Source of the DNA: Clostridia bacterium
Lineage (GTDB): Bacteria > Bacillota > Clostridia > Oscillospirales > CAG-272
Assembly: GCA_028720145.1 (NCBI GenBank)
Contig: JAQYLJ010000052.1
Location: 1-61,011 of the forward strand
Length of the DNA: 61,011 nt
Direction: 5' to 3'
Shown here: positions 1-61,011 of the stretch, piece by piece
How positions within the stretch are numbered: the first letter of the stretch is position 1
How the letters are laid out: every line of letters starts with the position of its first letter
Program-made: the position numbers and the translations under genes
The notes under the pieces: model-generated
Seen by the model: only the letters and a program-made list of their open reading frames with translations
What the model was told of the DNA's origin: nothing
Database searches by the model: none

Positions 1-26
1 GGGAATACGGTTGTGCATGATCTGTT

Positions 27-410
27 GTAGGGCGGGGGCTTGCTCCCGCCGCGGTATTTCGTAGGGCGTGCTCAATGGCTCCCTCCGGGAGGGGGCTGCC
101 GCGGGGTGCGCGGCTGGGGGAGAGTGCGTAAAGAAAAGAGGTACTAAGTCGTCACCCCTGCAACAGCCGGCTCCTTCCGTCACGGCTCTGCCGAGCCACC
201 TCCCTCCCGGAGGGAGGCATCACCCTCTCCGTCACGCTTGCGCGTGCCACCTCTCCCAAAGGGCGAGGCACTTTTCGGCGGGAGCAAGCCCCCGCCCTAC
301 GATATAGAACTTTCTCACTTCGTCGCGAGCCGAAACTTCACCTTACGGCGGGAGCAAGCCCCCGCCCTACGATAAGGAATTATCTCACTTCGTCGCAGAC
401 GAAACTTCAC
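27..410. repeat. Cluster of REP-like palindromic repeats
   Basis: GTAGGGCGGGGGCTTGCTCCCGCCG at 27-51, with its reverse complement at 276-300 and 346-370. The two reverse copies begin ~65-bp imperfect direct repeats. A second GC-rich palindromic family (ggctccctccgggaggggg / cctccctcccggagggagg) is nested at ~78-230. Confidence 0.75.
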
Positions 411-440
411 TGCGGCGCATCGCGCCGCCATGCGCCGCCC

Positions 441-1292
441 CTATCCCCGTGCAGGATTCTTTTTGATGAAGATGGTGACCTCGACCCCGTCCTCGACCTC
501 GCGCTTCTCACAGTCGGTTTTCATCCCCGCCTCGCGCATGATATGGAGCGCGCGGTCGAGGGAATTGTAGAAGAGACGCAAATCTCCTATCGACCCCTTG
601 ACCGTCTTTTTCCGACCGCCCCCCGCGCGCTTTAAGAGTTTCTCCACATAGGTTTCGGTCTGCGAGACATTGAGGGAGCGGGAGATGACATGGTTGAGCG
701 CCGCCCGCCGTGCCGCAGGGTCGTTCAGGCGCAGAAGCGCGCGCGCGTGCCGTTCGGTCAGACCCGCCGCCATGAGGTCCTGCTGCTCGTCCTCCGTGAA
801 GCGCAAGAGACGGAGCTTGTTCGCGATATACGACTGTGAGACCGAGAGACGCTCTCCGAGCTCTTCTTGGGTCACCCCGAATTGCTTGAGTAGCATCGAG
901 ATGGCGGCCGCCTCTTCAAACGGGGTGAGGTCCTTGCGTTGGAGATTCTCGATAATGGAGATTTCCGCACTCTCCTCGTCACTTGTAAAAAGCACCCGAC
1001 AGGGCACGCGTGTGATCCCCGCAAGGATAGCCGCACGCATTCGGCGCTCGCCCGCGATGAGTTCATAACAGTCACACCCGCCCTCGACGCGCTTCCGCCT
1101 GACCGAGAGCGGCTGTAACACGCCGTAACGGCGGATGCTGTCCGCGAGTTGATACAGCTCGTCCTCCGAGAAGTCCCGCCGCGGCTGTGCGGGATTCGGG
1201 CGGATGAGCGCGGGGTCGAGCGTCACGAGATTTTGTTCCGAGAGTACCTTGCATTCCATATCCTGTTCCTCCGCATTCATGCTAGCATACAA
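441..1292 (-). CDS. ParB/Spo0J-family protein (Noc-like)
   Basis: PNPAQPRR, GVLQPLSVR, YELIAGERRMRA (ParB box II), IENLQRKDL and an HTH. The true start may be a few codons downstream. Confidence 0.9.
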   Translation of the reverse strand: MYASMNAEEQDMECKVLSEQNLVTLDPALIRPNPAQPRRDFSEDELYQLADSIRRYGVLQPLSVRRKRVEGGCDCYELIAGERRMRAAILAGITRVPCRVLFTSDEESAEISIIENLQRKDLTPFEEAAAISMLLKQFGVTQEELGERLSVSQSYIANKLRLLRFTEDEQQDLMAAGLTERHARALLRLNDPAARRAALNHVISRSLNVSQTETYVEKLLKRAGGGRKKTVKGSIGDLRLFYNSLDRALHIMREAGMKTDCEKREVEDGVEVTIFIKKNPARG

Positions 1293-1408
1293 AACAGGCG
1301 AAACAAGTCATAACATGAGAGCCGGTTAGAGAATTTTTCGGGCGGGTTTTACATAGATTGTTAAGAATCCACGGGACTGCCCGCGGTACCGACGAGCGGG
1401 AGGAAACT

Positions 1409-2947
1409 ATGTCGAAGCGTATGCGTGAATTTATCAAAAACGGCTGTTTTCTCTCGGTGGCAGCACTCGTCATGCGGACGGTCGCGGTCAGTTACCACGC
1501 CTATCTCGCCGAGAGCATCGGCGCGGAGGGAATGGGACTTTTCGCACTCGTGAACAGTCTCTACGGATTCGCCGTCACTTTCGCGACCTCGGGGATACAA
1601 CTCGCGGTGACCCGTCTCGTCTCCGAATGTCTCGGGCGCGGGGAGCCGAACGCCGCGCGCGGCGCACTTCGCCGTGCGACACTCTATGCGCTGATTTTCT
1701 CGGGCGTCGGCAGCCTGGTACTGCTCGTCGGGGCGGACTTCTTCGGTCGGGTGGTGCTCCGCGACGCGCGGACGGTGCTGTCCATCCGCTTGCAGGCGCT
1801 GACGCTCGTTCCTGTCGCGCTCTCTGTCGTGATGAGCGGATATTTCACGGCGGTGCGTAGAGTTCTCGGCAACTCCCTGACGCAGATGGCGGAGCAGGGG
1901 ATGCGGATTTTCTGTACGGTCTACCTGCTCGGTCTGTGTCTGCCGCGCGGAATGACATATACCTGCGCCGCGGTGGTCGGCGGTGCCGCCATCGCACAGT
2001 TCCTCAGTTGCGGCGCTCTCGCGGTGCAGTACCTGATTGACCGCCGCCGCCATGTATGGGGCAAGGGCGGAAGCACCGAGGGGCTGACACCGCGGCTGTT
2101 GCATATCGCCCTGCCGGTCGCGTTCTCCGCCTATATTCGCTCGGGTCTGCTCACCGTCGAGCATCTGCTCATCCCCCGTGCCCTGACCCGCGGCGGGCGG
2201 AGCATGGAGGAAGCGCTCGCCTCCTACGGGGTGCTCGATGGCATGGCGCTCCCCGTGGTGTTCTATCCCATGGCGGTCCTCACCTCTTTCGCGGGACTGC
2301 TGATTCCCGTGTTCGCCGAGCATCGCGCCCGCGGGGAACAGACGCGGATCGACCGCATCGCCTCCCGCACTCTGCACCTCACCACCGTCTTCGCCATCGG
2401 GTGCATGACTGTCCTTTTCGTCTTTGCGGGCGACTTCGGCATGGCGCTCTATCACAGTGAGGAAACGGGCGCGCTCATTCGTCTGCTCGCGCCGGTTGTC
2501 CCCCTTATGTTCCTCGACCATGTGACCGACTGCGCGCTCAAAGGGCTCGGGGAGCAGGTCTATACCATGTGGGTCAATATCGGAGACTCGCTCATCAGCA
2601 TTCTGCTCGTGTTGTTGATTCTGCCATCGCAGGGGGCGGTGGGGTATGTCTATGTCATTGAGATCGCCGAAGCGCTCAACTTCGCGTTCAGTTTGGCACG
2701 GCTCGTGCGGGTGACCCGTATCCGCTATTCTTTTCTCAAATCGTGGGTGTTCCCGCTTTTGACCGCGGTCGTGACCGCGTTTGGCGTGCGCTCGCTTCTG
2801 CGCCTTGACCCCATGACTGTCGGGGTCTTTTGGCTGATGCTCGAAGTGGTCTTCGCGTTCGCCGTCTATTTCGGACTGCTCGCGCTTCTCTCGGGTACGC
2901 GGCATATTCTGCACCGTTCGGAGGATACGGCGCTTGACATTCTGTAA
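1409..2947 (+). CDS. SpoVB-like MurJ/MOP-family flippase (polysaccharide biosynthesis protein)
   Basis: IGAEGMGLF motif, ~12-14 hydrophobic segments, GGAGG RBS before ATG 1409. Confidence 0.8.
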   Translation: MSKRMREFIKNGCFLSVAALVMRTVAVSYHAYLAESIGAEGMGLFALVNSLYGFAVTFATSGIQLAVTRLVSECLGRGEPNAARGALRRATLYALIFSGVGSLVLLVGADFFGRVVLRDARTVLSIRLQALTLVPVALSVVMSGYFTAVRRVLGNSLTQMAEQGMRIFCTVYLLGLCLPRGMTYTCAAVVGGAAIAQFLSCGALAVQYLIDRRRHVWGKGGSTEGLTPRLLHIALPVAFSAYIRSGLLTVEHLLIPRALTRGGRSMEEALASYGVLDGMALPVVFYPMAVLTSFAGLLIPVFAEHRARGEQTRIDRIASRTLHLTTVFAIGCMTVLFVFAGDFGMALYHSEETGALIRLLAPVVPLMFLDHVTDCALKGLGEQVYTMWVNIGDSLISILLVLLILPSQGAVGYVYVIEIAEALNFAFSLARLVRVTRIRYSFLKSWVFPLLTAVVTAFGVRSLLRLDPMTVGVFWLMLEVVFAFAVYFGLLALLSGTRHILHRSEDTALDIL

Positions 2948-2997
2948 GAAGCTTGATATAATGCTTTTCGTATAACTATTTTACGATATAAAGGAGT

Positions 2998-4347
2998 GTG
3001 GTTTTTTCCATGGACCCCAGTTGGTGGCAGGTCATCGGTTATTTGGCGATGCTTCTTTGCAGCGCATTTTTCTCCGCGTCGGAGAACGCGCTGGCCGCCT
3101 CAAATGTCATTAAGTTACGCACTTACGCGGAAGAGGGGAGACGGGGAGCCAAGACGGCTCAACGCCTCGTCGAGAATTTTGAGAAGACATTAACCACCAT
3201 TCTGATCGGGAATAATATCGCAAATGTCGGGGGCGCCGCGCTCGCGACGGTTTTCGCTTTTGACAAGGCTAAGGATGCGCTCGCAGCCGGACGGCTGAGT
3301 GACGGTGTCCTGACAGTCATTGTCACCGTAGTGACGACCGTCGTGGTTTTTCTTTTTGCGGAAATGACCCCCAAGAGCGTTGCGCTCGCGTTCCCGGAGC
3401 GGCTCGCCTGCGCGTTCGCGCCCATTCTCCGATTCTTAATGATTTTGTTTGCCCCGCTCGCTTGGATTTTCGGCGGGATAGGGACCCTCTCGCGTAAGAT
3501 ATTCGGCGGGAAACCGGAACCCACCGTCACCGAGGAAGAGCTGTCCGCCATGTTCGAGACGGCGGAGGAAGAGGGGACGCTCGATGAAGACCAGGAGGAC
3601 CTGTTACAATCCGCGCTCGAGTTTTCCGAGACGACGGTCGCGGATGTCCTGACCTTGCGCGACGATGTCGTGGGCATCAAACTGGGCATGACCTATGATA
3701 CCGTCATCGGGATTCTCGAAGAGAGTAAGTATTCCCGTTTCCCGGTCTATGAGAACGACCTCGACCATATCATCGGGATTCTGCAAATCCGCAATTACCT
3801 CCGCGCCCACCTGAACGGGGAGCGCCTGTCGCTCAAACAACTCTGCACCCCCGCCTTTTATACCACTTTGGACGCGGGGATTCACGACCTGCTCCGCGAG
3901 ATGAGCCGTGCGAAAGCCACGATGGCAGTGGTGCGCGACCCCGCGACCGGGAAGACCCTCGGGATCGTCACCATCGAGGACTTTCTCGAAGAGCTCGTCG
4001 GGGAAATCTTTGACGAGGACGATGTGGTGAACGAGCGGTTTATGAAACTGGGCGGGAACTATTTCCGCGTCAGTGCCGACTGCACCATCGGGGAAATGTT
4101 CCGCGAAATGTCCTATACCGGACGGGTCAATATGAGCCGACTGAAAACCGTCGGCGCGTGGGTACAGGAGACCCTCGCCCATACGCCCGAGGTCGACGAT
4201 ACCTTTGTCTGGCGCGACCTCACCGTCACGGTCACCGACCTGACGGACGACGGGAAACTCGCGTATGTGGAGGTCAAACTGGCGAACGAACTGCTCGACA
4301 GCGTGACCGCCCCCAACCCCGTGGAAGAGGGAGGTGAGGACGCATGA
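2998..4347 (+). CDS. HlyC/CorC (CNNM/DUF21 + CBS pair + CorC) transporter, copy 1
   Basis: SAFFSASENAL, TILIGNN, EMTPK, YSRFPVY, GIVTIEDFLEELVGEIFDE. Start is GTG 2998 or ATG 3010. Confidence 0.9.
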   Translation: MVFSMDPSWWQVIGYLAMLLCSAFFSASENALAASNVIKLRTYAEEGRRGAKTAQRLVENFEKTLTTILIGNNIANVGGAALATVFAFDKAKDALAAGRLSDGVLTVIVTVVTTVVVFLFAEMTPKSVALAFPERLACAFAPILRFLMILFAPLAWIFGGIGTLSRKIFGGKPEPTVTEEELSAMFETAEEEGTLDEDQEDLLQSALEFSETTVADVLTLRDDVVGIKLGMTYDTVIGILEESKYSRFPVYENDLDHIIGILQIRNYLRAHLNGERLSLKQLCTPAFYTTLDAGIHDLLREMSRAKATMAVVRDPATGKTLGIVTIEDFLEELVGEIFDEDDVVNERFMKLGGNYFRVSADCTIGEMFREMSYTGRVNMSRLKTVGAWVQETLAHTPEVDDTFVWRDLTVTVTDLTDDGKLAYVEVKLANELLDSVTAPNPVEEGGEDA

Positions 4348-5636
4348 GTAAGGAAGAGATTATCGTGTTGTTCTTAATCGTCGGAACCGTCCTCCTCTCG
4401 GCGTTCTTCTCTTCGGTCGAGATCGCCTACACCTCGCTCAATAAACTGCGTCTCGAAGCGCTCGCGGAGAAAGGGAACCGCCGCGCCAAAGTCGCGAAGC
4501 GCTTGAGCGACCGCTACGATGTAAACCTCTCGTCCATCCTCATCGGGAATAACCTCGTGAACAACGCGGCGTCTGCGCTTGCGACCATGCTCGCGGTCGC
4601 GTGGGCGGCGAAGTCCACCCTCGGCGAGGGGACGACCACCACCATCACGAGTGCGATCATGACCGCGGTGCTGCTCATCTTCGGGGAAATCGTCCCGAAG
4701 ATCATCGCGAAACAGCACGCGCTCGGCTACGCCTGCCTGATGGCATACCCGCTCCAACTCATCTCTTGGCTCTTCTATCCCATCTCGTTTGTCGTGTCGA
4801 AACTTCTGAAAAAAGTGACCGACCGCGCGAGCGCGGCGAACGACAATGCCGTCACCGGAGAAGAACTCTCGGTGATGATCGAGACCGCGGAAGAAGAGGG
4901 AGAAGTGGACGAGGAGCAGGGAGAGCTCTTGCAGTCGGCGCTCGACTACCATGAGACGACGGTCGAGGACATATTGATTCCGCGGATTCAGGTCGAGGGG
5001 ATCGACATAGAGGACACTCCCGCCGAGATTCGGGAACAGTGTCTCCATACCGCCTACTCGCGTCTGCCCGTATATGAAGAATCGCTCGACCATATCATCG
5101 GGATTCTGACCGTCAACCACTATCTGAAAGCCGCGGCGGACGACCCGCTTACCCCGCCCGACCTCCGTGCGCTCGTCAATGAGACGACCTATGTACATAA
5201 GACGGCGAAACTGCCGAGCGTGCTCTCCACCATGCAGGAGAAACAGGTACATATGGCGGTCATCATGGACGAATACGGCGGGACGATGGGGATCGTCACG
5301 ATGGAGGATATCCTCGAACAGATTGTCGGGGATATATGGGACGAAAACGATGTGATCGCGCCCGACGATATTCGGGAAATCCGTGAGAACCTCTACGAAG
5401 TCGATGGGATGACCCCCATCTCCAACCTCTTTGAGCGGCTCGAACTCGATGACCGCGGGTTTGAGTCGGAATACACCACGGTCGGCGGCTGGGCGGTCGA
5501 GATGCTGGAAGAGGACCCCCACGAGGGCGATACCTTCACTTGGCGTTCTCTCACCGTCAAAGTGCTCGAAATGCACGATAACTTGGTGGGGAAAGTGGAA
5601 GTGTCCGTCGCCCCGCCGGAGGATGACGATGACTGA
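4344..5636 (+). CDS. HlyC/CorC (CNNM) transporter, copy 2
   Basis: SAFFSSVE, ILIGNN, FGEIVPK, YSRLPVY, DEYGGTMGIVTMEDILEQIVG. ATGA overlap with copy 1. Confidence 0.9.
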   Translation: MSKEEIIVLFLIVGTVLLSAFFSSVEIAYTSLNKLRLEALAEKGNRRAKVAKRLSDRYDVNLSSILIGNNLVNNAASALATMLAVAWAAKSTLGEGTTTTITSAIMTAVLLIFGEIVPKIIAKQHALGYACLMAYPLQLISWLFYPISFVVSKLLKKVTDRASAANDNAVTGEELSVMIETAEEEGEVDEEQGELLQSALDYHETTVEDILIPRIQVEGIDIEDTPAEIREQCLHTAYSRLPVYEESLDHIIGILTVNHYLKAAADDPLTPPDLRALVNETTYVHKTAKLPSVLSTMQEKQVHMAVIMDEYGGTMGIVTMEDILEQIVGDIWDENDVIAPDDIREIRENLYEVDGMTPISNLFERLELDDRGFESEYTTVGGWAVEMLEEDPHEGDTFTWRSLTVKVLEMHDNLVGKVEVSVAPPEDDDD

Positions 5637-6102
5637 TAGGGGGAGAATCTGCGCGTTTACCGGGCACCGCGCCGTGCCCGAACAGGAGCGGGACCGCATC
5701 CGAAAAGCGCTCGTCCGCACGGTGGAGTCTCTCTACGCCGACGGGTTTCGGACCTTCTGTGCCGGGGGTGCGATGGGATTCGACCGCATGGCGGCGGAGA
5801 CCGTCCTCGCCCTGAAACAGAAGTACCCCGACCTCCGTCTCGCCTTGGTGCTCCCCTGTCGGGATCAGGCGGAGCGATGGGAGCGGGAAGAGCGGGATAT
5901 TTATCTCCGTCAGATGCGTGACGCGGACGAAGTCGAGGTGCTCTCGGAGCGATACTATGACGGCTGTATGCGGGCGAGGAATCGGTCGCTCATCGACCGC
6001 GCAGAACATCTCGTCGCCTATGTCACCACATGCCGCAGCGGGTCGGCACAGACCCTCCGCATGGCGGAGGAGAAGGGTATCCCCGTGACCAATCTCGCGT
6101 GA
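5629..6102 (+). CDS. SLOG-superfamily protein (YpsA/DUF1273-like)
   Basis: CAFTGHR, GGAMGFD, CMRARNRSLID and SGSAQT motifs; GGAGG RBS; overlaps the upstream stop. Confidence 0.85.
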   Translation: MTDRGRICAFTGHRAVPEQERDRIRKALVRTVESLYADGFRTFCAGGAMGFDRMAAETVLALKQKYPDLRLALVLPCRDQAERWEREERDIYLRQMRDADEVEVLSERYYDGCMRARNRSLIDRAEHLVAYVTTCRSGSAQTLRMAEEKGIPVTNLA

Positions 6103-6141
6103 GGCAGAATCCCCAAACCAAAACACAAAACCGAATGCAAA

Positions 6142-6173
6142 ACAGGGTTACCGCGGTCTCGCGGTAACCCTGT
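6142..6173. terminator. Perfect 14-bp hairpin between convergent genes
   Basis: ACAGGGTTACCGCG-gtct-CGCGGTAACCCTGT. A second hairpin with an adjacent A-tract (6264-6287) fits a terminator for the minus-strand gene. Confidence 0.55.
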
Positions 6174-6293
6174 ACGGTTTTTCGGGAAAAACAAAACCCC
6201 CGAGATTCTCATGGAAAATTGCGGGGAGAATCCCCGACATGAAAAAGCGGGGAAAAGAAAAAAGTCCGAGCGGGAACCCGCTCGGACAGGGGA

Positions 6294-6767
6294 TTATTCT
6301 TCGAGTTTGGCTTTGAGGTCGCCGAGGGACATATTTCCCTTGGAGATGGCGAGCAGAATGTCGTTGTAGTCATCGACCGTACCGACCATGCAGTTCACCA
6401 TGTATTTCACGACATCGGTCGAGAGGTCACAGTCGCGGTAGGACTGTGCAATGCGATAGACGACCTGTCCGTCCGACATATCGTAGTCGAAACTGCCGTT
6501 GACGAGATACCAGTTGATCATCGTGGTGGCGACGGCGCCCTCGACGCGCTTCTGATCCCCGAAGTTGAAGGGGAGAACCGAGTGACCGCGAATCAGTCTG
6601 CGATCTTCGTCGATGCGGAGCACGATCGGAATGGAGAGGTCTTCACCGCGGAAAGAGGAGTTCAGCCGCATCTTTTCATCTTCGGTGGAGTACTTCCAGC
6701 CCTCCTTGTCAAATGCGCGGCTCAGGAGACTGTAATGCTGTTTTGCTTCTCTGGAATAATCGCTCAT
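6294..6767 (-). CDS. YbjN-domain (type III chaperone-like fold) protein
   Basis: ~157 aa with IN..LVNGSFDYD..DGQVVYR typical of the YbjN family; GGAGG RBS before ATG 6767. Confidence 0.65.
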   Translation of the reverse strand: MSDYSREAKQHYSLLSRAFDKEGWKYSTEDEKMRLNSSFRGEDLSIPIVLRIDEDRRLIRGHSVLPFNFGDQKRVEGAVATTMINWYLVNGSFDYDMSDGQVVYRIAQSYRDCDLSTDVVKYMVNCMVGTVDDYNDILLAISKGNMSLGDLKAKLEE

Positions 6768-6993
6768 GGGATACCTCCGAAAAATGTTTTTGAGAAAGAC
6801 ACAAATGGGCGACACCGAAAAGCGTGACTGTGGCGTACAGCCATTTTGTATTTCCCTTGCAGATACTATTATTGCACACTTGTTTAGGTTTGTCAACAGA
6901 AATAGACATGATTTCTCACGAGTTTCGTGACTGAAACCCGCTTAAGCGCATACAATGGTACAGTGTAAAGAGAAAAACGAGGGGGATACCGAT

Positions 6994-8820
6994 ATGTGTT
7001 CCATTTGCGGCATATACGCACAGGGCGGCGTGGGGATCGGCGGATTTGCGACGGTGAGAGAGATGAGCCGCGCGATGGCGCACCGCGGACCCGACGGAGA
7101 GGGCGGTTTCTCGGGCGGGAATGTGGGGCTCCACCATAACCGCCTCGCGGTCGTCGATGTCACGGGCGGCGCGCAACCCATGACGGTCGTGCGAGAGGGA
7201 AAACGCTATATCATCGTCTATAACGGCGAGCTTTACAATACCGATGAGCTCCGCGCTTCGCTCGAAAAAGAAGGGGTCAGGTGTCGGACGCACTCGGACA
7301 CCGAGGCGCTGGTCTACGCCTACGCCGTTTGGGGCGAGGACTGTCTCGACCGCCTGAACGGGATTTTCGCATTCTCCATCTATGACGACTTCAACCGCTG
7401 TCTCTTCTGCGCCCGCGACCGCCTCGGGGTAAAGCCGTTTTTCTACTGCGAGACGGACGGGAAATTCCTGTTCGCCTCCGAGGTGAAAGCTCTGCTTCGC
7501 TCCCCGAGTGTGAAACCCGCGCTCGACGCGGTCGGACTTTGGCAGCTTCTCTATCTTGCGCCCGTGACCCTGCCCGGGAGCGGCGTGTTCCGCGACATTC
7601 GGGAACTACTCCCCGGGGAGTGCTGCCGCGTGGACGCGGACGGGGTACACAGGCGGAAATACTGGACGCTCACCGTGCGCCCGCACACCGATTCCGATGA
7701 CGAGACGGTGGCGCATGTACGGCACCTCTTCGTCGATGCGGTACGGCGACAGCTGGTCTCGGATGTCCCGCTCTGCACCTTCCTCTCGGGCGGGCTCGAC
7801 TCTTCCGCCGTCAGCGCGGTCGCGGCGGAGAAATATCGCGAAGAGGGGAGAGTGCTCTCGACCTATTCGTTCGAGTATGAGGGAAACACCTACGCGCCGA
7901 CCCTCTTTCAGCCGAATCCCGATGACGCTTATGCTCGCCTGATGGCGGAGCACCTCGGAACCGACCACACCGTCCTCACCGCCTCGTCCGACGAGACTGC
8001 AGACGCGCTTTTGCCCGCGCTCCTCGCGCGGGATTTCCCGGGGCAGGCGGATATTGACTCGTCGCTCTACTATTTCTGCGGGCGGGTGCGGGAGAGACAC
8101 ACCGTCGCGCTCTCGGGGGAGTGCGCGGACGAAATCTTCGGCGGGTACCCGTGGTTTTACCGCCCCGAAATGCTCGCGCGCGACTTCTTCCCGTGGATTC
8201 ACGACCCGACCGCCCGCATCGGGCTCTTCGACCCGCGCGTCACCCGTGCGGAAGAGGGGTACGCCTATCTTTCCGAGGTCTACCGAAATGCGGTCGCCGC
8301 GACCCCGCTCGACGGGTCGGAGAGCGAGGAAGACCGCACCGCCCGCATCGCGACCAAACTGTCGGTCGATTACTTTATGGTGAACCTTCTTGAACGGAAA
8401 GACCGCATGAGCATGGCGCACGGTCTCGAGGTGCGTGTCCCGTTCTCCGACCATCGGATTCTCGAATATGTCTATCAGGTACCGTGGAGAATCAAGTTCG
8501 CGGGCGGTGTCGAGAAAGCCCTGCTCCGAAATGCCATGACGGGGTATCTCCCGCCCGAGATCCTTTACCGCAAGAAGAGCCCGTACCCCAAAACCCATAA
8601 CCCCGCCTATGAGAATCGCGTGCGGGGGCTGCTGTTCGAGCGGCTCCGTCGGAAGAACTCGCGCTTGGCGTCTCTTTTGCGCCCGGGCGCGGTCGATGCG
8701 CTCGCAGCAGGGGACGACATCACTTGGCTCGGACAGCTCATGTCCCGCCCGCAGCTCTATGCGTGGCTGTATCAGTTCGATTGTTTCCTCGAAAAATACG
8801 AGGTCACGCTCGCGATTTGA
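6994..8820 (+). CDS. asnB: Asparagine synthase (glutamine-hydrolysing)
   Basis: N-terminal nucleophile MCSICG, HRGPD, YNGELYN, RDRLGVKP, LSGGLDSS, SGECADE, DRMSMAHGLEVRVPF. Confidence 0.95.
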   Translation: MCSICGIYAQGGVGIGGFATVREMSRAMAHRGPDGEGGFSGGNVGLHHNRLAVVDVTGGAQPMTVVREGKRYIIVYNGELYNTDELRASLEKEGVRCRTHSDTEALVYAYAVWGEDCLDRLNGIFAFSIYDDFNRCLFCARDRLGVKPFFYCETDGKFLFASEVKALLRSPSVKPALDAVGLWQLLYLAPVTLPGSGVFRDIRELLPGECCRVDADGVHRRKYWTLTVRPHTDSDDETVAHVRHLFVDAVRRQLVSDVPLCTFLSGGLDSSAVSAVAAEKYREEGRVLSTYSFEYEGNTYAPTLFQPNPDDAYARLMAEHLGTDHTVLTASSDETADALLPALLARDFPGQADIDSSLYYFCGRVRERHTVALSGECADEIFGGYPWFYRPEMLARDFFPWIHDPTARIGLFDPRVTRAEEGYAYLSEVYRNAVAATPLDGSESEEDRTARIATKLSVDYFMVNLLERKDRMSMAHGLEVRVPFSDHRILEYVYQVPWRIKFAGGVEKALLRNAMTGYLPPEILYRKKSPYPKTHNPAYENRVRGLLFERLRRKNSRLASLLRPGAVDALAAGDDITWLGQLMSRPQLYAWLYQFDCFLEKYEVTLAI

Positions 8821-8959
8821 GTCTGTCTGCCGAGTCGAGTCCATGCGCCCTAAAACCTCCTTGTTGCCTTATCTTGAAATTTGCCCGCCGTGCCCGGCGG
8901 GCATTTTTCTTGCGCGCACGACGCGTTTGTGCTATATTGAAAGAAAAAGGAGATGCGGC

Positions 8960-9853
8960 ATGAAAGAAAAGTACAAAAAGTGGATGGCGAAACACGCACA
9001 CACGCTTGCGGGGAAACGCGTGGTCGTTACGGGTGCGAACAGTGGGGTCGGTTTTGCCGCCGCCGAGGAGTTCCTCGCGCTCGGCGCGCGTGTCACGCTC
9101 GCCTGTCGGAACCCCGAGAGAGCGAGAGCCGCACGGGAGACACTCACCGCCTGCTATCCCACAGGGGAGGTCGATACCGAGACGGTGGACCTTTCATCGT
9201 TTGCCTCCATTGACGCATTTGCCGCCCGCCTGAAAGAATCGGGCTCGAACATCGATATTTTCTTACACTGTGCGGGGGTCTATTTCCCGAAAGAGCCCGT
9301 GACTGCAGACGGGTACCCCATGACGGTCGGGGTGAACTATGTCGGGACGGTGCGTCTTGCCCGTGCGGTGGAACCGCTGCTCCCGCCTGACGGAAAGATG
9401 ATTTTCACCACCAGTCTGACCGACCGATTCGGGAAACCCGGGAAACAGCCGAAAAAAGAAACCGATGCGGCATACGCCGCGAGTAAGACGCTACTCTCCG
9501 CGTATGTCCTGCGCCGCGCCGCCGAGCGGAGGGCGGGGGAGCCGTCGTTCCTCGCCGTCCACCCGGGCATCACGGCGACCAATCTGCTCTCTCCCGAGAA
9601 GACCACGCGGAAACCGTGGTTTTTCCGTCTGGGACACGCGTTCCTGTTCCTCTTCACCCACTCACCCGAGAAAGCCGCGCTCACTGCCATTCTCGCGGGT
9701 GCGGGCAATGGGGAGAACGGGGATATCATCGGACCGCGCGGTCCCTTCGGCATCAGCGGCTATCCGCATAAGACCCGCTTCTGTCGGAATGTCCACCGCA
9801 CGGCAGAGCACTTCCCCGACGAGGATTTAACGCTGATGCTTTCGAGGGAGTGA
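8960..9853 (+). CDS. SDR-family NAD(P)-dependent oxidoreductase
   Basis: TGANSGVG, YAASK, VHPG; AAGGAG RBS. Confidence 0.9.
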   Translation: MKEKYKKWMAKHAHTLAGKRVVVTGANSGVGFAAAEEFLALGARVTLACRNPERARAARETLTACYPTGEVDTETVDLSSFASIDAFAARLKESGSNIDIFLHCAGVYFPKEPVTADGYPMTVGVNYVGTVRLARAVEPLLPPDGKMIFTTSLTDRFGKPGKQPKKETDAAYAASKTLLSAYVLRRAAERRAGEPSFLAVHPGITATNLLSPEKTTRKPWFFRLGHAFLFLFTHSPEKAALTAILAGAGNGENGDIIGPRGPFGISGYPHKTRFCRNVHRTAEHFPDEDLTLMLSRE

Positions 9854-9854
9854 G

Positions 9855-10772
9855 ATGGAGAGACGCTATCGCACCGCCTCGGAGCAGTTTTCCGAGCTCT
9901 TCGGAGGGAAGACCTATAAGATTTCTCTCTCGGGCGGCATGACCTGCCCGACGAGGGACGGGCATCTCGACACGCGCGGGTGTATCTTCTGCTCTGCGGG
10001 CGGGAGCGGGGAGTTCGCCGAGCCGTATGACGGGTGCCTCGCATCGCAGATCGAGCGCGCCAAAGCGCGGGTACGCAAAAAAGCGGGGGAGCACCCCCGC
10101 TACCTCGCGTATTTTCAGAGTTATACCAATACCTATGCTCCGACTGCATATCTCCGTACCCTGTATGAAGCCGCCCTCGCCGCCCCCGACATTGTCGGTC
10201 TCTCGGTGGCGACCCGCCCCGATTGTCTGGAAGAGACCACGCTCGACCTGCTCGGGGAACTCGCGCGCCGCGTCCCCGTCTTTGTCGAACTCGGACTGCA
10301 AACCACCTGTTCACGCTCGGTCGCGTATATCCGCCGCGGGTACCCGACCGAGGTCTATGACCGTGCGATGACCGCACTCAAACAGCGGGGCATCCATACC
10401 GTCACCCACATCATCTTCGGTCTTCCGGGAGAGACAAGGGAGGACATGATGGCGACCGTGCGCCATGCGGCGGAGATGGGGAGCGAGGGGGTCAAACTGC
10501 AACTCTTGCAGGTGCTCGCGGGCACCGACCTCGCCGAGGACTACCGTGCGGGGAAGTTCGCGACTCTGACGCCCGAGGAATACTATTCGCTTGTCGGCGA
10601 GGCGCTCACCCTCCTCCCTGCGGACACCGTGATTCACCGTCTGACGGGCGACCCGCCGAAGCGCCTGCTCATTGCGCCCCTCTGGGCGGCGGACAAAAAG
10701 CGCGTCCGCGCCGACATGGCGCGGTACTTTGACGAGCACGATATCCGCGCGGGGAGCCGATATGACAAATAA
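9855..10772 (+). CDS. TIGR01212/YhcC-family radical SAM protein
   Basis: TCPTRDG..GCIFC, YFQSYTNTY, TRPDC, ELGLQT, IHRLTGD. Confidence 0.9.
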   Translation: MERRYRTASEQFSELFGGKTYKISLSGGMTCPTRDGHLDTRGCIFCSAGGSGEFAEPYDGCLASQIERAKARVRKKAGEHPRYLAYFQSYTNTYAPTAYLRTLYEAALAAPDIVGLSVATRPDCLEETTLDLLGELARRVPVFVELGLQTTCSRSVAYIRRGYPTEVYDRAMTALKQRGIHTVTHIIFGLPGETREDMMATVRHAAEMGSEGVKLQLLQVLAGTDLAEDYRAGKFATLTPEEYYSLVGEALTLLPADTVIHRLTGDPPKRLLIAPLWAADKKRVRADMARYFDEHDIRAGSRYDK

Positions 10773-10876
10773 ACAGCGCGTTGCCGGAAAATGTAGGCAA
10801 CGCGCCGTATTTTTTTGATAAAAACCGAAGACACGAAAGCCGTGCTTACGGGAAGTGAAAATGATGAAATCGGTGT

Positions 10877-11794
10877 TTACGAAATCGACGAAATATCGTA
10901 GGGCGTCGACTGATAGACGAAGTAGTTCAGCCAGTTGGAGAAGAGCAGATTCGCCGCCGAGCGCCAGGTGACGATCGGCTCTTTCGTCGGGTCGTCCGCG
11001 GGAAAATAGTTGCGCGGCACCGGAGTCGACGGGTCGAGGGCACTGTCGCGCAGATACTCTTTTTTGAGGGTGTCGGGGTCGTATTCTCCGTGCCCTGTCA
11101 AAAAGATTTGTCTGCCGTGGCGCGCGGTGACGGCATAGACACCCGCCTCGCGGGAGGATGCGAGAATTTTGAGATCGGGGACCCGCTCGATGTCCGCACG
11201 GTCGATCCCGGTATAACGCGAGTGCGGGGCATAGAAAATGTCATCGAAACCGCGGAAGAGCATGGAGCGCTTGTATTCCACTTCATGCGGGAAAATGCCC
11301 GAGAGTTTCGCGTCGAGCATTTTTTTCGGGATGCCGTAGTGATAGTAGAGCCCTGCCTGCGCCCCCCAGCAGATATGGAGCGTGCTGTACACATGGGTCT
11401 TCGACCACTCCATAATCTCCGCGAGTTCCCCCCAGTATTCGACCTCTTCAAATGCCATGCGCTCGACGGGCGCACCCGTGATGACGAGACCGTCATAATT
11501 GTTATGTTTCACCTCGTCGAAGGTGCGGTAGAACGCATCGAGATGGCTCTCGGGGGTGTTCTTGGATATGTGGGTCTTGGTGTGGAGCAGTTCCATCTCC
11601 ACTTGGAGCGGGGTGTTCCCGAGGAGACGCGAAAATTGGGTCTCGGTCTCCACTTTGGTGGGCATCAGGTTGAGGAGCAGGATTTTCAGAGGGCGAATGT
11701 CCTGTGCCGCGGCGCGGGTCTCTTTCATCACGAAAATGTTTTCTTCTTCGAGAATCTTGACCGCGGGCAGTTCATTCGGAATCTTGATAGGCAT
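10877..11794 (-). CDS. metA: Homoserine O-acyltransferase, probably acetyl-CoA dependent
   Basis: [32 protein letters not shown] has the Glu associated with acetyl specificity. Confidence 0.95.
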
Positions 11795-11795
11795 T

Positions 11796-13088
11796 TCAGT
11801 TTTCCTTTACGGCGGCGAGCGCCTGTTCGAGGTCGGCGATGAGGTCTTCTGCCGCCTCGATTCCGCAGGAGTAGCGGATGAGGTCGGGGGAGACCCCTGC
11901 GGCAATCAGTTCTTCATCGGTCATCTGCCGATGGGTGGCGTTCGCAGGATGGAGACAGCAGGTGCGCGCGTCCGCGACATGGGTCTCGATGGCGGCGAGT
12001 TTCAGATGTTTCATCATGGTCTCCGCCGCGGCTCTCCCGCCCTTGACACCGAAACTTACGACCCCGCAGGAGCCGTTCGGCAGATATCTCTGCTGTTTTT
12101 CGTGATAGGGGTCGCCCTCGAGGTCGGGGTAGTGCACCCAAGATATCTTCGGATGGTTTTGCAGATACTTCGCCACTGCCAGCCCGTTCGCGGTGTGCTG
12201 TTTCATGCGGAGGTGTAAGCTTTCCAGCCCGAGGTTCAGAAGGTACGCGCTCTGCGGCGATTGGGTACAGCCGAAGTCGCGCATGAGCTGTGCCGTGGCT
12301 TTGGTGATGTACGCCCCCGCGAGCCCGAATCGCTCGGTGTAGGTGATTCCGTGATAGCTGTCGTCGGGGGTGCACAGACCCGGGAACTTGTCGGGGTATT
12401 TTGTCCAGTCGAATTTCCCCGAGTCGATGACAGCACCGCCGACGGCGGAGCCGTGCCCGTCCATGTACTTGGTCGTGGAGTGGGTGACGATGTCCGCGCC
12501 GAACTCGATGGGACGGCAGTTCACGGGGGTCGCGAAGGTGTTGTCGATGATGAGCGGCACGCCGTGACGGTGCGCGACCTTCGCGAAGAGTTCGATGTCG
12601 AGCACGGTCAGCGAGGGATTGGAGATGGTCTCGCCGAAGACCGCCTTGGTGTTCGGGCGGAACGCCGCCTCGAGTTCCTCTTCGGTCGCATCGGGCGCGA
12701 CAAAGGTGAAGTCCACACCCATGCGCCGCATGGTGACATGGAAGAGGTTATAGGTCCCGCCGTAGATGTGCGCGGAGCAGACCACATGGTCGCCGCAACC
12801 CGCGATGTTGAAGACGGCGAAGAAGTTCGCCGCCTGACCCGAGGAGGTCAGCATCCCTGCGGTACCGCCTTCGAGCGCGGTGATTTTCGCCGCGACACGG
12901 TCACAGGTCGGGTTCTGCAGACGGGAGTAGAAATACCCGCTCGCTTCAAGGTCGAAGAGTTTCCCCATATCTTCGCTGGTCTCATAGCGGAAAGTGGTGG
13001 ACTGAATGATCGGGATTTGGCGGGGTTCTCCGTTCCCCGGGGTGTAGCCGCCTTGGACGCAGACGGTTTCGACAGATTGCTGTTTCAC
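11796..13088 (-). CDS. metY: O-acetylhomoserine aminocarboxypropyltransferase (sulfhydrylase)
   Basis: [22 protein letters not shown] (PLP lysine), [12 protein letters not shown] start at 13088 with AAGGAG RBS. Confidence 0.9.
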
Positions 13089-13164
13089 GGCAAAGTCTCC
13101 TTTCGGTTTCCCATGTGATTTTTGAATACTTGTCCCGAGGGGTGGGGCAGGCGGAACCCGCGAG

Positions 13165-13416
13165 AAAAACAAAAAAGCACCCGTCTCGTTCTTTGAGACG
13201 GATGACTCCGCGGTACCACTCAAATTCACGGAAATTTCCGTGCCCTCAGGCGCTGACACGCCCCGACGCAGTTTCGCGCGTCAAACGGGAGACCCTACCC
13301 GACGAATCGCTCGAATCTCCGGCTCAGAAGCCATAGACCGTTACCGCTCGACCATCGGCTCGCACCGCCCGCCGATTCTCTGTGCGCCTTGTGGTAGGGT
13401 CCTCTTCCTCAACGCC
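13165..13416 (-). promoter_or_regulatory. T-box riboswitch, Met specifier (ATG), controlling metY-metA
   Basis: AGAGA and GGTGCGA in Stem I; specifier context ggtc-tATGg-cttc (13332-13334); T-box AATTTGAGTGGTACCGCG (13209-13226); terminator 13165-13201. Promoter TTGACA (13455-13460)-17 bp-TATAAT (13432-13437). Confidence 0.92.
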
Positions 13417-13571
13417 TTGTAATTTGAACCTATTATATCGAACTCGCGTGGCGTTGTCAAGCACAATGTCAAAAAACGCGTACCCCGCGCTTTCCGTATC
13501 GCCGAGTTTTGAATCCGAATCCATTCATTAGAAATCCTATTCATATCCAAATATATAAGAAATATCAATTT

Positions 13572-13595
13572 AGCACTTTACTTTCTTAAAGCGCT
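13572..13595 (+). promoter_or_regulatory. Palindromic operator (HisR-box-like) just upstream of a TGnTATAAT -10
   Basis: AGCACTTTA-ctttct-TAAAGCGCT, directly upstream of the TrpR-like gene. Confidence 0.6.
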
Positions 13596-13668
13596 GTGCT
13601 ATAATCAGTATCATCAAGCAGAAAGAGCGGGGGAGAGGGAACCGATATGCCCCCCGCGGGAGGCATAT

Positions 13669-13986
13669 ATGGAGAAGAAAATCGACGCGCGCACCGAGAT
13701 GGAACTGCTGTACGGCGTGATGGCGACGCTCGACACCCCCGAGAAGGTGCGAATGTTTCTGTCGGACCTCTGCACCGATAACGAGCGCGAGAATATGGCA
13801 CAGCGAGTGGAGTCCGCCCGTCTGCTCCTCGAAGGGAAGACCTATCAGCAGGTCGCCGCGGCGGTCGAGATTTCCTCCGCGACCCTCAGTCGGGTGAATC
13901 GGTGTATCAAGCACGGAGAGGGCGGATACCGCGATCTTCTCGCCGCGTACCTCGATGGGACGAAACCCGAGGGGACATCCGACTGA
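13669..13986 (+). CDS. YerC/YecD TrpR-related regulator (HisR-like)
   Basis: FLSDLCT..E...MAQR, GKTYQQV, SSATLSRVNRC, GEGGYR; GGAGG RBS. Confidence 0.9.
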   Translation: MEKKIDARTEMELLYGVMATLDTPEKVRMFLSDLCTDNERENMAQRVESARLLLEGKTYQQVAAAVEISSATLSRVNRCIKHGEGGYRDLLAAYLDGTKPEGTSD

Positions 13987-14045
13987 TGCTCGTAAAGTTT
14001 TGGAACCCTCTTGACAATCCCCGCGTTCTCGTGTTATCATCAGTC

Positions 14046-14199
14046 GACCGCGTTGGATAAGAGAGTCCAAAGTCGAGGTGGATCACGCTTGACCGAGCGG
14101 AGTAGCTATGCGGTTGAAAATGGCCGCTTCTTTGAAAGCGGAGGGCTGTGAGGCTCCGTACTGAACCGTCCGAGAGATCGGTCGGTTCTTTCATTTTTT
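14046..14199 (+). ncRNA. Candidate structured small RNA A
   Basis: Promoter TTGACA (14011)-18 bp-TATCAT (14035) with extended TG; several hairpins; terminator 14163-14199; no credible ORF. Confidence 0.55.
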
Positions 14200-14298
14200 C
14201 CGTGCTTGTACTTCTAGCATAAGCACTATCGAAAAATCTGCTCGGCATTTTTGCGTTTTGCACTTGACAGTTTTCTGATTGCCTTATATAATAGTTTC

Positions 14299-14435
14299 AC
14301 ACTTCACTGGTGCTCCGACGAGGAGAGCCTCGGCATTGCGTAGAGGCCACGGGCAGAATCTTAGGTGATTTTAAGAGCTTCGGCTCCGGGTAGACTGCCT
14401 ACCGTCTTGACTTCGGTCGAGACGGTTTTCTTTTT
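14299..14435 (+). ncRNA. Candidate structured small RNA B
   Basis: Perfect TTGACA (14264)-17 bp-TATAAT (14287); two cUUCGg tetraloops; terminator 14401-14435; no credible ORF. Confidence 0.6.
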
Positions 14436-14539
14436 CGCCTATGGGGTCTTGACAAATCTATTGGCTTTTTGTGCCGAATATGCCGGAAGTTCCCCCTTGA
14501 CAAACCCGCATCGTTTGAGTATACTGTTCCTATCTGAAA

Positions 14540-14792
14540 TGCGAAGATGGTATTATGCTAAGGCATCCCCTCTCTTAAGAGACCTGTCGGTCGGTGCGAG
14601 ACAGGAAGAGGCGCCAAGGCAGTCTCGTACCGGAGCAGGGTCCCCGAATCGAGTAAGGGATTCCGGTTTGACCCCGTAATCGGTCATGGCTTGTCTGAGC
14701 CTTGAGTGGTCGCCTAGGGGCGACAATGTCGGGTGGTACCGTGGTTGCTATGCAATCATCCCGCAGAAGTTGTTTTGACTTCTGCGGTTTTT
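14540..14792 (+). promoter_or_regulatory. T-box riboswitch, Leu specifier (CTC)
   Basis: Promoter TTGACA (14497)-17 bp-TATACT (14520); AGAGA and GGTGCGA; specifier gcag-tCTCg-tacc (14624-14626); T-box GGGTGGTACCGTG (14731-14743); terminator 14761-14792. Confidence 0.88.
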
Positions 14793-14826
14793 GTATTTTC
14801 GGGAAATAACCAAAAAGGGGAAACAT

Positions 14827-16218
14827 ATGGAAAAGACGGAAATGAAACGGATTCTGGTGTCCGATAGGACCCTCTGCGACGGCGCGGTCATGCGGGAGCA
14901 GGGACTCTCGTTCCGCGAGCGTGCGAATGTCGCCGAGGCGCTGTTCGGGCTTGGGGTGGACGCGGTCGAACTGCCTGAGATCACCCGCCCGCGGGAGGAG
15001 ACGGTCATCAATCGCACGATCAGTCTCGCGGCGGGCGAGGTCATGGTGAAGATTCCCGTAGGTCTTACCGAAGAGTCGGTCACGACCGCCTATGAGAGTG
15101 TCCGTGAGGCGAAACGCCCCTGCCTTCAGGTGGTGTTGCCCGTCTCCACTTTGCAGATGGAGTACCGTTGCCATAAGAAAGCGAGAGGGATGCTGGAGGT
15201 CGCGGAGAGTTTGTTCCGCGCCGCCAAAGCCCGTTGTGAGACGGTCGAACTCGTAGCCGAGGACGCCTCCCGCGCGGACGCGCCGTTCCTTGCGTCCCTC
15301 ATCGAAAAAGCCAAAGCGTGCGGTGTGACCTCGGTCACCCTCTGCGATGATGCGGGAATTTGGCTCCCCTGCGAGGCGAAAGCGGCGGTCAAGGATGCGA
15401 CCGCATCGGGCATTGTAGTCTCGGTCAGACCCTCGTCGAAAATCGGCATGGCGGCGGCTGTCGCCCTCGCCGCTGTCCGCGCGGGTGCCACAGGGGTCGT
15501 GACCACGGTCTCGGGAGACGGGCTCACCTCCGCCGCCTTCTCCGACCTCGTGCGTGCACGCGGAGAAGAAATCGGAGTGTCCTGCGCGCTCCGCGAGACG
15601 GGGATTCACAGCGACCTCGAACGGCTGAAGAGTGGTCTCGACGCGGGTGCCGCGGGCGCGTCCTCGCGTACCGATGCCCGTATCCGCCTGACGGGGGACG
15701 CGACTTTGAGGGAGGTCGCCGCCGCTTGTATCTCCCTCGGCTATGAACTCTCGGATAATGACCTCGGCGAGGTGCATCGCGAGGTACAGCGGGTCGCCGC
15801 AAAGAAAGAGCAGATCGGCACACGCGAACTCGAAGCCATCGTCGCCACCGCCGCCATGCAGGTACCCTCGACCTATCATCTCGAAAGCTATGTCGTCTCG
15901 TCGGGGAATGTCATTTCCGCGATGGCGCAACTCACCCTCACCTATAAAGACCGTACCCTCTCGGGCGTGAGCATGGGAGACGGTCCCATCGATGCCGCGT
16001 TCCGCGCGATTGAGCAGATCGCGGGACACCGCTATGAACTCGACGATTTCCAGATTCAGTCGGTCACGAGCGGAAAGGGCGCGGTCGGCAGCGCACTCGT
16101 CAAACTCCGTCAGGGCGGGAAACTCTATTCCGGACAGGGGATCTCGACCGACATCATCGGCGCGAGCATCCGCGCCTACCTCAACGCGCTGAATAAGATT
16201 ATCTACGAGGAAGCATAA
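14827..16218 (+). CDS. LeuA (2-isopropylmalate synthase)-like protein with degenerate catalytic barrel and intact allosteric domain
   Basis: AEDASRAD and C-terminal GDGPIDAAF / STDIIGASIRAYLNALNK are LeuA-like. DTTLRDG reads DRTLCDG, HCHND reads RPSSK, and GERAGN is absent. Confidence 0.8.
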   Translation: MEKTEMKRILVSDRTLCDGAVMREQGLSFRERANVAEALFGLGVDAVELPEITRPREETVINRTISLAAGEVMVKIPVGLTEESVTTAYESVREAKRPCLQVVLPVSTLQMEYRCHKKARGMLEVAESLFRAAKARCETVELVAEDASRADAPFLASLIEKAKACGVTSVTLCDDAGIWLPCEAKAAVKDATASGIVVSVRPSSKIGMAAAVALAAVRAGATGVVTTVSGDGLTSAAFSDLVRARGEEIGVSCALRETGIHSDLERLKSGLDAGAAGASSRTDARIRLTGDATLREVAAACISLGYELSDNDLGEVHREVQRVAAKKEQIGTRELEAIVATAAMQVPSTYHLESYVVSSGNVISAMAQLTLTYKDRTLSGVSMGDGPIDAAFRAIEQIAGHRYELDDFQIQSVTSGKGAVGSALVKLRQGGKLYSGQGISTDIIGASIRAYLNALNKIIYEEA

Positions 16219-16219
16219 G

Positions 16220-18667
16220 ATGAGACTTTCTTTCTCTTCGGATCAAGTAAATGCGCCCTCTTTCCTGTCGCTCTGCTCGACCGCGGCGGAATACGGCTAT
16301 GAGGGGGTCGAACTCTACGACCTCGCGCAGGTGAGGGAACTGCCGGACGGCCTGTTCGGGGACGACCCCGCAGGCGCGAGACGGAAACTCCGCAACCGTC
16401 GGGTTTCGGCGGTCGCGCTCACCTATCCGCTCCCCGTCGACGATACCGAAGTCTCGCGGGAGGCGGTCGAGGACTATATTGCCGCCGCCACCGAGGCGGG
16501 TATCCCCTATGTCATTGTGCGCGTCGCCGACGGCGTGAAGCCCGAAGTCCTCGCCGCCGCTTTGAGAAATGCCGCACGGACCGCGGCGAAACAGGAGGTG
16601 AAAATCCTCTTCGAGACGGTCGGCGAACTCGCGCATACCGAACGCCTGATTTCCATTCTGCACGCCTTCGCCTGTGACGGGGTCGGGGCGGCGTGGAATA
16701 TCCGCGCCACCTATTTCGAGGGTGGCGAGGGTGCCGAGGATACCATCACCACGCTCGGCGCGTATATCTCCTATGTCCGTCTCGGTGACCGCAAGAACGG
16801 TGCCGACTGCCTCATCGGGGACGGGGAACTCCCTCTCCGCGATTTTGTCAGCGCGCTCCGCTCTCTGAACTATGACGGCTATGCCGCCTGCGATACCGCG
16901 GACATTGAGGATTATGACCTACTCTTCACTCACTATGCCGCCACGTTGCGCCGCCTGACCGAGGGCGAGAAAAAAGCGATTTTGCAGAAGAACCGCTCAG
17001 GGACGGGGACCTTCCCGTGGAAGAAGTATGAAGTCGTGGACAAGACCTTTTCGCAGGTGCTCGACACTATGGTGGAACTCTATCCCGACCAGTACGCGTT
17101 CCGTTACCCCACTTTGGATTATACCCGCACCTACCGCGAGTTCCGCGACGATGTGGACCGTGTCGCGGCGGGGCTGATTTCCCTCGGTGTGAAGCCCGGA
17201 TTCCATGTCGCCATCTGGGCGACCAATGTCCCCGCGTGGTTCCTCACTTTCTGGGCGGCGGTGAAGATAGGCGCGGTGCTCGTCACCGTCAATACCGCGT
17301 ATAAGATTCAGGAGGCGGAATATCTGCTCCGTCAGTCGGACACCCATACCCTCGTGATGATTGAGAACTGTAAGGATTCCGACTATCGCGGCATCATGCA
17401 GGAGCTCTGCCCCGAACTCGCAAACATGGAGCCGGGAGACCCGCTCTATTCCGAGAAACTGCCGTTCCTCCGCCATATCGTCACCGTCGGCTTCTCCATG
17501 CCGGGGGCTCTGACATGGGAGGGACTGCTCGATCGCGCGGACACGGTTCCGCAGGAAGAGGTGCGCCGTCTCGCCGCGGGCGTGAAACCCGACGATGTCG
17601 TGAATATGCAGTACACCTCGGGTACCACGGGCTTCCCGAAAGGGGTCATGCTCACCCATCGGAATATCGTCAATAACGGCAAGATCATCGGCGACCGCAT
17701 GGATCTCTCCACCGCCGACCGCATGATGGTGCAGGTGCCGATGTTCCATTGTTTCGGCATGGTTCTGACCATGACCTCCATCATGACCCACGGCGGCACT
17801 CTCTGTCCGCTCCCGTATTTCTCTCCGAAGTCCTCGCTCGCCTGCGTGACCGAGGAGAAGATCACCTGCTTTAACGGTGTCCCTACTATGTTCATCGCCA
17901 TGTTCGCCCACGAGAATTTCGCCACGACCGATTTCTCGCATGTGCGGACGGGCATCATGGCGGGCTCGAACTGCCCCCCGGACCTCATGCGCCGCGCCGC
18001 GCGGGAGATGAACATGACCGAGATCATCAGCGTCTACGGGCAGACCGAGGCGGCGCCCGGCTGTACCATGGGGGAGGTCACCGAGGACCTCGACCACCGC
18101 GTCGAGACGGTCGGGACGGCTTTCCCGGGCGTGGAGTGTAAAATCATTGACCCCGAGACGGGACTCGACGTGCCCGACGGGCAGAACGGCGAGTTTGTCG
18201 CCCGCGGATTCAATATCATGAAAGGGTATTACAAGATGCCCCGCGCCACCGCCGCCACCATCGATAAGGACGGCTGGCTCCATTCGGGGGACATCTGTTG
18301 CCGCACCGAGGACGGGTATTACCGCGTGACCGGTCGTCTCAAGGACATGATTATCCGCGGCGGGGAGAACCTCTATCCGCGTGAAATCGAGGAGTTCTAT
18401 CTCACCCACCCGAAAGTGCGGGATGTGCAGGTCGTCGGGGTCCCCGATGCCCGCTACGGGGAAGAGGCGTGCGCTTGGATTATCCTCCATGACGGCGAGA
18501 CGGCGGACGAGGAGGAGATGCGCGCATTCGGACGCGCCCATATCGCCACCCATAAGGTGCCGCGGTACTTCGTCTTTGTCGACACCTTCCCGATGAACGC
18601 CGCAGGGAAAATTCAGAAGTATAAGATGCGCGAGATCATGTGCGAAAAGTTGGGTCTCAAACAGTAA
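16220..18667 (+). CDS. Acyl-CoA synthetase with N-terminal xylose-isomerase-like TIM-barrel domain
   Basis: YTSGTTGFPKG, YGQTE, WLHSGD, GRLKDMIIRGGEN, AGKIQK. The first ~250 aa resemble AP-endonuclease-2/sugar-isomerase barrels (YGYEGVEL, IGDGELP, YDGY). Confidence 0.88.
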   Translation: MRLSFSSDQVNAPSFLSLCSTAAEYGYEGVELYDLAQVRELPDGLFGDDPAGARRKLRNRRVSAVALTYPLPVDDTEVSREAVEDYIAAATEAGIPYVIVRVADGVKPEVLAAALRNAARTAAKQEVKILFETVGELAHTERLISILHAFACDGVGAAWNIRATYFEGGEGAEDTITTLGAYISYVRLGDRKNGADCLIGDGELPLRDFVSALRSLNYDGYAACDTADIEDYDLLFTHYAATLRRLTEGEKKAILQKNRSGTGTFPWKKYEVVDKTFSQVLDTMVELYPDQYAFRYPTLDYTRTYREFRDDVDRVAAGLISLGVKPGFHVAIWATNVPAWFLTFWAAVKIGAVLVTVNTAYKIQEAEYLLRQSDTHTLVMIENCKDSDYRGIMQELCPELANMEPGDPLYSEKLPFLRHIVTVGFSMPGALTWEGLLDRADTVPQEEVRRLAAGVKPDDVVNMQYTSGTTGFPKGVMLTHRNIVNNGKIIGDRMDLSTADRMMVQVPMFHCFGMVLTMTSIMTHGGTLCPLPYFSPKSSLACVTEEKITCFNGVPTMFIAMFAHENFATTDFSHVRTGIMAGSNCPPDLMRRAAREMNMTEIISVYGQTEAAPGCTMGEVTEDLDHRVETVGTAFPGVECKIIDPETGLDVPDGQNGEFVARGFNIMKGYYKMPRATAATIDKDGWLHSGDICCRTEDGYYRVTGRLKDMIIRGGENLYPREIEEFYLTHPKVRDVQVVGVPDARYGEEACAWIILHDGETADEEEMRAFGRAHIATHKVPRYFVFVDTFPMNAAGKIQKYKMREIMCEKLGLKQ

Positions 18668-18682
18668 CGAAAAGAAGAGATT

Positions 18683-19492
18683 ATGAGACAGGTTATCGAT
18701 TGCCATTGTCATATTTATCCCGATAAGATCGCCGCGAAGGCGGCGGGGAATACGGGGAAGTTCTACGATATTCCCATGCGGTACGACGGGCGGCTCTCGA
18801 CCATGCTCGAAGCAGGCGAGGCGGCGGGGATCACGCGCTACTTGGTTTTCTCGGTCGCGACCACGCCCGCCCAGACCGCGTCCATCAACCGCTATATCGC
18901 CGACACGGTCGCCGCGTACCCCGACCGTATGCTGGGACTGGGGACCATGCACCCCGATGAGGAGAACCCCGCCGCCGTGGCAGACGAGATTCTCGCTCTG
19001 GGGCTCAGGGGTCTCAAACTCCACCCCGATATTCAGGGGGTCGCGCTTGACGACCCGCGGTGTATGCGGATTTTCGAGGTGTGCGAGGGGCGGCTCCCCG
19101 TGCTCTTGCATACGGGGGATAAACGTTATCGGTATTCCAACCCCGAGGAATTGATCCCAGTTCTGAAAGCATTTCCGCGCCTGACGGTCATCGGCGCGCA
19201 CTTCGGCGGCTATTCGGTCTGGCAGGACGCGGCGGAGAAGCTCGCACCTTACTCCGGACTCTATGTCGACTGTTCCTCTTCGCTCTTTGCCATGACAAAC
19301 GAGGAAGGGAGACGGTTGGTGCGTCTTTGGGGCGCGGAGCGGGTGCTCTTCGGCACCGACTATCCCATGTGGGACCCCACCGAGGAACTCGCGCGTTTTG
19401 ATGCGATGGAACTTTCCGAGCGGGAGAGCGCGCTGATTCTCCATGAGAACGCCGAGCGCCTCTTCGGGTTCCCGCCTTGCGAGAACGCATAA
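18683..19492 (+). CDS. Amidohydrolase_2-family metal-dependent hydrolase
   Basis: IDCHCH, LKLHP, LHTGD, AHFGG, FGTDYP. Confidence 0.88.
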   Translation: MRQVIDCHCHIYPDKIAAKAAGNTGKFYDIPMRYDGRLSTMLEAGEAAGITRYLVFSVATTPAQTASINRYIADTVAAYPDRMLGLGTMHPDEENPAAVADEILALGLRGLKLHPDIQGVALDDPRCMRIFEVCEGRLPVLLHTGDKRYRYSNPEELIPVLKAFPRLTVIGAHFGGYSVWQDAAEKLAPYSGLYVDCSSSLFAMTNEEGRRLVRLWGAERVLFGTDYPMWDPTEELARFDAMELSERESALILHENAERLFGFPPCENA

Positions 19493-19554
19493 AAAAATCA
19501 CCGAAACGGCTTGACAAATTCCGAAAAGCATGGTATTCTTATCCCATCCAGAAA

Positions 19555-19813
19555 GACTATGACGAAGCCGGAAGTTGAACCGGACCCCAGAGAGTCGGCG
19601 GTTGGTGCGAGCCGATGCGACGGTTTGACAGTTTCCTATCCCTTCCGAGTCGGAGTGCCCAAAACGAGTGTGAGTAGGTGTTCCCGTGATGCCGCGTGAG
19701 TGCACAGGACTTGATGGAGTCCGATGAGGGCACGGTTTTATCCGTGAATTTGAGTGGTACCGCGGGTTATTTGACTCGTCTCAAAGTGTTTTGAGACGAG
19801 TCTTTTTGTTTTT
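19555..19813 (+). promoter_or_regulatory. T-box riboswitch, Ile specifier (ATC)
   Basis: Promoter TTGACA (19511)-17 bp-TATTCT; AGAGA and GGTGCGA; specifier ttcc-tATCc-cttc (19638-19640); T-box AATTTGAGTGGTACCGCG (19747-19764); terminator 19773-19813. Confidence 0.9.
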
Positions 19814-19839
19814 GAAATTGCAAACGGAGGAAATACAGT

Positions 19840-22107
19840 ATGCAGGAAACCCCCATGACACAGATAAGCGAAATCGCCGCCCGTATCCGCGGGATGCGCG
19901 AGATTCTCGGCTGGACACAGGGCGAGATGGCGGTGAAGACCGAGGTGAGCGAGGCGGATTACGGTGTCTACGAGAGCGGTAAGACCGACCTCCCGTTTAC
20001 CTTCATCCACAAGTGCGCGCTCGCGTTCGGGATGGAACTCACCGAGCTGCTCGAAGGACGGGTGCCGAACCTCTCGTCCTATACCGTCACCCGCCGCGGA
20101 GAGGGAGAACAGACCGCGAAAGAGGCAGGGATTCTCATTCGGAACCTCGCGCCCAAATTTCGCTCGAAGATAGCAGAACCCTACTGGGTGCGGTATGAGT
20201 ATTCGGAAGAGCTCCAAAATCGCCCGATTCATCTGACGCGTCACTCGGGGCAGGAGTTCGACCTCATTCTGCGCGGGAAACTCAAAGTACAGGTCGGCGA
20301 GCATACCGAGGTTCTCTCCGAGGGCGACAGCATCTACTACAACAGTTCGACCCCGCACGGCATGATTGCCGTGGACGGCGAGGACTGCGTGTTCTGCGCG
20401 GTCGTGCTCCCGGGGTCGGATGAGGAGAACACCGAGGACACCAAACTCACGGCGGCGGCGACCACCCCCGACGAGGACCTCGTGGTCGATAAGTTCGTCG
20501 AGACCAAGGTCGACGCGCAGGGCGTGCTCACCGAAGTGAAGTTCAAGAACACCGAACATTTCAACTTCGGGTTCGATATCGTGGACGCCATCGCCGAGAA
20601 GTCTCCCGACCGCCTCGCGATGCTCCACCTCGACTGCCATAAGACCGAGCGGCGGTTCACCTACCGCGACCTCCGCCGCGCGTCCAACCGCTGCGTCAAC
20701 TATTTCCGTTCGCTCGGCATCTCCCGCGGCGATAAGGTCATGCTGGTCCTCAAACGCCACCATCAGTTCTGGTTCTCGATGATTGCGCTCCATAAGCTGG
20801 GGGCTATCGCGATTCCCGCGACCTCACAGCTCAAAGAGCATGACTACGCATACCGCTTCGAGGCGGCGGGCGTGGATGCCATCATCGCCACTTCGGACGA
20901 CGGCGTGCCCGAGACCGTGGAGGCCGCGGCGAAAGCGGGGAACGCACCCGAGATCCGCGTCCTCGTCGGCGGGAAACGCGCGGGCTGGCACGACTTCGAT
21001 GCCGAATACCCGCTCTTTTCGAGCCACTACGAGCGCCCCGCGGACGCGCCCGGCGGCGACGAGACCGCCCTCATGTTCTTCACTTCGGGCACGACGGGGA
21101 ACGCCAAGATGGCGGCGCATAAGCACACCTACGGGCTCGGGCATTTCGTCACCGCGAAATACTGGCACTGTTGTGAGAAAGACGGGCTCCACTTCACCAT
21201 CTCCGATACCGGCTGGGGGAAATCCCTCTGGGGCAAGCTCTACGGGCAGTTCATGTGTGAGGGCGCGGTGTTCGTCTACGACTTCAACCGCTTCTCCGCG
21301 TCTGATTTGCTCCCGCTCTTTGCGCAGTACCATATCACCACTTTCTGCGCGCCGCCCACCATGCTCCGCATGATGATTAAAGAGGATCTCTCGGCATACG
21401 ATTTCTCTTCGGTCAAGCACATGACCACCGCGGGTGAGGCACTCAACCCCGAGGTGCAGAAACAGTTTCTCGCCGCGACCGGGCTCACCATCATGGAGGG
21501 CTTCGGACAGACCGAGACCACCCTCACCATCGCGAACCTCGCGGGCGTACAGCCCAAACTCGGCTCGATGGGGAAAGCGTCTCCCCAGTACCCCATCGTC
21601 CTCGTCGACCCGGACGGCAAGCCGGTCGGGAACGGGGAAGTGGGCGAAATCTGTGTCGACCTCTCGAACGGCGCACCAGTCGGACTCTTCTCGGGGTATT
21701 ACCGCGACTCCGAAAAGACGGCGGAGGTCATTCGCGGAGGTCTCTATCACACGGGCGATACCGCGTGGCGGGATGAGGACGGCTATTTCTACTATGTCAG
21801 CCGCGTGGACGATGTCATCAAGTCCTCGGGCTACCGCATCGGACCCTTCGAGATTGAGAGCGTGATTATGGAACTCCCCTACGTCCTCGAATGCGGGGTT
21901 TCCGCCGCGCCCGACGAGGTGCGCGGACAGGTGGTAAAGGCGAGCATCGTCTTAACCCAAGGCACCGAGCCGACAGAAGAGCTCAAAAAAGAGATTCAGG
22001 AGTATGTCAAGAGCCATACCGCACCCTATAAGTACCCCCGCATCGTGGTCTTCCGCAAGGAACTCCCCAAGACGGTCAGCGGGAAAATCCAAAGAAATCT
22101 ACTGTAA
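19840..22107 (+). CDS. XRE-HTH + cupin + medium-chain acyl-CoA synthetase fusion, copy 1
   Basis: HTH (IRGMREILGWTQGEMA), cupin (HSGQEFD, EGDSIYYNSSTPHG), FTSGTTGNAK, DTGWGK, GFGQTET, SSGYRIGPFEIE, PKTVSGK. Confidence 0.92.
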   Translation: MQETPMTQISEIAARIRGMREILGWTQGEMAVKTEVSEADYGVYESGKTDLPFTFIHKCALAFGMELTELLEGRVPNLSSYTVTRRGEGEQTAKEAGILIRNLAPKFRSKIAEPYWVRYEYSEELQNRPIHLTRHSGQEFDLILRGKLKVQVGEHTEVLSEGDSIYYNSSTPHGMIAVDGEDCVFCAVVLPGSDEENTEDTKLTAAATTPDEDLVVDKFVETKVDAQGVLTEVKFKNTEHFNFGFDIVDAIAEKSPDRLAMLHLDCHKTERRFTYRDLRRASNRCVNYFRSLGISRGDKVMLVLKRHHQFWFSMIALHKLGAIAIPATSQLKEHDYAYRFEAAGVDAIIATSDDGVPETVEAAAKAGNAPEIRVLVGGKRAGWHDFDAEYPLFSSHYERPADAPGGDETALMFFTSGTTGNAKMAAHKHTYGLGHFVTAKYWHCCEKDGLHFTISDTGWGKSLWGKLYGQFMCEGAVFVYDFNRFSASDLLPLFAQYHITTFCAPPTMLRMMIKEDLSAYDFSSVKHMTTAGEALNPEVQKQFLAATGLTIMEGFGQTETTLTIANLAGVQPKLGSMGKASPQYPIVLVDPDGKPVGNGEVGEICVDLSNGAPVGLFSGYYRDSEKTAEVIRGGLYHTGDTAWRDEDGYFYYVSRVDDVIKSSGYRIGPFEIESVIMELPYVLECGVSAAPDEVRGQVVKASIVLTQGTEPTEELKKEIQEYVKSHTAPYKYPRIVVFRKELPKTVSGKIQRNLL

Positions 22108-22160
22108 AAACACTTGACACAATTTGCGAAGTATGATAGGATAATACCAAATTTATTAAA

Positions 22161-22420
22161 GGCGATGAAGAAAAGGGCGTTTGTTTTGCTTCTTCAGAGA
22201 CATGGCGGTCGGTGCGAGCCATGGGGGCGGTCAAATGTTTGTAGTTTCCGAGCCGAGAGGAAGAAAGGGAGACCGAGTAGACCCTCTCCGTCACTTGCCG
22301 CGTCAGTGCATAGGACTTGTCAGAGTCCGATAAGGGCACGGAGTTTTCCGTGAATTTGAGTGGTACCGCGGGTTTTACGACTCGTCTCAAAGTCATACTT
22401 TGGGGCGGGTCTTTCTGTTT
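22161..22420 (+). promoter_or_regulatory. T-box riboswitch, Val specifier (GTA)
   Basis: TTGACA at 22114; AGAGA and GGTGCGA; specifier atgtt-tGTAg-tttc (22241-22243); T-box AATTTGAGTGGTACCGCG (22353-22370); terminator 22379-22420. Confidence 0.9.
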
Positions 22421-22438
22421 CCCGCCGAAGGAGAATTT

Positions 22439-24733
22439 ATGCAGAAAACACGGGATTTGGAAGTAAAGATTCTCGAAATGGCGCAGAGAATCCGTGCGCT
22501 GCGCGAGATCGTCGGACTGTCGAGTGCGGAAATGGCGGAAAAGACCGATGTCGAAGAGGAAGAATACCTCGCCTGCGAGGCGGGGAAAGAGGACTTAAAC
22601 TTCGCATTCCTCTACCGCTGCGCACAGGCGCTCGGGGTCGATGTCACCGATATCATCGAGGGGACGGGGCCCCGCCTGTCCTCGTATACCGTCACGAGAC
22701 GGGGAGAGGGACAGAAAATCGAACAGGCGCACGGCATGGTGTACTATAACCTCGCCGCCGCGTTCAAGAACCGTATCGCGGAGCCGCTGTATGTCTGTTC
22801 CGCCTATTCCGAGGAAGCGACAGGCAAGGACATTCCCCTGACCACCCACCTCGGGCAGGAGTGCGATATCATCGTCAAAGGTGTACTCAAAGTGCAGGTC
22901 GGCGACCATATCGAGATTCTGCGCGCGGGCGACAGCATTTACTATGACAGTTCGACCCCGCACGGCATGATTGCCCTCGAAGGGGCGGACTGCTGGTTCT
23001 ACGCCATCGTCCTGAACCCGACGGGGGAACCCATGTCCACCCTGACCCACAGCGGGGTGCGCGAGTTCATCACCCTGCCGCCGAAGTTCACGCCCAAGCA
23101 CCGCTTCGTTTGGGAGGACTTCATCGTGGCGGAAGAGGACGAGACGGGCGCACTCAAAAAACTGACCTTCAAAAATCAGGAGAAATTCAACTTCGCATTC
23201 GATGTCATCGACCGTCTCGGCACCGAGCAGGCGGGGAAACTCGCGATGCTCCATCTCGACAGAAACAAAACCGAGCGCCGTTTCACGTTCGGAGACCTCA
23301 AACGCGCGTCGGCGCAGGCGGCGAACTATTTCCGCTCGCTCGGAATCAAACGGGGTGATCGGGTGCTTCTCATTCTCAAACGGCATTACCAGTTCTGGAT
23401 TGCCATTTTGGGGCTGATGAAACTCGGGGCGATTGCCATCCCCGCGCCCAACCAGTTGCGCGAGCACGATATTTCCTACCGTCTGAACCGCGCCGAGATT
23501 AAGGCGATTCTCTGTACCGCGGACGGCGATGTCTCGGGCGAGGTGGACGCGGCTGCCGCGTCGGCACCCTGTCTCGAAACAAAAATCATGGTGGACGGGC
23601 ACCGCGACGGCTGGCATGACTTCGATGCTGAATACCCGCTCTTTACCGGCAAATTCGAGCGCACCGAGGACACCCCCTGCGGCGAGGATATTATGCTCAT
23701 GTACTTCACCTCGGGCACCTCGGGGAATCCGAAAATCGCCGTACATAACTACGAATACCCGCTCGGGCATTTCCACACCGCGAAATATTGGCATTGCGTC
23801 GACCCCGACGGACTCCATTTCACCGTGTCGGACACGGGATGGGCGAAAGCCGCGTGGGGGAAAATCTTCGGACAATGGCTCTGTGAGGCGGCGATCTTCG
23901 TCTACGACTTCGACCGCTTTGACGCGGCGGATATTCTCCCCATGTTCGCGAAATACCACATCACCACTTTCTGTGCGCCGCCCACCATCCTCCGCATGAT
24001 GGTGAAGCAGGATATCGGGAAATACGACCTCTCGTCGGTCACCCACATGACGACCGCGGGCGAGGCGCTGAACCCCGAGGTCTTCCGCCAGTTCGAGGCG
24101 GCGACGGGGCTCACCATCATGGAGGGCTTCGGACAGACCGAGACCACCTGCGCCATCGCCAATCTGGTCGGCACCCGTGCGCGTCTCGGCTCGATGGGGA
24201 AACCCGTGCCGCTCTACCATATAGAACTATTGAATCCGGCGGGAGAACCCGTGCCGGACGGCGAAGTCGGAGAAATCTGTATCGATGTCTCAAACGGTGC
24301 GCCCTGCGGACTTTTCCGCGGCTACTACCGCGACGAGGAAAAGACGGCGGAGTGCTGGCACGACGGGTACTACCACACGGGCGATACCGCGTGGCGTGAC
24401 GAGGACGGCTACTTCTGGTATGTCGGACGCATCGACGACCTCATCAAGTCCTCGGGCTATCGCATTGGACCCTTCGAGATTGAGAATGTCATAATGGAAC
24501 TCCCGTATGTCCTCGAATGCGGGGTCTCCGCCGCACCCGACGAGGTGCGCGGACAGGTGGTGAAGGCGAGTATCGTCCTCACCCCGGGGACCGAACCGAC
24601 AGAAGAACTCAAAAAAGAGATTCAGGAGTATGTCAAGGCGCGTACCGCCCCGTATAAGTACCCGCGTATCGTGGTGTTCAAGGACGAACTGCCCAAGACC
24701 ACGAGCGGTAAGATTCAGAGAAATCAACTGTGA
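22439..24733 (+). CDS. XRE-HTH + cupin + medium-chain acyl-CoA synthetase fusion, copy 2
   Basis: Same architecture as copy 1; FTSGTSGNPK, DTGWAK, GFGQTET, PKTTSGK; AAGGAG RBS before ATG 22439. Confidence 0.92.
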   Translation: MQKTRDLEVKILEMAQRIRALREIVGLSSAEMAEKTDVEEEEYLACEAGKEDLNFAFLYRCAQALGVDVTDIIEGTGPRLSSYTVTRRGEGQKIEQAHGMVYYNLAAAFKNRIAEPLYVCSAYSEEATGKDIPLTTHLGQECDIIVKGVLKVQVGDHIEILRAGDSIYYDSSTPHGMIALEGADCWFYAIVLNPTGEPMSTLTHSGVREFITLPPKFTPKHRFVWEDFIVAEEDETGALKKLTFKNQEKFNFAFDVIDRLGTEQAGKLAMLHLDRNKTERRFTFGDLKRASAQAANYFRSLGIKRGDRVLLILKRHYQFWIAILGLMKLGAIAIPAPNQLREHDISYRLNRAEIKAILCTADGDVSGEVDAAAASAPCLETKIMVDGHRDGWHDFDAEYPLFTGKFERTEDTPCGEDIMLMYFTSGTSGNPKIAVHNYEYPLGHFHTAKYWHCVDPDGLHFTVSDTGWAKAAWGKIFGQWLCEAAIFVYDFDRFDAADILPMFAKYHITTFCAPPTILRMMVKQDIGKYDLSSVTHMTTAGEALNPEVFRQFEAATGLTIMEGFGQTETTCAIANLVGTRARLGSMGKPVPLYHIELLNPAGEPVPDGEVGEICIDVSNGAPCGLFRGYYRDEEKTAECWHDGYYHTGDTAWRDEDGYFWYVGRIDDLIKSSGYRIGPFEIENVIMELPYVLECGVSAAPDEVRGQVVKASIVLTPGTEPTEELKKEIQEYVKARTAPYKYPRIVVFKDELPKTTSGKIQRNQL

Positions 24734-24744
24734 GAAGGAGATAG

Positions 24745-25821
24745 ATGATGGAAATTCAATTCACGCCGACCGCGACCCCGAAAGAAAAGCCGAAAGACGA
24801 GAGCAAACTCGGCTTCGGGAAGATTTTTACCGACTATATGTTCGTCATGGACTACTCCGCCGATAAGGGGTGGCATGACGCCCGCATTATCCCTTACGGA
24901 CCCCTTGCTCTGAATCCCGCCTCTTCGGTGCTTCACTATGGGACCGAGATTTTCGAGGGGCTGAAAGCCTACCGCACGAGCGACGGTGAAATCCGTCTGT
25001 TCCGCCCGTGGGAGAACATTCGCCGCATGAATAACAGTGCCGAGCGTCTGTGTCTGCCCGAGGTGGACGAGGAATTTGTCCTCTCGGCGTTCGACCGCCT
25101 CGTCACGCTCGAAAAGGACTGGGTGCCGCACGAAGAGGGGACCTCGCTGTACCTGCGCCCGTTCATGTACGGGAACGACCCGCACCTCGGCGTGCACGCG
25201 GTGCATGACGCGACCTTCGTCATCATCTGCTCTCCCGTCGGCGCGTATTACGCCGAGGGCATCAACCCCGTGAAGATTATCATTGAAGATAAAGATGTCC
25301 GCGCCGTCCGCGGCGGTACGGGGTACGCCAAGTGCGGCGGTAACTACGCCGCCAGTCTCCGCGCAGGGAAGAAAGCAGAAGAAAAGGGCTATACGCAGGT
25401 TCTTTGGCTCGATGGCGTGGAGCGGAAGTACATCGAGGAAGTCGGGTCGATGAATGTCATGTTCAAGATCGACGGCACCATCGTCACCCCCGCGCTCCTC
25501 GGCTCGGTGCTCCCGGGCATCACCCGGAAATCCTGTATCGAACTTCTGAAATCTTGGGGCTACAAGGTCGAAGAGAGACAGCTCTCGGTCGATGAACTGG
25601 TTGCCGCCATCAAGGACGGGAAACTCGAAGAGGCATGGGGCACGGGGACTGCCGCCGTGGTGTCTCCCATCGGGACCCTCTGCTATGAAAATGTCGAGTA
25701 TACCGTGAACGGGAGTAAAATCGGCGAGATTACCCAGCGGCTCTATGACGAACTCACCGGGATTCAATGGGGCAGACAGCCCGACCCGTTCTCTTGGTGC
25801 CATACGGTCTGCCGCGCATGA
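24745..25821 (+). CDS. ilvE: Branched-chain amino acid aminotransferase
   Basis: LGFGKIFTD, LHYG..IFEGLKAY, LYLRPF, AKCGGNYA, EEVGSMN, LPGITR, GTGTAAV. Confidence 0.96.
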   Translation: MMEIQFTPTATPKEKPKDESKLGFGKIFTDYMFVMDYSADKGWHDARIIPYGPLALNPASSVLHYGTEIFEGLKAYRTSDGEIRLFRPWENIRRMNNSAERLCLPEVDEEFVLSAFDRLVTLEKDWVPHEEGTSLYLRPFMYGNDPHLGVHAVHDATFVIICSPVGAYYAEGINPVKIIIEDKDVRAVRGGTGYAKCGGNYAASLRAGKKAEEKGYTQVLWLDGVERKYIEEVGSMNVMFKIDGTIVTPALLGSVLPGITRKSCIELLKSWGYKVEERQLSVDELVAAIKDGKLEEAWGTGTAAVVSPIGTLCYENVEYTVNGSKIGEITQRLYDELTGIQWGRQPDPFSWCHTVCRA

Positions 25822-26486
25822 CCGCGACATTACCACCCCCGCACCGCGTGACCCTGTTCGCGGGGCATTACGGGAGCGGGAAGACCAATCTGGCGGTCAA
25901 TCGGGCGCTCGCCCTGCGCGCGGCGGGTTATCCCGTCGCCATCGCCGACCTTGATATCGTCAATCCCTATTTCCGTACCAAAGACAGCGCGGCGGAACTC
26001 GCCGCGGCGGGGATTCCTCTGATTTCCCCCGCGTTCGCGAACTCGAATGTCGATCTCCCTGCGCTCCCCAAAGAGGTCTATGAACTCGTGGACGACCGCA
26101 GTACCCTCGCCATCTTCGATGTCGGCGGAGACGACCGCGGCGCGTACGCGCTCGGACGGTACACCCCCTCGATTCTCGAAGAGGGCGACTACGAGATGAT
26201 TTTCGTCGCGAACTTCTGCCGCCCCTTGACGCGCACCGCCGCGGAGGCGCTCGAAGTCATGCGCGAGATTGAGGCGGCGGGCGGGATTCCCTTTACGGGA
26301 ATCGTCAATAACTCCAATATCGGGGAAGAGACCACCCCCGAGACCCTGCGCGCCACTTACGCGACGGCGGAAGAACTCGCGCGCCTGTCCCGGCTGCCCA
26401 TCCTCTTTTGCTCGGCTGACCGTCGTGTCGCTATGCAGATGGAAGAGCCGGTATTCGGGATGCAATTACAGAAAAAAGTATTTTGA
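25818..26486 (+). CDS. P-loop NTPase-like protein preceding the oxidoreductase genes
   Basis: GHYGSGKT, DLDIVNPYFR, DVGGD; ATGA overlap with ilvE. Confidence 0.8.
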   Translation: MTATLPPPHRVTLFAGHYGSGKTNLAVNRALALRAAGYPVAIADLDIVNPYFRTKDSAAELAAAGIPLISPAFANSNVDLPALPKEVYELVDDRSTLAIFDVGGDDRGAYALGRYTPSILEEGDYEMIFVANFCRPLTRTAAEALEVMREIEAAGGIPFTGIVNNSNIGEETTPETLRATYATAEELARLSRLPILFCSADRRVAMQMEEPVFGMQLQKKVF

Positions 26487-26504
26487 CTGAGAAGGAGAAA
26501 TGAG

Positions 26505-26711
26505 ATGCCAAAGGTAACATTTCGGTCAGACCTTTGTAAGGGGTGCGGACTGTGCGTCGCCGCCTGTCCGAAGAAGATTATCACCCTCGCCAAAGGGAAA
26601 ATCAATCAGAAAGGACATTCCCCCGCCGAGGTGACCGACCCGAGCGCGTGTATCGGTTGTGCATTCTGCGCGACCATGTGCCCGGACTGCGTGATTACGG
26701 TGGAGAAGTGA
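26505..26711 (+). CDS. 2[4Fe-4S] ferredoxin subunit (delta) of 2-oxoacid:ferredoxin oxidoreductase
   Basis: CKGCGLCVAACP and CIGCAFCATMCP. Confidence 0.93.
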   Translation: MPKVTFRSDLCKGCGLCVAACPKKIITLAKGKINQKGHSPAEVTDPSACIGCAFCATMCPDCVITVEK

Positions 26712-26723
26712 GAGGAGAGACAG

Positions 26724-27785
26724 ATGGCTGATAAAGTACTTATGAAAGGCAACGAGGCGATTGCGGAAGCGGCGATTCGCGCGGGTTGCCGTCACTACTT
26801 CGGATACCCCATCACCCCCCAGACCGAGGTGGCGGCGTATATGGCGAAGCGGATGCCGAAAATCGGCGGCGTGTTCCTCCAGGCGGAGAGCGAGATTTCC
26901 GCCATCAATATGGTGTACGGGGTCGCGAGCGCGGGTATGCGCGTCATGACCTCTTCGTCCAGTCCCGGGATTTCTTTGAAACAGGAGGGGATTTCCTACC
27001 TCGCGGGCGCAGACCTGCCCGCGCTCATTGTCAATGTCCAGCGCGGCGGACCCGGGCTCGGCGGGATTCAGCCCTCCCAGTCCGACTATTTCCAGGCGAC
27101 CAAGGGCGGCGGGCACGGCGACTATCATCTGATTGTCCTCGCCCCTGCGTCGGTGCAGGAAATGGCGGATATGACGGGGAAGGCGTTTGACCTCGCGGAC
27201 GAATATCGGATGCCCGTCATGCTGCTCGCGGACGGGACGATGGGACAGATGATGGAGCCGGTCACCCTGCCCGAGACGGCACCCCGCACGGTCGAGAAAC
27301 CGTGGGCGGTCACAGGTACGCAAGGGAAGCGGGAACACAATATCATCAACTCGCTGTACCTGAAACCCGAGATTCTCGAACGCACCAACCTTGAACGCTA
27401 TGACCGCTATCGGGTCATCGAAGAGAAAGAGCCGCTGTGGGAGGAATACCTCACCGAGGACGCGGATATTTGCGTGGTCGCGTTCGGCATCGCAGCCCGC
27501 GTGTCCAAGAACGCGGTGAAAGCCGCCCGCGCAAAGGGCATCAAAGCGGGTCTCATTCGTCCCATCACCCTTTGGCCGTTCCCGAAGGCACCGCTCGCGA
27601 AAGCCGCCGAGCACGCAAAGGCGTTTCTCTCGGTCGAACTCTCGATGGGGCAGATGATCGAGGATATCGAACTCGCGATTCGTTGCCGTCGTCCGGTCAC
27701 GCTCTGTAACCGTACCGGCGGTATGATTCCCACGCCCGAGGAAGTCCTCGCGGCGATTGAAAAAGCGGCGGGAGGAGAGAACTGA
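26724..27785 (+). CDS. vorB: 3-methyl-2-oxobutanoate:ferredoxin oxidoreductase alpha-type subunit
   Basis: MKGNEAIAE, YFGYPITPQ, QAESE, TSSSSPG, QRGGPGLG, ATKGGGHGD. Confidence 0.88.
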   Translation: MADKVLMKGNEAIAEAAIRAGCRHYFGYPITPQTEVAAYMAKRMPKIGGVFLQAESEISAINMVYGVASAGMRVMTSSSSPGISLKQEGISYLAGADLPALIVNVQRGGPGLGGIQPSQSDYFQATKGGGHGDYHLIVLAPASVQEMADMTGKAFDLADEYRMPVMLLADGTMGQMMEPVTLPETAPRTVEKPWAVTGTQGKREHNIINSLYLKPEILERTNLERYDRYRVIEEKEPLWEEYLTEDADICVVAFGIAARVSKNAVKAARAKGIKAGLIRPITLWPFPKAPLAKAAEHAKAFLSVELSMGQMIEDIELAIRCRRPVTLCNRTGGMIPTPEEVLAAIEKAAGGEN

Positions 27786-28537
27786 TGATTATTTTTGAGA
27801 AACCGAAATCCCTCGCGGATGTTCCGCTTCACTATTGCCCGGGCTGTACCCACGGGATTATCCATCGTCTTGTCGCAGAGGCGATCGACGACCTCGGGAT
27901 TGAGGGGAAGACCGTCGGCGTTGCTCCCGTCGGATGCGCCGTCATGGCATACGACTACTTCACCTGCGATATGGTCGAGGCGGCACACGGCAGAGCGCCA
28001 GCCGTCGCGACGGGCTTAAAACGCGCGATGCCCGAGAATATCATCTTCACCTATCAGGGGGACGGCGACCTCGCCTCCATCGGGATGGCGGAGACGGTGC
28101 ACGCCGCGACGAGAAACGAGAATATCACGATTATCTTCGTCAATAACGCGATTTACGGCATGACGGGCGGGCAGATGGCGCCCACCTCGCTCCCGGGACA
28201 GGTCACGCAGACCTCGCCTTACGGGCGGGATGTGCAGACGGTCGGCTACCCCATCCGCGTCTCCGAGATGCTCGCCGCACTCGACGGACCCTACTATATC
28301 GAGCGGGTCGCCGTCAACAGCGTGAAGCACGTCCGCGACGCGAAGAAAGCCATTCGCCACGCGTTCGAGAATCAGGTGGCGGGAAAGGGCTTCTCCCTCA
28401 TCGAGGTGGTGTCCTCCTGCCCGACGAACTGGGGCATGACCCCCGAGAAGGCGCTCGCGTGGGTGGACGAGAAGATGATTCCGTACTATCCGCTCGGCGT
28501 GTATAAAGACAAAGATAAGGAGGCGGGAGAAGCATGA
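27785..28537 (+). CDS. TPP-binding beta subunit of 2-oxoacid:ferredoxin oxidoreductase
   Basis: YCPGCTHG, HGRA, QGDGD, NNAIYGMTGGQMAPT, SCPTNW. Confidence 0.92.
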   Translation: MIIFEKPKSLADVPLHYCPGCTHGIIHRLVAEAIDDLGIEGKTVGVAPVGCAVMAYDYFTCDMVEAAHGRAPAVATGLKRAMPENIIFTYQGDGDLASIGMAETVHAATRNENITIIFVNNAIYGMTGGQMAPTSLPGQVTQTSPYGRDVQTVGYPIRVSEMLAALDGPYYIERVAVNSVKHVRDAKKAIRHAFENQVAGKGFSLIEVVSSCPTNWGMTPEKALAWVDEKMIPYYPLGVYKDKDKEAGEA

Positions 28538-29067
28538 CCCATGAAATTCTGATTGCGGGATTCGGCGGACAGGGAGTCCTCTTTGCCGGGAAATTCCTCG
28601 CCTACCGCGGGCTGATGGAGGAGAAACAGGTCAGCTGGCTCCCGTCCTACGGACCCGAGATGCGCGGCGGCACCGCGAATTGCAGCGTCATCCTCTCGGA
28701 CGACCCGGTCGGCTCTCCCATCGTTGCGCACCCCGATGTTTTGATGGTGATGAACCTGCCGTCGTTTGATAAGTACGAGTCCGAGGCAAAACCCGGCGCA
28801 AAAGTTTTTGTGGACTCCACGCTGATTGAGCGGCAGGCGACGAGAGACGACATCGAGACCTTCTATATCCCCGCCACCCAGATGGCGCGGGAAGCGGGTG
28901 TCCCCACCCTCGCGAACATGATGATGGTCGGGAAGATGATGAAGGAGGTCGGCATCTCGTTCGACCATGTCGAAGACGCCCTCCGCAAAGTCGTCTCGGC
29001 GAAACACGCCGACCTCTTTGACGCGAACCTGAAAGCCATTCAGACGGGCTACGCCTACGAGGGCTGA
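28534..29067 (+). CDS. Gamma subunit of 2-oxoacid:ferredoxin oxidoreductase
   Basis: AGFGGQG, PSYGPEMRGG. Confidence 0.92.
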   Translation: MTHEILIAGFGGQGVLFAGKFLAYRGLMEEKQVSWLPSYGPEMRGGTANCSVILSDDPVGSPIVAHPDVLMVMNLPSFDKYESEAKPGAKVFVDSTLIERQATRDDIETFYIPATQMAREAGVPTLANMMMVGKMMKEVGISFDHVEDALRKVVSAKHADLFDANLKAIQTGYAYEG

Positions 29068-29102
29068 CCCCCCGCGGGGCACCGCCCCCGCGCTTCATTA
29101 AG

Positions 29103-29130
29103 AAAAACACCCGAGAAATCGGGTGTTTTT
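29103..29130. terminator. Bidirectional intrinsic terminator
   Basis: AAAAACACCCGA-gaaa-TCGGGTGTTTTT between convergent genes. Confidence 0.75.
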
Positions 29131-29208
29131 CTGTTTCTTTCCCTTGCACATCTCCGCCTCGGTATCATCATCCGTTTTTCGCTTGGAAACAGGAGACAAA
29201 AGCCTCGT

Positions 29209-30402
29209 TTACTGTTTTCTCTCACGGTATTCGTGCGGGGTGACGCCGATATATTTCTTGAATACCCGCGAGAAGTGGGCGGGGGAAGAGAAACCGAGGT
29301 ATTCGGAGATGGAGATGATGGTCTTGTCGGTGTAGCGCAAAAGACGCTTGCCCTCGATGGCTTTTTCTTTCAGAATATAGTCGGTCAGTGTCACCCCCGC
29401 TTCCTCTTTGAATTTGGTCGACAGGCGACTGCGACTCATAAATACGGCGGCGGCAATGTCCGCGGTCTTGATCGGCTCCGAGAGGTGGTGCAGGACATAG
29501 TTGGTGACATCCATTGTGAGTTTGGTCGGCTGTTTGCCCCGACGGATACGCTCGACCCGCTCGGTATAATCCAGCGCCATGTGATAATGCAGTTTCGTAA
29601 TGGCTTCCATGCTCGTGAGCAGTTCGCACTCCTGGATGTAGGAGTCGCTGAGCGCGAGCGCGTCATGGACATCCATGCCCCCGCGGATGGCGCTGCGGCA
29701 GATGACGGTCGCCGTCACGATGAATGTGTTCTTGTACTGCCGCAGTTGGTCGTGCGCGAGGATTCCCGCCTCGACGGGCGGCGCATTCGCCACCCATTGA
29801 CGGAGGGAGGCGGTGTCGCCGTGGCGGACGATATTCGTGATGGTCTGTTCGAGCGCGTAGGAGTTGCCGACGCTCTCTGGGAGTGCACCCGCGCTCGCGC
29901 TCTCTTGGCTTTCCGTTTGACTGTCGAACAGTTTTTTGCGCTCTGCTTGCTCCGCGTCGTAGATTTTGAGGTCCAAGAGGGTCAGCCGCTCTCCGGATAG
30001 AACATGGTCCACCATGAGGAGAATTTGCAACACGCGGTCGAGGGGCATCCGCGTGATATTCTGCATCGCGAGAATGAAGTCGTCGGTATCGACCGCAGGG
30101 ACATCCGCGCGGAACGCGAGTTCTCTCAGCACATGCGTCTCGGCGGGGATCTGCCGCGCGGGACCCAGCACCACCGCGAGTTCTCCCGAACGCACGATGC
30201 CGTAATAGTTGAAAATCGGCGTGATGAAATAGCCGACGCGCTCGCGGATTTCGAGGATTTTATCGAGGTAGAGACAGATGGGGTCGCGGGGGAGGTCGAC
30301 CACCGCGTGGTAGAAAATCTGCTCTCCCTCACGGTAGACGCGAATCGGGACCCCCGTTAAATTCCCGATGACGGTACAGAGATAGGGGATATCGACTGCC
30401 AT
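29209..30402 (-). CDS. AraC-family transcriptional regulator
   Basis: C-terminal double HTH (SRSRLSTKFK, ISEYLGFSSPAHFSRVFKK..GVTP); GGAGG RBS before ATG 30402; divergent from GH3. Confidence 0.9.
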   Translation of the reverse strand: MAVDIPYLCTVIGNLTGVPIRVYREGEQIFYHAVVDLPRDPICLYLDKILEIRERVGYFITPIFNYYGIVRSGELAVVLGPARQIPAETHVLRELAFRADVPAVDTDDFILAMQNITRMPLDRVLQILLMVDHVLSGERLTLLDLKIYDAEQAERKKLFDSQTESQESASAGALPESVGNSYALEQTITNIVRHGDTASLRQWVANAPPVEAGILAHDQLRQYKNTFIVTATVICRSAIRGGMDVHDALALSDSYIQECELLTSMEAITKLHYHMALDYTERVERIRRGKQPTKLTMDVTNYVLHHLSEPIKTADIAAAVFMSRSRLSTKFKEEAGVTLTDYILKEKAIEGKRLLRYTDKTIISISEYLGFSSPAHFSRVFKKYIGVTPHEYRERKQ

Positions 30403-30507
30403 GGCACACCTCCGAAAATCGAAACAATTATACAATAAATGAAACAAAAATGCAAGATATTCCCCCGAAAAAGTGCCATAATAGAATTGAAAAGAAAGGG
30501 GGAGCCA

Positions 30508-32955
30508 ATGGATATTCAAAAACTTTTGGGCGAGCTGACCGTCGAGGAAAAGGCGGCACTCGTTTCGGGCACGGATTTCATGTACACGAATCCCATCCCA
30601 CGACTGGGGATTCCCGCGGTGTGTATGTCGGACGGACCCCACGGACTGCGTAAGCAGAAAGAGGGCGGGGATAACGGCATTTCGTCGAGCGAGCCTGCGA
30701 CGGCTTTCCCGACCGCGACGGCGACCGCCTCGGGGTGGAATCCCGAGAATACCCGCCGCATGGGGCAAGCCATCGGGGAGGAATGCCGCTACTACGGCGT
30801 CCATATCCTGCTCGGTCCGGGCGCGAATATCAAGCGCAACCCCCGCGCAGGCAGAAACTTCGAGTATTTCTCCGAAGACCCTCTGCTCGCGGGGACGATG
30901 GGCGCGGCGGAAGTCGAGGGCGTGCAGTCGGCAGGGGTAGGGGTCTCCCTCAAACACTTTGCTTTGAATAACGCCGAAGAATACCGCTTTATGGGGGACA
31001 GCGTCTGCGACACCCGCGCCATGCGGGAAATCTACTTGAAAGTGTTCGAGCACATTGTCAGACAGGCGCACCCCGCGACCGTCATGTGCGCGTACAATAA
31101 AATCAACGGGACCTATTGTTCGGAGAACCCCCGCTTGCTCACGGACATTCTGCGGCGGGAATGGGGATTCGACGGGGCGGTCATGACCGACTGGGGCGCG
31201 ACCCACGACCGCGTCGCGGGTCTTGAAGCCGGGCTCGACCTCGAGATGCCGGGCGACTGCGCCATCTGTCGGAAGTGGATTCTCGATGCGGTGTCCGACG
31301 GCAGTCTCCCGATGGAAGTGCTGGATACGGCGGTCGCGAATATCCTGCGTCTCGCCGCCTGCGCGTCCGAGACCGAAAAGACCGAGACCCCCGACTTCGA
31401 GGCGCACCACCGCCTCGCCGCGGAGATCGCCGAGGACTGCGCCGTGCTGATGAAAAACGACGGGGTTCTCCCTCTCGCCCCCGATGGGGCATACCTCGTG
31501 GTCGGAGACCTCTTCGAGAAGATGCGGTATCAGGGCGCGGGCAGTTCCATGATTCACCCCACACGGGTCACCACCCCGAAAGATGCGTTTGACGCGCGGG
31601 GGGTGCATTACGGCTTCGCACGCGGCTACCGTGAGAACCGCTTTGATATCCAACCCGACTTGATAGATGAGGCGGTTCACCTCGCGGCGGGGTATGAGAC
31701 GGTGCTCGTCTTCGCGGGTCTGACCGACTATGCGGAGAGCGAGGGCGCGGACAGAGAGACCCTTTCGCTACCGCAGAACCAACTCGCGCTCATCGATGCG
31801 CTCGCCGAAACGGGGAAGAAGATTGTCGTCGTCCTCTTCGGCGGCTCGGTGGTCGAACTGCCGTTTGCAGACCGCGTCCACGCCATTCTCAATATGTTCC
31901 TCCCGGGACAGAATGGGGGGACGGCGACCGCCCGCCTGCTCTTCGGGGAGAAGAACCCCGCGGGGAGACTCTCCGAGACCTGGGTCAAGTGCGCGGCGGA
32001 TATCCCGTTCGACGCGGATTTTTCCAAACAGAAAACCGAAGTCTATAAAGAGAGCGTGTTCGTCGGTTACCGCTACTACCTGACGGCGAAAAAAGAGGTG
32101 CGGTACCCCTTCGGCTATGGGCTGTCCTATACGACTTTCGCCTATCACGACATCGAGGTCGAAAAGACCGAGGGACGGTATACCGTCAAATGCCGCGTGG
32201 AGAACACAGGCGACTATGCCGGTGCCGAGGTCGTGGAACTCTATGTCAAGGCGCCGAAAACCGAAATTTTCAAACCCGAGAAAGAACTCCGCGCATTCGG
32301 GAAGGTCTATCTCGCCCCGGGCGAGAGCCAAATCGTGACCCTGTCGTTTTCGGAAGAGGATCTGCGCTTCTATTACGACCGCGAGAGCCGCTGGGTCTTG
32401 GAGGCGGGTACATACGAGATACAGATTTGCTCCGACTGCGAGACGGTGCGCCTGTCCGAGACGGTCACCGTCGCGGGCGAGACCATCGCCTGCCCGTGGG
32501 ACGAGAGCGTGCGTGAGGTCTACGGGCAGGCGGATATGGCGCGCGTCACCGATGCACTGTGGGAGAAGATGAGCGGACTCAAAATACCCGTCCCGACCCC
32601 CACGCGCCCCGTGACGCTCGAATCCCGCTTTACCGATTTGAAGGAGACCCTCCCCGGGCGGATCCTGTTCTCGGCGGTGCTCGGTGTCGCCGGGCGACAG
32701 ATGAAACGGGCGCAGAAGATGCCCGACGGGGTCGAGAAAGACAACGCCGTCAAAGGCGCGCTCTTCATGAAGCGCATTTTGGAGAGCAATTCCCTCATCA
32801 CCATGTCGATGAGCGCGGGGAAGAGTATGCCCTACCACTTCGCACGGGGATTTGTCGAGTTCGCGAACTGGCATATCCTGCGCGCGATCGGATGCTTCCT
32901 CGGGAAACCGAAAGTGCCGAAATTGCCGAAAGAGAAAGATAAGGAGGAATCATAA
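30508..32955 (+). CDS. GH3 beta-glucosidase
   Basis: [50 protein letters not shown]; no signal peptide. Confidence 0.93.
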
Positions 32956-32957
32956 CC

Positions 32958-34823
32958 GTGGGAAAAAGTCAGATGCTGAGCGGTCGGCTGTTTGACAGCC
33001 GCGTCCACTCGAAAAATGTAGAAGGCAAGGAAAAATGGCTGGGGTACCTGCTCGGTCCCTGTGGTGCACTGCTGCTCAACGCCGTCCTCGCTACCTATCT
33101 GAATGTCTACTATACCGATGTCCTGAAACTCACGACTGTTTGGGGCGGCGCATTCTTGGTCGTGTTCCCGCTGGTGTCGAAGATTATCGATGCCGTCACC
33201 AATGTTCTGATGGGATACATCATCGACAGAACGCGCACCAAACAGGGCAAGGCCCGTCCGTGGCTGTTGCTCTCCGCGCCGCTTCTCTTTGTGACGGGGC
33301 TGCTCCTGTTCATCGTGCCGAGCGGGAACCTCACCATGCAGATTGTATGGGTCATGGGTTCGTATAACCTGTTCTATTCGTTCGCGTTCACCATTTATAA
33401 TATGAGCCATAACCTCATGTGCCCGCTTTCGACGAGAAACACGGTTCAGCGCGGCGGACTTTCGGTGTTCAACCAAATCTCCACGATTATGATGAGTGGG
33501 ATTCTGGTCGCACTCGTGTTCCCCATGGCAATCATGCCTATGCTCGGGGTCGATAAATCGCGTTGGATTGTAGTCATGGGCATTCTGTCGGGCATCGCGC
33601 TCCCGCTCACCTTGCTGGAATACTACTTCACGAAAGAGCGCGTCACCGAGGAGCAGATGGGGACGGACGAAAAGAAGATCCCGTTTCTCACACAACTGAA
33701 GGTTGTTCTGACCGACAAGTATATGCTGGTCACCTTTGCGTACTTTCTCATCTATACGCTGGCGTCCTCTTTGAAAAACATCGGGCTCGTCTACTACTGT
33801 AACTATGTACTGGGAACATACAACGACGGCATCACGCAAATGCTCGTCTCGGTCATCGGCGGCATCCCGATGGGCCTCGGCATTTTCGCCGTCTGGCCGC
33901 TCGCCAAGAAGTTCGGGAAACGGAATGTCACCCTGTGGGGCTTCGTCCTCTATTCGCTTGGGAGTCTCGTCTGCTGGCTATTCCCCACGAACTTGCCTAT
34001 CGTCCTCGTCGGGCAGTTCATCAAGAATATCGGCGGTCTGCCCTGTGCCTATGTCTTCATGGCGCTGTTCGCCGACGGGCTCGACCATATCGAATGGAAG
34101 AGCGGCATCCGTTGCGACGGTACGGCGATGTCTGTCTATAACATTATCGCGGTTGCCATTGTCGGTGTCTCGACCGCACTCTTCAACGCGATGATTTCGG
34201 GTGCGGGCTATATCGCCCCCGAACTGGTCGACGGTGTCACGGTCGCCGCGGCACAGCCCGACGCGGTGAAAAATGTCATCACCTTCGCTTTTGTCGGACT
34301 GGAATCCGTGACCGGCGTAATTCTGGCGGTGCTTCTCGTGTTCCTCTCGGTCGAAAAGACGATTGCCCGCAAACAGGAGATGATCCGTGAACGCCAAAAG
34401 GCGGCGGCGCTGGCGCGGGGTGAAGAATGGGTCGCGCCCGAAGTGCAGGCGGAAATCGACGAAAAGAAATTCCGGCAAGAGGGCGAAAGAATTTTCGCGG
34501 AAGAACTGGAAGCGAAGTGTCGAAAGAAAGGTCTCGACTACGCGGCAGAACTGGAAAAACACAAGAGAGCGGTCGCGGAAGCGGACGAAAAGAAAGCCGA
34601 AAAGAAGCGTCTCGCAGACGAGAGAGCGGCGGCGAAAGCCGCGCGAGCCGACGCAAAACGCGCTTTGAAACTGTCCCGTCTTACGCCCGAGCAACTTGCC
34701 GCGCGTGAAGGAAAAGCCAAACGCCGTCAGGCACGCGACGACGCGGCATGGGCGGTCGAACGCGAAAAAGGCGAAGCGTTTTACACGAAAATCCAAGCCG
34801 AACTCGCGGCGAAGCAATCATAA
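32958..34823 (+). CDS. GPH-family MFS glycoside transporter with long charged C-terminal tail
   Basis: [24 protein letters not shown], ~12 TM segments. Confidence 0.88.
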
Positions 34824-34875
34824 AACGGCAGACTCAAAATAGAGTTTCTATTTGCGACCTGATAGGAGGGTATCC

Positions 34876-37440
34876 ATGAAACCGATTAACCTGAGAACCG
34901 AATATTTGGAGAATCCCCTCGGCATCGATTTGCAAAACCCCCGTCTCTTTTGGAACTGCGAGGGCGGCATCAAGCAGACGGCGTACCGCATTGTCGCGAC
35001 GAGCGGCGACAGAACCGTGTGGGATAGCGGGAAGGTGCCATCCGACAGCATGAACGCGACATATCCCCATCCGCTCATATCCCGTCAGCGCGTGGAATGG
35101 ACGGTCACTCTTTGGGACGAAAAGGGGGAAGAGGGCGAGAGCAATACGGCATCCTTCGAGATGGGACTGCTGTCGCCCGCCGACTGGCAGGCGAAGTGGA
35201 TTGCCGGCGATTACCGTGTCGACCGAAAAAAACGCTATCCCGTGGATTGCTTCAAAAAATCTTTTGCGGCAGACGGTATCCGACGCGCACGGCTGTATAT
35301 TTCGGCTTGCGGCATATACGAAGCGTGTATCAACGGTCAAAGAGTGGGGAACTTCTGCCTCGCACCCGGACACACCGATTACAGAAAGCGCGTGCAGTTG
35401 CAGACCTACGATGTCACCGCCCTGATACGCGACGGCAATAACGACCTCACGGTGGAACTCGCGGACGGCTGGTATCGCGGGAGTTGCGGCGCGTGGGGAC
35501 TGAAAAACCAATACGGTCGACAGACCAAACTGATTGCGCAACTCGAACTTGTCGGAGGGGATGGAAAAACGACCTTTGTCTCTTCGGACAAGAGTTGGGC
35601 GTGGTCGAACGACGGCGCGATTCGGTTCGCCGACAACAAAGACGGGGAGATCGTCGAGGCATACCGCACCCCGTCCTATGCGGGGAGAGCGAGAACCGCA
35701 AAACACGCTGTTCGCCCCACCGCGTCGAATAGTGTCCCCGTGACCGAACACGAGCATTTTTCGGTCAAACAGGTGGTCAAGACGCCACGGGGGGCGACCG
35801 TTCTCGACTTCGGGCAGAATATCGCGGGCTATGTTGCGTTTTCCGTCCGCGCAAAGCAGGGTCAGACGGTAAAACTGCGCTTTGGGGAAATGTTTGATAA
35901 AGACGGAGAGTTCACCCAAAAGAACATCCAATGCGCGAACAAAAAGCGCACGAAAGTGACCCCCTTACAGCAGATTGTCTATACCTGTCAAGAGGGGATC
36001 AACCGATACAAAACCAAGTTTGCCATCTTCGGATTCCAATATGTCCTGATCGAAACCGACGCGGAATGGAAAGAAGAAGACTTCACGGCTGTCGCGGTCT
36101 ATTCGGATATGCAGGAGACGCTTTTGTTCGACTGTTCGCACCCGCTCATCAATCAACTGGTAGAAAGCACCCGTTGGTCGGCAAAGAACAATCATGCCGA
36201 TGTCCCGACCGATTGTCCCACGCGGGAACGCCACGGTTGGACGGGAGACGCACAGATTTTTGTGAATACCGCGAGTTATCTGTTCGATTATGCGGCGTTC
36301 GCGAGAAAGTATGTGAGTGATATGTGCGACGGACAGCGCAAAAACGGGACATTCCGACAGATTTCCCCGCGCGGCGGCGTCGACTTCTATATGAATACCA
36401 TGGACGGCTCCGCGGGGTGGTCGGACGCAGGCGTGCTCATCCCCTATCGCATCTATCGGAAGTACGGTGATAAACGCATTTTGGAGAACAATTACCAAGC
36501 GATGAAGCGTTACGCGATGCGTAAAATCAAGACGCTCGGGAAATGGTATCTCACGGCATTACCGACAGGCGTGGGCGTGAAGTACCGGAAGTATATTTCC
36601 AATTACGGGCAGTCCTACGGCGAATGGGCGGAACCCACGGATGTCAAGGCGTTCAGCATATCGGATTTTGTCTGTCCCCATCCCGAGGAGACCACGGCAT
36701 ATATCGTCTATATGCTGGAACACATGACGAAAATCGCCGAAATCCTCGGGGAGAGCGAGGACGCGAAACTGTATCGGAAGTACGCGGACAGAGCACGCAT
36801 CGGCTACCGCAAACTCATCGAGACGAAAAAGTATTCCTATGATACGGACAGACAGGCGAAACTTGTTCGACCGCTCTATATGCATCTGTTGGACGAGAAT
36901 CAGACCGCATTTGCCAAAGAGAGGTTATTGAAAGCGCTCGATCGGTACGGTTGGAGACTCGGCACGGGCTTTTTATCGACGCCGTTTATCCTCTATGTCT
37001 TGCAGGAAATGGATATCGAATACGCATATCGCTTGCTGGAAAACGAGGAGATGCCGGGCTGGCTGTTCATGCCCAAAATGAATGCCAATACCATTTGGGA
37101 GAGTTGGGAAGGCACGGAAGCGCAAGGCGGCATCGCCTCTCTCGACCACTATTCAAAAGGTGCGGTTTGCGAGTGGATTTTCGATTCCATGTGCGGTATC
37201 AATGTGGGCGAGAAGCCGAACTCCTTCGTCATCAGACCCATGCCGGGCGGCACCCTGACACACGCGAGCGCACGTTATCGGAGCATCTACGGAGAGGTAG
37301 AGTGCGCGTGGACGCGCGAAGGCGACGAGACGGTCGTCGTGGTCGTCCTCCCGCCCAATACCACCGCCTTGATTCGCCTCCCGAACGGCGAGGAATACGA
37401 GCGGGAAGCGGGCACCTACCGTTTTTCCTACGGGAAATAA
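34876..37440 (+). CDS. GH78 alpha-L-rhamnosidase
   Basis: LDFGQN, PTDCPTRERHGWTGD, TGFLST, TIWESW, SLDHY. Confidence 0.92.
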   Translation: MKPINLRTEYLENPLGIDLQNPRLFWNCEGGIKQTAYRIVATSGDRTVWDSGKVPSDSMNATYPHPLISRQRVEWTVTLWDEKGEEGESNTASFEMGLLSPADWQAKWIAGDYRVDRKKRYPVDCFKKSFAADGIRRARLYISACGIYEACINGQRVGNFCLAPGHTDYRKRVQLQTYDVTALIRDGNNDLTVELADGWYRGSCGAWGLKNQYGRQTKLIAQLELVGGDGKTTFVSSDKSWAWSNDGAIRFADNKDGEIVEAYRTPSYAGRARTAKHAVRPTASNSVPVTEHEHFSVKQVVKTPRGATVLDFGQNIAGYVAFSVRAKQGQTVKLRFGEMFDKDGEFTQKNIQCANKKRTKVTPLQQIVYTCQEGINRYKTKFAIFGFQYVLIETDAEWKEEDFTAVAVYSDMQETLLFDCSHPLINQLVESTRWSAKNNHADVPTDCPTRERHGWTGDAQIFVNTASYLFDYAAFARKYVSDMCDGQRKNGTFRQISPRGGVDFYMNTMDGSAGWSDAGVLIPYRIYRKYGDKRILENNYQAMKRYAMRKIKTLGKWYLTALPTGVGVKYRKYISNYGQSYGEWAEPTDVKAFSISDFVCPHPEETTAYIVYMLEHMTKIAEILGESEDAKLYRKYADRARIGYRKLIETKKYSYDTDRQAKLVRPLYMHLLDENQTAFAKERLLKALDRYGWRLGTGFLSTPFILYVLQEMDIEYAYRLLENEEMPGWLFMPKMNANTIWESWEGTEAQGGIASLDHYSKGAVCEWIFDSMCGINVGEKPNSFVIRPMPGGTLTHASARYRSIYGEVECAWTREGDETVVVVVLPPNTTALIRLPNGEEYEREAGTYRFSYGK

Positions 37441-37515
37441 AATAGACAGCAGCACAATGAAACACAGAGAGGAGCCGATTTTTCGGCTCCTCTTTGACAA
37501 TTCGGATGTTTTATG

Positions 37516-38628
37516 TTATAAGTACACCCGTTTCACGCGGGGACCGATGCCGGTGAGCAGTTCGTAGGGGATGGTCGAGAGCGCGTGGGCATACGCCGAG
37601 GCGGAGGTCTCGGGGTCGGGACCGAACAGCGTCACGACCTCTTCGGGCGCACCGCCCGTGTCGGTGAGGTCCACGAGGGTCGCATCCATACAGACTCGCC
37701 CAATGATGGGCGCGTACCCCCGACGGCAGCCGACCTTGCACCCGCGTTCTCCCGCCGCTCGGGGAATCCCGTCCGCGTAGCCTAGAGGGATCACACCCAC
37801 CCGTGTGGGTCGCGTCGTGACATACGCGCCCCCGTACCCGAGCGGAATCCCGCTCGGGACTTCGCGCACCGCGATGAGGGGTGCTTTGACGGTTAAACAC
37901 GGGGTGACGGGCAGGGGATGGATGACCTCGCCCGGCAGGTACCCGTAAAGGAGGATGCCCGCCCGCACCATGTCGAGCCCCGCCTCGGGATAGTCGAGGA
38001 TGCCCCCGCTGTTGGATGCGTGTCGGAGGAGCCGACCCGTCACGGTCTCCGCGACTTCCACACCCCGGTGGAACGCGAGGAGTTGCCCCGTCGTCTTGGC
38101 GACACCCTGTTTCCCCGTATCCGCGGACGCGAGGTGGGTATAGATGCCGGTATAGGCGATTCGCGGGAGACGCACGACCTCTTTGAGCGCATCCTCTTCC
38201 CGGGGGAACGAAAACCCCAGCCGCCCCATCCCCGTGTCCAGTTTCAGGTGTGCGGTGAGGACGCGCCTCGTCCCCCGCATCGCGGCAGACAGCCGTCGCC
38301 CCTCTTCCAAAGAGTAGACCGTGACCGTGAGACGGTGTTCGAGCACCTCGGGGAGCAGGGCGGGCGACGTGTAGCCGAGAATCAGAATGGGCACTTGAAT
38401 CCCGCACCGTCTGAGTGTGAACCCCTCTTCGGGGTTTGCCACCGCGAGCATTTCCGCCCCCAATTTTTCAAAGAGCGTCCCAAGGACGCACGCGCCGTGC
38501 CCGTAGGCGTTCGCCTTGACGACACAGCAGACGGGACGTACCGCGCGCTTTTTCACCAGTTGATAGTTTCTTGCCGCGGCGGTGAGCGAAATCTCCGCGA
38601 TGCCCCCCTCGTATTTTGTTTTTTTCAT
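37516..38628 (-). CDS. alr: Alanine racemase
   Basis: VVKANAYGHG, HLKLDTGMGRLG, GYADG, GRVCMD, TIPYE. Confidence 0.93.
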   Translation of the reverse strand: MKKTKYEGGIAEISLTAAARNYQLVKKRAVRPVCCVVKANAYGHGACVLGTLFEKLGAEMLAVANPEEGFTLRRCGIQVPILILGYTSPALLPEVLEHRLTVTVYSLEEGRRLSAAMRGTRRVLTAHLKLDTGMGRLGFSFPREEDALKEVVRLPRIAYTGIYTHLASADTGKQGVAKTTGQLLAFHRGVEVAETVTGRLLRHASNSGGILDYPEAGLDMVRAGILLYGYLPGEVIHPLPVTPCLTVKAPLIAVREVPSGIPLGYGGAYVTTRPTRVGVIPLGYADGIPRAAGERGCKVGCRRGYAPIIGRVCMDATLVDLTDTGGAPEEVVTLFGPDPETSASAYAHALSTIPYELLTGIGPRVKRVYL

Positions 38629-38746
38629 GCCGTCACCCCCTCTTTGTAGGGTATGCGCGGCAGGCGCGCGGCGGGCACTTACGAGCCACAAAAAAGAAAA
38701 AAGCAACTCCGCGGGGTTGCTTTTCGTGAGTAAATGTGTGCGGCTT

Positions 38747-39406
38747 TCAGAGCACCGCCTGCTCGTTGATATACAGGCGGAACCGCAGATTCAGTTTCTC
38801 CGCCGCCTTGCGGGACATCACCATACGGGTGAGGAAGATTTCAAAGTAGTCCATCACCGCGCTGATGGTGGTATCGATTTTGAGACGGAGAATGACTTCC
38901 TGTTTGTCGTCTGACAGGGTGAGACGGGACTCGACCACCGAGTAGTTGACGCGGTCGTGAATATCAAAGGTCGCAATATCGCGGTTCCGCACGCGGGAGC
39001 GGCGGACATCGGTCTTGTCCGCGAGAATCAGCGCGGCGCTCACCGCATTGACGGGGAAGCCCGTCCCCTCGTCGTGGTTGCCGATCGCGGAGACGACGGT
39101 CGAGATTTCGGCGGGGTCCATGCCCATGCCATTCAGCAGACGGAACGCCATCACCGCCCCCGTCTCGGCGTGGTGGGTGCGGTTGACGAGGTTCCCGATA
39201 TCGTGGAGATACCCCGCTATCTTCGCGAGTTCCACCGTCCGCTCGTCATAGCCGAGCGAGGTGAGAATCATCGCGGCGGTCTCGGCGGCCTTGGTGACAT
39301 GGGCGCGCCCGTGGTCGGTGAATCCCATCGCCGCCATCGTGCCGTCCGCCTGTTCGATATAGGTATTGATTTCGGGGTTTTTCCGAATCTCCGCATAAGT
39401 TACCAT
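38747..39406 (-). CDS. HD-domain phosphohydrolase
   Basis: DHGRAH, LHDIGN, NHDE, LADK; hairpin terminator at ~38697-38724. Confidence 0.88.
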   Translation of the reverse strand: MVTYAEIRKNPEINTYIEQADGTMAAMGFTDHGRAHVTKAAETAAMILTSLGYDERTVELAKIAGYLHDIGNLVNRTHHAETGAVMAFRLLNGMGMDPAEISTVVSAIGNHDEGTGFPVNAVSAALILADKTDVRRSRVRNRDIATFDIHDRVNYSVVESRLTLSDDKQEVILRLKIDTTISAVMDYFEIFLTRMVMSRKAAEKLNLRFRLYINEQAVL

Positions 39407-39768
39407 CGTATGCTCCTCTTGTGCCGGCAGGAACGCTCTCGCTTCTCGCCATGCATCGTTTCTGACTGCTTTTAACTACAATGTAACAGATTTTCCCGTC
39501 TCATGCAAGGCTTTTTACAAAGGCTTTACAGAACACCGCATCTGCCCCCGCTCTTGACGGGGAGACGGAAAAACCGTGTCATAAATACAGATTGCGGCAC
39601 GTCTCAAAAGAAGAAAGAGCAAAAACCTTAAAATAAGTCAGATATGCCATTGCACATTTTCTGCCGCAAAGATAAGATAAGTATGAAATTACAAGCCCGA
39701 CGGCAAGAGCGGATTTCCAAACCCGAGAGGGACCGCCGTCCGACCGCAGGGCATGAAAGGGATTTGCA

Positions 39769-40815
39769 ATGGAAAGTGCGCTGAAAAAGAAACCGGTCGT
39801 TACCGCGCTGGCACTCTTCGCCGCGCTCCTCTGGGGCATCGGGTACTCCTGTACCAAAAAGGGGTACGAACTCTTCTCCATCGCCAAAGACGACATTTTC
39901 GATAAATTCGTGTTCGCGGGTTCGCGCTTTGTGCTCGCGGGTCTCATTTCCCTCGGGCTTGCATGGCTTGTCGCGAGAAAGCTGCCGAAGTTTCCCGTTA
40001 AGAAGACGGGCGGCGTCCTGCTCTTTTCCTTCTTTCAGACCTTCTTGCAGTACCTCACCCTCTATATCGCCCTCGGCTACATGAGCAGCGCGAAGAGCTC
40101 GATTCTCAATCAGACGGGCGTGTTCGTCCTCATTCTGCTCTCTCACCTGATTTATAAGAGCGATCAGTTCAGCGCGGTGAAAGCGATCGGATGCGTCGTG
40201 GGATTCGCGGGCATCGTCGCGGTCAATTTCCGCGGACTGAATTTCGAGTTCACCTTCCTCGGTGAGGGATTCATTCTTCTCTCGTCGTTCTCTGCGGCGA
40301 TCGGCTATATCATCAGTAAGAAACTCTCGGCGGGGGAAGACCCGATTGCCCTCACCGGCTGGCAGCAACTCATCGGCGGCGCACTGCTCTTGATTGTAGG
40401 TCTTTGCGCGGGCGGGCGTCTCCGTTTCACCGCGGGACTTGCGTCGGTCGGGATGCTCCTGTTCCTCGCCTGCTCCATCTCGGGGGCGTATGTCCTGTGG
40501 TCGCTGCTCCTCAAATACAACGAGGTCTCCACGGTCACGGTGTATAAATTTGCCGTCCCCATTTTCGGGGTCATCGCCTCGGTCTTGATTCTCCGCGAGA
40601 AGTCGATCGACTGGGTGACCGTCCTCTCGATGATTCTCGTCTCGATAGGTATTTTCCTTGTGAACTTTGCCCCGCGCCTGACGGCGATTCTCGCCGCCCG
40701 TAAACTGAAAAAACAAACCGCGTCCCCCGTGCCCGATGAGGAACCGAAAGACGAGGTCGAAGACACGCACGCCGAAGAACTACAACCCGTTTGTGATAAG
40801 GAGGATTCCCAATGA
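39769..40815 (+). CDS. DMT/EamA-family transporter
   Basis: ~10 TM segments in two EamA repeats (AALLWG, SRFVLAG, PIFGV..S.LILRE). Confidence 0.88.
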   Translation: MESALKKKPVVTALALFAALLWGIGYSCTKKGYELFSIAKDDIFDKFVFAGSRFVLAGLISLGLAWLVARKLPKFPVKKTGGVLLFSFFQTFLQYLTLYIALGYMSSAKSSILNQTGVFVLILLSHLIYKSDQFSAVKAIGCVVGFAGIVAVNFRGLNFEFTFLGEGFILLSSFSAAIGYIISKKLSAGEDPIALTGWQQLIGGALLLIVGLCAGGRLRFTAGLASVGMLLFLACSISGAYVLWSLLLKYNEVSTVTVYKFAVPIFGVIASVLILREKSIDWVTVLSMILVSIGIFLVNFAPRLTAILAARKLKKQTASPVPDEEPKDEVEDTHAEELQPVCDKEDSQ

Positions 40816-41792
40816 AAGCCATGCTGCTCGATGCTGACAAGAATTTTCTGTGGACCGATGTCCCCACCCCGACCCCGAAAGAGAACGAGGTGTTGATTGA
40901 GATTCATGCGTGCGCCCTGAACCGCGCCGACCTGCTCCAACGCGCAGGGACCTATCCCTCGCCGAAAGGATGGCCCGAATGGATGGGGCTCGAACTCGCG
41001 GGCGTGATTACCGAAATCGGACCCAACCCCGTGAACAAGACGCTCAAAGTCGGTGACCGCGTCTGTGCGCTCGTCGGCGGCGGCGCGTATGCGGAGTATA
41101 TCGCCGTGGATTCCCGTCTTGTCATGCCCATGCCCAAGAATCTCTCTTTTGAGGAAGCGTCCTCGCTCCCCGAGGCGTACGCCACGAGTTACCTCAACCT
41201 GTTCTATGAGGCGAAACTCACCGCGGGCATGACGGTCTACATTGCCGCAGGCGCGAGCGGACTCGCGAGCGCGGCAATCCCGCTCGCCAAAGCCTGCGGG
41301 CTGAAAGTCGTGACTTCCATCATCGATGAAGCCAAGCGGAGTGCCGTCGAGAAACTCGGTGCCGATCTCATCGTCAACACCAAGACCGAGAGTCTTGCCG
41401 ATGCGTTCAAAGCACTTGCCGACGCGGGTGAACCCGTGAACGGCGCGATGGACTGTATCGCGGGCGACTCGCTCGGTGATGCCATGCAGTATATGGCGGA
41501 GGGCGGCTACTGGGTCCTGATTTCCACCCTCGGCGGCACGACCGCGAATATCCCCCTGCGCCCCGTCCTGACAAAAGGGTTGCACCTGGTCGGCAGTATG
41601 CTCCGCAAGCGCACGAACGATTTCAAAGGCGAACTTCTCTCTAACCTCAGCAACAACATTTGGAAGCATTTTGAGAGCGGAGCCATCAAACCCTCCATCT
41701 ATAAGATCCTCCCCATCACCGAGGCAGAGGAAGCACACCGCATCCTCCGTGACAGCGAGAATGTCGGCAAAGTGGTCTTGAAGGTACGCTGA
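40812..41792 (+). CDS. NAD(P)H-quinone oxidoreductase (PIG3/MDR family)
   Basis: NRADLLQR.G.YP, GLELAG, GGAYAEY, AGASG, GKVVL; terminator at 41840-41876. Confidence 0.9.
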   Translation: MKAMLLDADKNFLWTDVPTPTPKENEVLIEIHACALNRADLLQRAGTYPSPKGWPEWMGLELAGVITEIGPNPVNKTLKVGDRVCALVGGGAYAEYIAVDSRLVMPMPKNLSFEEASSLPEAYATSYLNLFYEAKLTAGMTVYIAAGASGLASAAIPLAKACGLKVVTSIIDEAKRSAVEKLGADLIVNTKTESLADAFKALADAGEPVNGAMDCIAGDSLGDAMQYMAEGGYWVLISTLGGTTANIPLRPVLTKGLHLVGSMLRKRTNDFKGELLSNLSNNIWKHFESGAIKPSIYKILPITEAEEAHRILRDSENVGKVVLKVR

Positions 41793-42029
41793 AACTGAAT
41801 CCCTGCGAAAAATACAGAGACACATCCCCGAAAAACATCCCCCGTTTGACACAAGCTCAAACGGGGTTTTTGTTTTGGACGCGTCATTCAGTCCCCGCAA
41901 GTCGCGAAATCACGACTTCTTCTATCGAGGTGATGCAAAAAACAGACAGCTCGTTCTTTGCAAAAAGGATGAAATGTGTTATAAATAGATTGTAGAAACC
42001 ACCCGAAGAAAGGTGAATGGAGTACCGAA

Positions 42030-43025
42030 ATGAAGAACAGCGAGAAGTTTAACCGCATCCGGCCCTTGAAGATCTGGGAGATTCTGCAACGCGAGACCGA
42101 CGAGGACCACCCGATGGGGACGGAAGAACTGCGCGCGTACCTGATGGCGTGCGGCATCGAGGCGCACCGAACCACCATCTATAACGATATGAAACTGCTC
42201 AATGAATGCGGCTATGAAGTCCTCACCCACAGAGGGCGCAGCAATCAGTACTATGTGATGGACCGCAAGTTCTCCAATCCGGAGATTCATATTTTGATGG
42301 ACGCCGTGCAGGCGGCGAGCTTTATCACCGAGAAGAAGACGGCGGAACTCGTCGATAAGATCGCCCAGCTCGCGGGGAGCCAAAAGGGACTTGTCCTCAA
42401 AAAGAACATCGTCCGCTTTAACACGGTGAAAAGCTCGAACGAGAGAATCTATTACAATGTCGACGAGATCGTCACGGCCATCAATAACCGACAGAAGATT
42501 ATCTTTCTCTATTTCGATTACGACCACAACCACAACCGCGTGTACAGGAAAGACGGACACCACTATGTTGTGAGCCCGTTTGCGACGGTGTTCGACAGCG
42601 GACACTACTATCTCGTCATTTACGATAAGCGGTTCAACAAAATGACCAATTATCGGATCGACCGCATGGATAAAGTCGAGATCATCGAGGAGCAGGCAGA
42701 CCTGCCCCCGAAAGAACTTGCCTTCGACATTGCGACCTATAAGAAGTCGCTGTTCGGTATGTTCTCGGGAGAAACGACCGCCGTCACCATTCAGATGCAT
42801 CGTTCTTTGATTGACGCGGTGTTTGACCTCTTCGGAGAAAAGACGAAAATGATATCCTGCGGAGACGATACGGTGCGTTTCACCGCCGATGTGCAGGTCA
42901 GCCCGCTGTTTTTCGGTTGGTGCTGTTCCTTCGGCGAGAAGCTCAAAGTGCTCGGACCCGAACCGATTATCGAACAACTGAAAGCATATACCGACACCGT
43001 CAAGAGTCGGTATGAGGAGACTTGA
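42030..43025 (+). CDS. wHTH-WYL-WCX transcriptional regulator
   Basis: N-terminal HTH (ETDEDHPM..RTTIYNDM); WYL core YVVSPF..HYYLV..NYRIDRM. Confidence 0.9.
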   Translation: MKNSEKFNRIRPLKIWEILQRETDEDHPMGTEELRAYLMACGIEAHRTTIYNDMKLLNECGYEVLTHRGRSNQYYVMDRKFSNPEIHILMDAVQAASFITEKKTAELVDKIAQLAGSQKGLVLKKNIVRFNTVKSSNERIYYNVDEIVTAINNRQKIIFLYFDYDHNHNRVYRKDGHHYVVSPFATVFDSGHYYLVIYDKRFNKMTNYRIDRMDKVEIIEEQADLPPKELAFDIATYKKSLFGMFSGETTAVTIQMHRSLIDAVFDLFGEKTKMISCGDDTVRFTADVQVSPLFFGWCCSFGEKLKVLGPEPIIEQLKAYTDTVKSRYEET

Positions 43026-43047
43026 ATTTCATAAAGGAGTATACCGT

Positions 43048-44700
43048 ATGTATATCATCGCCGATGTTGAGTGGGTAGAGAATCAATCATATAAGAAGTG
43101 CCCCACGCAGCTGGCGGCGGTGCGTGTGGACGAGGAGTGGAATTTTGTGGACGAGTTCTCGTCCTATATTCGCCCGTTGGATTACACATTCCACAATTGT
43201 AACCATGTTGCCTATACGGGAGGAGATCCCTACAACTTTGTGAACGCGCCGGGTTGCTACAAGGTGTTTGAGGAGTTCAATCAATGGGTCGGTGAGGATA
43301 CGATCTGCTGGTGGTGGGATCAGTCCGCTTGTCTGCACGCCCAAATCAACAGAATCGTTTTGAAACAGAACACAACGAAACCGGCAATCATTTTGTGCGA
43401 CTATATACGAGGCTTTTTGGACGGTGAGGAGTATTCCAGAGGAAATGCGTATCAATTGGCAAGAGCCAGAAACATCGCCGTCCCGTGCGTCGAGCACAAT
43501 TCGCACAACGATGTCATCGCCATCATCAGTTTGCTGATAGGCATCTCATTCCCGCAGAAAGCACTCTTGAAACCGCCCGTTCAGCCCGCGCCGAGATATA
43601 ACAGTCCGATTTGTCGGATGCTGGAATACCAGTATGATGCCACAAATGACTTGCTCCACAAGAAAGGTTGCCCGCTGATTCCCGTAAGTGTCGATATGCT
43701 CGGTTACAGTACGCTCATGACACCGCTCCGAAAAGGGTACAGAGCTTGTGCCTGCGTGCGGGGAGAGATGCGTTCGGCAAGGCGCGAGAAGGTCATCGAT
43801 GTGCTCAAACGGGTGCCGTACACCTATCTCTATACCGAACACGGACAGGTGTTTCACAGTCGTGACTGCGGACTGCTACATAACGCGAGCCATGTTCTCG
43901 GCACCACCAAATACCGCACCGTTATTGCCAAAGGATTGCGCCCGTGCAAGGTATGCCGACCTACCGCCAAGTATGCGCGTGACCTTATGTCCGTTCGTAG
44001 GGTGGTGCCGTCGATTCCTTTACCCGCGAATGTTCCGACCCCGAAGACGACAAAGAGAAAGAAATCCAAATTGGCAACGCGAAATCTGACAACACCCGAG
44101 CGCGCCGCCATCACCCGGATGCAACAGTCGCAAAAGGAACGCTATTCGGGCGTCTTGGATACCGAGCTGACCGAGCAGGAAAAAAACGATTTCTATACGC
44201 TGACGCAACCGCGATTCGGCTTCTTTGCGGCGAAGGGCTATCGGAATTTTCATTTGAGAAACTGCGCCCGTTTGGTCGGAAAAGATCAAATTCTCGGCTT
44301 CGATACTTTCTCCCACGCGAGGCACGCGGGATTCACCCCCTGTAAGCAGTGTAAACCCACGGAGAAGCAGGATATCCTTGTGTCAATACCGATTGATAAC
44401 ATGGTGCGGGACGATGAAACGGTTGATGACTTGGAAGTGCTGTGTGAACAATTCGGATATGCATACAGCTATCATAAACGGGTATTTCAGTTATCCACCC
44501 CCGCGGGCAAGTGGAAAATTCATACGGGTTCTCGCCCGATCACCCTCGAACATATCAACCTCGTGAAATCCCCCGGATGCAAGAAATACCATCGCCAGCA
44601 TCGGATTTTTCTCTCGATGGTTGACGCCTTGCGCTATATTCACAGACACGATTCCACCCTGCTCGTCAGTGCCGAAAAAAGCAAGAAAGGCGCCTCTTAA
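43048..44700 (+). CDS. DEDDh-like 3'-5' exonuclease with three Ada-like Zn-binding modules
   Basis: ADVEW (ExoI), QLAAVR..F.SYIRP, HNSHND (ExoIII); three H-x3-C ... C-x(1-2)-C modules; AAGGAG RBS. Confidence 0.7.
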   Translation: MYIIADVEWVENQSYKKCPTQLAAVRVDEEWNFVDEFSSYIRPLDYTFHNCNHVAYTGGDPYNFVNAPGCYKVFEEFNQWVGEDTICWWWDQSACLHAQINRIVLKQNTTKPAIILCDYIRGFLDGEEYSRGNAYQLARARNIAVPCVEHNSHNDVIAIISLLIGISFPQKALLKPPVQPAPRYNSPICRMLEYQYDATNDLLHKKGCPLIPVSVDMLGYSTLMTPLRKGYRACACVRGEMRSARREKVIDVLKRVPYTYLYTEHGQVFHSRDCGLLHNASHVLGTTKYRTVIAKGLRPCKVCRPTAKYARDLMSVRRVVPSIPLPANVPTPKTTKRKKSKLATRNLTTPERAAITRMQQSQKERYSGVLDTELTEQEKNDFYTLTQPRFGFFAAKGYRNFHLRNCARLVGKDQILGFDTFSHARHAGFTPCKQCKPTEKQDILVSIPIDNMVRDDETVDDLEVLCEQFGYAYSYHKRVFQLSTPAGKWKIHTGSRPITLEHINLVKSPGCKKYHRQHRIFLSMVDALRYIHRHDSTLLVSAEKSKKGAS

Positions 44701-44950
44701 TCGGTGAGAGAACCTTTTGGAAATGTAATCGATGTCATTCCCTTTGGTTCATCTTGTGAGTATTCCTCAAAAACAACTCGCGCCCGACCTCCGCATGGCG
44801 GCTCCCGAAGGAGTACCTACACGCGGGAAGTCAGGCGCGATTTTTATCCTAGCCGATTGCAGGGGGGCACAGGCGAACTTCATAATAGGCGTTTTCAAGC
44901 ACAAGTTTTCGCACGCAAATAGCCAAAAGGCATTCTCACACGTGGTTTTG

Positions 44951-45718
44951 TTACAGGGACGACAGCACCGAGCGGAGATACGCCGTCGGGGTGAGTCCCG
45001 TCTCTTTGCGGAACGCCGCATCGAAGTAGTAGACACTTCCGAACCCCGCCCGCTCGGCGATCTCCGCGATGGAGTATTCGCCTGTGAGGAGCAGTTCTTT
45101 GGCGCGGTTCAGTTTCAGGGTTTGTATGTACTTCGCGGGAGAGACCGAATAGAGACCGACGAAGAGTTTACGGAAATAGGAGGTGCTGACCCCCGAGAGC
45201 GCGGCGAGGGTGTCGTTGTCGGTTTCCCCGTCCGCGAAATGCGCTTCGATGTATTGGAGCGCAGGGCGCAGAATTGCCGCCTTGCTCCCGGGGAAATAGG
45301 TATCCTCGCTCACGGTCATGAGATGGAGCAATTTGTAGAATTTGCTCATCACCTCGTATTCGTACCCCGGGCGCTTGTAGGCGAGGATGCGCTCCATCTC
45401 CGAGAGGAGTTCGAGGAGGGGCGCGGAAGCCGAAATCTTACAGGATACGACCTCTGTCGGGAGCGGCTCCGCCGTCTCAAAGTCAATCATGCAGCACTCG
45501 CCCCGCTCGGCGAAATCAATCTCATAGGACGAGTTTTTCGGGAGCAATACACAGGTTTTCGGCGCCGAAATCACTTGTCTGTCCCCTTGTGTATAGACGG
45601 TTTTTCCCGCCAACTTAAAGGTGAGGGAATTGGTGATTCTTTTGTCCCGTCTGTCTTTTTTGAGAGCCACATTCGGGCGGTACACCGCCCGCACCCTCGT
45701 GGGTACAAATTGAAACAT
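44951..45718 (-). CDS. AraC-family transcriptional regulator
   Basis: STSYFRKLF, IAERAGFGSVYYF..AFRKETGLTP. Confidence 0.9.
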   Translation of the reverse strand: MFQFVPTRVRAVYRPNVALKKDRRDKRITNSLTFKLAGKTVYTQGDRQVISAPKTCVLLPKNSSYEIDFAERGECCMIDFETAEPLPTEVVSCKISASAPLLELLSEMERILAYKRPGYEYEVMSKFYKLLHLMTVSEDTYFPGSKAAILRPALQYIEAHFADGETDNDTLAALSGVSTSYFRKLFVGLYSVSPAKYIQTLKLNRAKELLLTGEYSIAEIAERAGFGSVYYFDAAFRKETGLTPTAYLRSVLSSL

Positions 45719-46003
45719 GGAGAACCCTCCGTTTCATGTATTTGATACTAGTCTAACCGATTTTTTGTGCTTTGTAAAGTACCATAATTCAGTTTTCTGC
45801 TTTGCGGGAAATCAAACAAAACACTTTTTTGGATTTTTGTTAAGTACTTGCCGAATTTTTGCAAGAACCAGTACGCTGCTTTCGTCTCACAAAACTCTTG
45901 TATTGATTGCAAAATCCACGGAGAATATTCCGTATCACGGAAACTGATTTCATATGAAAAAGCACTTGCAGACGCAAGTGCTTTTTTGAGAAAATGAAAT
46001 GTA

Positions 46004-46747
46004 TCAATATTTTTTTGTAAATTTGCATTGGGGATAGTTTGAGCAACCGTAGAATTGACCGTTTTTTCCGTTTCGTAAAACAAGTTTTCCGCCGCATCTC
46101 GGGCAGATTCCTTCTTGCAGTTGCTCTTGCATTTTATGAATGTTCTCTACATGATCTTTTATGTTAATAGATGTGTTGTTTTTCAAGTCTATAAGCAGAT
46201 TATAATAGCGTTCCATTTGTTCAACAGTTAATGAAACATCTGTAATTCGAGACTTGATAGACGCTAATTTATCAATAGAGTAAACATTGTTTGCGGCTAC
46301 ATGAGATATATCGGCACGCGATAAAAACACCACAATATTTTGAAGTGCGTTGTATTCGTTCAAAAACTTTGACAGATGATAAATATGAGTTGCATTTTGC
46401 TTAATGGGATTATAAAACTTGTTTTTCTTCTTGCCGTAGGAAAGAACTTGCGTCCACTCTTGCTGGTTTTCATTTCCATAAATATAACCCGCATAGTTTT
46501 TGGTTTCAATAACCCAAATCCCGTGTTGATTGATATAAATATGGTCGATTTGACAAGACTGTCCCGAATTGGTACAGAACAACAAATCATTGATTACATA
46601 TTGTACACCTTCAATCGTGTCACCTAATACACGAGCAATTCGTTTTTCCCCATATTTCCCCTTTTCTTTTGGCGAATACAGTTTGTAAAAAATAATTGCA
46701 GTGATAATGATAGCTATTATGAAAAAAGTAACGATGGCAATTAACAT
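46004..46747 (-). CDS. Membrane-anchored NERD nuclease-related protein with C-terminal topoisomerase-type C4 Zn ribbon
   Basis: N-terminal TM, KGKYGE, QIDH, VIETKNYAG, NPIKQN..H, CPRCGG...FYGCSNYPQC; visibly AT-rich. Confidence 0.9.
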   Translation of the reverse strand: MLIAIVTFFIIAIIITAIIFYKLYSPKEKGKYGEKRIARVLGDTIEGVQYVINDLLFCTNSGQSCQIDHIYINQHGIWVIETKNYAGYIYGNENQQEWTQVLSYGKKKNKFYNPIKQNATHIYHLSKFLNEYNALQNIVVFLSRADISHVAANNVYSIDKLASIKSRITDVSLTVEQMERYYNLLIDLKNNTSINIKDHVENIHKMQEQLQEGICPRCGGKLVLRNGKNGQFYGCSNYPQCKFTKKY

Positions 46748-47198
46748 TTGAAATCTCCTTGGTTCAAAAATCCTGTCTGTTTGATCAAAAAGCTAAATGA
46801 TTACGGTTGAAATCAAGTATGGTGTTCTTCATAAAGATGCGTTAACACATTGTTCCCAAATACGGAAATCTATCCTATACGATATCACCACGGCATAATT
46901 CTCAATGAGCCGTAAGATTTTGTAATTTATGTTATAATTCTAATCAAAAATAGACGGTTTGTAAACCCCGCAAAAGAAAAAAGCCGCAATCGTTCGTTGC
47001 GGCTTTTGTATTTCACAAGTTTTAAGGTCACTGTGTCGCGTTGGGGGCTCTAAAATACCAAGACGACTCCGAATATCCTTTCATCATTTGCCTATGTCGC
47101 TTCACTATGGTAGAGGAACTCTTCCTATTTTTCGCGTGGGATATGATACCACTTGGCAAGTATGGTTGTATTTGTCCGCCGTCCGCGGGGGATACAAT

Positions 47199-47435
47199 TC
47201 CGCACCGCGTAGCGTGCGGCACAGAATCGCTCGGCGAGCCGAGCGTATGGAATCCGCCGTCAGGCGGCATGGAATCCGCACAGCGTGCGGTATGTTATCC
47301 GCGCGTTGCACGGAATGTTTTCCATTCGACGAAGGTCATCCGCCCACTTTGCGGGCGATGCCATGCCCGACTTCGTCGGGATTCCATCCGCGCAGCGACG
47401 CGATGCCATACCCATTCGGCTTCGTCGAATGGGAT
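47199..47435. repeat. Hairpin-linker array with mirrored linkers
   Basis: Short GC hairpins separated by G(T/C)ATGGAATC-like linkers in the left half and GAT(T/G)CCAT(A/G/C)C linkers in the right half. Confidence 0.7.
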
Positions 47436-47467
47436 AGAAAAAACGCAGTCCGTGACTGCGTTTTTTC

Positions 47468-47552
47468 TGGTGGGGGAAGCTGGATTCGAACCAGCGAAGT
47501 CATGGACAACAGATTTACAGTCTGCCCCCTTTGGCCGCTCGGGAATTCCCCC
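47468..47552 (-). tRNA. tRNA-Tyr (GTA)
   Basis: GGGGGAA acceptor stem, anticodon loop CT-GTA-AA, long variable arm, GGTTCGAATCC, encoded CCA. Upstream TTGACA-17 bp-TATACT; terminator at ~47437-47466. Confidence 0.97.
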
Positions 47553-47920
47553 ATATCTTTGGCTGTCTTCACGAGTATACCATAAAGATTTGCTTTTGTC
47601 AACGGTTTTGATAAAAAAAGCGTTTGCGGTTTTATTGCGCCGATTCGGGCGCGCGGAGATACGCGGAGAAACGCCCTTTCGCGGGAGGAAAGCACACTGG
47701 ATTTACAGGCGCGAAAACCGCTTGTGCTGCCTGCATGGCGCGTACTGCACCCGTGAAAAGTGCATTTGCCACGCTCGCACGGCACCCATTCGGCTAAATT
47801 TCGACCGTCAATACGATGAAAACATAAAACACCGAAAATCTCGCGCTTTTCTGTTGACAAACTCCGCCGGGCGTGGTAAGATAATCGCAAAGTAAACTTT
47901 CCAAGGAAAGGGCGTTTTCC

Positions 47921-48700
47921 ATGAAAAACCGCGTAGAAGAATTAAGACGGCAGTACGGTATCAAACAGGAGGCGTTCGCCCACGAGATGGGGGTCTCCCG
48001 CCAGTCGATCGGCTCGATTGAAAACGGGCGGTATAATCCGTCCATCCAGCTCGCCATCCGCATCGCGCGGTATTTCGGACTCGCGGTCGAAGATGTCTTT
48101 CTCATGGACGGCGCACCCGCGTGGCTGACGGTGGAGATGCTCTCCAAAATGCCCGCCGACTCGCTCCTCGCCAAGAATCGGGAGCATAACCTCTCGATCA
48201 CTCTGCCCGAGGGACCCATCACGGGGCAGGGAAATCGGTTCCCGTCCCAGTTCTCTTACTCCACTTTCATGACGGCGTTCAACGGTGCGGAGCCGGTCGC
48301 CGTCTATAATGCGCTGACCCTCACGGGGAGACCCGTGCCGTTCGCCGATATTCTCACCGAATTTGAGGGGAACGGACTGCCGCTCCTCGACGGCTACGCG
48401 GGGACCGATCCGCGCGAGCTCGGGCGGTACTTCGAGGCGCATGAAATCCCGTTCCGTACCTTCACCTTGCAGAGTGAGTTCAATGCCGCGGTTTCCGAGG
48501 GGAGCGTCTTCGTCATTTCTCATTGGAATGACCGTTTCTTCCGTGAACTCAAAGGGATGCGGACGGTCGCAGGGGTGTTCAAAAACGGCGCATGGACGCT
48601 GTATAACACCCACACCGACGACACCGAACCCCGCACCTATCGCACCCTCGCCGAGGCGCTCCGCGGAAAGAAGTTCTTTCTCGGGTATCTCTTCGTATGA
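47921..48700 (+). CDS. XRE-HTH fused to a degenerate C39-like peptidase domain
   Basis: MKNRVEELR..GVSRQSIGSIENGRYNPS (XRE); C-terminal NGAEPVAVYNAL..MRTVA..LYN. Confidence 0.75.
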   Translation: MKNRVEELRRQYGIKQEAFAHEMGVSRQSIGSIENGRYNPSIQLAIRIARYFGLAVEDVFLMDGAPAWLTVEMLSKMPADSLLAKNREHNLSITLPEGPITGQGNRFPSQFSYSTFMTAFNGAEPVAVYNALTLTGRPVPFADILTEFEGNGLPLLDGYAGTDPRELGRYFEAHEIPFRTFTLQSEFNAAVSEGSVFVISHWNDRFFRELKGMRTVAGVFKNGAWTLYNTHTDDTEPRTYRTLAEALRGKKFFLGYLFV

Positions 48701-49377
48701 GACTGTTTCTGATTCGGCACGGGAAACCCGATTACGGGAAAGACTGCCTTCTCCCCGAGGGGCAAAAACAGGCGGAGATGCTCGCAGAGAAACTCGCGGG
48801 GCAGCCGTTCGATGCCATCTATTCCTCGACTTGCGGCAGAGCCTACGAAACCGCGCTCCCGACAGCGGAAAGCCACGGGCTTTCGGTGACGAAACTCGCC
48901 TTTATGCGTGAAATCGGATGGGGCACCCCCACGGCACCCTATTCATCGGATTATCACCCGTGGGAACGGGCGGACGCATGGGCGGCAGAGGGGAAAGACC
49001 TCTTGACCTTCGACGCATATCATACCCCCTATTGGCAGGGGACTCTCCTCGAAGAATCCTATCGCACCGTGTCGGAGGGTTTTGACGCTTGGTTCTCCGA
49101 GTTCGGCTTTGTGCGCGAGGGGATCGGCTACCGCGTGACCCATACGCCACCCGAGAATATCGCGCTCTTTGCACACGGCGGCTCGGGCACCTGCCTGCTG
49201 TCCCACCTGACCGGCATCCCGCTCTACTATCTGTTCCATACCGTGAAACCCTCGTTTACGGGAATCACCGTGATTGAGTTCGACAGCACCCCGGGCGTAT
49301 TCACCACCCCGATCTTGCGTGTTTTGAACGATGCCTCCCATCTCCCCCTCGACCCGCCGCCCTCATATAGCCATTGA
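48697..49377 (+). CDS. Histidine phosphatase family protein
   Basis: LIRHG, SS..RA.ETA, REI.WG, AHGG, LND.SHL. Confidence 0.9.
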   Translation: MRLFLIRHGKPDYGKDCLLPEGQKQAEMLAEKLAGQPFDAIYSSTCGRAYETALPTAESHGLSVTKLAFMREIGWGTPTAPYSSDYHPWERADAWAAEGKDLLTFDAYHTPYWQGTLLEESYRTVSEGFDAWFSEFGFVREGIGYRVTHTPPENIALFAHGGSGTCLLSHLTGIPLYYLFHTVKPSFTGITVIEFDSTPGVFTTPILRVLNDASHLPLDPPPSYSH

Positions 49378-49689
49378 CGACGCGAAAACGGTCGGAAAAC
49401 GAAAGCACAAACGGATGCGGGAACGGAAAGGAAACATTCCTTTTCTGCCGTCTGCCGAAAAAATGATAAATCCCAAGAAAACAGGTGCCTCCGACGAAAA
49501 TCGGAGGCATTTTCTCATTTTGGTAAGAGACGGGATAAGCGATAGATTACACGGTCTTATTCGGAAATGTCAAGCACGCCTTCCGTTACTTTATCGTCCC
49601 GTTTTTCCTCTTTTCCATTTCGCCCGCAGGGCGTTCAGAATCGCGCGGTGATGTTCACGCAGATAGTGATAGAATTGCCACCACATGAC

Positions 49690-50406
49690 TCACTCCTTCC
49701 CGTAGCACGCTTCCCGCAGGAGGGAGAGCGCGTCCGAGATGCCCCCGATGCGGTCAATCAGACCGCACCCCACCGCCGTCTCTCCGTCGATGACCGAGCC
49801 GATGTCGTTCGTCAGGTCTTCGGTCGAGAGCATCATGCGGTTGAGTTCTTCTTCCGAAACCCGCGAGTGCCCCGTGACGAATTTTACGATGCGTTTCTGC
49901 ATATCCGAGAGATAGTGATAGGTCTGCGGCGCGTGGATGACCGTCCCGCTCGTCCGCACAGGATGAATGGTCATGGTCGCGGACGGGACGATCACCGAGG
50001 TCTTCGCCGACACCGCGAGCGGGACGCCGATGGAGTGCCCGCCCCCGAGGACGAGGGAGACGGTCGGTTTTGTCATGGAGGCGATCAGTTCTGCGATGGC
50101 GAGCCCCGCCTCTACATCGCCTCCCATGGTGTTGAGGATGAGGAGCACCCCGTCCACCTTCTCGGATTCTTCGAGCGCGACGAGCAGGGGGAGCAGGTGC
50201 TCGTACTTGGTGGTTTTTTGGGTGTTGTCGAGGACATAGTGCCCCTCGATTTGCCCGATGATGGTCAGACAATAGAATCGGTCGTGGCGGTTCCCCGTGT
50301 AACTGCTTCCCGTCTCAATCAGACGGTCCATCGCGTCTTCGGGGGAGTCGTGAGTCCCCGTCAGACCGCTTTCTTTGATTTCGTCCGTTTCCGTCGCCTT
50401 GCCCAC
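49690..50406 (-). CDS. tepA: ClpP-like protein (TepA-like)
   Basis: IGQIEGH, KTTKYEH, LNTMGGDVEAGLAIAE, GGHSIGVP, MTIHP. Confidence 0.8.
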   Translation of the reverse strand: MGKATETDEIKESGLTGTHDSPEDAMDRLIETGSSYTGNRHDRFYCLTIIGQIEGHYVLDNTQKTTKYEHLLPLLVALEESEKVDGVLLILNTMGGDVEAGLAIAELIASMTKPTVSLVLGGGHSIGVPLAVSAKTSVIVPSATMTIHPVRTSGTVIHAPQTYHYLSDMQKRIVKFVTGHSRVSEEELNRMMLSTEDLTNDIGSVIDGETAVGCGLIDRIGGISDALSLLREACYGKE

Positions 50407-50536
50407 TTTTCCGAAACCTCTCTTCTTTTTTTCTTATTTTTTGTCAAAGTTTTTCTCACTATAACATTTACTTTTTTCCTTTTCTGTGTTAGAATGGTTG
50501 ACGGCAAAAATGAAATTTGAAAAAGGAGTTTTTCAG

Positions 50537-51100
50537 ATGGCAAAGTTTATCGTGGAAACTTCGGCACGGCATATCCACCTGACCCAAAAGGATTTGGATA
50601 CGCTGTACGGCGAAGAGAACTATCAGCTGCATCCCAAGAAGAACCTGAGCCAGCCCGGTCAGTTCGCGTGTGAAGAGAAACTGACGGTGGTCGGACCCAA
50701 GGGAGAAATCAAGGCGTCCATCCTCGGTCCCGTCCGCCCCGAGTCGCAGGTGGAACTTTCGCTCACCGACGCGCGCGCAATCGGCGTGGTCGCCCCCATC
50801 CGCGAGAGCGGAGATGTCAAGGGGAGCGGCGCTTGCAAATTGGTCGGACCCGCAGGCGAGGTCGAACTCGCGGAGGGTGTCATCGCCGCGAAACGCCATG
50901 TCCACATGACCCCCGCGGATGCCGAGATTTTCGGCGTGAAGGATAAACAGATCGTGAAAGTCAAGGTCAACGGCTCCCGTCCCCTGATTTTCGACGATGT
51001 CGTCGTCCGCGTCAGCCCCAAATATGCCCTTGCCATGCACATCGACACCGATGAATCGAATGCGGCGTACGGTGTGACCGAGGGCGAAATCGTAGAGTAA
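50537..51100 (+). CDS. pduL: PduL-family phosphate acyltransferase
   Basis: SARHIHL, LSQPGQFA, ILGP.R..SQVE, RESGD, AKRHVHM, MHIDTDE. Confidence 0.92.
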   Translation: MAKFIVETSARHIHLTQKDLDTLYGEENYQLHPKKNLSQPGQFACEEKLTVVGPKGEIKASILGPVRPESQVELSLTDARAIGVVAPIRESGDVKGSGACKLVGPAGEVELAEGVIAAKRHVHMTPADAEIFGVKDKQIVKVKVNGSRPLIFDDVVVRVSPKYALAMHIDTDESNAAYGVTEGEIVE

Positions 51101-51124
51101 TTTTTTAGAAGGAGAATACATACC

Positions 51125-51826
51125 ATGTGCGAATACGCGATGAGCAGTCATGTCGCAGGCATGACGCAGGTTGCCAAAGGACCGAAACACGGTCCCGCCC
51201 CCATTCCCGAAGAGGGGAAGTGGGTTGAGGCAAAACAGATTACCGACATCTCCGCATACACCCACGGCATCGGCTGGTGCGCTCCCCAACAGGGCGCGTG
51301 CAAACTCTCTCTGAATGTCAAGAACGGGATTATCGAGGAAGCGCTGGTCGAGACCATCGGTTGCTCGGGTATGACCCACTCGGCAGCGATGGCGGCAGAA
51401 ATTCTGCCCGGAAAGACGTTGCTCGAAGCGCTAAACACCGACCTCGTGTGCGACGCGATCAACACCGCGATGAGAGAACTCTTCCTCCAGATCGTCTACG
51501 GGCGTAGCCAGTCCGCTTTCTCCGAGGGCGGTCTCGTCATCGGCGCGGGTCTTGAAGACCTCGGGAAGGGGACCCGCTCCATGGTCGGTACCATGTACGG
51601 CACCAAGGAGAAGGGCGTCCGCTACCTCGAAATGACCGAAGGCTACTGCACCAGAATGGCGCTGGATGCCGACGATCAGGTGATCGGCTATGAGTTTGTC
51701 TCTCTCGGGAAGATGACCGACCTTGTCAAGGGCGGTATGGAACCCAACGAGGCGTATGAGAAATCCAAGGGTCATTACGGTCGGTTTGATGAAGCCGTCA
51801 GATACATTGACCCCCGCAAGGACTAA
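51125..51826 (+). CDS. IscU/NifU-like protein associated with GGGtGRT proteins
   Basis: GWCAPQQGACKL, GCSGMTHSA, DLVCDA. Confidence 0.8.
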   Translation: MCEYAMSSHVAGMTQVAKGPKHGPAPIPEEGKWVEAKQITDISAYTHGIGWCAPQQGACKLSLNVKNGIIEEALVETIGCSGMTHSAAMAAEILPGKTLLEALNTDLVCDAINTAMRELFLQIVYGRSQSAFSEGGLVIGAGLEDLGKGTRSMVGTMYGTKEKGVRYLEMTEGYCTRMALDADDQVIGYEFVSLGKMTDLVKGGMEPNEAYEKSKGHYGRFDEAVRYIDPRKD

Positions 51827-51843
51827 GAAGGAGGATTTGACGA

Positions 51844-52845
51844 ATGGCAACTTTTGAAGGTTACGAGAGACGCGAGGCGAAGATCCTCGCCGCTCTGAAA
51901 GAATACGGCATTTCCTCGATTGACGAATGCAAAGAGATCACCCTCGCGAAGGGCATCGATGTGGACGCGATCGTCCGCTCCACTCAGCCCATCTGCTTTG
52001 AGAACGCGGTTTGGGCATACACCGTCGGCGCCGCGATCGCCATCAAATCCGGCTGCACGAAAGCGGCTGATGCCGCCGCCGCCATCGGGATCGGTCTCCA
52101 GAGCTTCTGCATCCCCGGCTCTGTCGCCGAGAACCGCAAAGTCGGTCTCGGACACGGGAACCTCGGGAAGATGCTCCTCTCCGAGGACACCGAGTGCTTC
52201 TGCTTCCTCGCGGGTCACGAGTCCTTCGCCGCCGCCGAGGGTGCGATCAAAATCGCTCTGAACGCGAACAAAGTGCGTAAGAACCCCCTGCGCGTGATTC
52301 TGAACGGTCTCGGCAAAGATGCGGCGTTCATCATCTCCCGCATCAACGGCTTCACCTACTGCGAGACCGAGTTTGACCCCTACACCGAGACGGTCAAGGT
52401 GGTCAAAGAGGTGCCGTATTCCAAGGGTCCTCGCGCCGATGTCAAGTGCTACGGCGCGGACAATGTCCCCGAGGGTGTGGCTATCATGAAACTCGAGAAA
52501 GTCGGCGTTTCCATCACCGGTAACTCGACCAACCCGACGCGCTTCCAGCACCCCGTCGCCGGCACCTATAAGAAATGGTGTGTCGAGAACGGCGTGAAGT
52601 ACTTCTCTGTCGCATCGGGCGGCGGTACGGGTCGTACCCTGCATCCCGATAACATGGCGGCAGGTCCGTCCAGCTACGGCATGACCGACACCATGGGCAG
52701 AATGCACTCCGACGCCCAGTTCGCCGGTTCCTCCTCGGTGCCCGCCCATGTGGAAATGATGGGTCTCATCGGCATGGGGAACAACCCGATGGTCGGCGCG
52801 ACCGTCGCTGTCGCCGTTGCCGTCGAAGAAGCGGCAAAGAAGTAA
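51844..52845 (+). CDS. GGGtGRT-family protein (function unknown)
   Basis: Literal SGGGTGRTLHPDN motif, GHESFAAAEG; terminator at ~52875-52908. Confidence 0.92.
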   Translation: MATFEGYERREAKILAALKEYGISSIDECKEITLAKGIDVDAIVRSTQPICFENAVWAYTVGAAIAIKSGCTKAADAAAAIGIGLQSFCIPGSVAENRKVGLGHGNLGKMLLSEDTECFCFLAGHESFAAAEGAIKIALNANKVRKNPLRVILNGLGKDAAFIISRINGFTYCETEFDPYTETVKVVKEVPYSKGPRADVKCYGADNVPEGVAIMKLEKVGVSITGNSTNPTRFQHPVAGTYKKWCVENGVKYFSVASGGGTGRTLHPDNMAAGPSSYGMTDTMGRMHSDAQFAGSSSVPAHVEMMGLIGMGNNPMVGATVAVAVAVEEAAKK

Positions 52846-53184
52846 TCGCCCCCGATTACCCGCTCAAAATTTCAGACTCTCGAACCTCGGTTCGGGAGTC
52901 CTTTTTTCTTATTGCTTTTGTCCGCACCTCGTTCTCGCAATTCTCCCGCCACGCGCGGAATGTGTCGGCGGAATAGAGCGTCAGACAGTTGTGTGGAAAG
53001 TTGTGCAAAACCGTTGCACTGTCCAAATTATCTAATTTTGCGGTAATATTTTTGTGTATTCCGCGCGGAATGGGAAATTATCGGCGCATTTTTTTCTGTT
53101 CTTTTTCCCATAGAAAAACGGACAGACGCGTGATAGAATACTATTGAAATCCATAACCCACCAAAAAAGAAAGGATTTTCCGCT

Positions 53185-53841
53185 ATGGTTTTCTCAACGC
53201 ATGATAAAACAGTCCGCATGGTCGAGTTCGCCGTTCTGACGGCGCTCACCGTCATTTTGCAGTTGCTCTGCTCGGTTCTGACCTTCGGGCAGATTTCCAT
53301 CACGCTTTCGCTCGTCCCTGTCGTGATCGGTGCGGCGCTCTTTGGTCCCGGAGGCGGCGCGATTCTCGGATTCATCCTCGGTGCCGTCAACTTCATTTCG
53401 AGTTTCTTTAACCCCGTACTCCTGTTCCTCTTTCAGGCATCGCCCGTCGCGTATATCATCACCTGTTTCGGGAAGACCGTACTTGCAGGGGTTGTGGCGG
53501 GACTTCTGTACCGTGCATTCCGTGAGAAGCATCGTTATATCGGCGTGACCCTTGCCGCCCTCTCCGCACCCATCGTCAATACCGGTGTGTTCTTCCTCAT
53601 GATGATTGCGTTCTTCCAAAAGGCGCTCGTCGAACTCTTCTCGCTTGAGGCAGGCAGTGTCGCCGCCTTTGTCATTACCGCGTTCATCGGCGTCAACTTC
53701 CTCGTGGAGTTCGGGCTGAATGTCGTCCTGTGCCCCGCCATCGCGCGCATCATCGATGTGGTGCGCCATACGGCGAAGAAGAATGCACGGGAAGAAGTGC
53801 CCGCGGATGCCGAAAACGAGGACGGGGAAGAGGACGCTTAA
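53185..53841 (+). CDS. ECF transporter S component (PanT-like)
   Basis: ITLSLVPVVIGAALFGP.GGAILG, ~6 TM segments. Confidence 0.85.
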   Translation: MVFSTHDKTVRMVEFAVLTALTVILQLLCSVLTFGQISITLSLVPVVIGAALFGPGGGAILGFILGAVNFISSFFNPVLLFLFQASPVAYIITCFGKTVLAGVVAGLLYRAFREKHRYIGVTLAALSAPIVNTGVFFLMMIAFFQKALVELFSLEAGSVAAFVITAFIGVNFLVEFGLNVVLCPAIARIIDVVRHTAKKNAREEVPADAENEDGEEDA

Positions 53842-54051
53842 AGAGCGCCGAAACCCGTTTTCGGACAACCGCCGCCTTGATCGGTTGCGCGGGGGTCAAA
53901 ATTGCCCCTGAAAACCGCAAAAAAACGGACATTTTCCCGCCGCATGTATCTTTTACAAAAAAACACGATATTTGTCGTACTTTTGTTTGACAATACGGTT
54001 CTTTCATGCTAAAATGAGCATAGAATTTCATGAAAGGAGATCGGAATCATC

Positions 54052-54273
54052 ATGGCAGGGAAATCTGATTACTTTGGGCTCAGCTGGCTTGTTAGCCTGA
54101 TTTTGGCTATCATCCCGATTACCGCTTGGGTTTGCGGCGTTGTGACGCGCATCCAGGAAGGGAAGATCGTCGCGGGGATCATTCGTATCTTCCTCGGCGG
54201 GTGGATTCTTTGGGTTGCGGACCTGATTTGCATGATCCTCAACAAGAAGATCTTCCGTCTGCTCAACATTTGA
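54052..54273 (+). CDS. Small conserved-looking membrane protein (73 aa)
   Basis: AAGGAG RBS, hydrophobic segments, own terminator at ~54286-54315. Confidence 0.75.
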   Translation: MAGKSDYFGLSWLVSLILAIIPITAWVCGVVTRIQEGKIVAGIIRIFLGGWILWVADLICMILNKKIFRLLNI

Positions 54274-54478
54274 TTTGAGCGACATAAAAAGCGTTGCCCT
54301 CGGGCAACGCTTTTTATCTTTTTTTCGGGGAATGCTTTTTGCCGAATCTCTATCAAAGAGGAGCCGTAAACACGGCTCCTCTTTCCTGTTTTTTCGTTTT
54401 TCTGCTTTGGCAAAACGATTCCGATAGGGCATGGTGAATCTACTGTCAAGGATTGCGCTTCCCTTGACAATTCGTTTT

Positions 54479-55732
54479 TTACGAGCCCCCGAAACTGCGT
54501 CCCGCGTTCGGCAGGGTGGGGACAAACGGACGGAGAATCCTCGTCTTCTCGTTCAGAAGGAGCGAGGCGGGATAGATGGCGTACTTGCCATAGCGGCAGG
54601 TGATGTCGTCCATCGCGGTTTCGAGGTCTTCCTGCCGCTGTCCTGCGCGCGGGTCACGGAACATATCGATTTGGTCGCCCTCGCGGGTCGGCGAGAGGCG
54701 GGTCGCCCGAATCGTGAAAGCACGGAGGGGGAGTTCCAATTTGTACTTCGCGCGGAAGAGGGCGAACCCCTCTTTCGCGAGTTCTTTCCCGCTTTGGGTC
54801 TTGGCGGAGAGTACCGCGTCAAATTGCTTCACCGTAAGGGCGCGGTCTTTCACCGCGATTTGCACCCCGCCCGCCCAGAATCCTTGTGCGCGGAGCTGTC
54901 GCCCGATCTCCTGTGCGAGTTCGAGGAAGATGCGGAAAATCTCTTCTTCGTCGGTGACATCCGCCGAACAGGTGATGCCGTGCCCGATGCTCTTGGGCGC
55001 GACGCTCTCTTGAAAATCCGCGACGCGGGAGTTGTCGCGCCCGTCCGCGAACGCGCGGAGCATGACCCCGTTCTTGCCGAGTAGATGTCGAATCAGCCCC
55101 TCGTCGGCGCGCGCGAGGTCGCCGATGGTGTGGATGGCGTAGCGGTGCAGACGCGCAGCGGTAGAACGCCCGACAAAGAGTAAGTCTTCGACAGGTAGCC
55201 GCCATACCATCGTCTTGTAGTTCTCTCGGGTGACGAGGGTGACGGCATCGGGCTTCTTCATATCCGACGCGAGTTTCGCGAACACCTTGTTGAAAGACAC
55301 CCCCACCGAGACGGTCAACCCCAGTTCCCGCGAGACGGTCTCGCGAATCTCATCGGCGAGGGCGAGAGGGCTCTCATAGCGGAAGATGCCGTCGGTCATG
55401 TCGAGCCAGTTCTCGTCGAGACCAAACGGCTCGACAAAGTTCGTGTAGCGCAGATAAATCTTCTTCGCAAGTCCCGAGAACAGCGCATAGTAACGGTAGC
55501 GCGGCGGGACGAGAATGAGGTCGGGACAGAGTTTCTTCGCCTCTCCGTTGGTCATCCCCGTCTTGACCCCCGCCTGCTTGGCGAGTTCCGACTTGGCGAG
55601 GACGATGCCGTGCCGCTCTTTCTCGGAGCCGCAGACCGCGACCGCCCGCCCGCGGAGCGCGGGGTTCAATACCGTCTCGACCGAGGCGAAAAACGAGTTG
55701 AGGTCGACATGTAAAATGACGCGATCGGGCAT
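54479..55732 (-). CDS. dinB: Y-family DNA polymerase IV
   Basis: ILHVDLNSFFASVE, GLDE, NKVFAKLASD.KKP, PKSIG; AAGGAG RBS. Confidence 0.92.
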   Translation of the reverse strand: MPDRVILHVDLNSFFASVETVLNPALRGRAVAVCGSEKERHGIVLAKSELAKQAGVKTGMTNGEAKKLCPDLILVPPRYRYYALFSGLAKKIYLRYTNFVEPFGLDENWLDMTDGIFRYESPLALADEIRETVSRELGLTVSVGVSFNKVFAKLASDMKKPDAVTLVTRENYKTMVWRLPVEDLLFVGRSTAARLHRYAIHTIGDLARADEGLIRHLLGKNGVMLRAFADGRDNSRVADFQESVAPKSIGHGITCSADVTDEEEIFRIFLELAQEIGRQLRAQGFWAGGVQIAVKDRALTVKQFDAVLSAKTQSGKELAKEGFALFRAKYKLELPLRAFTIRATRLSPTREGDQIDMFRDPRAGQRQEDLETAMDDITCRYGKYAIYPASLLLNEKTRILRPFVPTLPNAGRSFGGS

Positions 55733-55769
55733 CCCCGCGCTCCTTTCCGAGGTGCCGTCGCGCCTCTTG

Positions 55770-56024
55770 TTATTCGGTCTCTTTGATGGAGAACCAACAG
55801 CCGGTGTCCGGCTCATAATAGATTTTCTTGTGGGCACCGCCGATTAAAACGAGAAATTCGATGGGCGCGATACACGCCACGACCTGCGGGCAGAACCGCT
55901 TATGCGAGAGCACCCGCTCGATTTCATAGGTCTCGCCGCCAAATTCCAGACGGCGGGGCAGGAGACGACCGTCGGGCGTGAAGAGAACCTCCACCGCCAG
56001 CGCCATACGCCGATATTGCTTCAT
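55770..56024 (-). CDS. Small hypothetical protein between lexA and dinB
   Basis: 84 aa; ATGA overlap with lexA; AAGGAG RBS. Confidence 0.75.
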   Translation of the reverse strand: MKQYRRMALAVEVLFTPDGRLLPRRLEFGGETYEIERVLSHKRFCPQVVACIAPIEFLVLIGGAHKKIYYEPDTGCWFSIKETE

Positions 56025-56623
56025 GTTAGCTCCTTAATCACGCGGAGCGCGACCCCCTGTATCAGGGCATCCCGCACATAGAGATCGCTCATGGCGGTAT
56101 TCTCGGGGTGGAGACGAATCCGATGCTTCTCGGGTTCGGGGTAATAGCGTTTCAGTGTGGCTTCCTCCCCAATCAGCACCACGGCGATCTGCCCCGGCTC
56201 CGCCGTCGCCTGCTCTCTCACCAGTACGAGGTCGCCCGGCGTGATGCCCACATCGACCATGGATTCCCCCTTGGCGCGGAGCAGATAGCAGTTCCCGTTC
56301 CCCACGAGTGCGCGGGGCAGGCGCAGATAGGACTCGATGTGTTCCTCCGCGTAGCTCGGCAGTCCGCAGGCGACCTCTCCGAGCAGTGCCACGGTCACGA
56401 GGTCGGACGAGGTCTTTTCGCTCATATCGGTCGTGATGACACCTCCTGCGTAAGAGATTTCTCCCGCCTCTCCGAGCGCCACCAAATGCCGCTGTACGGT
56501 GGGGCGGGGGATGCCCGTCCCCGCGGCGATGGCGCGGATGGAGGGGGTCTCTCCCGTCTCCCACTCGTATCGCTTAATATAGGTGAGGATGCGGCGGGAG
56601 GTCTCCCGATTCTTCTCTCTCAT
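56021..56623 (-). CDS. lexA: LexA-like repressor
   Basis: wHTH (PSIRAIA), cleavage-site-like VACG, catalytic GESM and TLKR. Confidence 0.88.
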   Translation of the reverse strand: MREKNRETSRRILTYIKRYEWETGETPSIRAIAAGTGIPRPTVQRHLVALGEAGEISYAGGVITTDMSEKTSSDLVTVALLGEVACGLPSYAEEHIESYLRLPRALVGNGNCYLLRAKGESMVDVGITPGDLVLVREQATAEPGQIAVVLIGEEATLKRYYPEPEKHRIRLHPENTAMSDLYVRDALIQGVALRVIKELT

Positions 56624-56637
56624 AGTAAACCTCCTAT

Positions 56638-56695
56638 ATGAGACACTCCGTCTCATTTACGAGGATAGTATACCACGCGTTTTCGCGTTTGTCAA
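56638..56695 (-). promoter_or_regulatory. lexA promoter and palindromic operator
   Basis: TTGACA (56690-56695)-17 bp-TATACT (56667-56672) with extended TG; ATGAGAC-N5-GTCTCAT at 56638-56656 between the -10 and the RBS. Confidence 0.7.
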
Positions 56696-56841
56696 GCGGG
56701 GGAAAAGAAATCGGGGGTCTTTCTTTACTTTTTTTCGATTGCGTGTTATACTAATACAAATGACATGGCTCGCCCAGGGAAGGCGAGGGGGATGCGACCT
56801 AACGTGGCGGGGATAGCGAGAACCGCCCGAGTCGCACGGGA

Positions 56842-57603
56842 ATGGAGAATCTGATGACGGACGAAAAAACACGGACGCTCCTCGGCTGGCTCGGGAAGAT
56901 CGTGACGGTGCATTTGGATGCGGAGCAGACACCCGGGCAGTCTTTGAGACGCGGGCACCTCACCACGACCCCGAACGACGGGAAGGGAAAAATCTCGGTC
57001 TATTTGATGGAATGTTCCCCGGTGGGAGAGTCCTATACGGGCAGAGTGGTTTCGGTCATGCGTGCGTTTCGCGGCGACGGGGACTGTCTGATTGTCTCTC
57101 CGGTGGGGAAAGAACAGTATGAGCCGTGGATTCGCGCGGCGGTCGGAGGGATGCAGTCGGTCGAGGACACCCGCTTTTTCTGTCTCTATGAGAAGTCCTG
57201 CGGCGTGATTCCGTATCGCTTCCGCGATGGGCATCTCGAATATCTGGCGCTCTATCAGAGCGGCTCGGGGACATGGAGTTTCCCGAAAGGGCATATGGAA
57301 CTCGGGGAGGACGAACTCGAAACCGCGCGGCGCGAGGCGTATGAGGAGATCGGGGTATCGCTCACCATTCCGCGGGATTTTCGATGCGAGATTTCCTATT
57401 CGGTGCATAACCGCCGCTCCAAGAAGAAAGTGGTGCTGTACGCCGTCCCGTTCGACGGGGAAGTGACTTTGCGCGCAGGCGAGATCGAGGACGCCAAATG
57501 GCTCCCGCGCAGCGAGATTCAAAAACTCTTCGGGCATCGGGAACTCCGCGGGATTTTCAACCGACTCGAAAAGACCGTGACCCCGACCCCCTCCGACAAA
57601 TAG
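56842..57603 (+). CDS. NUDIX hydrolase (Ap4A-hydrolase-like) with N-terminal extra domain
   Basis: EKSCG, WSFPKGH, ETARREAYEEIG Nudix box. Confidence 0.85.
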   Translation: MENLMTDEKTRTLLGWLGKIVTVHLDAEQTPGQSLRRGHLTTTPNDGKGKISVYLMECSPVGESYTGRVVSVMRAFRGDGDCLIVSPVGKEQYEPWIRAAVGGMQSVEDTRFFCLYEKSCGVIPYRFRDGHLEYLALYQSGSGTWSFPKGHMELGEDELETARREAYEEIGVSLTIPRDFRCEISYSVHNRRSKKKVVLYAVPFDGEVTLRAGEIEDAKWLPRSEIQKLFGHRELRGIFNRLEKTVTPTPSDK

Positions 57604-57744
57604 TCGGAGACGCTCGCCGAATATCCGATTGACACCCGAATTTTTCTCGGGATTTTCACTCAAAAGAAGAAGGCGGAGCCGCATTTGCGGCTCCGCCCCG
57701 TTTTTTATTCTGCTTTTCGGAATCGAGAAAATCCCGCCCCCGCG

Positions 57745-59724
57745 TCAGGGTTTCGCGCGGCTGGTGTGACAGCAGATGTAGAGAATCTGCCGCTCGCCCG
57801 CGATGCGAGAGAGGAGCGCCATCGCGTATTTCACCTTCTCGTCGTCCAGATTGATGAACGGGTCGTCGAGGATAAGAAAAGGTTTCTTCCCGCCGAAGAG
57901 CGCGTCCGAGATGGCGAACCGCAGACAGAGTGCGACGAGGTCGCGCCCCCCGCGCGAGAGCGCCTCCGAGGGTTTTGTCTGCCCGAAGCGGGAAATGTTC
58001 ACCGCGAAGTCGGGGGTGACGGTGTAGGTCTCCGCCGCGTACTCGTCGGAGGTCGGCGCATCGGTCTGCTCGCCCGTCAGGAGTTGCATGTAATGGCGGA
58101 AATGCAGTTGAATCTCGCCGAGATAGCGGGTGGTCAGGTTCGCGTGTGCGGCCTTTAAGAAGTCGGATGCCGCGAGGATGGTATCGAGGCTCGCCTGATA
58201 CTCCCGCCGCTTGGCTTCCAGGGAGGAAATCTCCTGCGCGCGGGCGGTGTAGGCACCCGCGTCCGCCGTATAGCGGGCGACCTCGCGCTCACAGGCGTTT
58301 TGCTCGGCGCGCAGACGGTCGACCTCTTTTTGGATTTCTTCTTCTTTTCGGCGGAGTTCCTCTTCTCCGTCGTTTGTCCCGCGCGGGGCGGTCAGTTCGG
58401 GGTGTGACAGACGGAACGACTCATATTGGCTCTTCGCCTGTTCCTCGTCGTGCACCGCCATGCGGTATTCTTCCACCTTTTCGCGGATTGCCCAAAGCCG
58501 TTTTTCGCACCCCTCGCTCGGGGTGTTGCCCGGGACGGCAGGGTAGGCGGAGAGGAAAGACGCGATCTCGCCCGTGATGCGGTCAAAGTCCTCACGGTCG
58601 GCTTTCGCCCGTGCGATTTCATCGGTGCGTTTTCTCTTCAGATAGGAGAGCAGAACCCCGCCTCCGATGAAGAGCACTCCCAGGACAGAGCCGAGAATGG
58701 GGAAGACGAGATGAAGTTTGTGGAGGAGAATCCCCACGGGAATCAGAAGCACCCCTGCGATAAAGAGCAGAATGGGGAGGAGCGCGGGATATTTCATCTC
58801 GGGGACGACCGGCGTTTTCTTATCGCGGAGTGCCCCTGCGTTGCGAATCATCTCGTCGGTCTTTTGCAGAGTCGGCGGATTTCCGGCGAGCAGGGTGATA
58901 CAGGCGGCGGTGTGCTCTCTCGCTCCCCGATAGGTTTCGGCAAGTTCGGCGGCATGCGCCGAGAGTGCGCGGGCAGAGCGCGCGGCGATGGATGCCTCGG
59001 TCTGCTGTCGCAGGGTGCGGAGCTCGAGCTCTTTGTCCGCACACGCCTTCGCGTACTGCTTGCTTTTCTGATTCAGCGTGCTCACCTGCGTGAGCGCTTC
59101 CTCGCTCCGCGCGAGGTCGTCGCGCAGACGGGCGAGCTTTTGGTCGATATCGTAAATCGCACCGCGCCCACCCTGTACGCGGTAGTATTTCCGCCGCTTG
59201 TCGAGGCGGTCAATGGCAATCTTGAAGTCCGAGAGGTCCTGCATATCCACCAGTTTTGCCTGAATGCCGGTGTAGTCTCCGTTCGCCTCGGCGGTGAGTT
59301 TCTCGGAAATGTAGGTCGACTTCTCATACCCGACGGCATCGATGCCGAAGAGTTCCTCGCCGAGTTTGGCGGTGAAAGCCGAAGAGGGGGCACCCGTCAC
59401 CCCGTCAAAAAGACGGAAGGTGTCGTCCGACTCCTTTTGCCCGAAAGTGCGCTCCACGCGGTAGCGCGCCCCGTCGTCGGTCTCGAAGGTCAGAGAGCCG
59501 CCGCAGAGCCCGCCCTGCCACGGTAAGAACCGCTGACGCTCGTTCTGCGAGAGGTTCTGCGACCGGGAGGAGCCGAGACCGTAAAGCATCGCCTTGATGA
59601 ACCAGGCGAAGGTGCTCTTGCCCCATCCGTTCTTCTCGCATAAGACATTCATGCCGTTGCCGAAGTGATAGAAGAACGAGGAGAGCCGTCCGAAATTCTC
59701 AATGTAACATTCGATGAGTTTCAT
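57745..59724 (-). CDS. YhaN/SbcC-like SMC-family ATPase with central TM hairpin
   Basis: Walker A GWGKST, coiled coils, LSRGG signature, Walker B LILDDPF. Confidence 0.88.
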   Translation of the reverse strand: MKLIECYIENFGRLSSFFYHFGNGMNVLCEKNGWGKSTFAWFIKAMLYGLGSSRSQNLSQNERQRFLPWQGGLCGGSLTFETDDGARYRVERTFGQKESDDTFRLFDGVTGAPSSAFTAKLGEELFGIDAVGYEKSTYISEKLTAEANGDYTGIQAKLVDMQDLSDFKIAIDRLDKRRKYYRVQGGRGAIYDIDQKLARLRDDLARSEEALTQVSTLNQKSKQYAKACADKELELRTLRQQTEASIAARSARALSAHAAELAETYRGAREHTAACITLLAGNPPTLQKTDEMIRNAGALRDKKTPVVPEMKYPALLPILLFIAGVLLIPVGILLHKLHLVFPILGSVLGVLFIGGGVLLSYLKRKRTDEIARAKADREDFDRITGEIASFLSAYPAVPGNTPSEGCEKRLWAIREKVEEYRMAVHDEEQAKSQYESFRLSHPELTAPRGTNDGEEELRRKEEEIQKEVDRLRAEQNACEREVARYTADAGAYTARAQEISSLEAKRREYQASLDTILAASDFLKAAHANLTTRYLGEIQLHFRHYMQLLTGEQTDAPTSDEYAAETYTVTPDFAVNISRFGQTKPSEALSRGGRDLVALCLRFAISDALFGGKKPFLILDDPFINLDDEKVKYAMALLSRIAGERQILYICCHTSRAKP

Positions 59725-60779
59725 TCCAGAATCTCCTCTCCGTTCAGCGCGCGTATGCCGCACTGAATGATGCGTTCCTGTACCTCGCGCGGAAGACCGC
59801 TGCGCATGACGGTGCGGACGAACTCCCCGCGCAGGGAGACATCGTGTTCGAGCTCTTCTTGTCTGAGCGACAGATTGCTCTTGTCCTCGACCGTGACGAA
59901 GAAGAATTGCCCCTCGAGACGCATCGCGATCTGCCCCGCATCCTTGTGCATATCCGCTTCGGCGTACCCGCGGAGGGTGACCCGCACGAGGTCGTTCGCA
60001 GGGATGCCGCGGACGGCGGCAGTCACCGCCTGTTCAATGTCTTTTTGCGAGAACAGACGGCTGATATCGACCGTCACCTGATGGATGGTGCGCTTTGCAA
60101 ACGGGATAAAGACCGAGGACAGTTTTTTCTCCGCGGTCTCAATGAGGACGAACCCCTTTTCGCCCGTCTCGTCGAATCCCCGCCCCTCGGGCGTGCCCGA
60201 ATAGCACCAGACCCCGCGCGTATCGAGTTGTTCTTTCCGATAGGCGTGGTAGTGCCCGAGCGCGAGATAGTCGATGTTGCGGTTCTGATAAAATTTGAGA
60301 TTGATGCCCGCGAGGTCGGTCGTGCTGTCGGTCAGCGCACCGTGGAGCATCACGATATTGACCGTGTCGGGAGAGAGCGGGGGCAGGGCGGCGAACGCGC
60401 CGCAGTCCTCACAGCCGTAAATCACCACATTCCCGTAGCCGTAGGACGAGAACGAACGCGCGGGGAAAGTGTGATAGTTCGCGGGCGGGTCGAGCGGACG
60501 GTAACTCCCGCCGTGATTGCCCGTGAGGACGAGGAAATCGATCTGCGGATGCGCGGCGATGACCCCGAGGACATAGGACTCTGCATCGGGCGCGGGATGC
60601 GGCGTGTCGAAGAGGTCGCCCGCGATGAGGATGACGGGGACCCCGTTCTCTTGCGCATAGGTCACCATGCGATCGAACGACAGGAGCAGTTCTTTTCTGC
60701 GCGTCGCCGCGAGGGTGGGGTCGAGATTCGCTTCCAGGACCGAGTCCAAGTGCAAGTCGGCTGTATGAATGAGTTTCAA
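59721..60779 (-). CDS. YhaO/SbcD (Mre11-like) metallophosphoesterase nuclease
   Basis: ADLHLD, AGDLFD, TGNH, LHG, LGHYH, YSGTPEGRGFDE; TTG start with AAGGAGG RBS. Confidence 0.92.
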   Translation of the reverse strand: MKLIHTADLHLDSVLEANLDPTLAATRRKELLLSFDRMVTYAQENGVPVILIAGDLFDTPHPAPDAESYVLGVIAAHPQIDFLVLTGNHGGSYRPLDPPANYHTFPARSFSSYGYGNVVIYGCEDCGAFAALPPLSPDTVNIVMLHGALTDSTTDLAGINLKFYQNRNIDYLALGHYHAYRKEQLDTRGVWCYSGTPEGRGFDETGEKGFVLIETAEKKLSSVFIPFAKRTIHQVTVDISRLFSQKDIEQAVTAAVRGIPANDLVRVTLRGYAEADMHKDAGQIAMRLEGQFFFVTVEDKSNLSLRQEELEHDVSLRGEFVRTVMRSGLPREVQERIIQCGIRALNGEEILE

Positions 60780-61011
60780 GGAGAACCTCCTTTGAAAATA
60801 TGGAAAAATGAAAGAAAACTGTTGAAAATATTATACCGTCCGTGTCGGTTTCTGTCAAGCGAGAACCCCGCCGCACATGTCCTTTTTTCGCCTCATAAAG
60901 TGTGTAACACCCCTGTGGACGGCGTGTATGCCCGCAAGATGCATGCCGTAGAAAAATCAAGAGTGAATTTGCCGTTTTGCACAAATCGGTATTGTGAAAC
61001 TGCCTAAACGC

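Follow-up and report, generated by a model that had tools for sequence, protein, structure and literature searches.

A Gut Clostridia Locus with Three T-Box-Controlled Acyl-CoA Ligase Units, Proposed to Return Branched Short-Chain Acids to Leucine, Isoleucine, and Valine

A 61,011-nt sequence of Clostridia bacterium (GCA_028720145.1 JAQYLJ010000052.1:1-61011, the window hereafter), from a gut genome that is 97.8% complete, contained a locus that probably salvages branched short-chain acids of the gut to leucine, isoleucine, and valine, replacing a missing ilv/leu pathway. In the proposed mechanism, uncharged tRNA-Leu GAG, tRNA-Ile GAU, or tRNA-Val UAC would pair with its own leader, at the specifier and at the UGGU bulge, and block formation of the terminator there. 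The AMP-forming ligase would then turn the matching acid into its CoA thioester. The Ile-clade ligase would take 2-methylbutyrate, the Val-clade ligase isobutyrate, and the TIM-barrel ligase probably isovalerate. A single four-subunit VOR would use reduced ferredoxin for reductive carboxylation of the acyl-CoA to a 2-oxoacid, which a single IlvE would transaminate to the amino acid. We infer the substrates, the direction of flux, and the induction. Directly observed were the RNA elements with the codons they carry, the families to which the genes belong, the lack of a canonical pathway, and a conserved pairing between codon and ligase.

Organization of the Locus

The locus consisted of three units in series, and the terminators between units were those of the T-boxes only (Table 1). 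The original prediction had described three units, each with its own promoter, T-box, and a different acyl-CoA ligase. Promoter-like sites just 5' of each leader and the leaders themselves bore this out, as did the three AMP-forming ligases, but the Leu unit also contained a LeuA-like gene, a TIM-barrel fusion, and an amidohydrolase. All three ligases carried an AMP-binding domain (310.9, 211.7, and 222.3 bits; Pfam cut-off 29.9) and an AMP-binding_C domain (64–76 bits; Pfam cut-off 24.5). Profile matches recovered the predicted content of the third unit after the Val ligase, namely ilvE, a P-loop protein, and four VOR-type subunits. IlvE exceeded a second equivalog cut-off besides that in Table 1 (TIGR01123, 404.1 bits against 250). 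The four-subunit VOR is assigned from its sequence, with VorB above its cut-off, the beta and delta subunits recognized by their domains, and the gamma subunit below the cut-offs of its models. Both IlvE and VOR were single-copy in the genome, and the P-loop protein was always immediately 5' of VorD.

Overlooked earlier were the LeuA-like and Amidohydro_2 genes, the N-terminal fusions on all three ligases, and a fourth T-box in the window, which was Met-specific and divergent (13191-13421, minus strand).

Table 1. Features of the locus, with positions counted from the first nucleotide of the window.
Feature	Coordinates	Strand	Evidence or remarks
Leu-unit promoter-like site, TTGACA-17-TATACT	14497..14525	+	11 of 12 matches
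Leu T-box leader, CUC at 14624-14626	14535..14766	+	RF00230, 84.4 bits, E 1.1e-17, model 1-219
LeuA-like protein, degenerate HMGL-type barrel and intact LeuA allosteric domain	14827..16218	+	Pfam, NCBIfam
Fusion of xylose-isomerase-like TIM barrel (residues 1-262) and AMP-forming acyl-CoA ligase (PRK12583-like)	16220..18667	+	
Amidohydro_2 family protein, last gene of Leu unit	18683..19492	+	Pfam
Ile-unit promoter-like site	19511..19539	+	10 of 12 matches, with TG
Ile T-box leader, AUC at 19638-19640	19550..19786	+	RF00230, 86.2 bits, E 4e-18, model 1-219
HTH(XRE)-cupin-AMP ligase fusion, Ile clade	19840..22107	+	Gly after DTGW
Val-unit promoter-like site	22114..22142	+	10 of 12 matches, with TG
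Val T-box leader, GUA at 22241-22243	22156..22392	+	RF00230, 88.6 bits, E 9.3e-19, model 1-219
HTH(XRE)-cupin-AMP ligase fusion, Val clade	22439..24733	+	Ala after DTGW
IlvE, branched-chain amino acid aminotransferase	24745..25821	+	NF009897, 488.6 bits, cut-off 307
CbiA/ParA-type P-loop protein, start likely near 25818	25767..26486	+	Pfam
VOR delta subunit, 2x[4Fe-4S] ferredoxin	26505..26711	+	Fer4 domains
VOR alpha subunit (VorB)	26724..27785	+	NF005507, 560.3 bits, cut-off 399
VOR beta subunit, TPP-binding	27785..28537	+	TPP_enzyme_C
VOR gamma subunit	28534..29067	+	2-oxoacid:ferredoxin oxidoreductase gamma models, all below cut-off
Terminator-like hairpin, end of locus	29101..29132	+	

T-Box Leaders and Specifier Codons

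An Rfam scan at the gathering threshold returned zero T-boxes within the window, and the leaders were recovered with permissive filters. All three scored below the RF00230 gathering score of 93 bits, though model positions 1-219 were fully covered. The ileS and valS leaders of the same genome also scored below it (91.1 and 81.6 bits), which indicates that the gathering score is strict for this lineage. Covariance alignment to RF00230 gave the Leu, Ile, and Val specifiers at the positions originally proposed, with their 3' bases as CTC+G, ATC+C, and GTA+G, and placed UGGU as the T-box bulge in all three leaders. Terminator hairpins with T runs were found at the leader 3' ends (14761-14787 for Leu, 19773-19802 for Ile, and 22379-22411 for Val).

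Eight T-boxes were identified in the genome, and the five outside the three units served as register controls. Their specifiers were AUC before ileS, GUC before valS, AUG before metY-metA, AAC before asnS-asnA, and UGG (with UGGC) before a TrpB-like PALP gene, in agreement with the downstream gene in every case (5/5). The Ile-unit leader shared its AUC+C context with the ileS T-box. Genes for tRNA-Leu(GAG) and tRNA-Val(UAC) were present in the assembly; tRNA-Ile was absent among the 43 assembled tRNAs, which we counted against the salvage reading.

Absence of the Canonical Pathway

Profile searches of the 97.8% complete genome gave zero matches to ilvB, ilvC, and ilvD. Credible leuBCD genes were not found genome-wide (leuB 130 and leuC 109 bits, against cut-offs of 353 and 560), and leuA matches reached only 110 bits against 599. 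With the exception of the LeuA-like gene of the window, these weak leuA, leuB, and leuC matches were of TCA type and were located in a TCA-like cluster on C5. The absence of ilvBCD and leuBCD, first noted for the window, therefore extends to the whole genome. Neither BrnQ nor a LivK-type binding protein was found in the genome. Peptide uptake could be a source of branched-chain amino acids (BCAAs), a point against the salvage reading.

Ile and Val Ligases

The Ile and Val HTH-cupin-ligase fusions were 62% identical. Nine positions discriminated the two clades (conserved at 90% or more inside each clade but different between the two), and eight of these were in the HTH-cupin module. The only discriminating residue in the catalytic domain, directly after DTGW, was Gly in 48/48 Ile-clade and Ala in 76/76 Val-clade ligases. 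Going by acetyl-CoA synthetase structures, this position presumably lines the acyl pocket. The N-terminal HTH-cupin modules may be amino-acid sensors that provide a second, protein-level control.

The best NCBIfam family for both ligases was MbcS (NF047394; 423.3 bits for Ile and 440 bits for Val), and scores below its equivalog cut-off of 850 mark them as relatives rather than orthologues. MbcS of Staphylococcus aureus is AMP-forming and activates 2-methylbutyrate and isobutyrate, and isovalerate poorly (PMC10026030). Unlike MbcS, the ligases studied here carry the HTH-cupin module, form two specialised clades, are preceded by T-boxes, and are associated with VOR and IlvE, whereas MbcS is linked to lipid synthesis. 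In a PDB search, the best match of the Val ligase was 3ETC (599 bits, E 1e-178), MacsMa of Methanosarcina acetivorans, which is its closest solved structure and carries Gly after the GW motif, as the Ile clade does. The accessible text on MacsMa gives 2-methylbutyrate as the preferred substrate and a critical Trp259, which appears aligned with a Trp that the Ile and Val ligases share; the same text does not link the physiological role of the enzyme to amino acid synthesis (PMC10455477). MacsMa is also archaeal, stand-alone, and without a T-box, unlike the ligases of the locus. We propose the Ile-clade fusion as a 2-methylbutyrate-CoA ligase and the Val-clade fusion as an isobutyrate-CoA ligase.

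Conservation in Related Genomes

In 80 comparison loci from other species, a stem-I model detected 161 T-boxes in 78 loci. ATC was found ahead of all 48 Ile-type ligases, and GTA or GTC ahead of 76/79 Val-type ligases; the three exceptions were CTG (L089), GGA (L072), and ATC before a divergent ligase (L024). CTC preceded 30/31 LeuA-like genes by automatic assignment, and the 31st was read as CTC by eye. The base 3' of the specifier could be A, C, or G, but the codon was constant, the three Val-type exceptions apart, and in a tree built from 129 ligases the Ile/Val labels required one change. The pairing of specifier and ligase was, overall, kept almost perfectly in related genomes (78/80 loci).

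VOR and IlvE were found behind the Val T-box only, both here and in 55/69 assessable loci, while in 14/69 the Val-T-box ligase had no adjacent VOR. The Val-only placement counts against the salvage reading, since their induction when only Leu or only Ile is scarce is not accounted for. Among 201 genomes of the order scored for ligase matches and ilvD, ilvD was missing in 85/105 genomes with at least two ligases compared to 22/96 with none or one, a contrast that is descriptive only because relatives are not independent. The 20/105 multi-ligase genomes that keep ilvD indicate that the cluster is not always a replacement of the canonical pathway. Single-ligase genomes had ilvD in 29 of 34 cases.

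The ligases could mainly make branched acyl-CoA primers for FabH, and thus membrane lipids, from external acids, with T-boxes turned on when BCAAs, the usual primer source, are scarce and with VOR and IlvE as housekeeping neighbours. The loci without an adjoining VOR and the ilvD-bearing single-ligase genomes are consistent with this, as is the nearest named family, since MbcS has a role in branched-chain fatty acid synthesis in S. aureus (PMC10026030). We nevertheless regard a mainly lipid function as unlikely. IlvE and VOR lay inside the T-box-controlled unit in most assessable loci, and their induction by Val starvation is sensible only if they run towards Val. Searches for another BCAA source (ilv/leu, BrnQ, and LivK-type) found none in the genome, genomes with at least two ligases mostly lacked ilvD, and three amino-acid-specific switches would be needless for lipid primers. 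Lipid and amino-acid roles can coexist.

The opposite direction, in which BCAAs are broken down to acyl-CoAs by IlvE and VOR while the ligases work backwards or detoxify acids, appears highly improbable. VOR and IlvE are reversible, and gut clostridia use related oxidoreductases oxidatively. However, T-box genes are turned on by amino-acid scarcity, when the cognate tRNA is uncharged, and AMP-forming ligases are poor catabolic enzymes that conserve no energy in reverse; both points count for the biosynthetic reading. Neither a phosphotransacylase/kinase nor an ADP-forming synthetase was present among the ORFs scanned (14497-29067; Pfam and NCBIfam), and the specifier conservation over 78 loci argues for an amino-acid-specific need. 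The biosynthetic direction and the codon-to-substrate logic given in the original prediction are well supported computationally by the codon register, the ilv/leu absence, the conserved pairing, and the ligase relatives.

The Leu Unit

The Leu-unit ligase was 25% identical to the Ile and Val ligases and belonged to a different ligase clade, which fits the poor handling of isovalerate by MbcS. Its best PDB match was a fatty-acyl/feruloyl-CoA synthetase at 270 bits, and no closer characterised relative was found. The TIM-barrel fusion probably activates isovalerate. Of the substrates predicted from the codons, those of the Ile and Val ligases are backed by characterised 2-methylbutyrate and isobutyrate enzymes nearby; isovalerate is the weaker assignment because of the different ligase clade, the TIM-barrel fusion, and the degenerate LeuA homologue.

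The latter, the first gene of the unit, has in common with LeuA (2-isopropylmalate synthase) an HMGL-like barrel and an allosteric (dimerisation) domain. Unlike LeuA, it has lost the catalytic motifs, with LCDGAV and RPSSK replacing RDGEQ and HxH(ND) in an alignment to PDB IPMS chains; it scored far below all LeuA cut-offs, with a best score of 234 bits against 532; and leuBCD partners are absent. The lost-motif positions drift freely and are unconserved in 36 orthologues. The LeuA_dimer domain was present (PF08502, 103.6 bits; cut-off 24.9), and the invariant residues of the protein clustered there, while E141, D146, R149, and D174, acidic and basic residues of the barrel, were invariant as well. 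The protein may be a Leu-sensing pseudoenzyme, a putative amino-acid sensor for a second, protein-level control.

It is conceivable, though rather doubtful, that the unit does more than activate isovalerate, and that the TIM barrel, LeuA-like protein, and amidohydrolase form a short route that starts from a different precursor and leads to isovaleryl-CoA or 2-oxoisocaproate. Three extra enzyme-family domains in one unit, an uncharacterised ligase clade, and the four residues kept in the LeuA-like barrel would suit such a route. The loss of both catalytic motifs and the drift at their positions argue against it, as does the TIM barrel, which has no invariant His and shows much weaker conservation than the ligase domain (27–64% against 54–80% for the whole fusion protein). 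The amidohydrolase is loosely attached, being relocated or absent in many related loci. CTC preceded all 31 LeuA-like genes, and VOR and IlvE would finish a route from isovaleryl-CoA, both further points against the longer route.

Comparison with Known Systems

Classical work showed that rumen anaerobes and methanogens reductively carboxylate isobutyrate, 2-methylbutyrate, and isovalerate to Val, Ile, and Leu, and the physiology of the branched-acid to BCAA pathway has been on record since the 1960s. The salvage proposed here from genes follows the same chemistry, from acid through acyl-CoA and 2-oxoacid to amino acid. In the Methanobrevibacter ruminantium genome paper, the Ile route is deduced to be carboxylation of 2-methylbutyrate (PMC2812497). 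The searchable literature assigned neither ligase genes nor amino-acid-specific regulation nor an operon to the rumen carboxylations.

In Firmicutes, T-boxes (RF00230) control genes for amino acid biosynthesis and for aminoacyl-tRNA synthetases with the same leader architecture and logic; the regulated genes here differ in being acyl-CoA ligases. Within this single locus, three leaders that differ in specificity follow one another and so label the presumed substrates. The novelty originally suggested for this layout applies to the gene assignment, which was not found in the searchable literature, but not to the physiology, which is long known. The locus points to genes that would convert branched short-chain acids back to branched-chain amino acids.

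T-Box Leaders and Gene Content

The locus was organized as three T-box-led units, termed Leu, Ile, and Val, each with its own AMP-forming acyl-CoA ligase. A permissive scan of positions 13900–23000 with the T-box model RF00230 recovered a full-length leader in each unit. Specifiers were taken from the covariance alignment as the triplet just 5' of the final unpaired specifier-loop base, and these were the codons that the original prediction had assigned, CTC, ATC, and GTA, at the same positions. At the Rfam gathering threshold (a score of 93 for this model), the whole window contained no T-box, and the sole match was a tRNA gene whose variable arm is long. That the ileS and valS leaders of this genome also fell short of 93 bits shows the threshold to be simply strict for this lineage. 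Promoter-like sites lay directly 5' of all three leaders, bearing out the predicted arrangement of one promoter and one T-box per unit, and every leader ended in a terminator hairpin with a T run. Between the units, no terminator-like site was found besides these leader terminators. The T-box bulge was UGGU in 3/3 leaders, which fits tRNAs with discriminator A.

The gene content likewise agreed with what had been predicted. The Val ligase was 62% identical to its Ile paralog and 25% identical to the Leu ligase, and the Val unit continued into ilvE, a P-loop gene, and four subunits of a 2-oxoisovalerate:ferredoxin oxidoreductase (VOR), with IlvE and VorB above their cut-offs. Scattered pieces of 13200–29200 were present at ≥95% identity in pig-gut metatranscriptome contigs from four runs in two studies, one of them covering the end of the Ile ligase, the complete Val leader, and part of the Val ligase. 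Such contigs are uninformative on level, strand, and ends, and RNA libraries may contain DNA; they were therefore not taken as expression, and gaps in their coverage carry no meaning.

Coordinates of the features discussed, in the window unless a contig or locus is named
Feature	Position	Strand	Details
metA	10877–11794	−	
metY (O-acetylhomoserine sulfhydrylase)	11796–13259	−	
Met T-box (control)	13191–13421	−	specifier AUG; 81.6 bits; ahead of metY-metA
Promoter of Met T-box	13460		12/12 matches
Candidate small RNA	14264–14430	+	perfect promoter TTGACA-17-TATAAT; ~110 nt on, strong terminator (14401–14426)
Promoter-like site, Leu	14497		
Leu T-box	14535–14766	+	84.4 bits; E 1.1e-17; specifier CUC at 14624
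LeuA-like protein	14827–16218	+	Leu unit; HMGL-like 84.9 bits; LeuA_dimer 103.6 bits
Leu ligase	16220–18667	+	815 residues; xylose-isomerase-like TIM barrel + AMP-forming ligase; PRK12583-like, 680 bits (cut-off 832)
Amidohydro_2 protein		+	third gene of Leu unit
Promoter-like site, Ile	19511		
Ile T-box	19550–19786	+	86.2 bits; E 4e-18; specifier AUC at 19638
Ile ligase	19840–22107	+	single gene of unit; HTH(XRE)-cupin-ligase, 755 residues
Promoter-like site, Val	22114		
Val T-box	22156–22392	+	88.6 bits; E 9.3e-19; specifier GUA at 22241
Val ligase	22439–24733	+	first gene of unit; HTH(XRE)-cupin-ligase, 764 residues
IlvE	24745–25821	+	Val unit; 488.6 bits (cut-off 307)
P-loop protein, CbiA/ParA-type	25767–26486	+	Val unit, 3' of IlvE
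VOR delta, alpha, beta, gamma (VorDBAC)	26505–29067	+	end of Val unit; alpha = VorB, 560 bits (cut-off 399)
Terminator-like hairpin closing locus	29101–29132		
tRNA, long variable arm	47471–47552	−	53.8 bits
ileS T-box (control)			specifier AUC then C (unusual context, as in Ile unit); 91.1 bits
valS T-box (control)			specifier GUC; 81.6 bits
asnS-asnA T-box (control)			specifier AAC
Trp T-box (control)	contig C5, 37816–38050	−	specifier UGG; bulge UGGC; ahead of TrpB-like PALP gene
Trp T-box and TrpB-like gene, second genome	locus L095, 6350–7903	−	
TCA-type gene cluster	contig C5, 43569–47791	−	homocitrate/citrate-synthase-like, aconitase, isocitrate-dehydrogenase-like genes, adjacent
Leader of Val-type ligase	locus L089, 9695–9795		specifier CUG (Leu), not GUA
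LeuA-like/TIM-ligase pair	locus L089, 16652–20550		3' of VOR + IlvE; no T-box of its own

Eight T-box matches were present genome-wide, and the five outside the Leu, Ile, and Val units served as controls for the codon register. ARAGORN found genes for tRNA-Leu(GAG) and tRNA-Val(UAC); tRNA-Ile and tRNA-Asn were missing among the 43 assembled tRNAs, which is an assembly gap. The Met control is divergent from the Leu unit, and the metY-metA arrangement that it drives recurred in two loci from other species (L016 and L017). The Trp control precedes a stand-alone TrpB-like PALP enzyme, a pairing that would be compatible with tryptophan salvage from indole, parallel to branched-acid salvage. The candidate small RNA just 5' of the Leu unit contained no notable ORF and had no Rfam match, and it was not conserved in L016 or L017.

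Branched-Chain Amino Acid Supply in the Genome and the Order

The original prediction had noted the lack of ilvBCD and leuBCD in the window. Across the draft genome (1.90 Mb, 97.8% complete), ilvD, ilvC, and the acetolactate synthase large subunit had no match, and leuB, leuC, and leuA had weak ones (130, 109, and 98 bits) lying together on contig C5 and resembling isocitrate dehydrogenase, aconitase, and an enzyme of the citrate-synthase type. This cluster resembles an oxidative TCA branch that yields 2-oxoglutarate, on which IlvE would depend as amino-group acceptor. IlvE and VOR were located only behind the Val leader, and tblastn found no second copy of either in the genome. Neither BrnQ nor a LivK-type binding protein was found in the draft genome; peptide uptake could also supply branched-chain amino acids (BCAAs).

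Complementarity between the ligases and ilvD was tabulated in a sample of 201 genomes of the order. With at least two ligase matches, ilvD was absent in 85 genomes and present in 20; with one match it was absent in 5 and present in 29, and with none absent in 17 and present in 45. The table is descriptive, as relatives are non-independent. Five genomes were scored ilvD-negative by judgement, their only full-length IlvD/Edd-family matches (~505–525 bits) being below the cut-off. The contrast also held between families: one (f4) had the ligase in 4/4 genomes and ilvD in 0/4, and another (f30) had the ligase in 0/10 and ilvD in 10/10.

Conservation of Specifier–Ligase Pairing and Gene Order

A scan of one genome per species gave 574 Val-ligase relatives, from which the 80 top-ranking loci were taken. 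All were from metagenome-assembled Clostridia, bar one oddly labeled record. The L016 record is titled Akkermansia muciniphila (Verrucomicrobial) yet holds a Clostridia-type locus with ~80% protein identity to the window, and its contig is probably mis-binned or mislabeled. The genome's eight T-boxes were used to build a stem-I covariance model, which gave 165 matches in the window and the 80 loci. For 150 matches the specifier came from the model alignment; the 15 unaligned ones were read by offset from the match end and checked. Offset and alignment disagreed in 6/150 rows, where the alignment columns were used. Excluding the window, there were 161 leaders in 78 loci; L036 and L063 had no T-box match, and the L036 sequence starts 155 bases before the ligase.

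The pairing that had been predicted between specifier and ligase was retained in these relatives. Leaders ahead of Ile-type ligases read ATC in 48/48 cases, and those ahead of Val-type ligases (n = 79) read GTA in 73, GTC in 3, and CTG, GGA, and ATC in 1 each, so that 76/79 specified valine. The ligase behind the lone ATC was divergent, equidistant from the Ile and Val paralogs. LeuA-like genes were preceded by CTC in 30/31 cases; in the remaining one (L035) the offset rule had slipped register, and inspection by eye gives CTC. The base 3' of the codon varied while the codon was constant (A 24, C 23, G 1 in Ile leaders). On a FastTree phylogeny of 129 ligases, the 48 Ile-labeled and 76 Val-labeled rows need one label change. 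Because orthologs inherit their leaders, this indicates a pairing long retained rather than repeated independent origin. The leucine specifier ahead of a Val-type ligase in L089 may mean that the operon was re-addressed or that the codon changed by chance.

The usual gene order was T[ATC]-Ile ligase, T[GTA]-Val ligase, (IlvE), P-loop, VorDBAC, (IlvE), with the T[CTC]-LeuA-like-TIM ligase unit positioned 5' or 3' of this block. The VOR block followed the Val ligase in 55/69 loci with enough downstream sequence (L037 and L092 included), a second HTH-cupin ligase lay immediately 5' of the Val ligase in 43/65, and the LeuA-like gene was immediately 5' of the TIM-barrel ligase in all 35 assessable loci. 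The amidohydrolase was variable in place or missing. The P-loop protein, a possible VOR maturation or accessory factor with a GxxGxGKT loop, directly preceded VorD in the window and in all 55 loci with the VOR block. PDB sequence and Atlas searches gave only family-level names for it and the amidohydrolase, and returned no characterized relative of the P-loop protein.

Ligase Relatives and Putative Determinants of Specificity

Among NCBIfam models, both HTH-cupin ligases scored highest against MbcS (423 and 440 bits, with the cut-off well above at 850), and a PDB search with the Val ligase placed 3ETC first among solved structures (599 bits). Passages of PMC10026030 describe MbcS as selective for 2-methylbutyrate and isobutyrate, with isovalerate a poor substrate. 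According to portions of PMC10455477, 3ETC is MacsMa of Methanosarcina acetivorans, which prefers 2-methylbutyrate and in which Trp259 is critical. From this homology, the C2-branched acids (isobutyrate and 2-methylbutyrate) would be handled by one ligase family and the C3-branched isovalerate by another, in agreement with the poor use of isovalerate by MbcS. PDB and family searches gave no informative relative of the Leu ligase. A Trp retained in both the Ile and Val ligases appears to match Trp259, with the numbering offset inferred.

Nine positions were ≥90% conserved inside each of the Ile and Val clades and different between them. Only one was in the catalytic domain, the residue after DTGW, which was Gly in 48/48 Ile-clade and Ala in 76/76 Val-clade sequences (Gly460 and Ala469 in the two ligases of the window); here MacsMa has Gly and is Ile-clade-like. 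We take the residue after the equivalent Trp to line the acyl pocket in acetyl-CoA synthetase, and if it does so here, the larger acid is paired with the smaller side chain. The other eight positions (58, 71, 92, 95, 98, 100, 110, and 188 in Ile numbering) clustered in the HTH-cupin module, which suggests that the cupin ligand differs between the clades. An AlphaFold model of residues 1–235 (pLDDT 79.5) showed a two-domain HTH and cupin fold; Foldseek found resemblance to HppE and a Vibrio HTH_3 regulator, from which no ligand could be named.

Compared with solved isopropylmalate synthases, the LeuA-like protein had LCDGAV for LRDGEQ and RPSSK for HxHND. These motif positions were unconserved in 36 orthologs, with Ser at the second His position in 27, and invariant residues were concentrated in the C-terminal allosteric domain. 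The protein was also faster-evolving than the adjacent ligase (39–62% vs. 54–80% identity). We read it as a pseudoenzyme that retains a leucine-binding domain and hypothesize that it regulates the adjacent ligase. The TIM barrel was modeled with confidence (pLDDT 93), but its invariant residues were few and included no His. Its Foldseek matches were ketose 3-epimerases and dehydroshikimate dehydratase at 13–20% identity, so that the modeled fold looks ketose-epimerase-like, with a function not deducible from these matches.

Discussion

It has been known for decades that rumen and gut anaerobes need or use branched "isoacids", which are given to cattle as feed. The chemistry from branched acids to BCAAs is similarly old, coming from rumen work. 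For Methanobrevibacter ruminantium, the genome paper (PMC2812497) infers that Ile is made by carboxylation of 2-methylbutyrate, and T-boxes, VOR, IlvE, MbcS, and MacsMa are each already known. In the literature searched, no paper tied T-boxes to branched-acid ligases or VOR. Neither acyl-CoA nor ferredoxin oxidoreductase is mentioned in the main text of PMC2494555 or PMC3766115, though their supplementary regulon tables could list such genes. The literature searched contained no assignment of three ligases to three acids through three serial leaders, nor the two fusion families, the apparently dead LeuA, or an order-wide replacement of ilv/leu.

As a tentative reading, which we consider possible but doubtful, many gut and rumen Clostridia would have replaced de novo BCAA synthesis with a three-channel salvage system under T-box and protein-sensor control and with a Gly/Ala specificity switch. 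In every channel the cognate amino acid would exert control at two levels, first through the T-box RNA and then through a protein sensor at the ATP-consuming step. The HTH-cupin module of the fused ligases, the site of 8/9 discriminating residues, would act as sensor for Ile and Val. The Leu sensor would be a LeuA that is catalytically dead, has kept just its leucine-binding domain, and is a partner of the TIM-barrel ligase. Specificity for 2-methylbutyrate or isobutyrate would be set by one Gly/Ala switch in the putative acyl pocket.

The bacterial genes activating each isoacid are unassigned in the papers searched, and this locus supplies candidates for all three channels, each with a built-in label. 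The apparently dead LeuA, like the HTH-cupin fusions, may be a new case of enzyme domains reused as amino-acid sensors. Genome-based calls would score such organisms as BCAA auxotrophs, although a supply of branched acids may make them prototrophic. In the order sample, 85/201 genomes had at least two ligases and no ilvD.

Follow-up and report, generated by a model that had tools for sequence, protein, structure and literature searches.

The window analyzed here, a stretch of 61,011 nucleotides from a Clostridia bacterium, contains a gene that resembles leuA, follows a leucine T-box leader, and ends directly upstream of a gene encoding an acyl-CoA ligase. Its product has lost the substrate arginine and both metal histidines of isopropylmalate synthase (IPMS), which raises the question of what such a LeuA is kept for.

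The LeuA-like protein and its catalytic motifs

The open reading frame runs from an ATG at 14827 to a TAA at 16216-16218 and encodes 463 amino acids with no internal stop. A ribosome site, AAGGGG, precedes the start by 7 nt, and the start codon of most relatives falls at the position of Met6 of this protein. The ligase ATG at 16220 follows the stop after a single nucleotide, so the intact frame and close junction described in the original prediction hold (Table 1). Pfam places an HMGL-like domain (PF00682) at residues 11 to 232 (E value of 7.6e-24) and the LeuA_dimer domain near the C terminus (E value of 9.9e-30).

Table 1. Features of the LeuA-like locus, with positions in the window
Feature	Position	Strand	Basis
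Sigma-70-like promoter (TTGACA, 17 nt spacer, TATACT)	14497..14525	+	11/12 consensus matches; consensus match only
T-box leader, specifier CUC (Leu), UGGU bulge	14535..14766	+	RF00230, full-length
Intrinsic T-box terminator, 12-bp stem then TTTTTGTATT	14761..14787	+	Overlaps T-box 3' end
LeuA-like pseudoenzyme (P0001), 463 aa	14827..16218	+	ORF, Pfam, NCBIfam, alignments, AlphaFold2
Degenerate DRE-TIM (HMGL-like) barrel, residues 8-235	14848..15531	+	Family-wide motif loss, pairwise identity
LeuA_dimer (PF08502) regulatory domain, residues 332-458	15820..16200	+	Pfam, identity, GDGPIDA loop
Family-specific near-invariant segment, residues 340-351	15844..15879	+	135 relatives versus 8 canonical LeuAs
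TIM-barrel::acyl-CoA ligase fusion, 815 aa	16220..18667	+	Pfam, NCBIfam
Amidohydro_2 protein, 269 aa, last gene of the operon	18683..19492	+	E 2e-40
Second T-box, specifier AUC (Ile, tentative)	19550..19786	+	86.2 bits, E 3.2e-18
HTH + cupin + acyl-CoA synthetase fusion (MbcS-like), 755 aa	19840..22107	+	Pfam, NCBIfam
Third T-box, specifier GUA (Val)	22156..22392	+	88.6 bits, E 7.5e-19
Second HTH + cupin + acyl-CoA synthetase fusion, 777 aa	22400..24733	+	Domain content
Branched-chain amino acid aminotransferase (BCAT)	24745..25821	+	NF009897, 488.6 bits, cutoff 307
2-Oxoacid:ferredoxin oxidoreductase (VorB 26724..27785; TPP-binding beta subunit 27785..28537)	26724..28537	+	NF005507, Pfam

We compared the motifs by residue-by-residue alignment with the solved LeuAs 6e1j, 3eeg, and 3rmj. 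DTTLRDGEQ has become DRTLCDGAV, in which Cys stands for the substrate Arg and Ala-Val for Glu-Gln; (s)aHcHNDLG has become svRpSsKIG, in which both metal His residues are gone (HxH to RxS); and GIGERaGN has become SGDGLTSA. The alignments therefore agree with the altered DRE motif, replaced HxH, and absent GERAGN noted earlier. In place of the catalytic set of IPMS (Arg-Asp, His-x-His, and GERAGN) stand C-D, R-x-S, and SGDGLTSA, and the DRE-TIM metallolyase signature with its metal site is absent while the fold is kept. Still present in the window copy are D18, the metal Asp, and E145, the Glu of EDA; neither is conserved family-wide. A table in a review (PMC10464499) lists the changes R80A, R80K, and E218A of Mycobacterium tuberculosis IPMS as abolishing activity. 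The protein misses the equivalog cutoffs of NF002086 (234.2 bits versus 532) and TIGR00973 (196.2 bits versus 598.7); the NCBIfam LeuA models cover residues 288 to 461, and the citramalate synthase models match the N-terminal part only.

The AlphaFold2 model has a mean pLDDT of 89.7. Its nearest folds are methylthioalkylmalate synthase (MAM) and LeuA, including the leucine-bound 3fig, and it also matches the DRE-TIM folds 1nvm, 4jn6, and 4lrs. To judge by its sequence, the regulatory domain is of the LeuA type. When this domain was searched in isolation against solved structures, only 3f6g was returned, as a weak match (E value of 0.27), and a search of solved structures with the profile of the LeuA-like alignment (A1) matched catalytic domains only. 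A PF08502 domain excised from CimA is described in PMC13381585 as an autonomous amino acid sensor.

Conservation and selection across the family

None of 135 LeuA-like relatives keeps the R-D-H-H set, which all eight canonical LeuAs have, and a His at either HxH position occurs in a single relative. The Thr of DTxG, which we take to be the keto acid binder of LeuA, is replaced by Asp in 121 of the 135. Positions 17, 18, 145, 201, and 203 are variable or replaced over all members, and the old active-site positions (17 to 21, 145, 201, 205, and 230 to 234) vary freely in the family. Judged from this family-wide loss of the catalytic set, the window protein is not an isopropylmalate synthase, as had been predicted.

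The conservation pattern of the family is the inverse of that of canonical LeuA. Pairwise identity is 0.64 in the regulatory domain and 0.38 in the barrel of the LeuA-like proteins versus 0.46 and 0.59, respectively, in canonical LeuA. The C-terminal allosteric domain, already pointed out as well conserved, is in fact the best-conserved part of the protein. It shares the GDGPIDA loop (GDGP at residues 384 to 387) with canonical LeuA, and its segment 340-351, near-invariant in the 135 relatives and variable in the eight canonical LeuAs, sits in a dip of model confidence (pLDDT of 63 for block 341-350). In the barrel, a 63-row alignment of LeuA-like proteins has 16 invariant positions, and the invariant polar residues include D13, E57, S107, E112, Y113, H116, K118, D146, R149, and D174. 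The barrel is still constrained, which a pure sensor might not need; this observation counts against the sensor reading.

The gene is under purifying selection and is not decaying, which answers the check for neutral decay proposed with the original prediction. An unbroken reading frame is present in 39 of 40 family genomes and in 58 genomes of the class, and near-identical contigs from other samples differ from the window at 17 codons of the gene, 14 of them silently. We used this codon count in place of a formal per-domain dN/dS because the relatives with DNA available are 37 to 51% identical and their silent sites are saturated. Across the class, 59 of 300 sampled genomes carry a LeuA-like gene. 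Within the family sample, 1 of the 40 genomes with the LeuA-like gene also has canonical LeuA, as do 22 of the 61 without the LeuA-like gene; these genome counts, like those below, come from related genomes and hence are not independent.

The ligase, its leader, and the surrounding genes

The ligase fusion consists of AP_endonuc_2 (residues 21 to 227), AMP-binding (285 to 671), and AMP-binding_C (722 to 797) domains and is 51 to 70% identical in all 20 neighboring loci. Searches gave 987 relatives of the ligase and more than 120 clusters of LeuA-like proteins, with hundreds of genome pairs between them. The LeuA-like gene lies directly 5' of it in 20/20 fetched loci, 40/40 family genomes, and 57/57 assessable class genomes, an arrangement that is far beyond chance and recurs in dozens of genomes. 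About 47 of the 300 class genomes have the ligase without the LeuA-like gene. That the ligase is often alone, while in the genomes assessed the LeuA-like gene is always next to the ligase, is the pattern expected of an accessory subunit. Five sampled genomes carry the ligase with neither LeuA nor the LeuA-like protein, and since a clade of ligases works without it, the partner would be dispensable for ligase activity, a point against the subunit reading. The stand-alone ligases form one clade (SH-aLRT of 100) and require one change in the tree, in which gain and loss of the partner look alike because the tree is rooted through a very long outgroup branch.

The barrel of the ligase has lost a putative metal motif in the subclade of the window protein, and its pairwise identity is 0.38 versus 0.63 in stand-alone ligases. 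The idea that this barrel serves solely as a dock for the LeuA-like protein is weakened, because stand-alone ligases keep the barrel and conserve it better. A weak search for LeuA-like::ligase fusions among longer proteins found none, the sole match being an unrelated protein with HMGL-like and aconitase domains. Complex prediction with the full ligase and LeuA-like residues 288 to 463, run without the barrel, the dimer, or controls, gave a score of 0.00, which counts neither way. Contigs of the RNA library X1 match 15104..15381, 15462..15655, 16535..16812, and 17760..17910 at 97 to 100% identity; these matches, contigs only with shares of 0.05 to 0.15, mean presence in the library rather than transcription, and the gaps between them are uninformative.

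The predicted Leu T-box is present in the leader, where it matches the whole RF00230 model at 84.4 bits (E value of 1.2e-18) with specifier CUC, starting 10 nt after the sigma-70-like promoter ends. Rfam sets the gathering score of this model at 93, so the default scan missed it. The two further T-boxes of the window behave alike: with scores of 84 to 89 bits, all three come up with E-value thresholds and are lost at gathering thresholds. Of the complete orthologous leaders, 9 of 16 exceed the gathering score. CUC is the specifier in all 17 aligned leaders before the LeuA-like/ligase pair, the bulge is GGGUGGUACCG in the window and in 15 of the 16 relatives' leaders and AGAGUGGUACCG in locus L052, and the genome encodes tRNA-Leu(GAG). 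A CUC T-box also precedes the stand-alone ligase in 8/8 leaders, and none was found within the 4 kb around canonical leuA in 8/8 loci of relatives. The Leu T-box belongs to the ligase; its inheritance from canonical leuA, considered as a candidate origin, is unsupported.

Among the loci of 20 relatives, 6 have the amidohydrolase gene directly 3' of the ligase, and 1 more has it 5' of the pair. Downstream, the AUC call of the second T-box is tentative, being our reading of an unusually long specifier loop. The 755-amino-acid fusion that follows reaches 423 bits with the MbcS model NF047394 (cutoff of 850), and for the third T-box the genome encodes tRNA-Val(UAC). VorB scores 560 bits with NF005507 (cutoff of 399), and the oxidoreductase has the Pfam domains POR_N, PFOR_II, and TPP_enzyme_C.

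Proposed function and comparison with known systems

It has been known since the 1960s that anaerobes of the rumen and gut make leucine from isovalerate (PMC7356843, citing Allison 1962 and 1966). The reading that we favor, and to which we give about an even chance, is that the LeuA-like protein is a dead IPMS descendant kept as an accessory subunit that senses leucine and belongs to a ligase activating isovalerate. A dead active site, a kept domain of the leucine-binding type, adjacency to the ligase, and the Leu T-box together make it a probable leucine sensor; the acyl-CoA sensor originally offered as an alternative gained no specific support. Uncharged tRNA-Leu(GAG) would let the CUC T-box be read past its terminator, so that the LeuA-like protein, ligase, and amidohydrolase are made together. 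The ligase would convert isovalerate to isovaleryl-CoA, the VorB-type oxidoreductase of the locus would carboxylate this reductively to 2-ketoisocaproate, and the neighboring aminotransferase would yield leucine. Leucine bound to the LeuA-like regulatory domain would then throttle the ligase, and the salvage route would thereby come under end-product feedback, as the classical route does through LeuA. We infer the ligase substrate, leucine binding, ligase contact, and direction of regulation from anatomy and context, isovalerate being the substrate that the context suggests. More tentatively, and somewhat short of an even chance, the LeuA feedback module may have moved to the replacement pathway after loss of the isopropylmalate route and become the leucine-sensing allosteric subunit of isovalerate-CoA ligase.

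A structural role without sensing is unlikely, though the best of the alternatives. The protein would be a scaffold or channeling adaptor for the ligase, perhaps together with the oxidoreductase, that passes on isovaleryl-CoA, and its regulatory domain would only dimerize or dock. The two genes are strictly adjacent and closely coupled, which would fit, as would the retained barrel with its invariant polar residues, the placement of segment 340-351 in a low-confidence linker like many docking motifs, and the channeling complexes that other DRE-TIM proteins (1nvm, 4jn6, and 4lrs) form with CoA-dependent partners. However, the GDGPIDA loop and the rest of the regulatory domain are better conserved than in working LeuAs, which docking alone explains poorly. 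No partner of this kind accompanies the Val and Ile ligases of the locus, and the CUC-led ligase itself stands alone in many genomes.

Somewhat less probable again is a barrel remodeled for a new ligand or a metal-independent reaction, for example, to bind or process an acyl-CoA or a leucine-route keto acid, which would make the protein an enzyme or carrier and not a pseudoenzyme. Residues that are near-invariant in the family and different in canonical LeuA, namely, D175 (121/135), S203 (110/135), Q110, H116, K118, and H261, would suit this, and so would a frame intact in every genus sampled. Yet the freely varying old active-site positions are the opposite of a conserved catalytic site, and the barrel is the least conserved folded part. 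We know of no DRE-TIM reaction that runs without metal.

It is improbable that the protein senses leucine for another target, such as the oxidoreductase, aminotransferase, amidohydrolase, or leader RNA. The conserved regulatory domain would be equally in place, and the VorAB and BCAT genes adjoin the pair in several relatives, but BCAT, Vor, and the amidohydrolase come and go, and the ligase is the only invariant neighbor.

That the protein still works as an isopropylmalate or citramalate synthase, through an unusual active site, is very hard to reconcile with the data, even though D18, E145, and the subdomain I GIH are retained in the window copy, which is the sole LeuA_dimer protein of its genome. 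The Arg and the metal His pair are gone and their positions vary in the family. In the 97.8% complete genome we found no canonical leuA or second LeuA_dimer protein and no match to KARI_C (ilvC) or ILVD (ilvD) to supply ketoisovalerate. Isopropylmalate isomerase and dehydrogenase (leuBCD) were not found in the genome either: the sole aconitase-family gene is an aconitate hydratase (971 bits versus a cutoff of 612), which clusters with the sole Iso_dh (isocitrate-dehydrogenase-like) gene and a canonical DRE-TIM synthase. Least credible of all is a decaying, functionless leuA remnant, since, although the active site and the other pathway genes are lost, frames are intact over many families of the class, most variant codons are silent, and the regulatory domain is more conserved than in working LeuA.

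The locus gives candidate genes for the whole isovalerate-to-leucine route, comprising three T-box-controlled ligases, VorB, and BCAT, and the LeuA-like protein is a clean natural case of an enzyme reduced to its allosteric domain. In the library of papers searched, we found no bacterial isovalerate-CoA ligase and no paper on a LeuA pseudoenzyme or a LeuA-like/ligase pair. If the leucine-sensing role is true, feedback control can pass from a lost pathway to its substitute, and the protein offers a natural leucine-binding module for biosensor work; the transfer of feedback would define a new class of pseudoenzyme regulator. In the isovalerate-carboxylation route, known from labeling studies, the ligase would be the first committed, ATP-consuming step, which would put a name to an activation gene that has long been missing, and the Leu, Ile, and Val T-box-controlled ligases would form one salvage regulon.

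Bacterial short-form LeuA/IPMS (NF002086 and TIGR00973; 3rmj, 3eeg, and 3ewb, with full-length 1sr9 and 3fig) has the same fold and the same domain order of DRE-TIM barrel, accessory subdomains, and PF08502 regulatory domain, with a shared GDGP(I/V)DA loop. Its substrate Arg, metal Asp, and His-x-His are what the LeuA-like family has lost, and the latter differs further in falling below all equivalog cutoffs, lacking leuBCD, inverting the conservation pattern, and being always paired with the ligase. Like the LeuA-like protein, MAM derives from IPMS by losing one of its two functions, and MAM (6e1j) is the top fold and sequence match of the LeuA-like protein. It is the mirror image of this protein, having kept catalysis and lost the regulatory domain.

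The leader shares its CUC specifier, UGGU bulge, and terminator with the Leu T-box leaders (RF00230) of leuS and ilv-leu operons in Firmicutes, although it scores just under the Rfam gathering cutoff. Unlike those, it controls a dead LeuA and a CoA ligase, with no recognized gene for leucine biosynthesis, charging, or transport. IlvH/IlvN, the acetohydroxyacid synthase small subunit with a valine-binding ACT domain, is likewise a separate noncatalytic feedback subunit of a branched-chain pathway enzyme, and amino-acid-binding regulatory domains act as autonomous sensors according to PMC13381585. IlvH/IlvN has an ACT fold and no relic catalytic barrel, whereas the LeuA-like protein has PF08502 and a relic barrel.

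HisZ, an inactive histidyl-tRNA synthetase paralogue, is the histidine-sensing subunit of the short-form ATP phosphoribosyltransferase HisG. The logic would be alike, in that a dead paralogue of an amino-acid-recognizing enzyme is reused as the end-product sensor of a first committed step, and the LeuA-like family has lost catalysis with the effector-binding part under selection. The two families are unrelated, and complex formation and regulation are proven for HisZ and inferred for the LeuA-like protein. A further contrast lies in the donor enzyme, which for the LeuA-like protein comes from the very pathway that the salvage route replaces.

Loss of the LeuA active site across a protein family

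The LeuA-like gene is open from an ATG at 14827 to a TAA at 16216-16218 (463 residues, no internal stop), and its stop and the ligase ATG at 16220 lie a single base apart, as the original prediction had it. The structure model of the protein has a mean pLDDT of 89.7, and its closest folds are MAM synthase and LeuA, leucine-bound 3fig among them. Together with the two Pfam domains (see the table), this places the protein structurally within the LeuA lineage. All NCBIfam LeuA equivalogs score far under their cut-offs, the top one reaching 234 bits versus 532. An altered DRE motif, a replaced metal-binding HxH, and a missing GERAGN had been predicted, and residue-by-residue alignment to the solved LeuA barrels 6e1j, 3eeg, and 3rmj confirmed each of them: the protein has DRTLCDGAV instead of DTTLRDGEQ, RPSSKIG at the HxHNDLG metal motif, and SGDGLTSA at the GIGERAGN site.

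Features of the locus and of the LeuA-like protein (identities are mean pairwise values)
Feature	Position	Evidence or remark
YerC/YecD-type TrpR-related gene	13669..13986	TIGR02531, 69 bits vs cut-off 42
Sigma-70 promoter	14264..14292	TTGACA, 17 nt, TATAAT; perfect consensus (12/12)
Terminator hairpin, 11 bp, with T run	14401..14426	~110 nt past the preceding promoter
Promoter TTGACA-17-TATACT	14497..14525	consensus match, upstream of T-box
T-box leader, specifier CUC (Leu), UGGU bulge	14535..14766	Rfam model, full length, 84.4 bits, E 1.2e-18
Terminator, 12 bp	14761..14787	downstream of UGGU bulge
LeuA-like gene	14827..16218 (+)	463 aa
HMGL-like barrel	residues 11-232	Pfam, E 7.6e-24
LeuA allosteric domain	residues 332-458	Pfam, E 9.9e-30
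Barrel, compared region	residues 8-235	identity: LeuA-like 0.38, canonical LeuA 0.59
Linker subdomains	residues 236-331	identity: LeuA-like 0.31, canonical LeuA 0.50
Regulatory domain	residues 332-458	identity: LeuA-like 0.64, canonical LeuA 0.46
Ligase	16220..18667 (+)	815 aa
Ligase barrel	16220..17014	
Amidohydro_2 gene	18683..19492	last in Leu operon; N-terminal HxH intact (DCHCH)
Second T-box, specifier AUC (Ile, tentative: long loop)	19550..19786	86.2 bits, under Rfam gathering score
HTH-cupin-acyl-CoA synthetase fusion	19840..22107	behind second T-box
Third T-box, specifier GUA (Val)	22156..22392	88.6 bits, under Rfam gathering score
Second HTH-cupin-acyl-CoA synthetase fusion	22400..24733	behind third T-box
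Branched-chain aminotransferase		downstream of second fusion; over NCBIfam cut-off
VorB and TPP-binding beta subunit of 2-oxoacid:ferredoxin oxidoreductase		downstream in window; VorB over cut-off

A protein search returned at least 120 clusters, each with both domains, mostly of 451-464 aa and ~50% identical; those that a source names are labelled either 'hypothetical' or 'alpha-isopropylmalate synthase regulatory domain-containing protein'. We aligned 135 members, namely the window protein, 20 from relatives' genomes, and 114 clusters out of 120 listed (the six outside 440-470 aa were left out, and some rows are possibly duplicates), and used eight canonical LeuAs of the same taxonomic family for comparison. 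Arg-Asp and His-x-His occur together in none of the 135 versus all eight canonical proteins. At the Arg position, 54 members have K, 40 have R, 17 have C, and the rest have something else; the metal Asp is kept by 9 members only, the others having V, N, Q, S, A, or further residues. In place of the first His stand Q, C, K, R, or others, and 110 members have Ser for the second; most have L, A, or V where EDA has its catalytic Glu, and 121 have Asp where DTxG has its Thr. D18 and E145 are retained in the window's copy, not across the family. In M. tuberculosis isopropylmalate synthase, R80 and E218 substitutions abolish activity, according to a table in a review (PMC10464499). The alignment indicates that active-site loss is a trait of the whole family.

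The LeuA-like gene is the sole LeuA_dimer match in the window's genome (1.9 Mb, 97.8% complete), in which no KARI_C or ILVD match was found either. Its single aconitase scores over the cut-off as aconitate hydratase and lies in one cluster (contig C5, ~43500..47800; L002, L017, L018) with the only Iso_dh gene (isocitrate dehydrogenase-like) and a canonical DRE-TIM synthase. This synthase has 474 aa, no regulatory domain, and the motifs DTTFRDGQQ, HGHND, and GIGERTGN. The cluster resembles a branch to 2-oxoglutarate of the Re-citrate-synthase type and not a leucine pathway. As this genome yielded no classical pathway for branched-chain amino acids, the organism probably relies on branched-chain fatty acids or amino acid uptake. 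Among the 101 genomes sampled from the family, where counts are descriptive only because the genomes are related, the LeuA-like gene is present in 40, canonical LeuA only in 22, and neither in 39; the two are near-exclusive, with both in one genome (G046). Since the protein fails the catalytic, score, and pathway criteria for LeuA, it should not be filed as an isopropylmalate synthase, in line with the original prediction.

Conservation of the regulatory domain

Identities were compared between 21 LeuA-like proteins, roughly one for each genus, and the eight canonical LeuAs. Conservation is inverted relative to canonical LeuA on this measure, and the constrained part of the LeuA-like protein is the regulatory domain, which had been described as well conserved. 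Its GDGP(I/V)DA loop and C-terminal GxGxSTDI...NALNK block are common to canonical LeuA, and we take the GDGP loop to belong to the leucine site of LeuA. The segment A340-H351 (AxxAMQVPSTYH) is near-invariant in the LeuA-like family and variable in canonical LeuA; it falls in a confidence dip of the otherwise good model.

Of the 40 family genomes, 39 have an unbroken match, the exception (G079) being spread over two contigs with one TGA. Near full-query matches were found in 57 of 58 class genomes, with one (G398) truncated by a contig end. Although three class-genome matches contain a TAA, the corresponding open frames still reach 457-465 aa, so the TAA is located at one end of the match. Against near-identical contigs of other samples, 17 codons of the LeuA-like gene differ, 14 silently and three not (K134T, A324G, and Q329K); in the ligase, 16 of 17 codon changes are silent. 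Intact frames and mostly silent variants rule against neutral decay.

The ligase, its leader, and the neighboring genes

The ligase consists of a TIM barrel resembling xylose isomerase (AP_endonuc_2) in fusion with an AMP-forming acyl-CoA ligase, with PRK12583 as its top NCBIfam match (680 bits versus a cut-off of 832). A full-length homologue, 51-70% identical, directly follows the LeuA-like gene in all 20 fetched loci, in which the LeuA-like gene itself is 37-49% identical (tblastn). When coordinates from searches with both proteins were compared, the LeuA-like gene adjoined the ligase in 40/40 family-sample and 57/58 class-sample genomes, G269 stopping at a contig edge. The fusion is present in 106 of 300 class genomes versus 59 for the LeuA-like gene. 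This distribution indicates that the LeuA-like protein is an optional yet tightly linked addition to the ligase.

The predicted leucine T-box upstream of the LeuA-like gene was recovered; it lies under the Rfam gathering score (84.4 versus 93) and hence was missed there. The genome has a tRNA-Leu(GAG). A complete T-box precedes the pair in 16 of 20 relatives, and one more is cut by the edge of the examined region; the other three have BCAT or Vor genes upstream instead. Each of the 17 leaders aligned, that of the window among them, has CUC as its specifier. No T-box was found near canonical leuA in the loci of 8 relatives. Ten ligases from the family that stand alone form one clade (SH-aLRT 100), and eight of them have a T-box directly in front, each with CUC; the leucine switch is therefore a feature of the ligase.

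Barrels of the stand-alone ligases (L068-L077) have a conserved xylose-isomerase-like set, LIETNG, WDxHH, HxHIKD, and SLEW, where the window's subclade has WNIRxTYF, YVRLGD, and variable residues. In this subclade the putative metal site of the ligase barrel is therefore gone as well. Pairwise identity of the N-terminal barrel is 0.63 among stand-alone versus 0.38 among partnered ligases.

Just before the T-box promoter, a sigma-70 promoter and a terminator enclose a region (14264..14426) with no Rfam match and a fold z-score of -2.0, possibly a small RNA or leader. The TrpR-related gene just upstream of the locus is oriented divergently to metA and to an O-acetylhomoserine sulfhydrylase-like gene.

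Among 20 relatives, the Amidohydro_2 gene directly follows the ligase in six and precedes the pair in one more; it has no obvious role in an isovalerate-to-leucine route. The window thus holds three ligases, one each behind a Leu, an Ile (tentative), and a Val T-box. Carboxylation routes from isovalerate, isobutyrate, and 2-methylbutyrate are known (Allison 1962 and 1966, as cited in passages of PMC7356843). The predicted functions of three ligases, a reversible ketoacid oxidoreductase, and an aminotransferase are what those routes need. The two HTH-cupin fusions are paralogous, with an XRE-type HTH and a cupin on an MbcS-like short-chain acyl-CoA synthetase, and such a pair also occurs in relatives' loci L021, L022, L023, and L037; they might combine ligase activity with binding of DNA or a small ligand.

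Proposed role and comparison with known systems

The most economical reading, which we hold to be about evenly poised between right and wrong, is that the LeuA-like protein is a leucine-sensing subunit of the ligase. The ligase would be the leucine arm of a salvage regulon, activating isovalerate, and the dead LeuA would provide the leucine-binding allosteric module that the ligase is missing. Flux would be doubly controlled, as in the classical pathway, by the T-box through tRNA charging and by the LeuA-like protein through free leucine. Passages of two papers describe a PF08502 domain cut from CimA as an autonomous, specific amino-acid sensor (PMC13381585) and leucine as rigidifying isopropylmalate synthase's accessory and regulatory domains (PMC9860122).

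The sensor-subunit model has weak points. A whole clade of ligases manages without the partner, and a weak search among longer proteins found no fusion of the LeuA-like protein to the ligase. Invariant polar residues, not obviously needed by a pure sensor, persist in the LeuA-like barrel. A non-sensing scaffold is unlikely, and we consider a barrel remodelled for ligand binding or catalysis quite unlikely; action on a target other than the ligase is improbable. A working synthase and a dead relic are both close to excluded, the former by the 0/135 count for Arg-Asp with His-x-His and the latter by the intact frames and 14/17 silent variant codons.

A literature search covering few subscription journals found neither a paper on a LeuA pseudoenzyme nor a bacterial isovalerate-CoA ligase. 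HisZ, the histidine sensor of HisG and itself a dead paralogue of a synthetase, would be the closest functional analogue of the LeuA-like protein, of which MAM synthase is the evolutionary mirror image.
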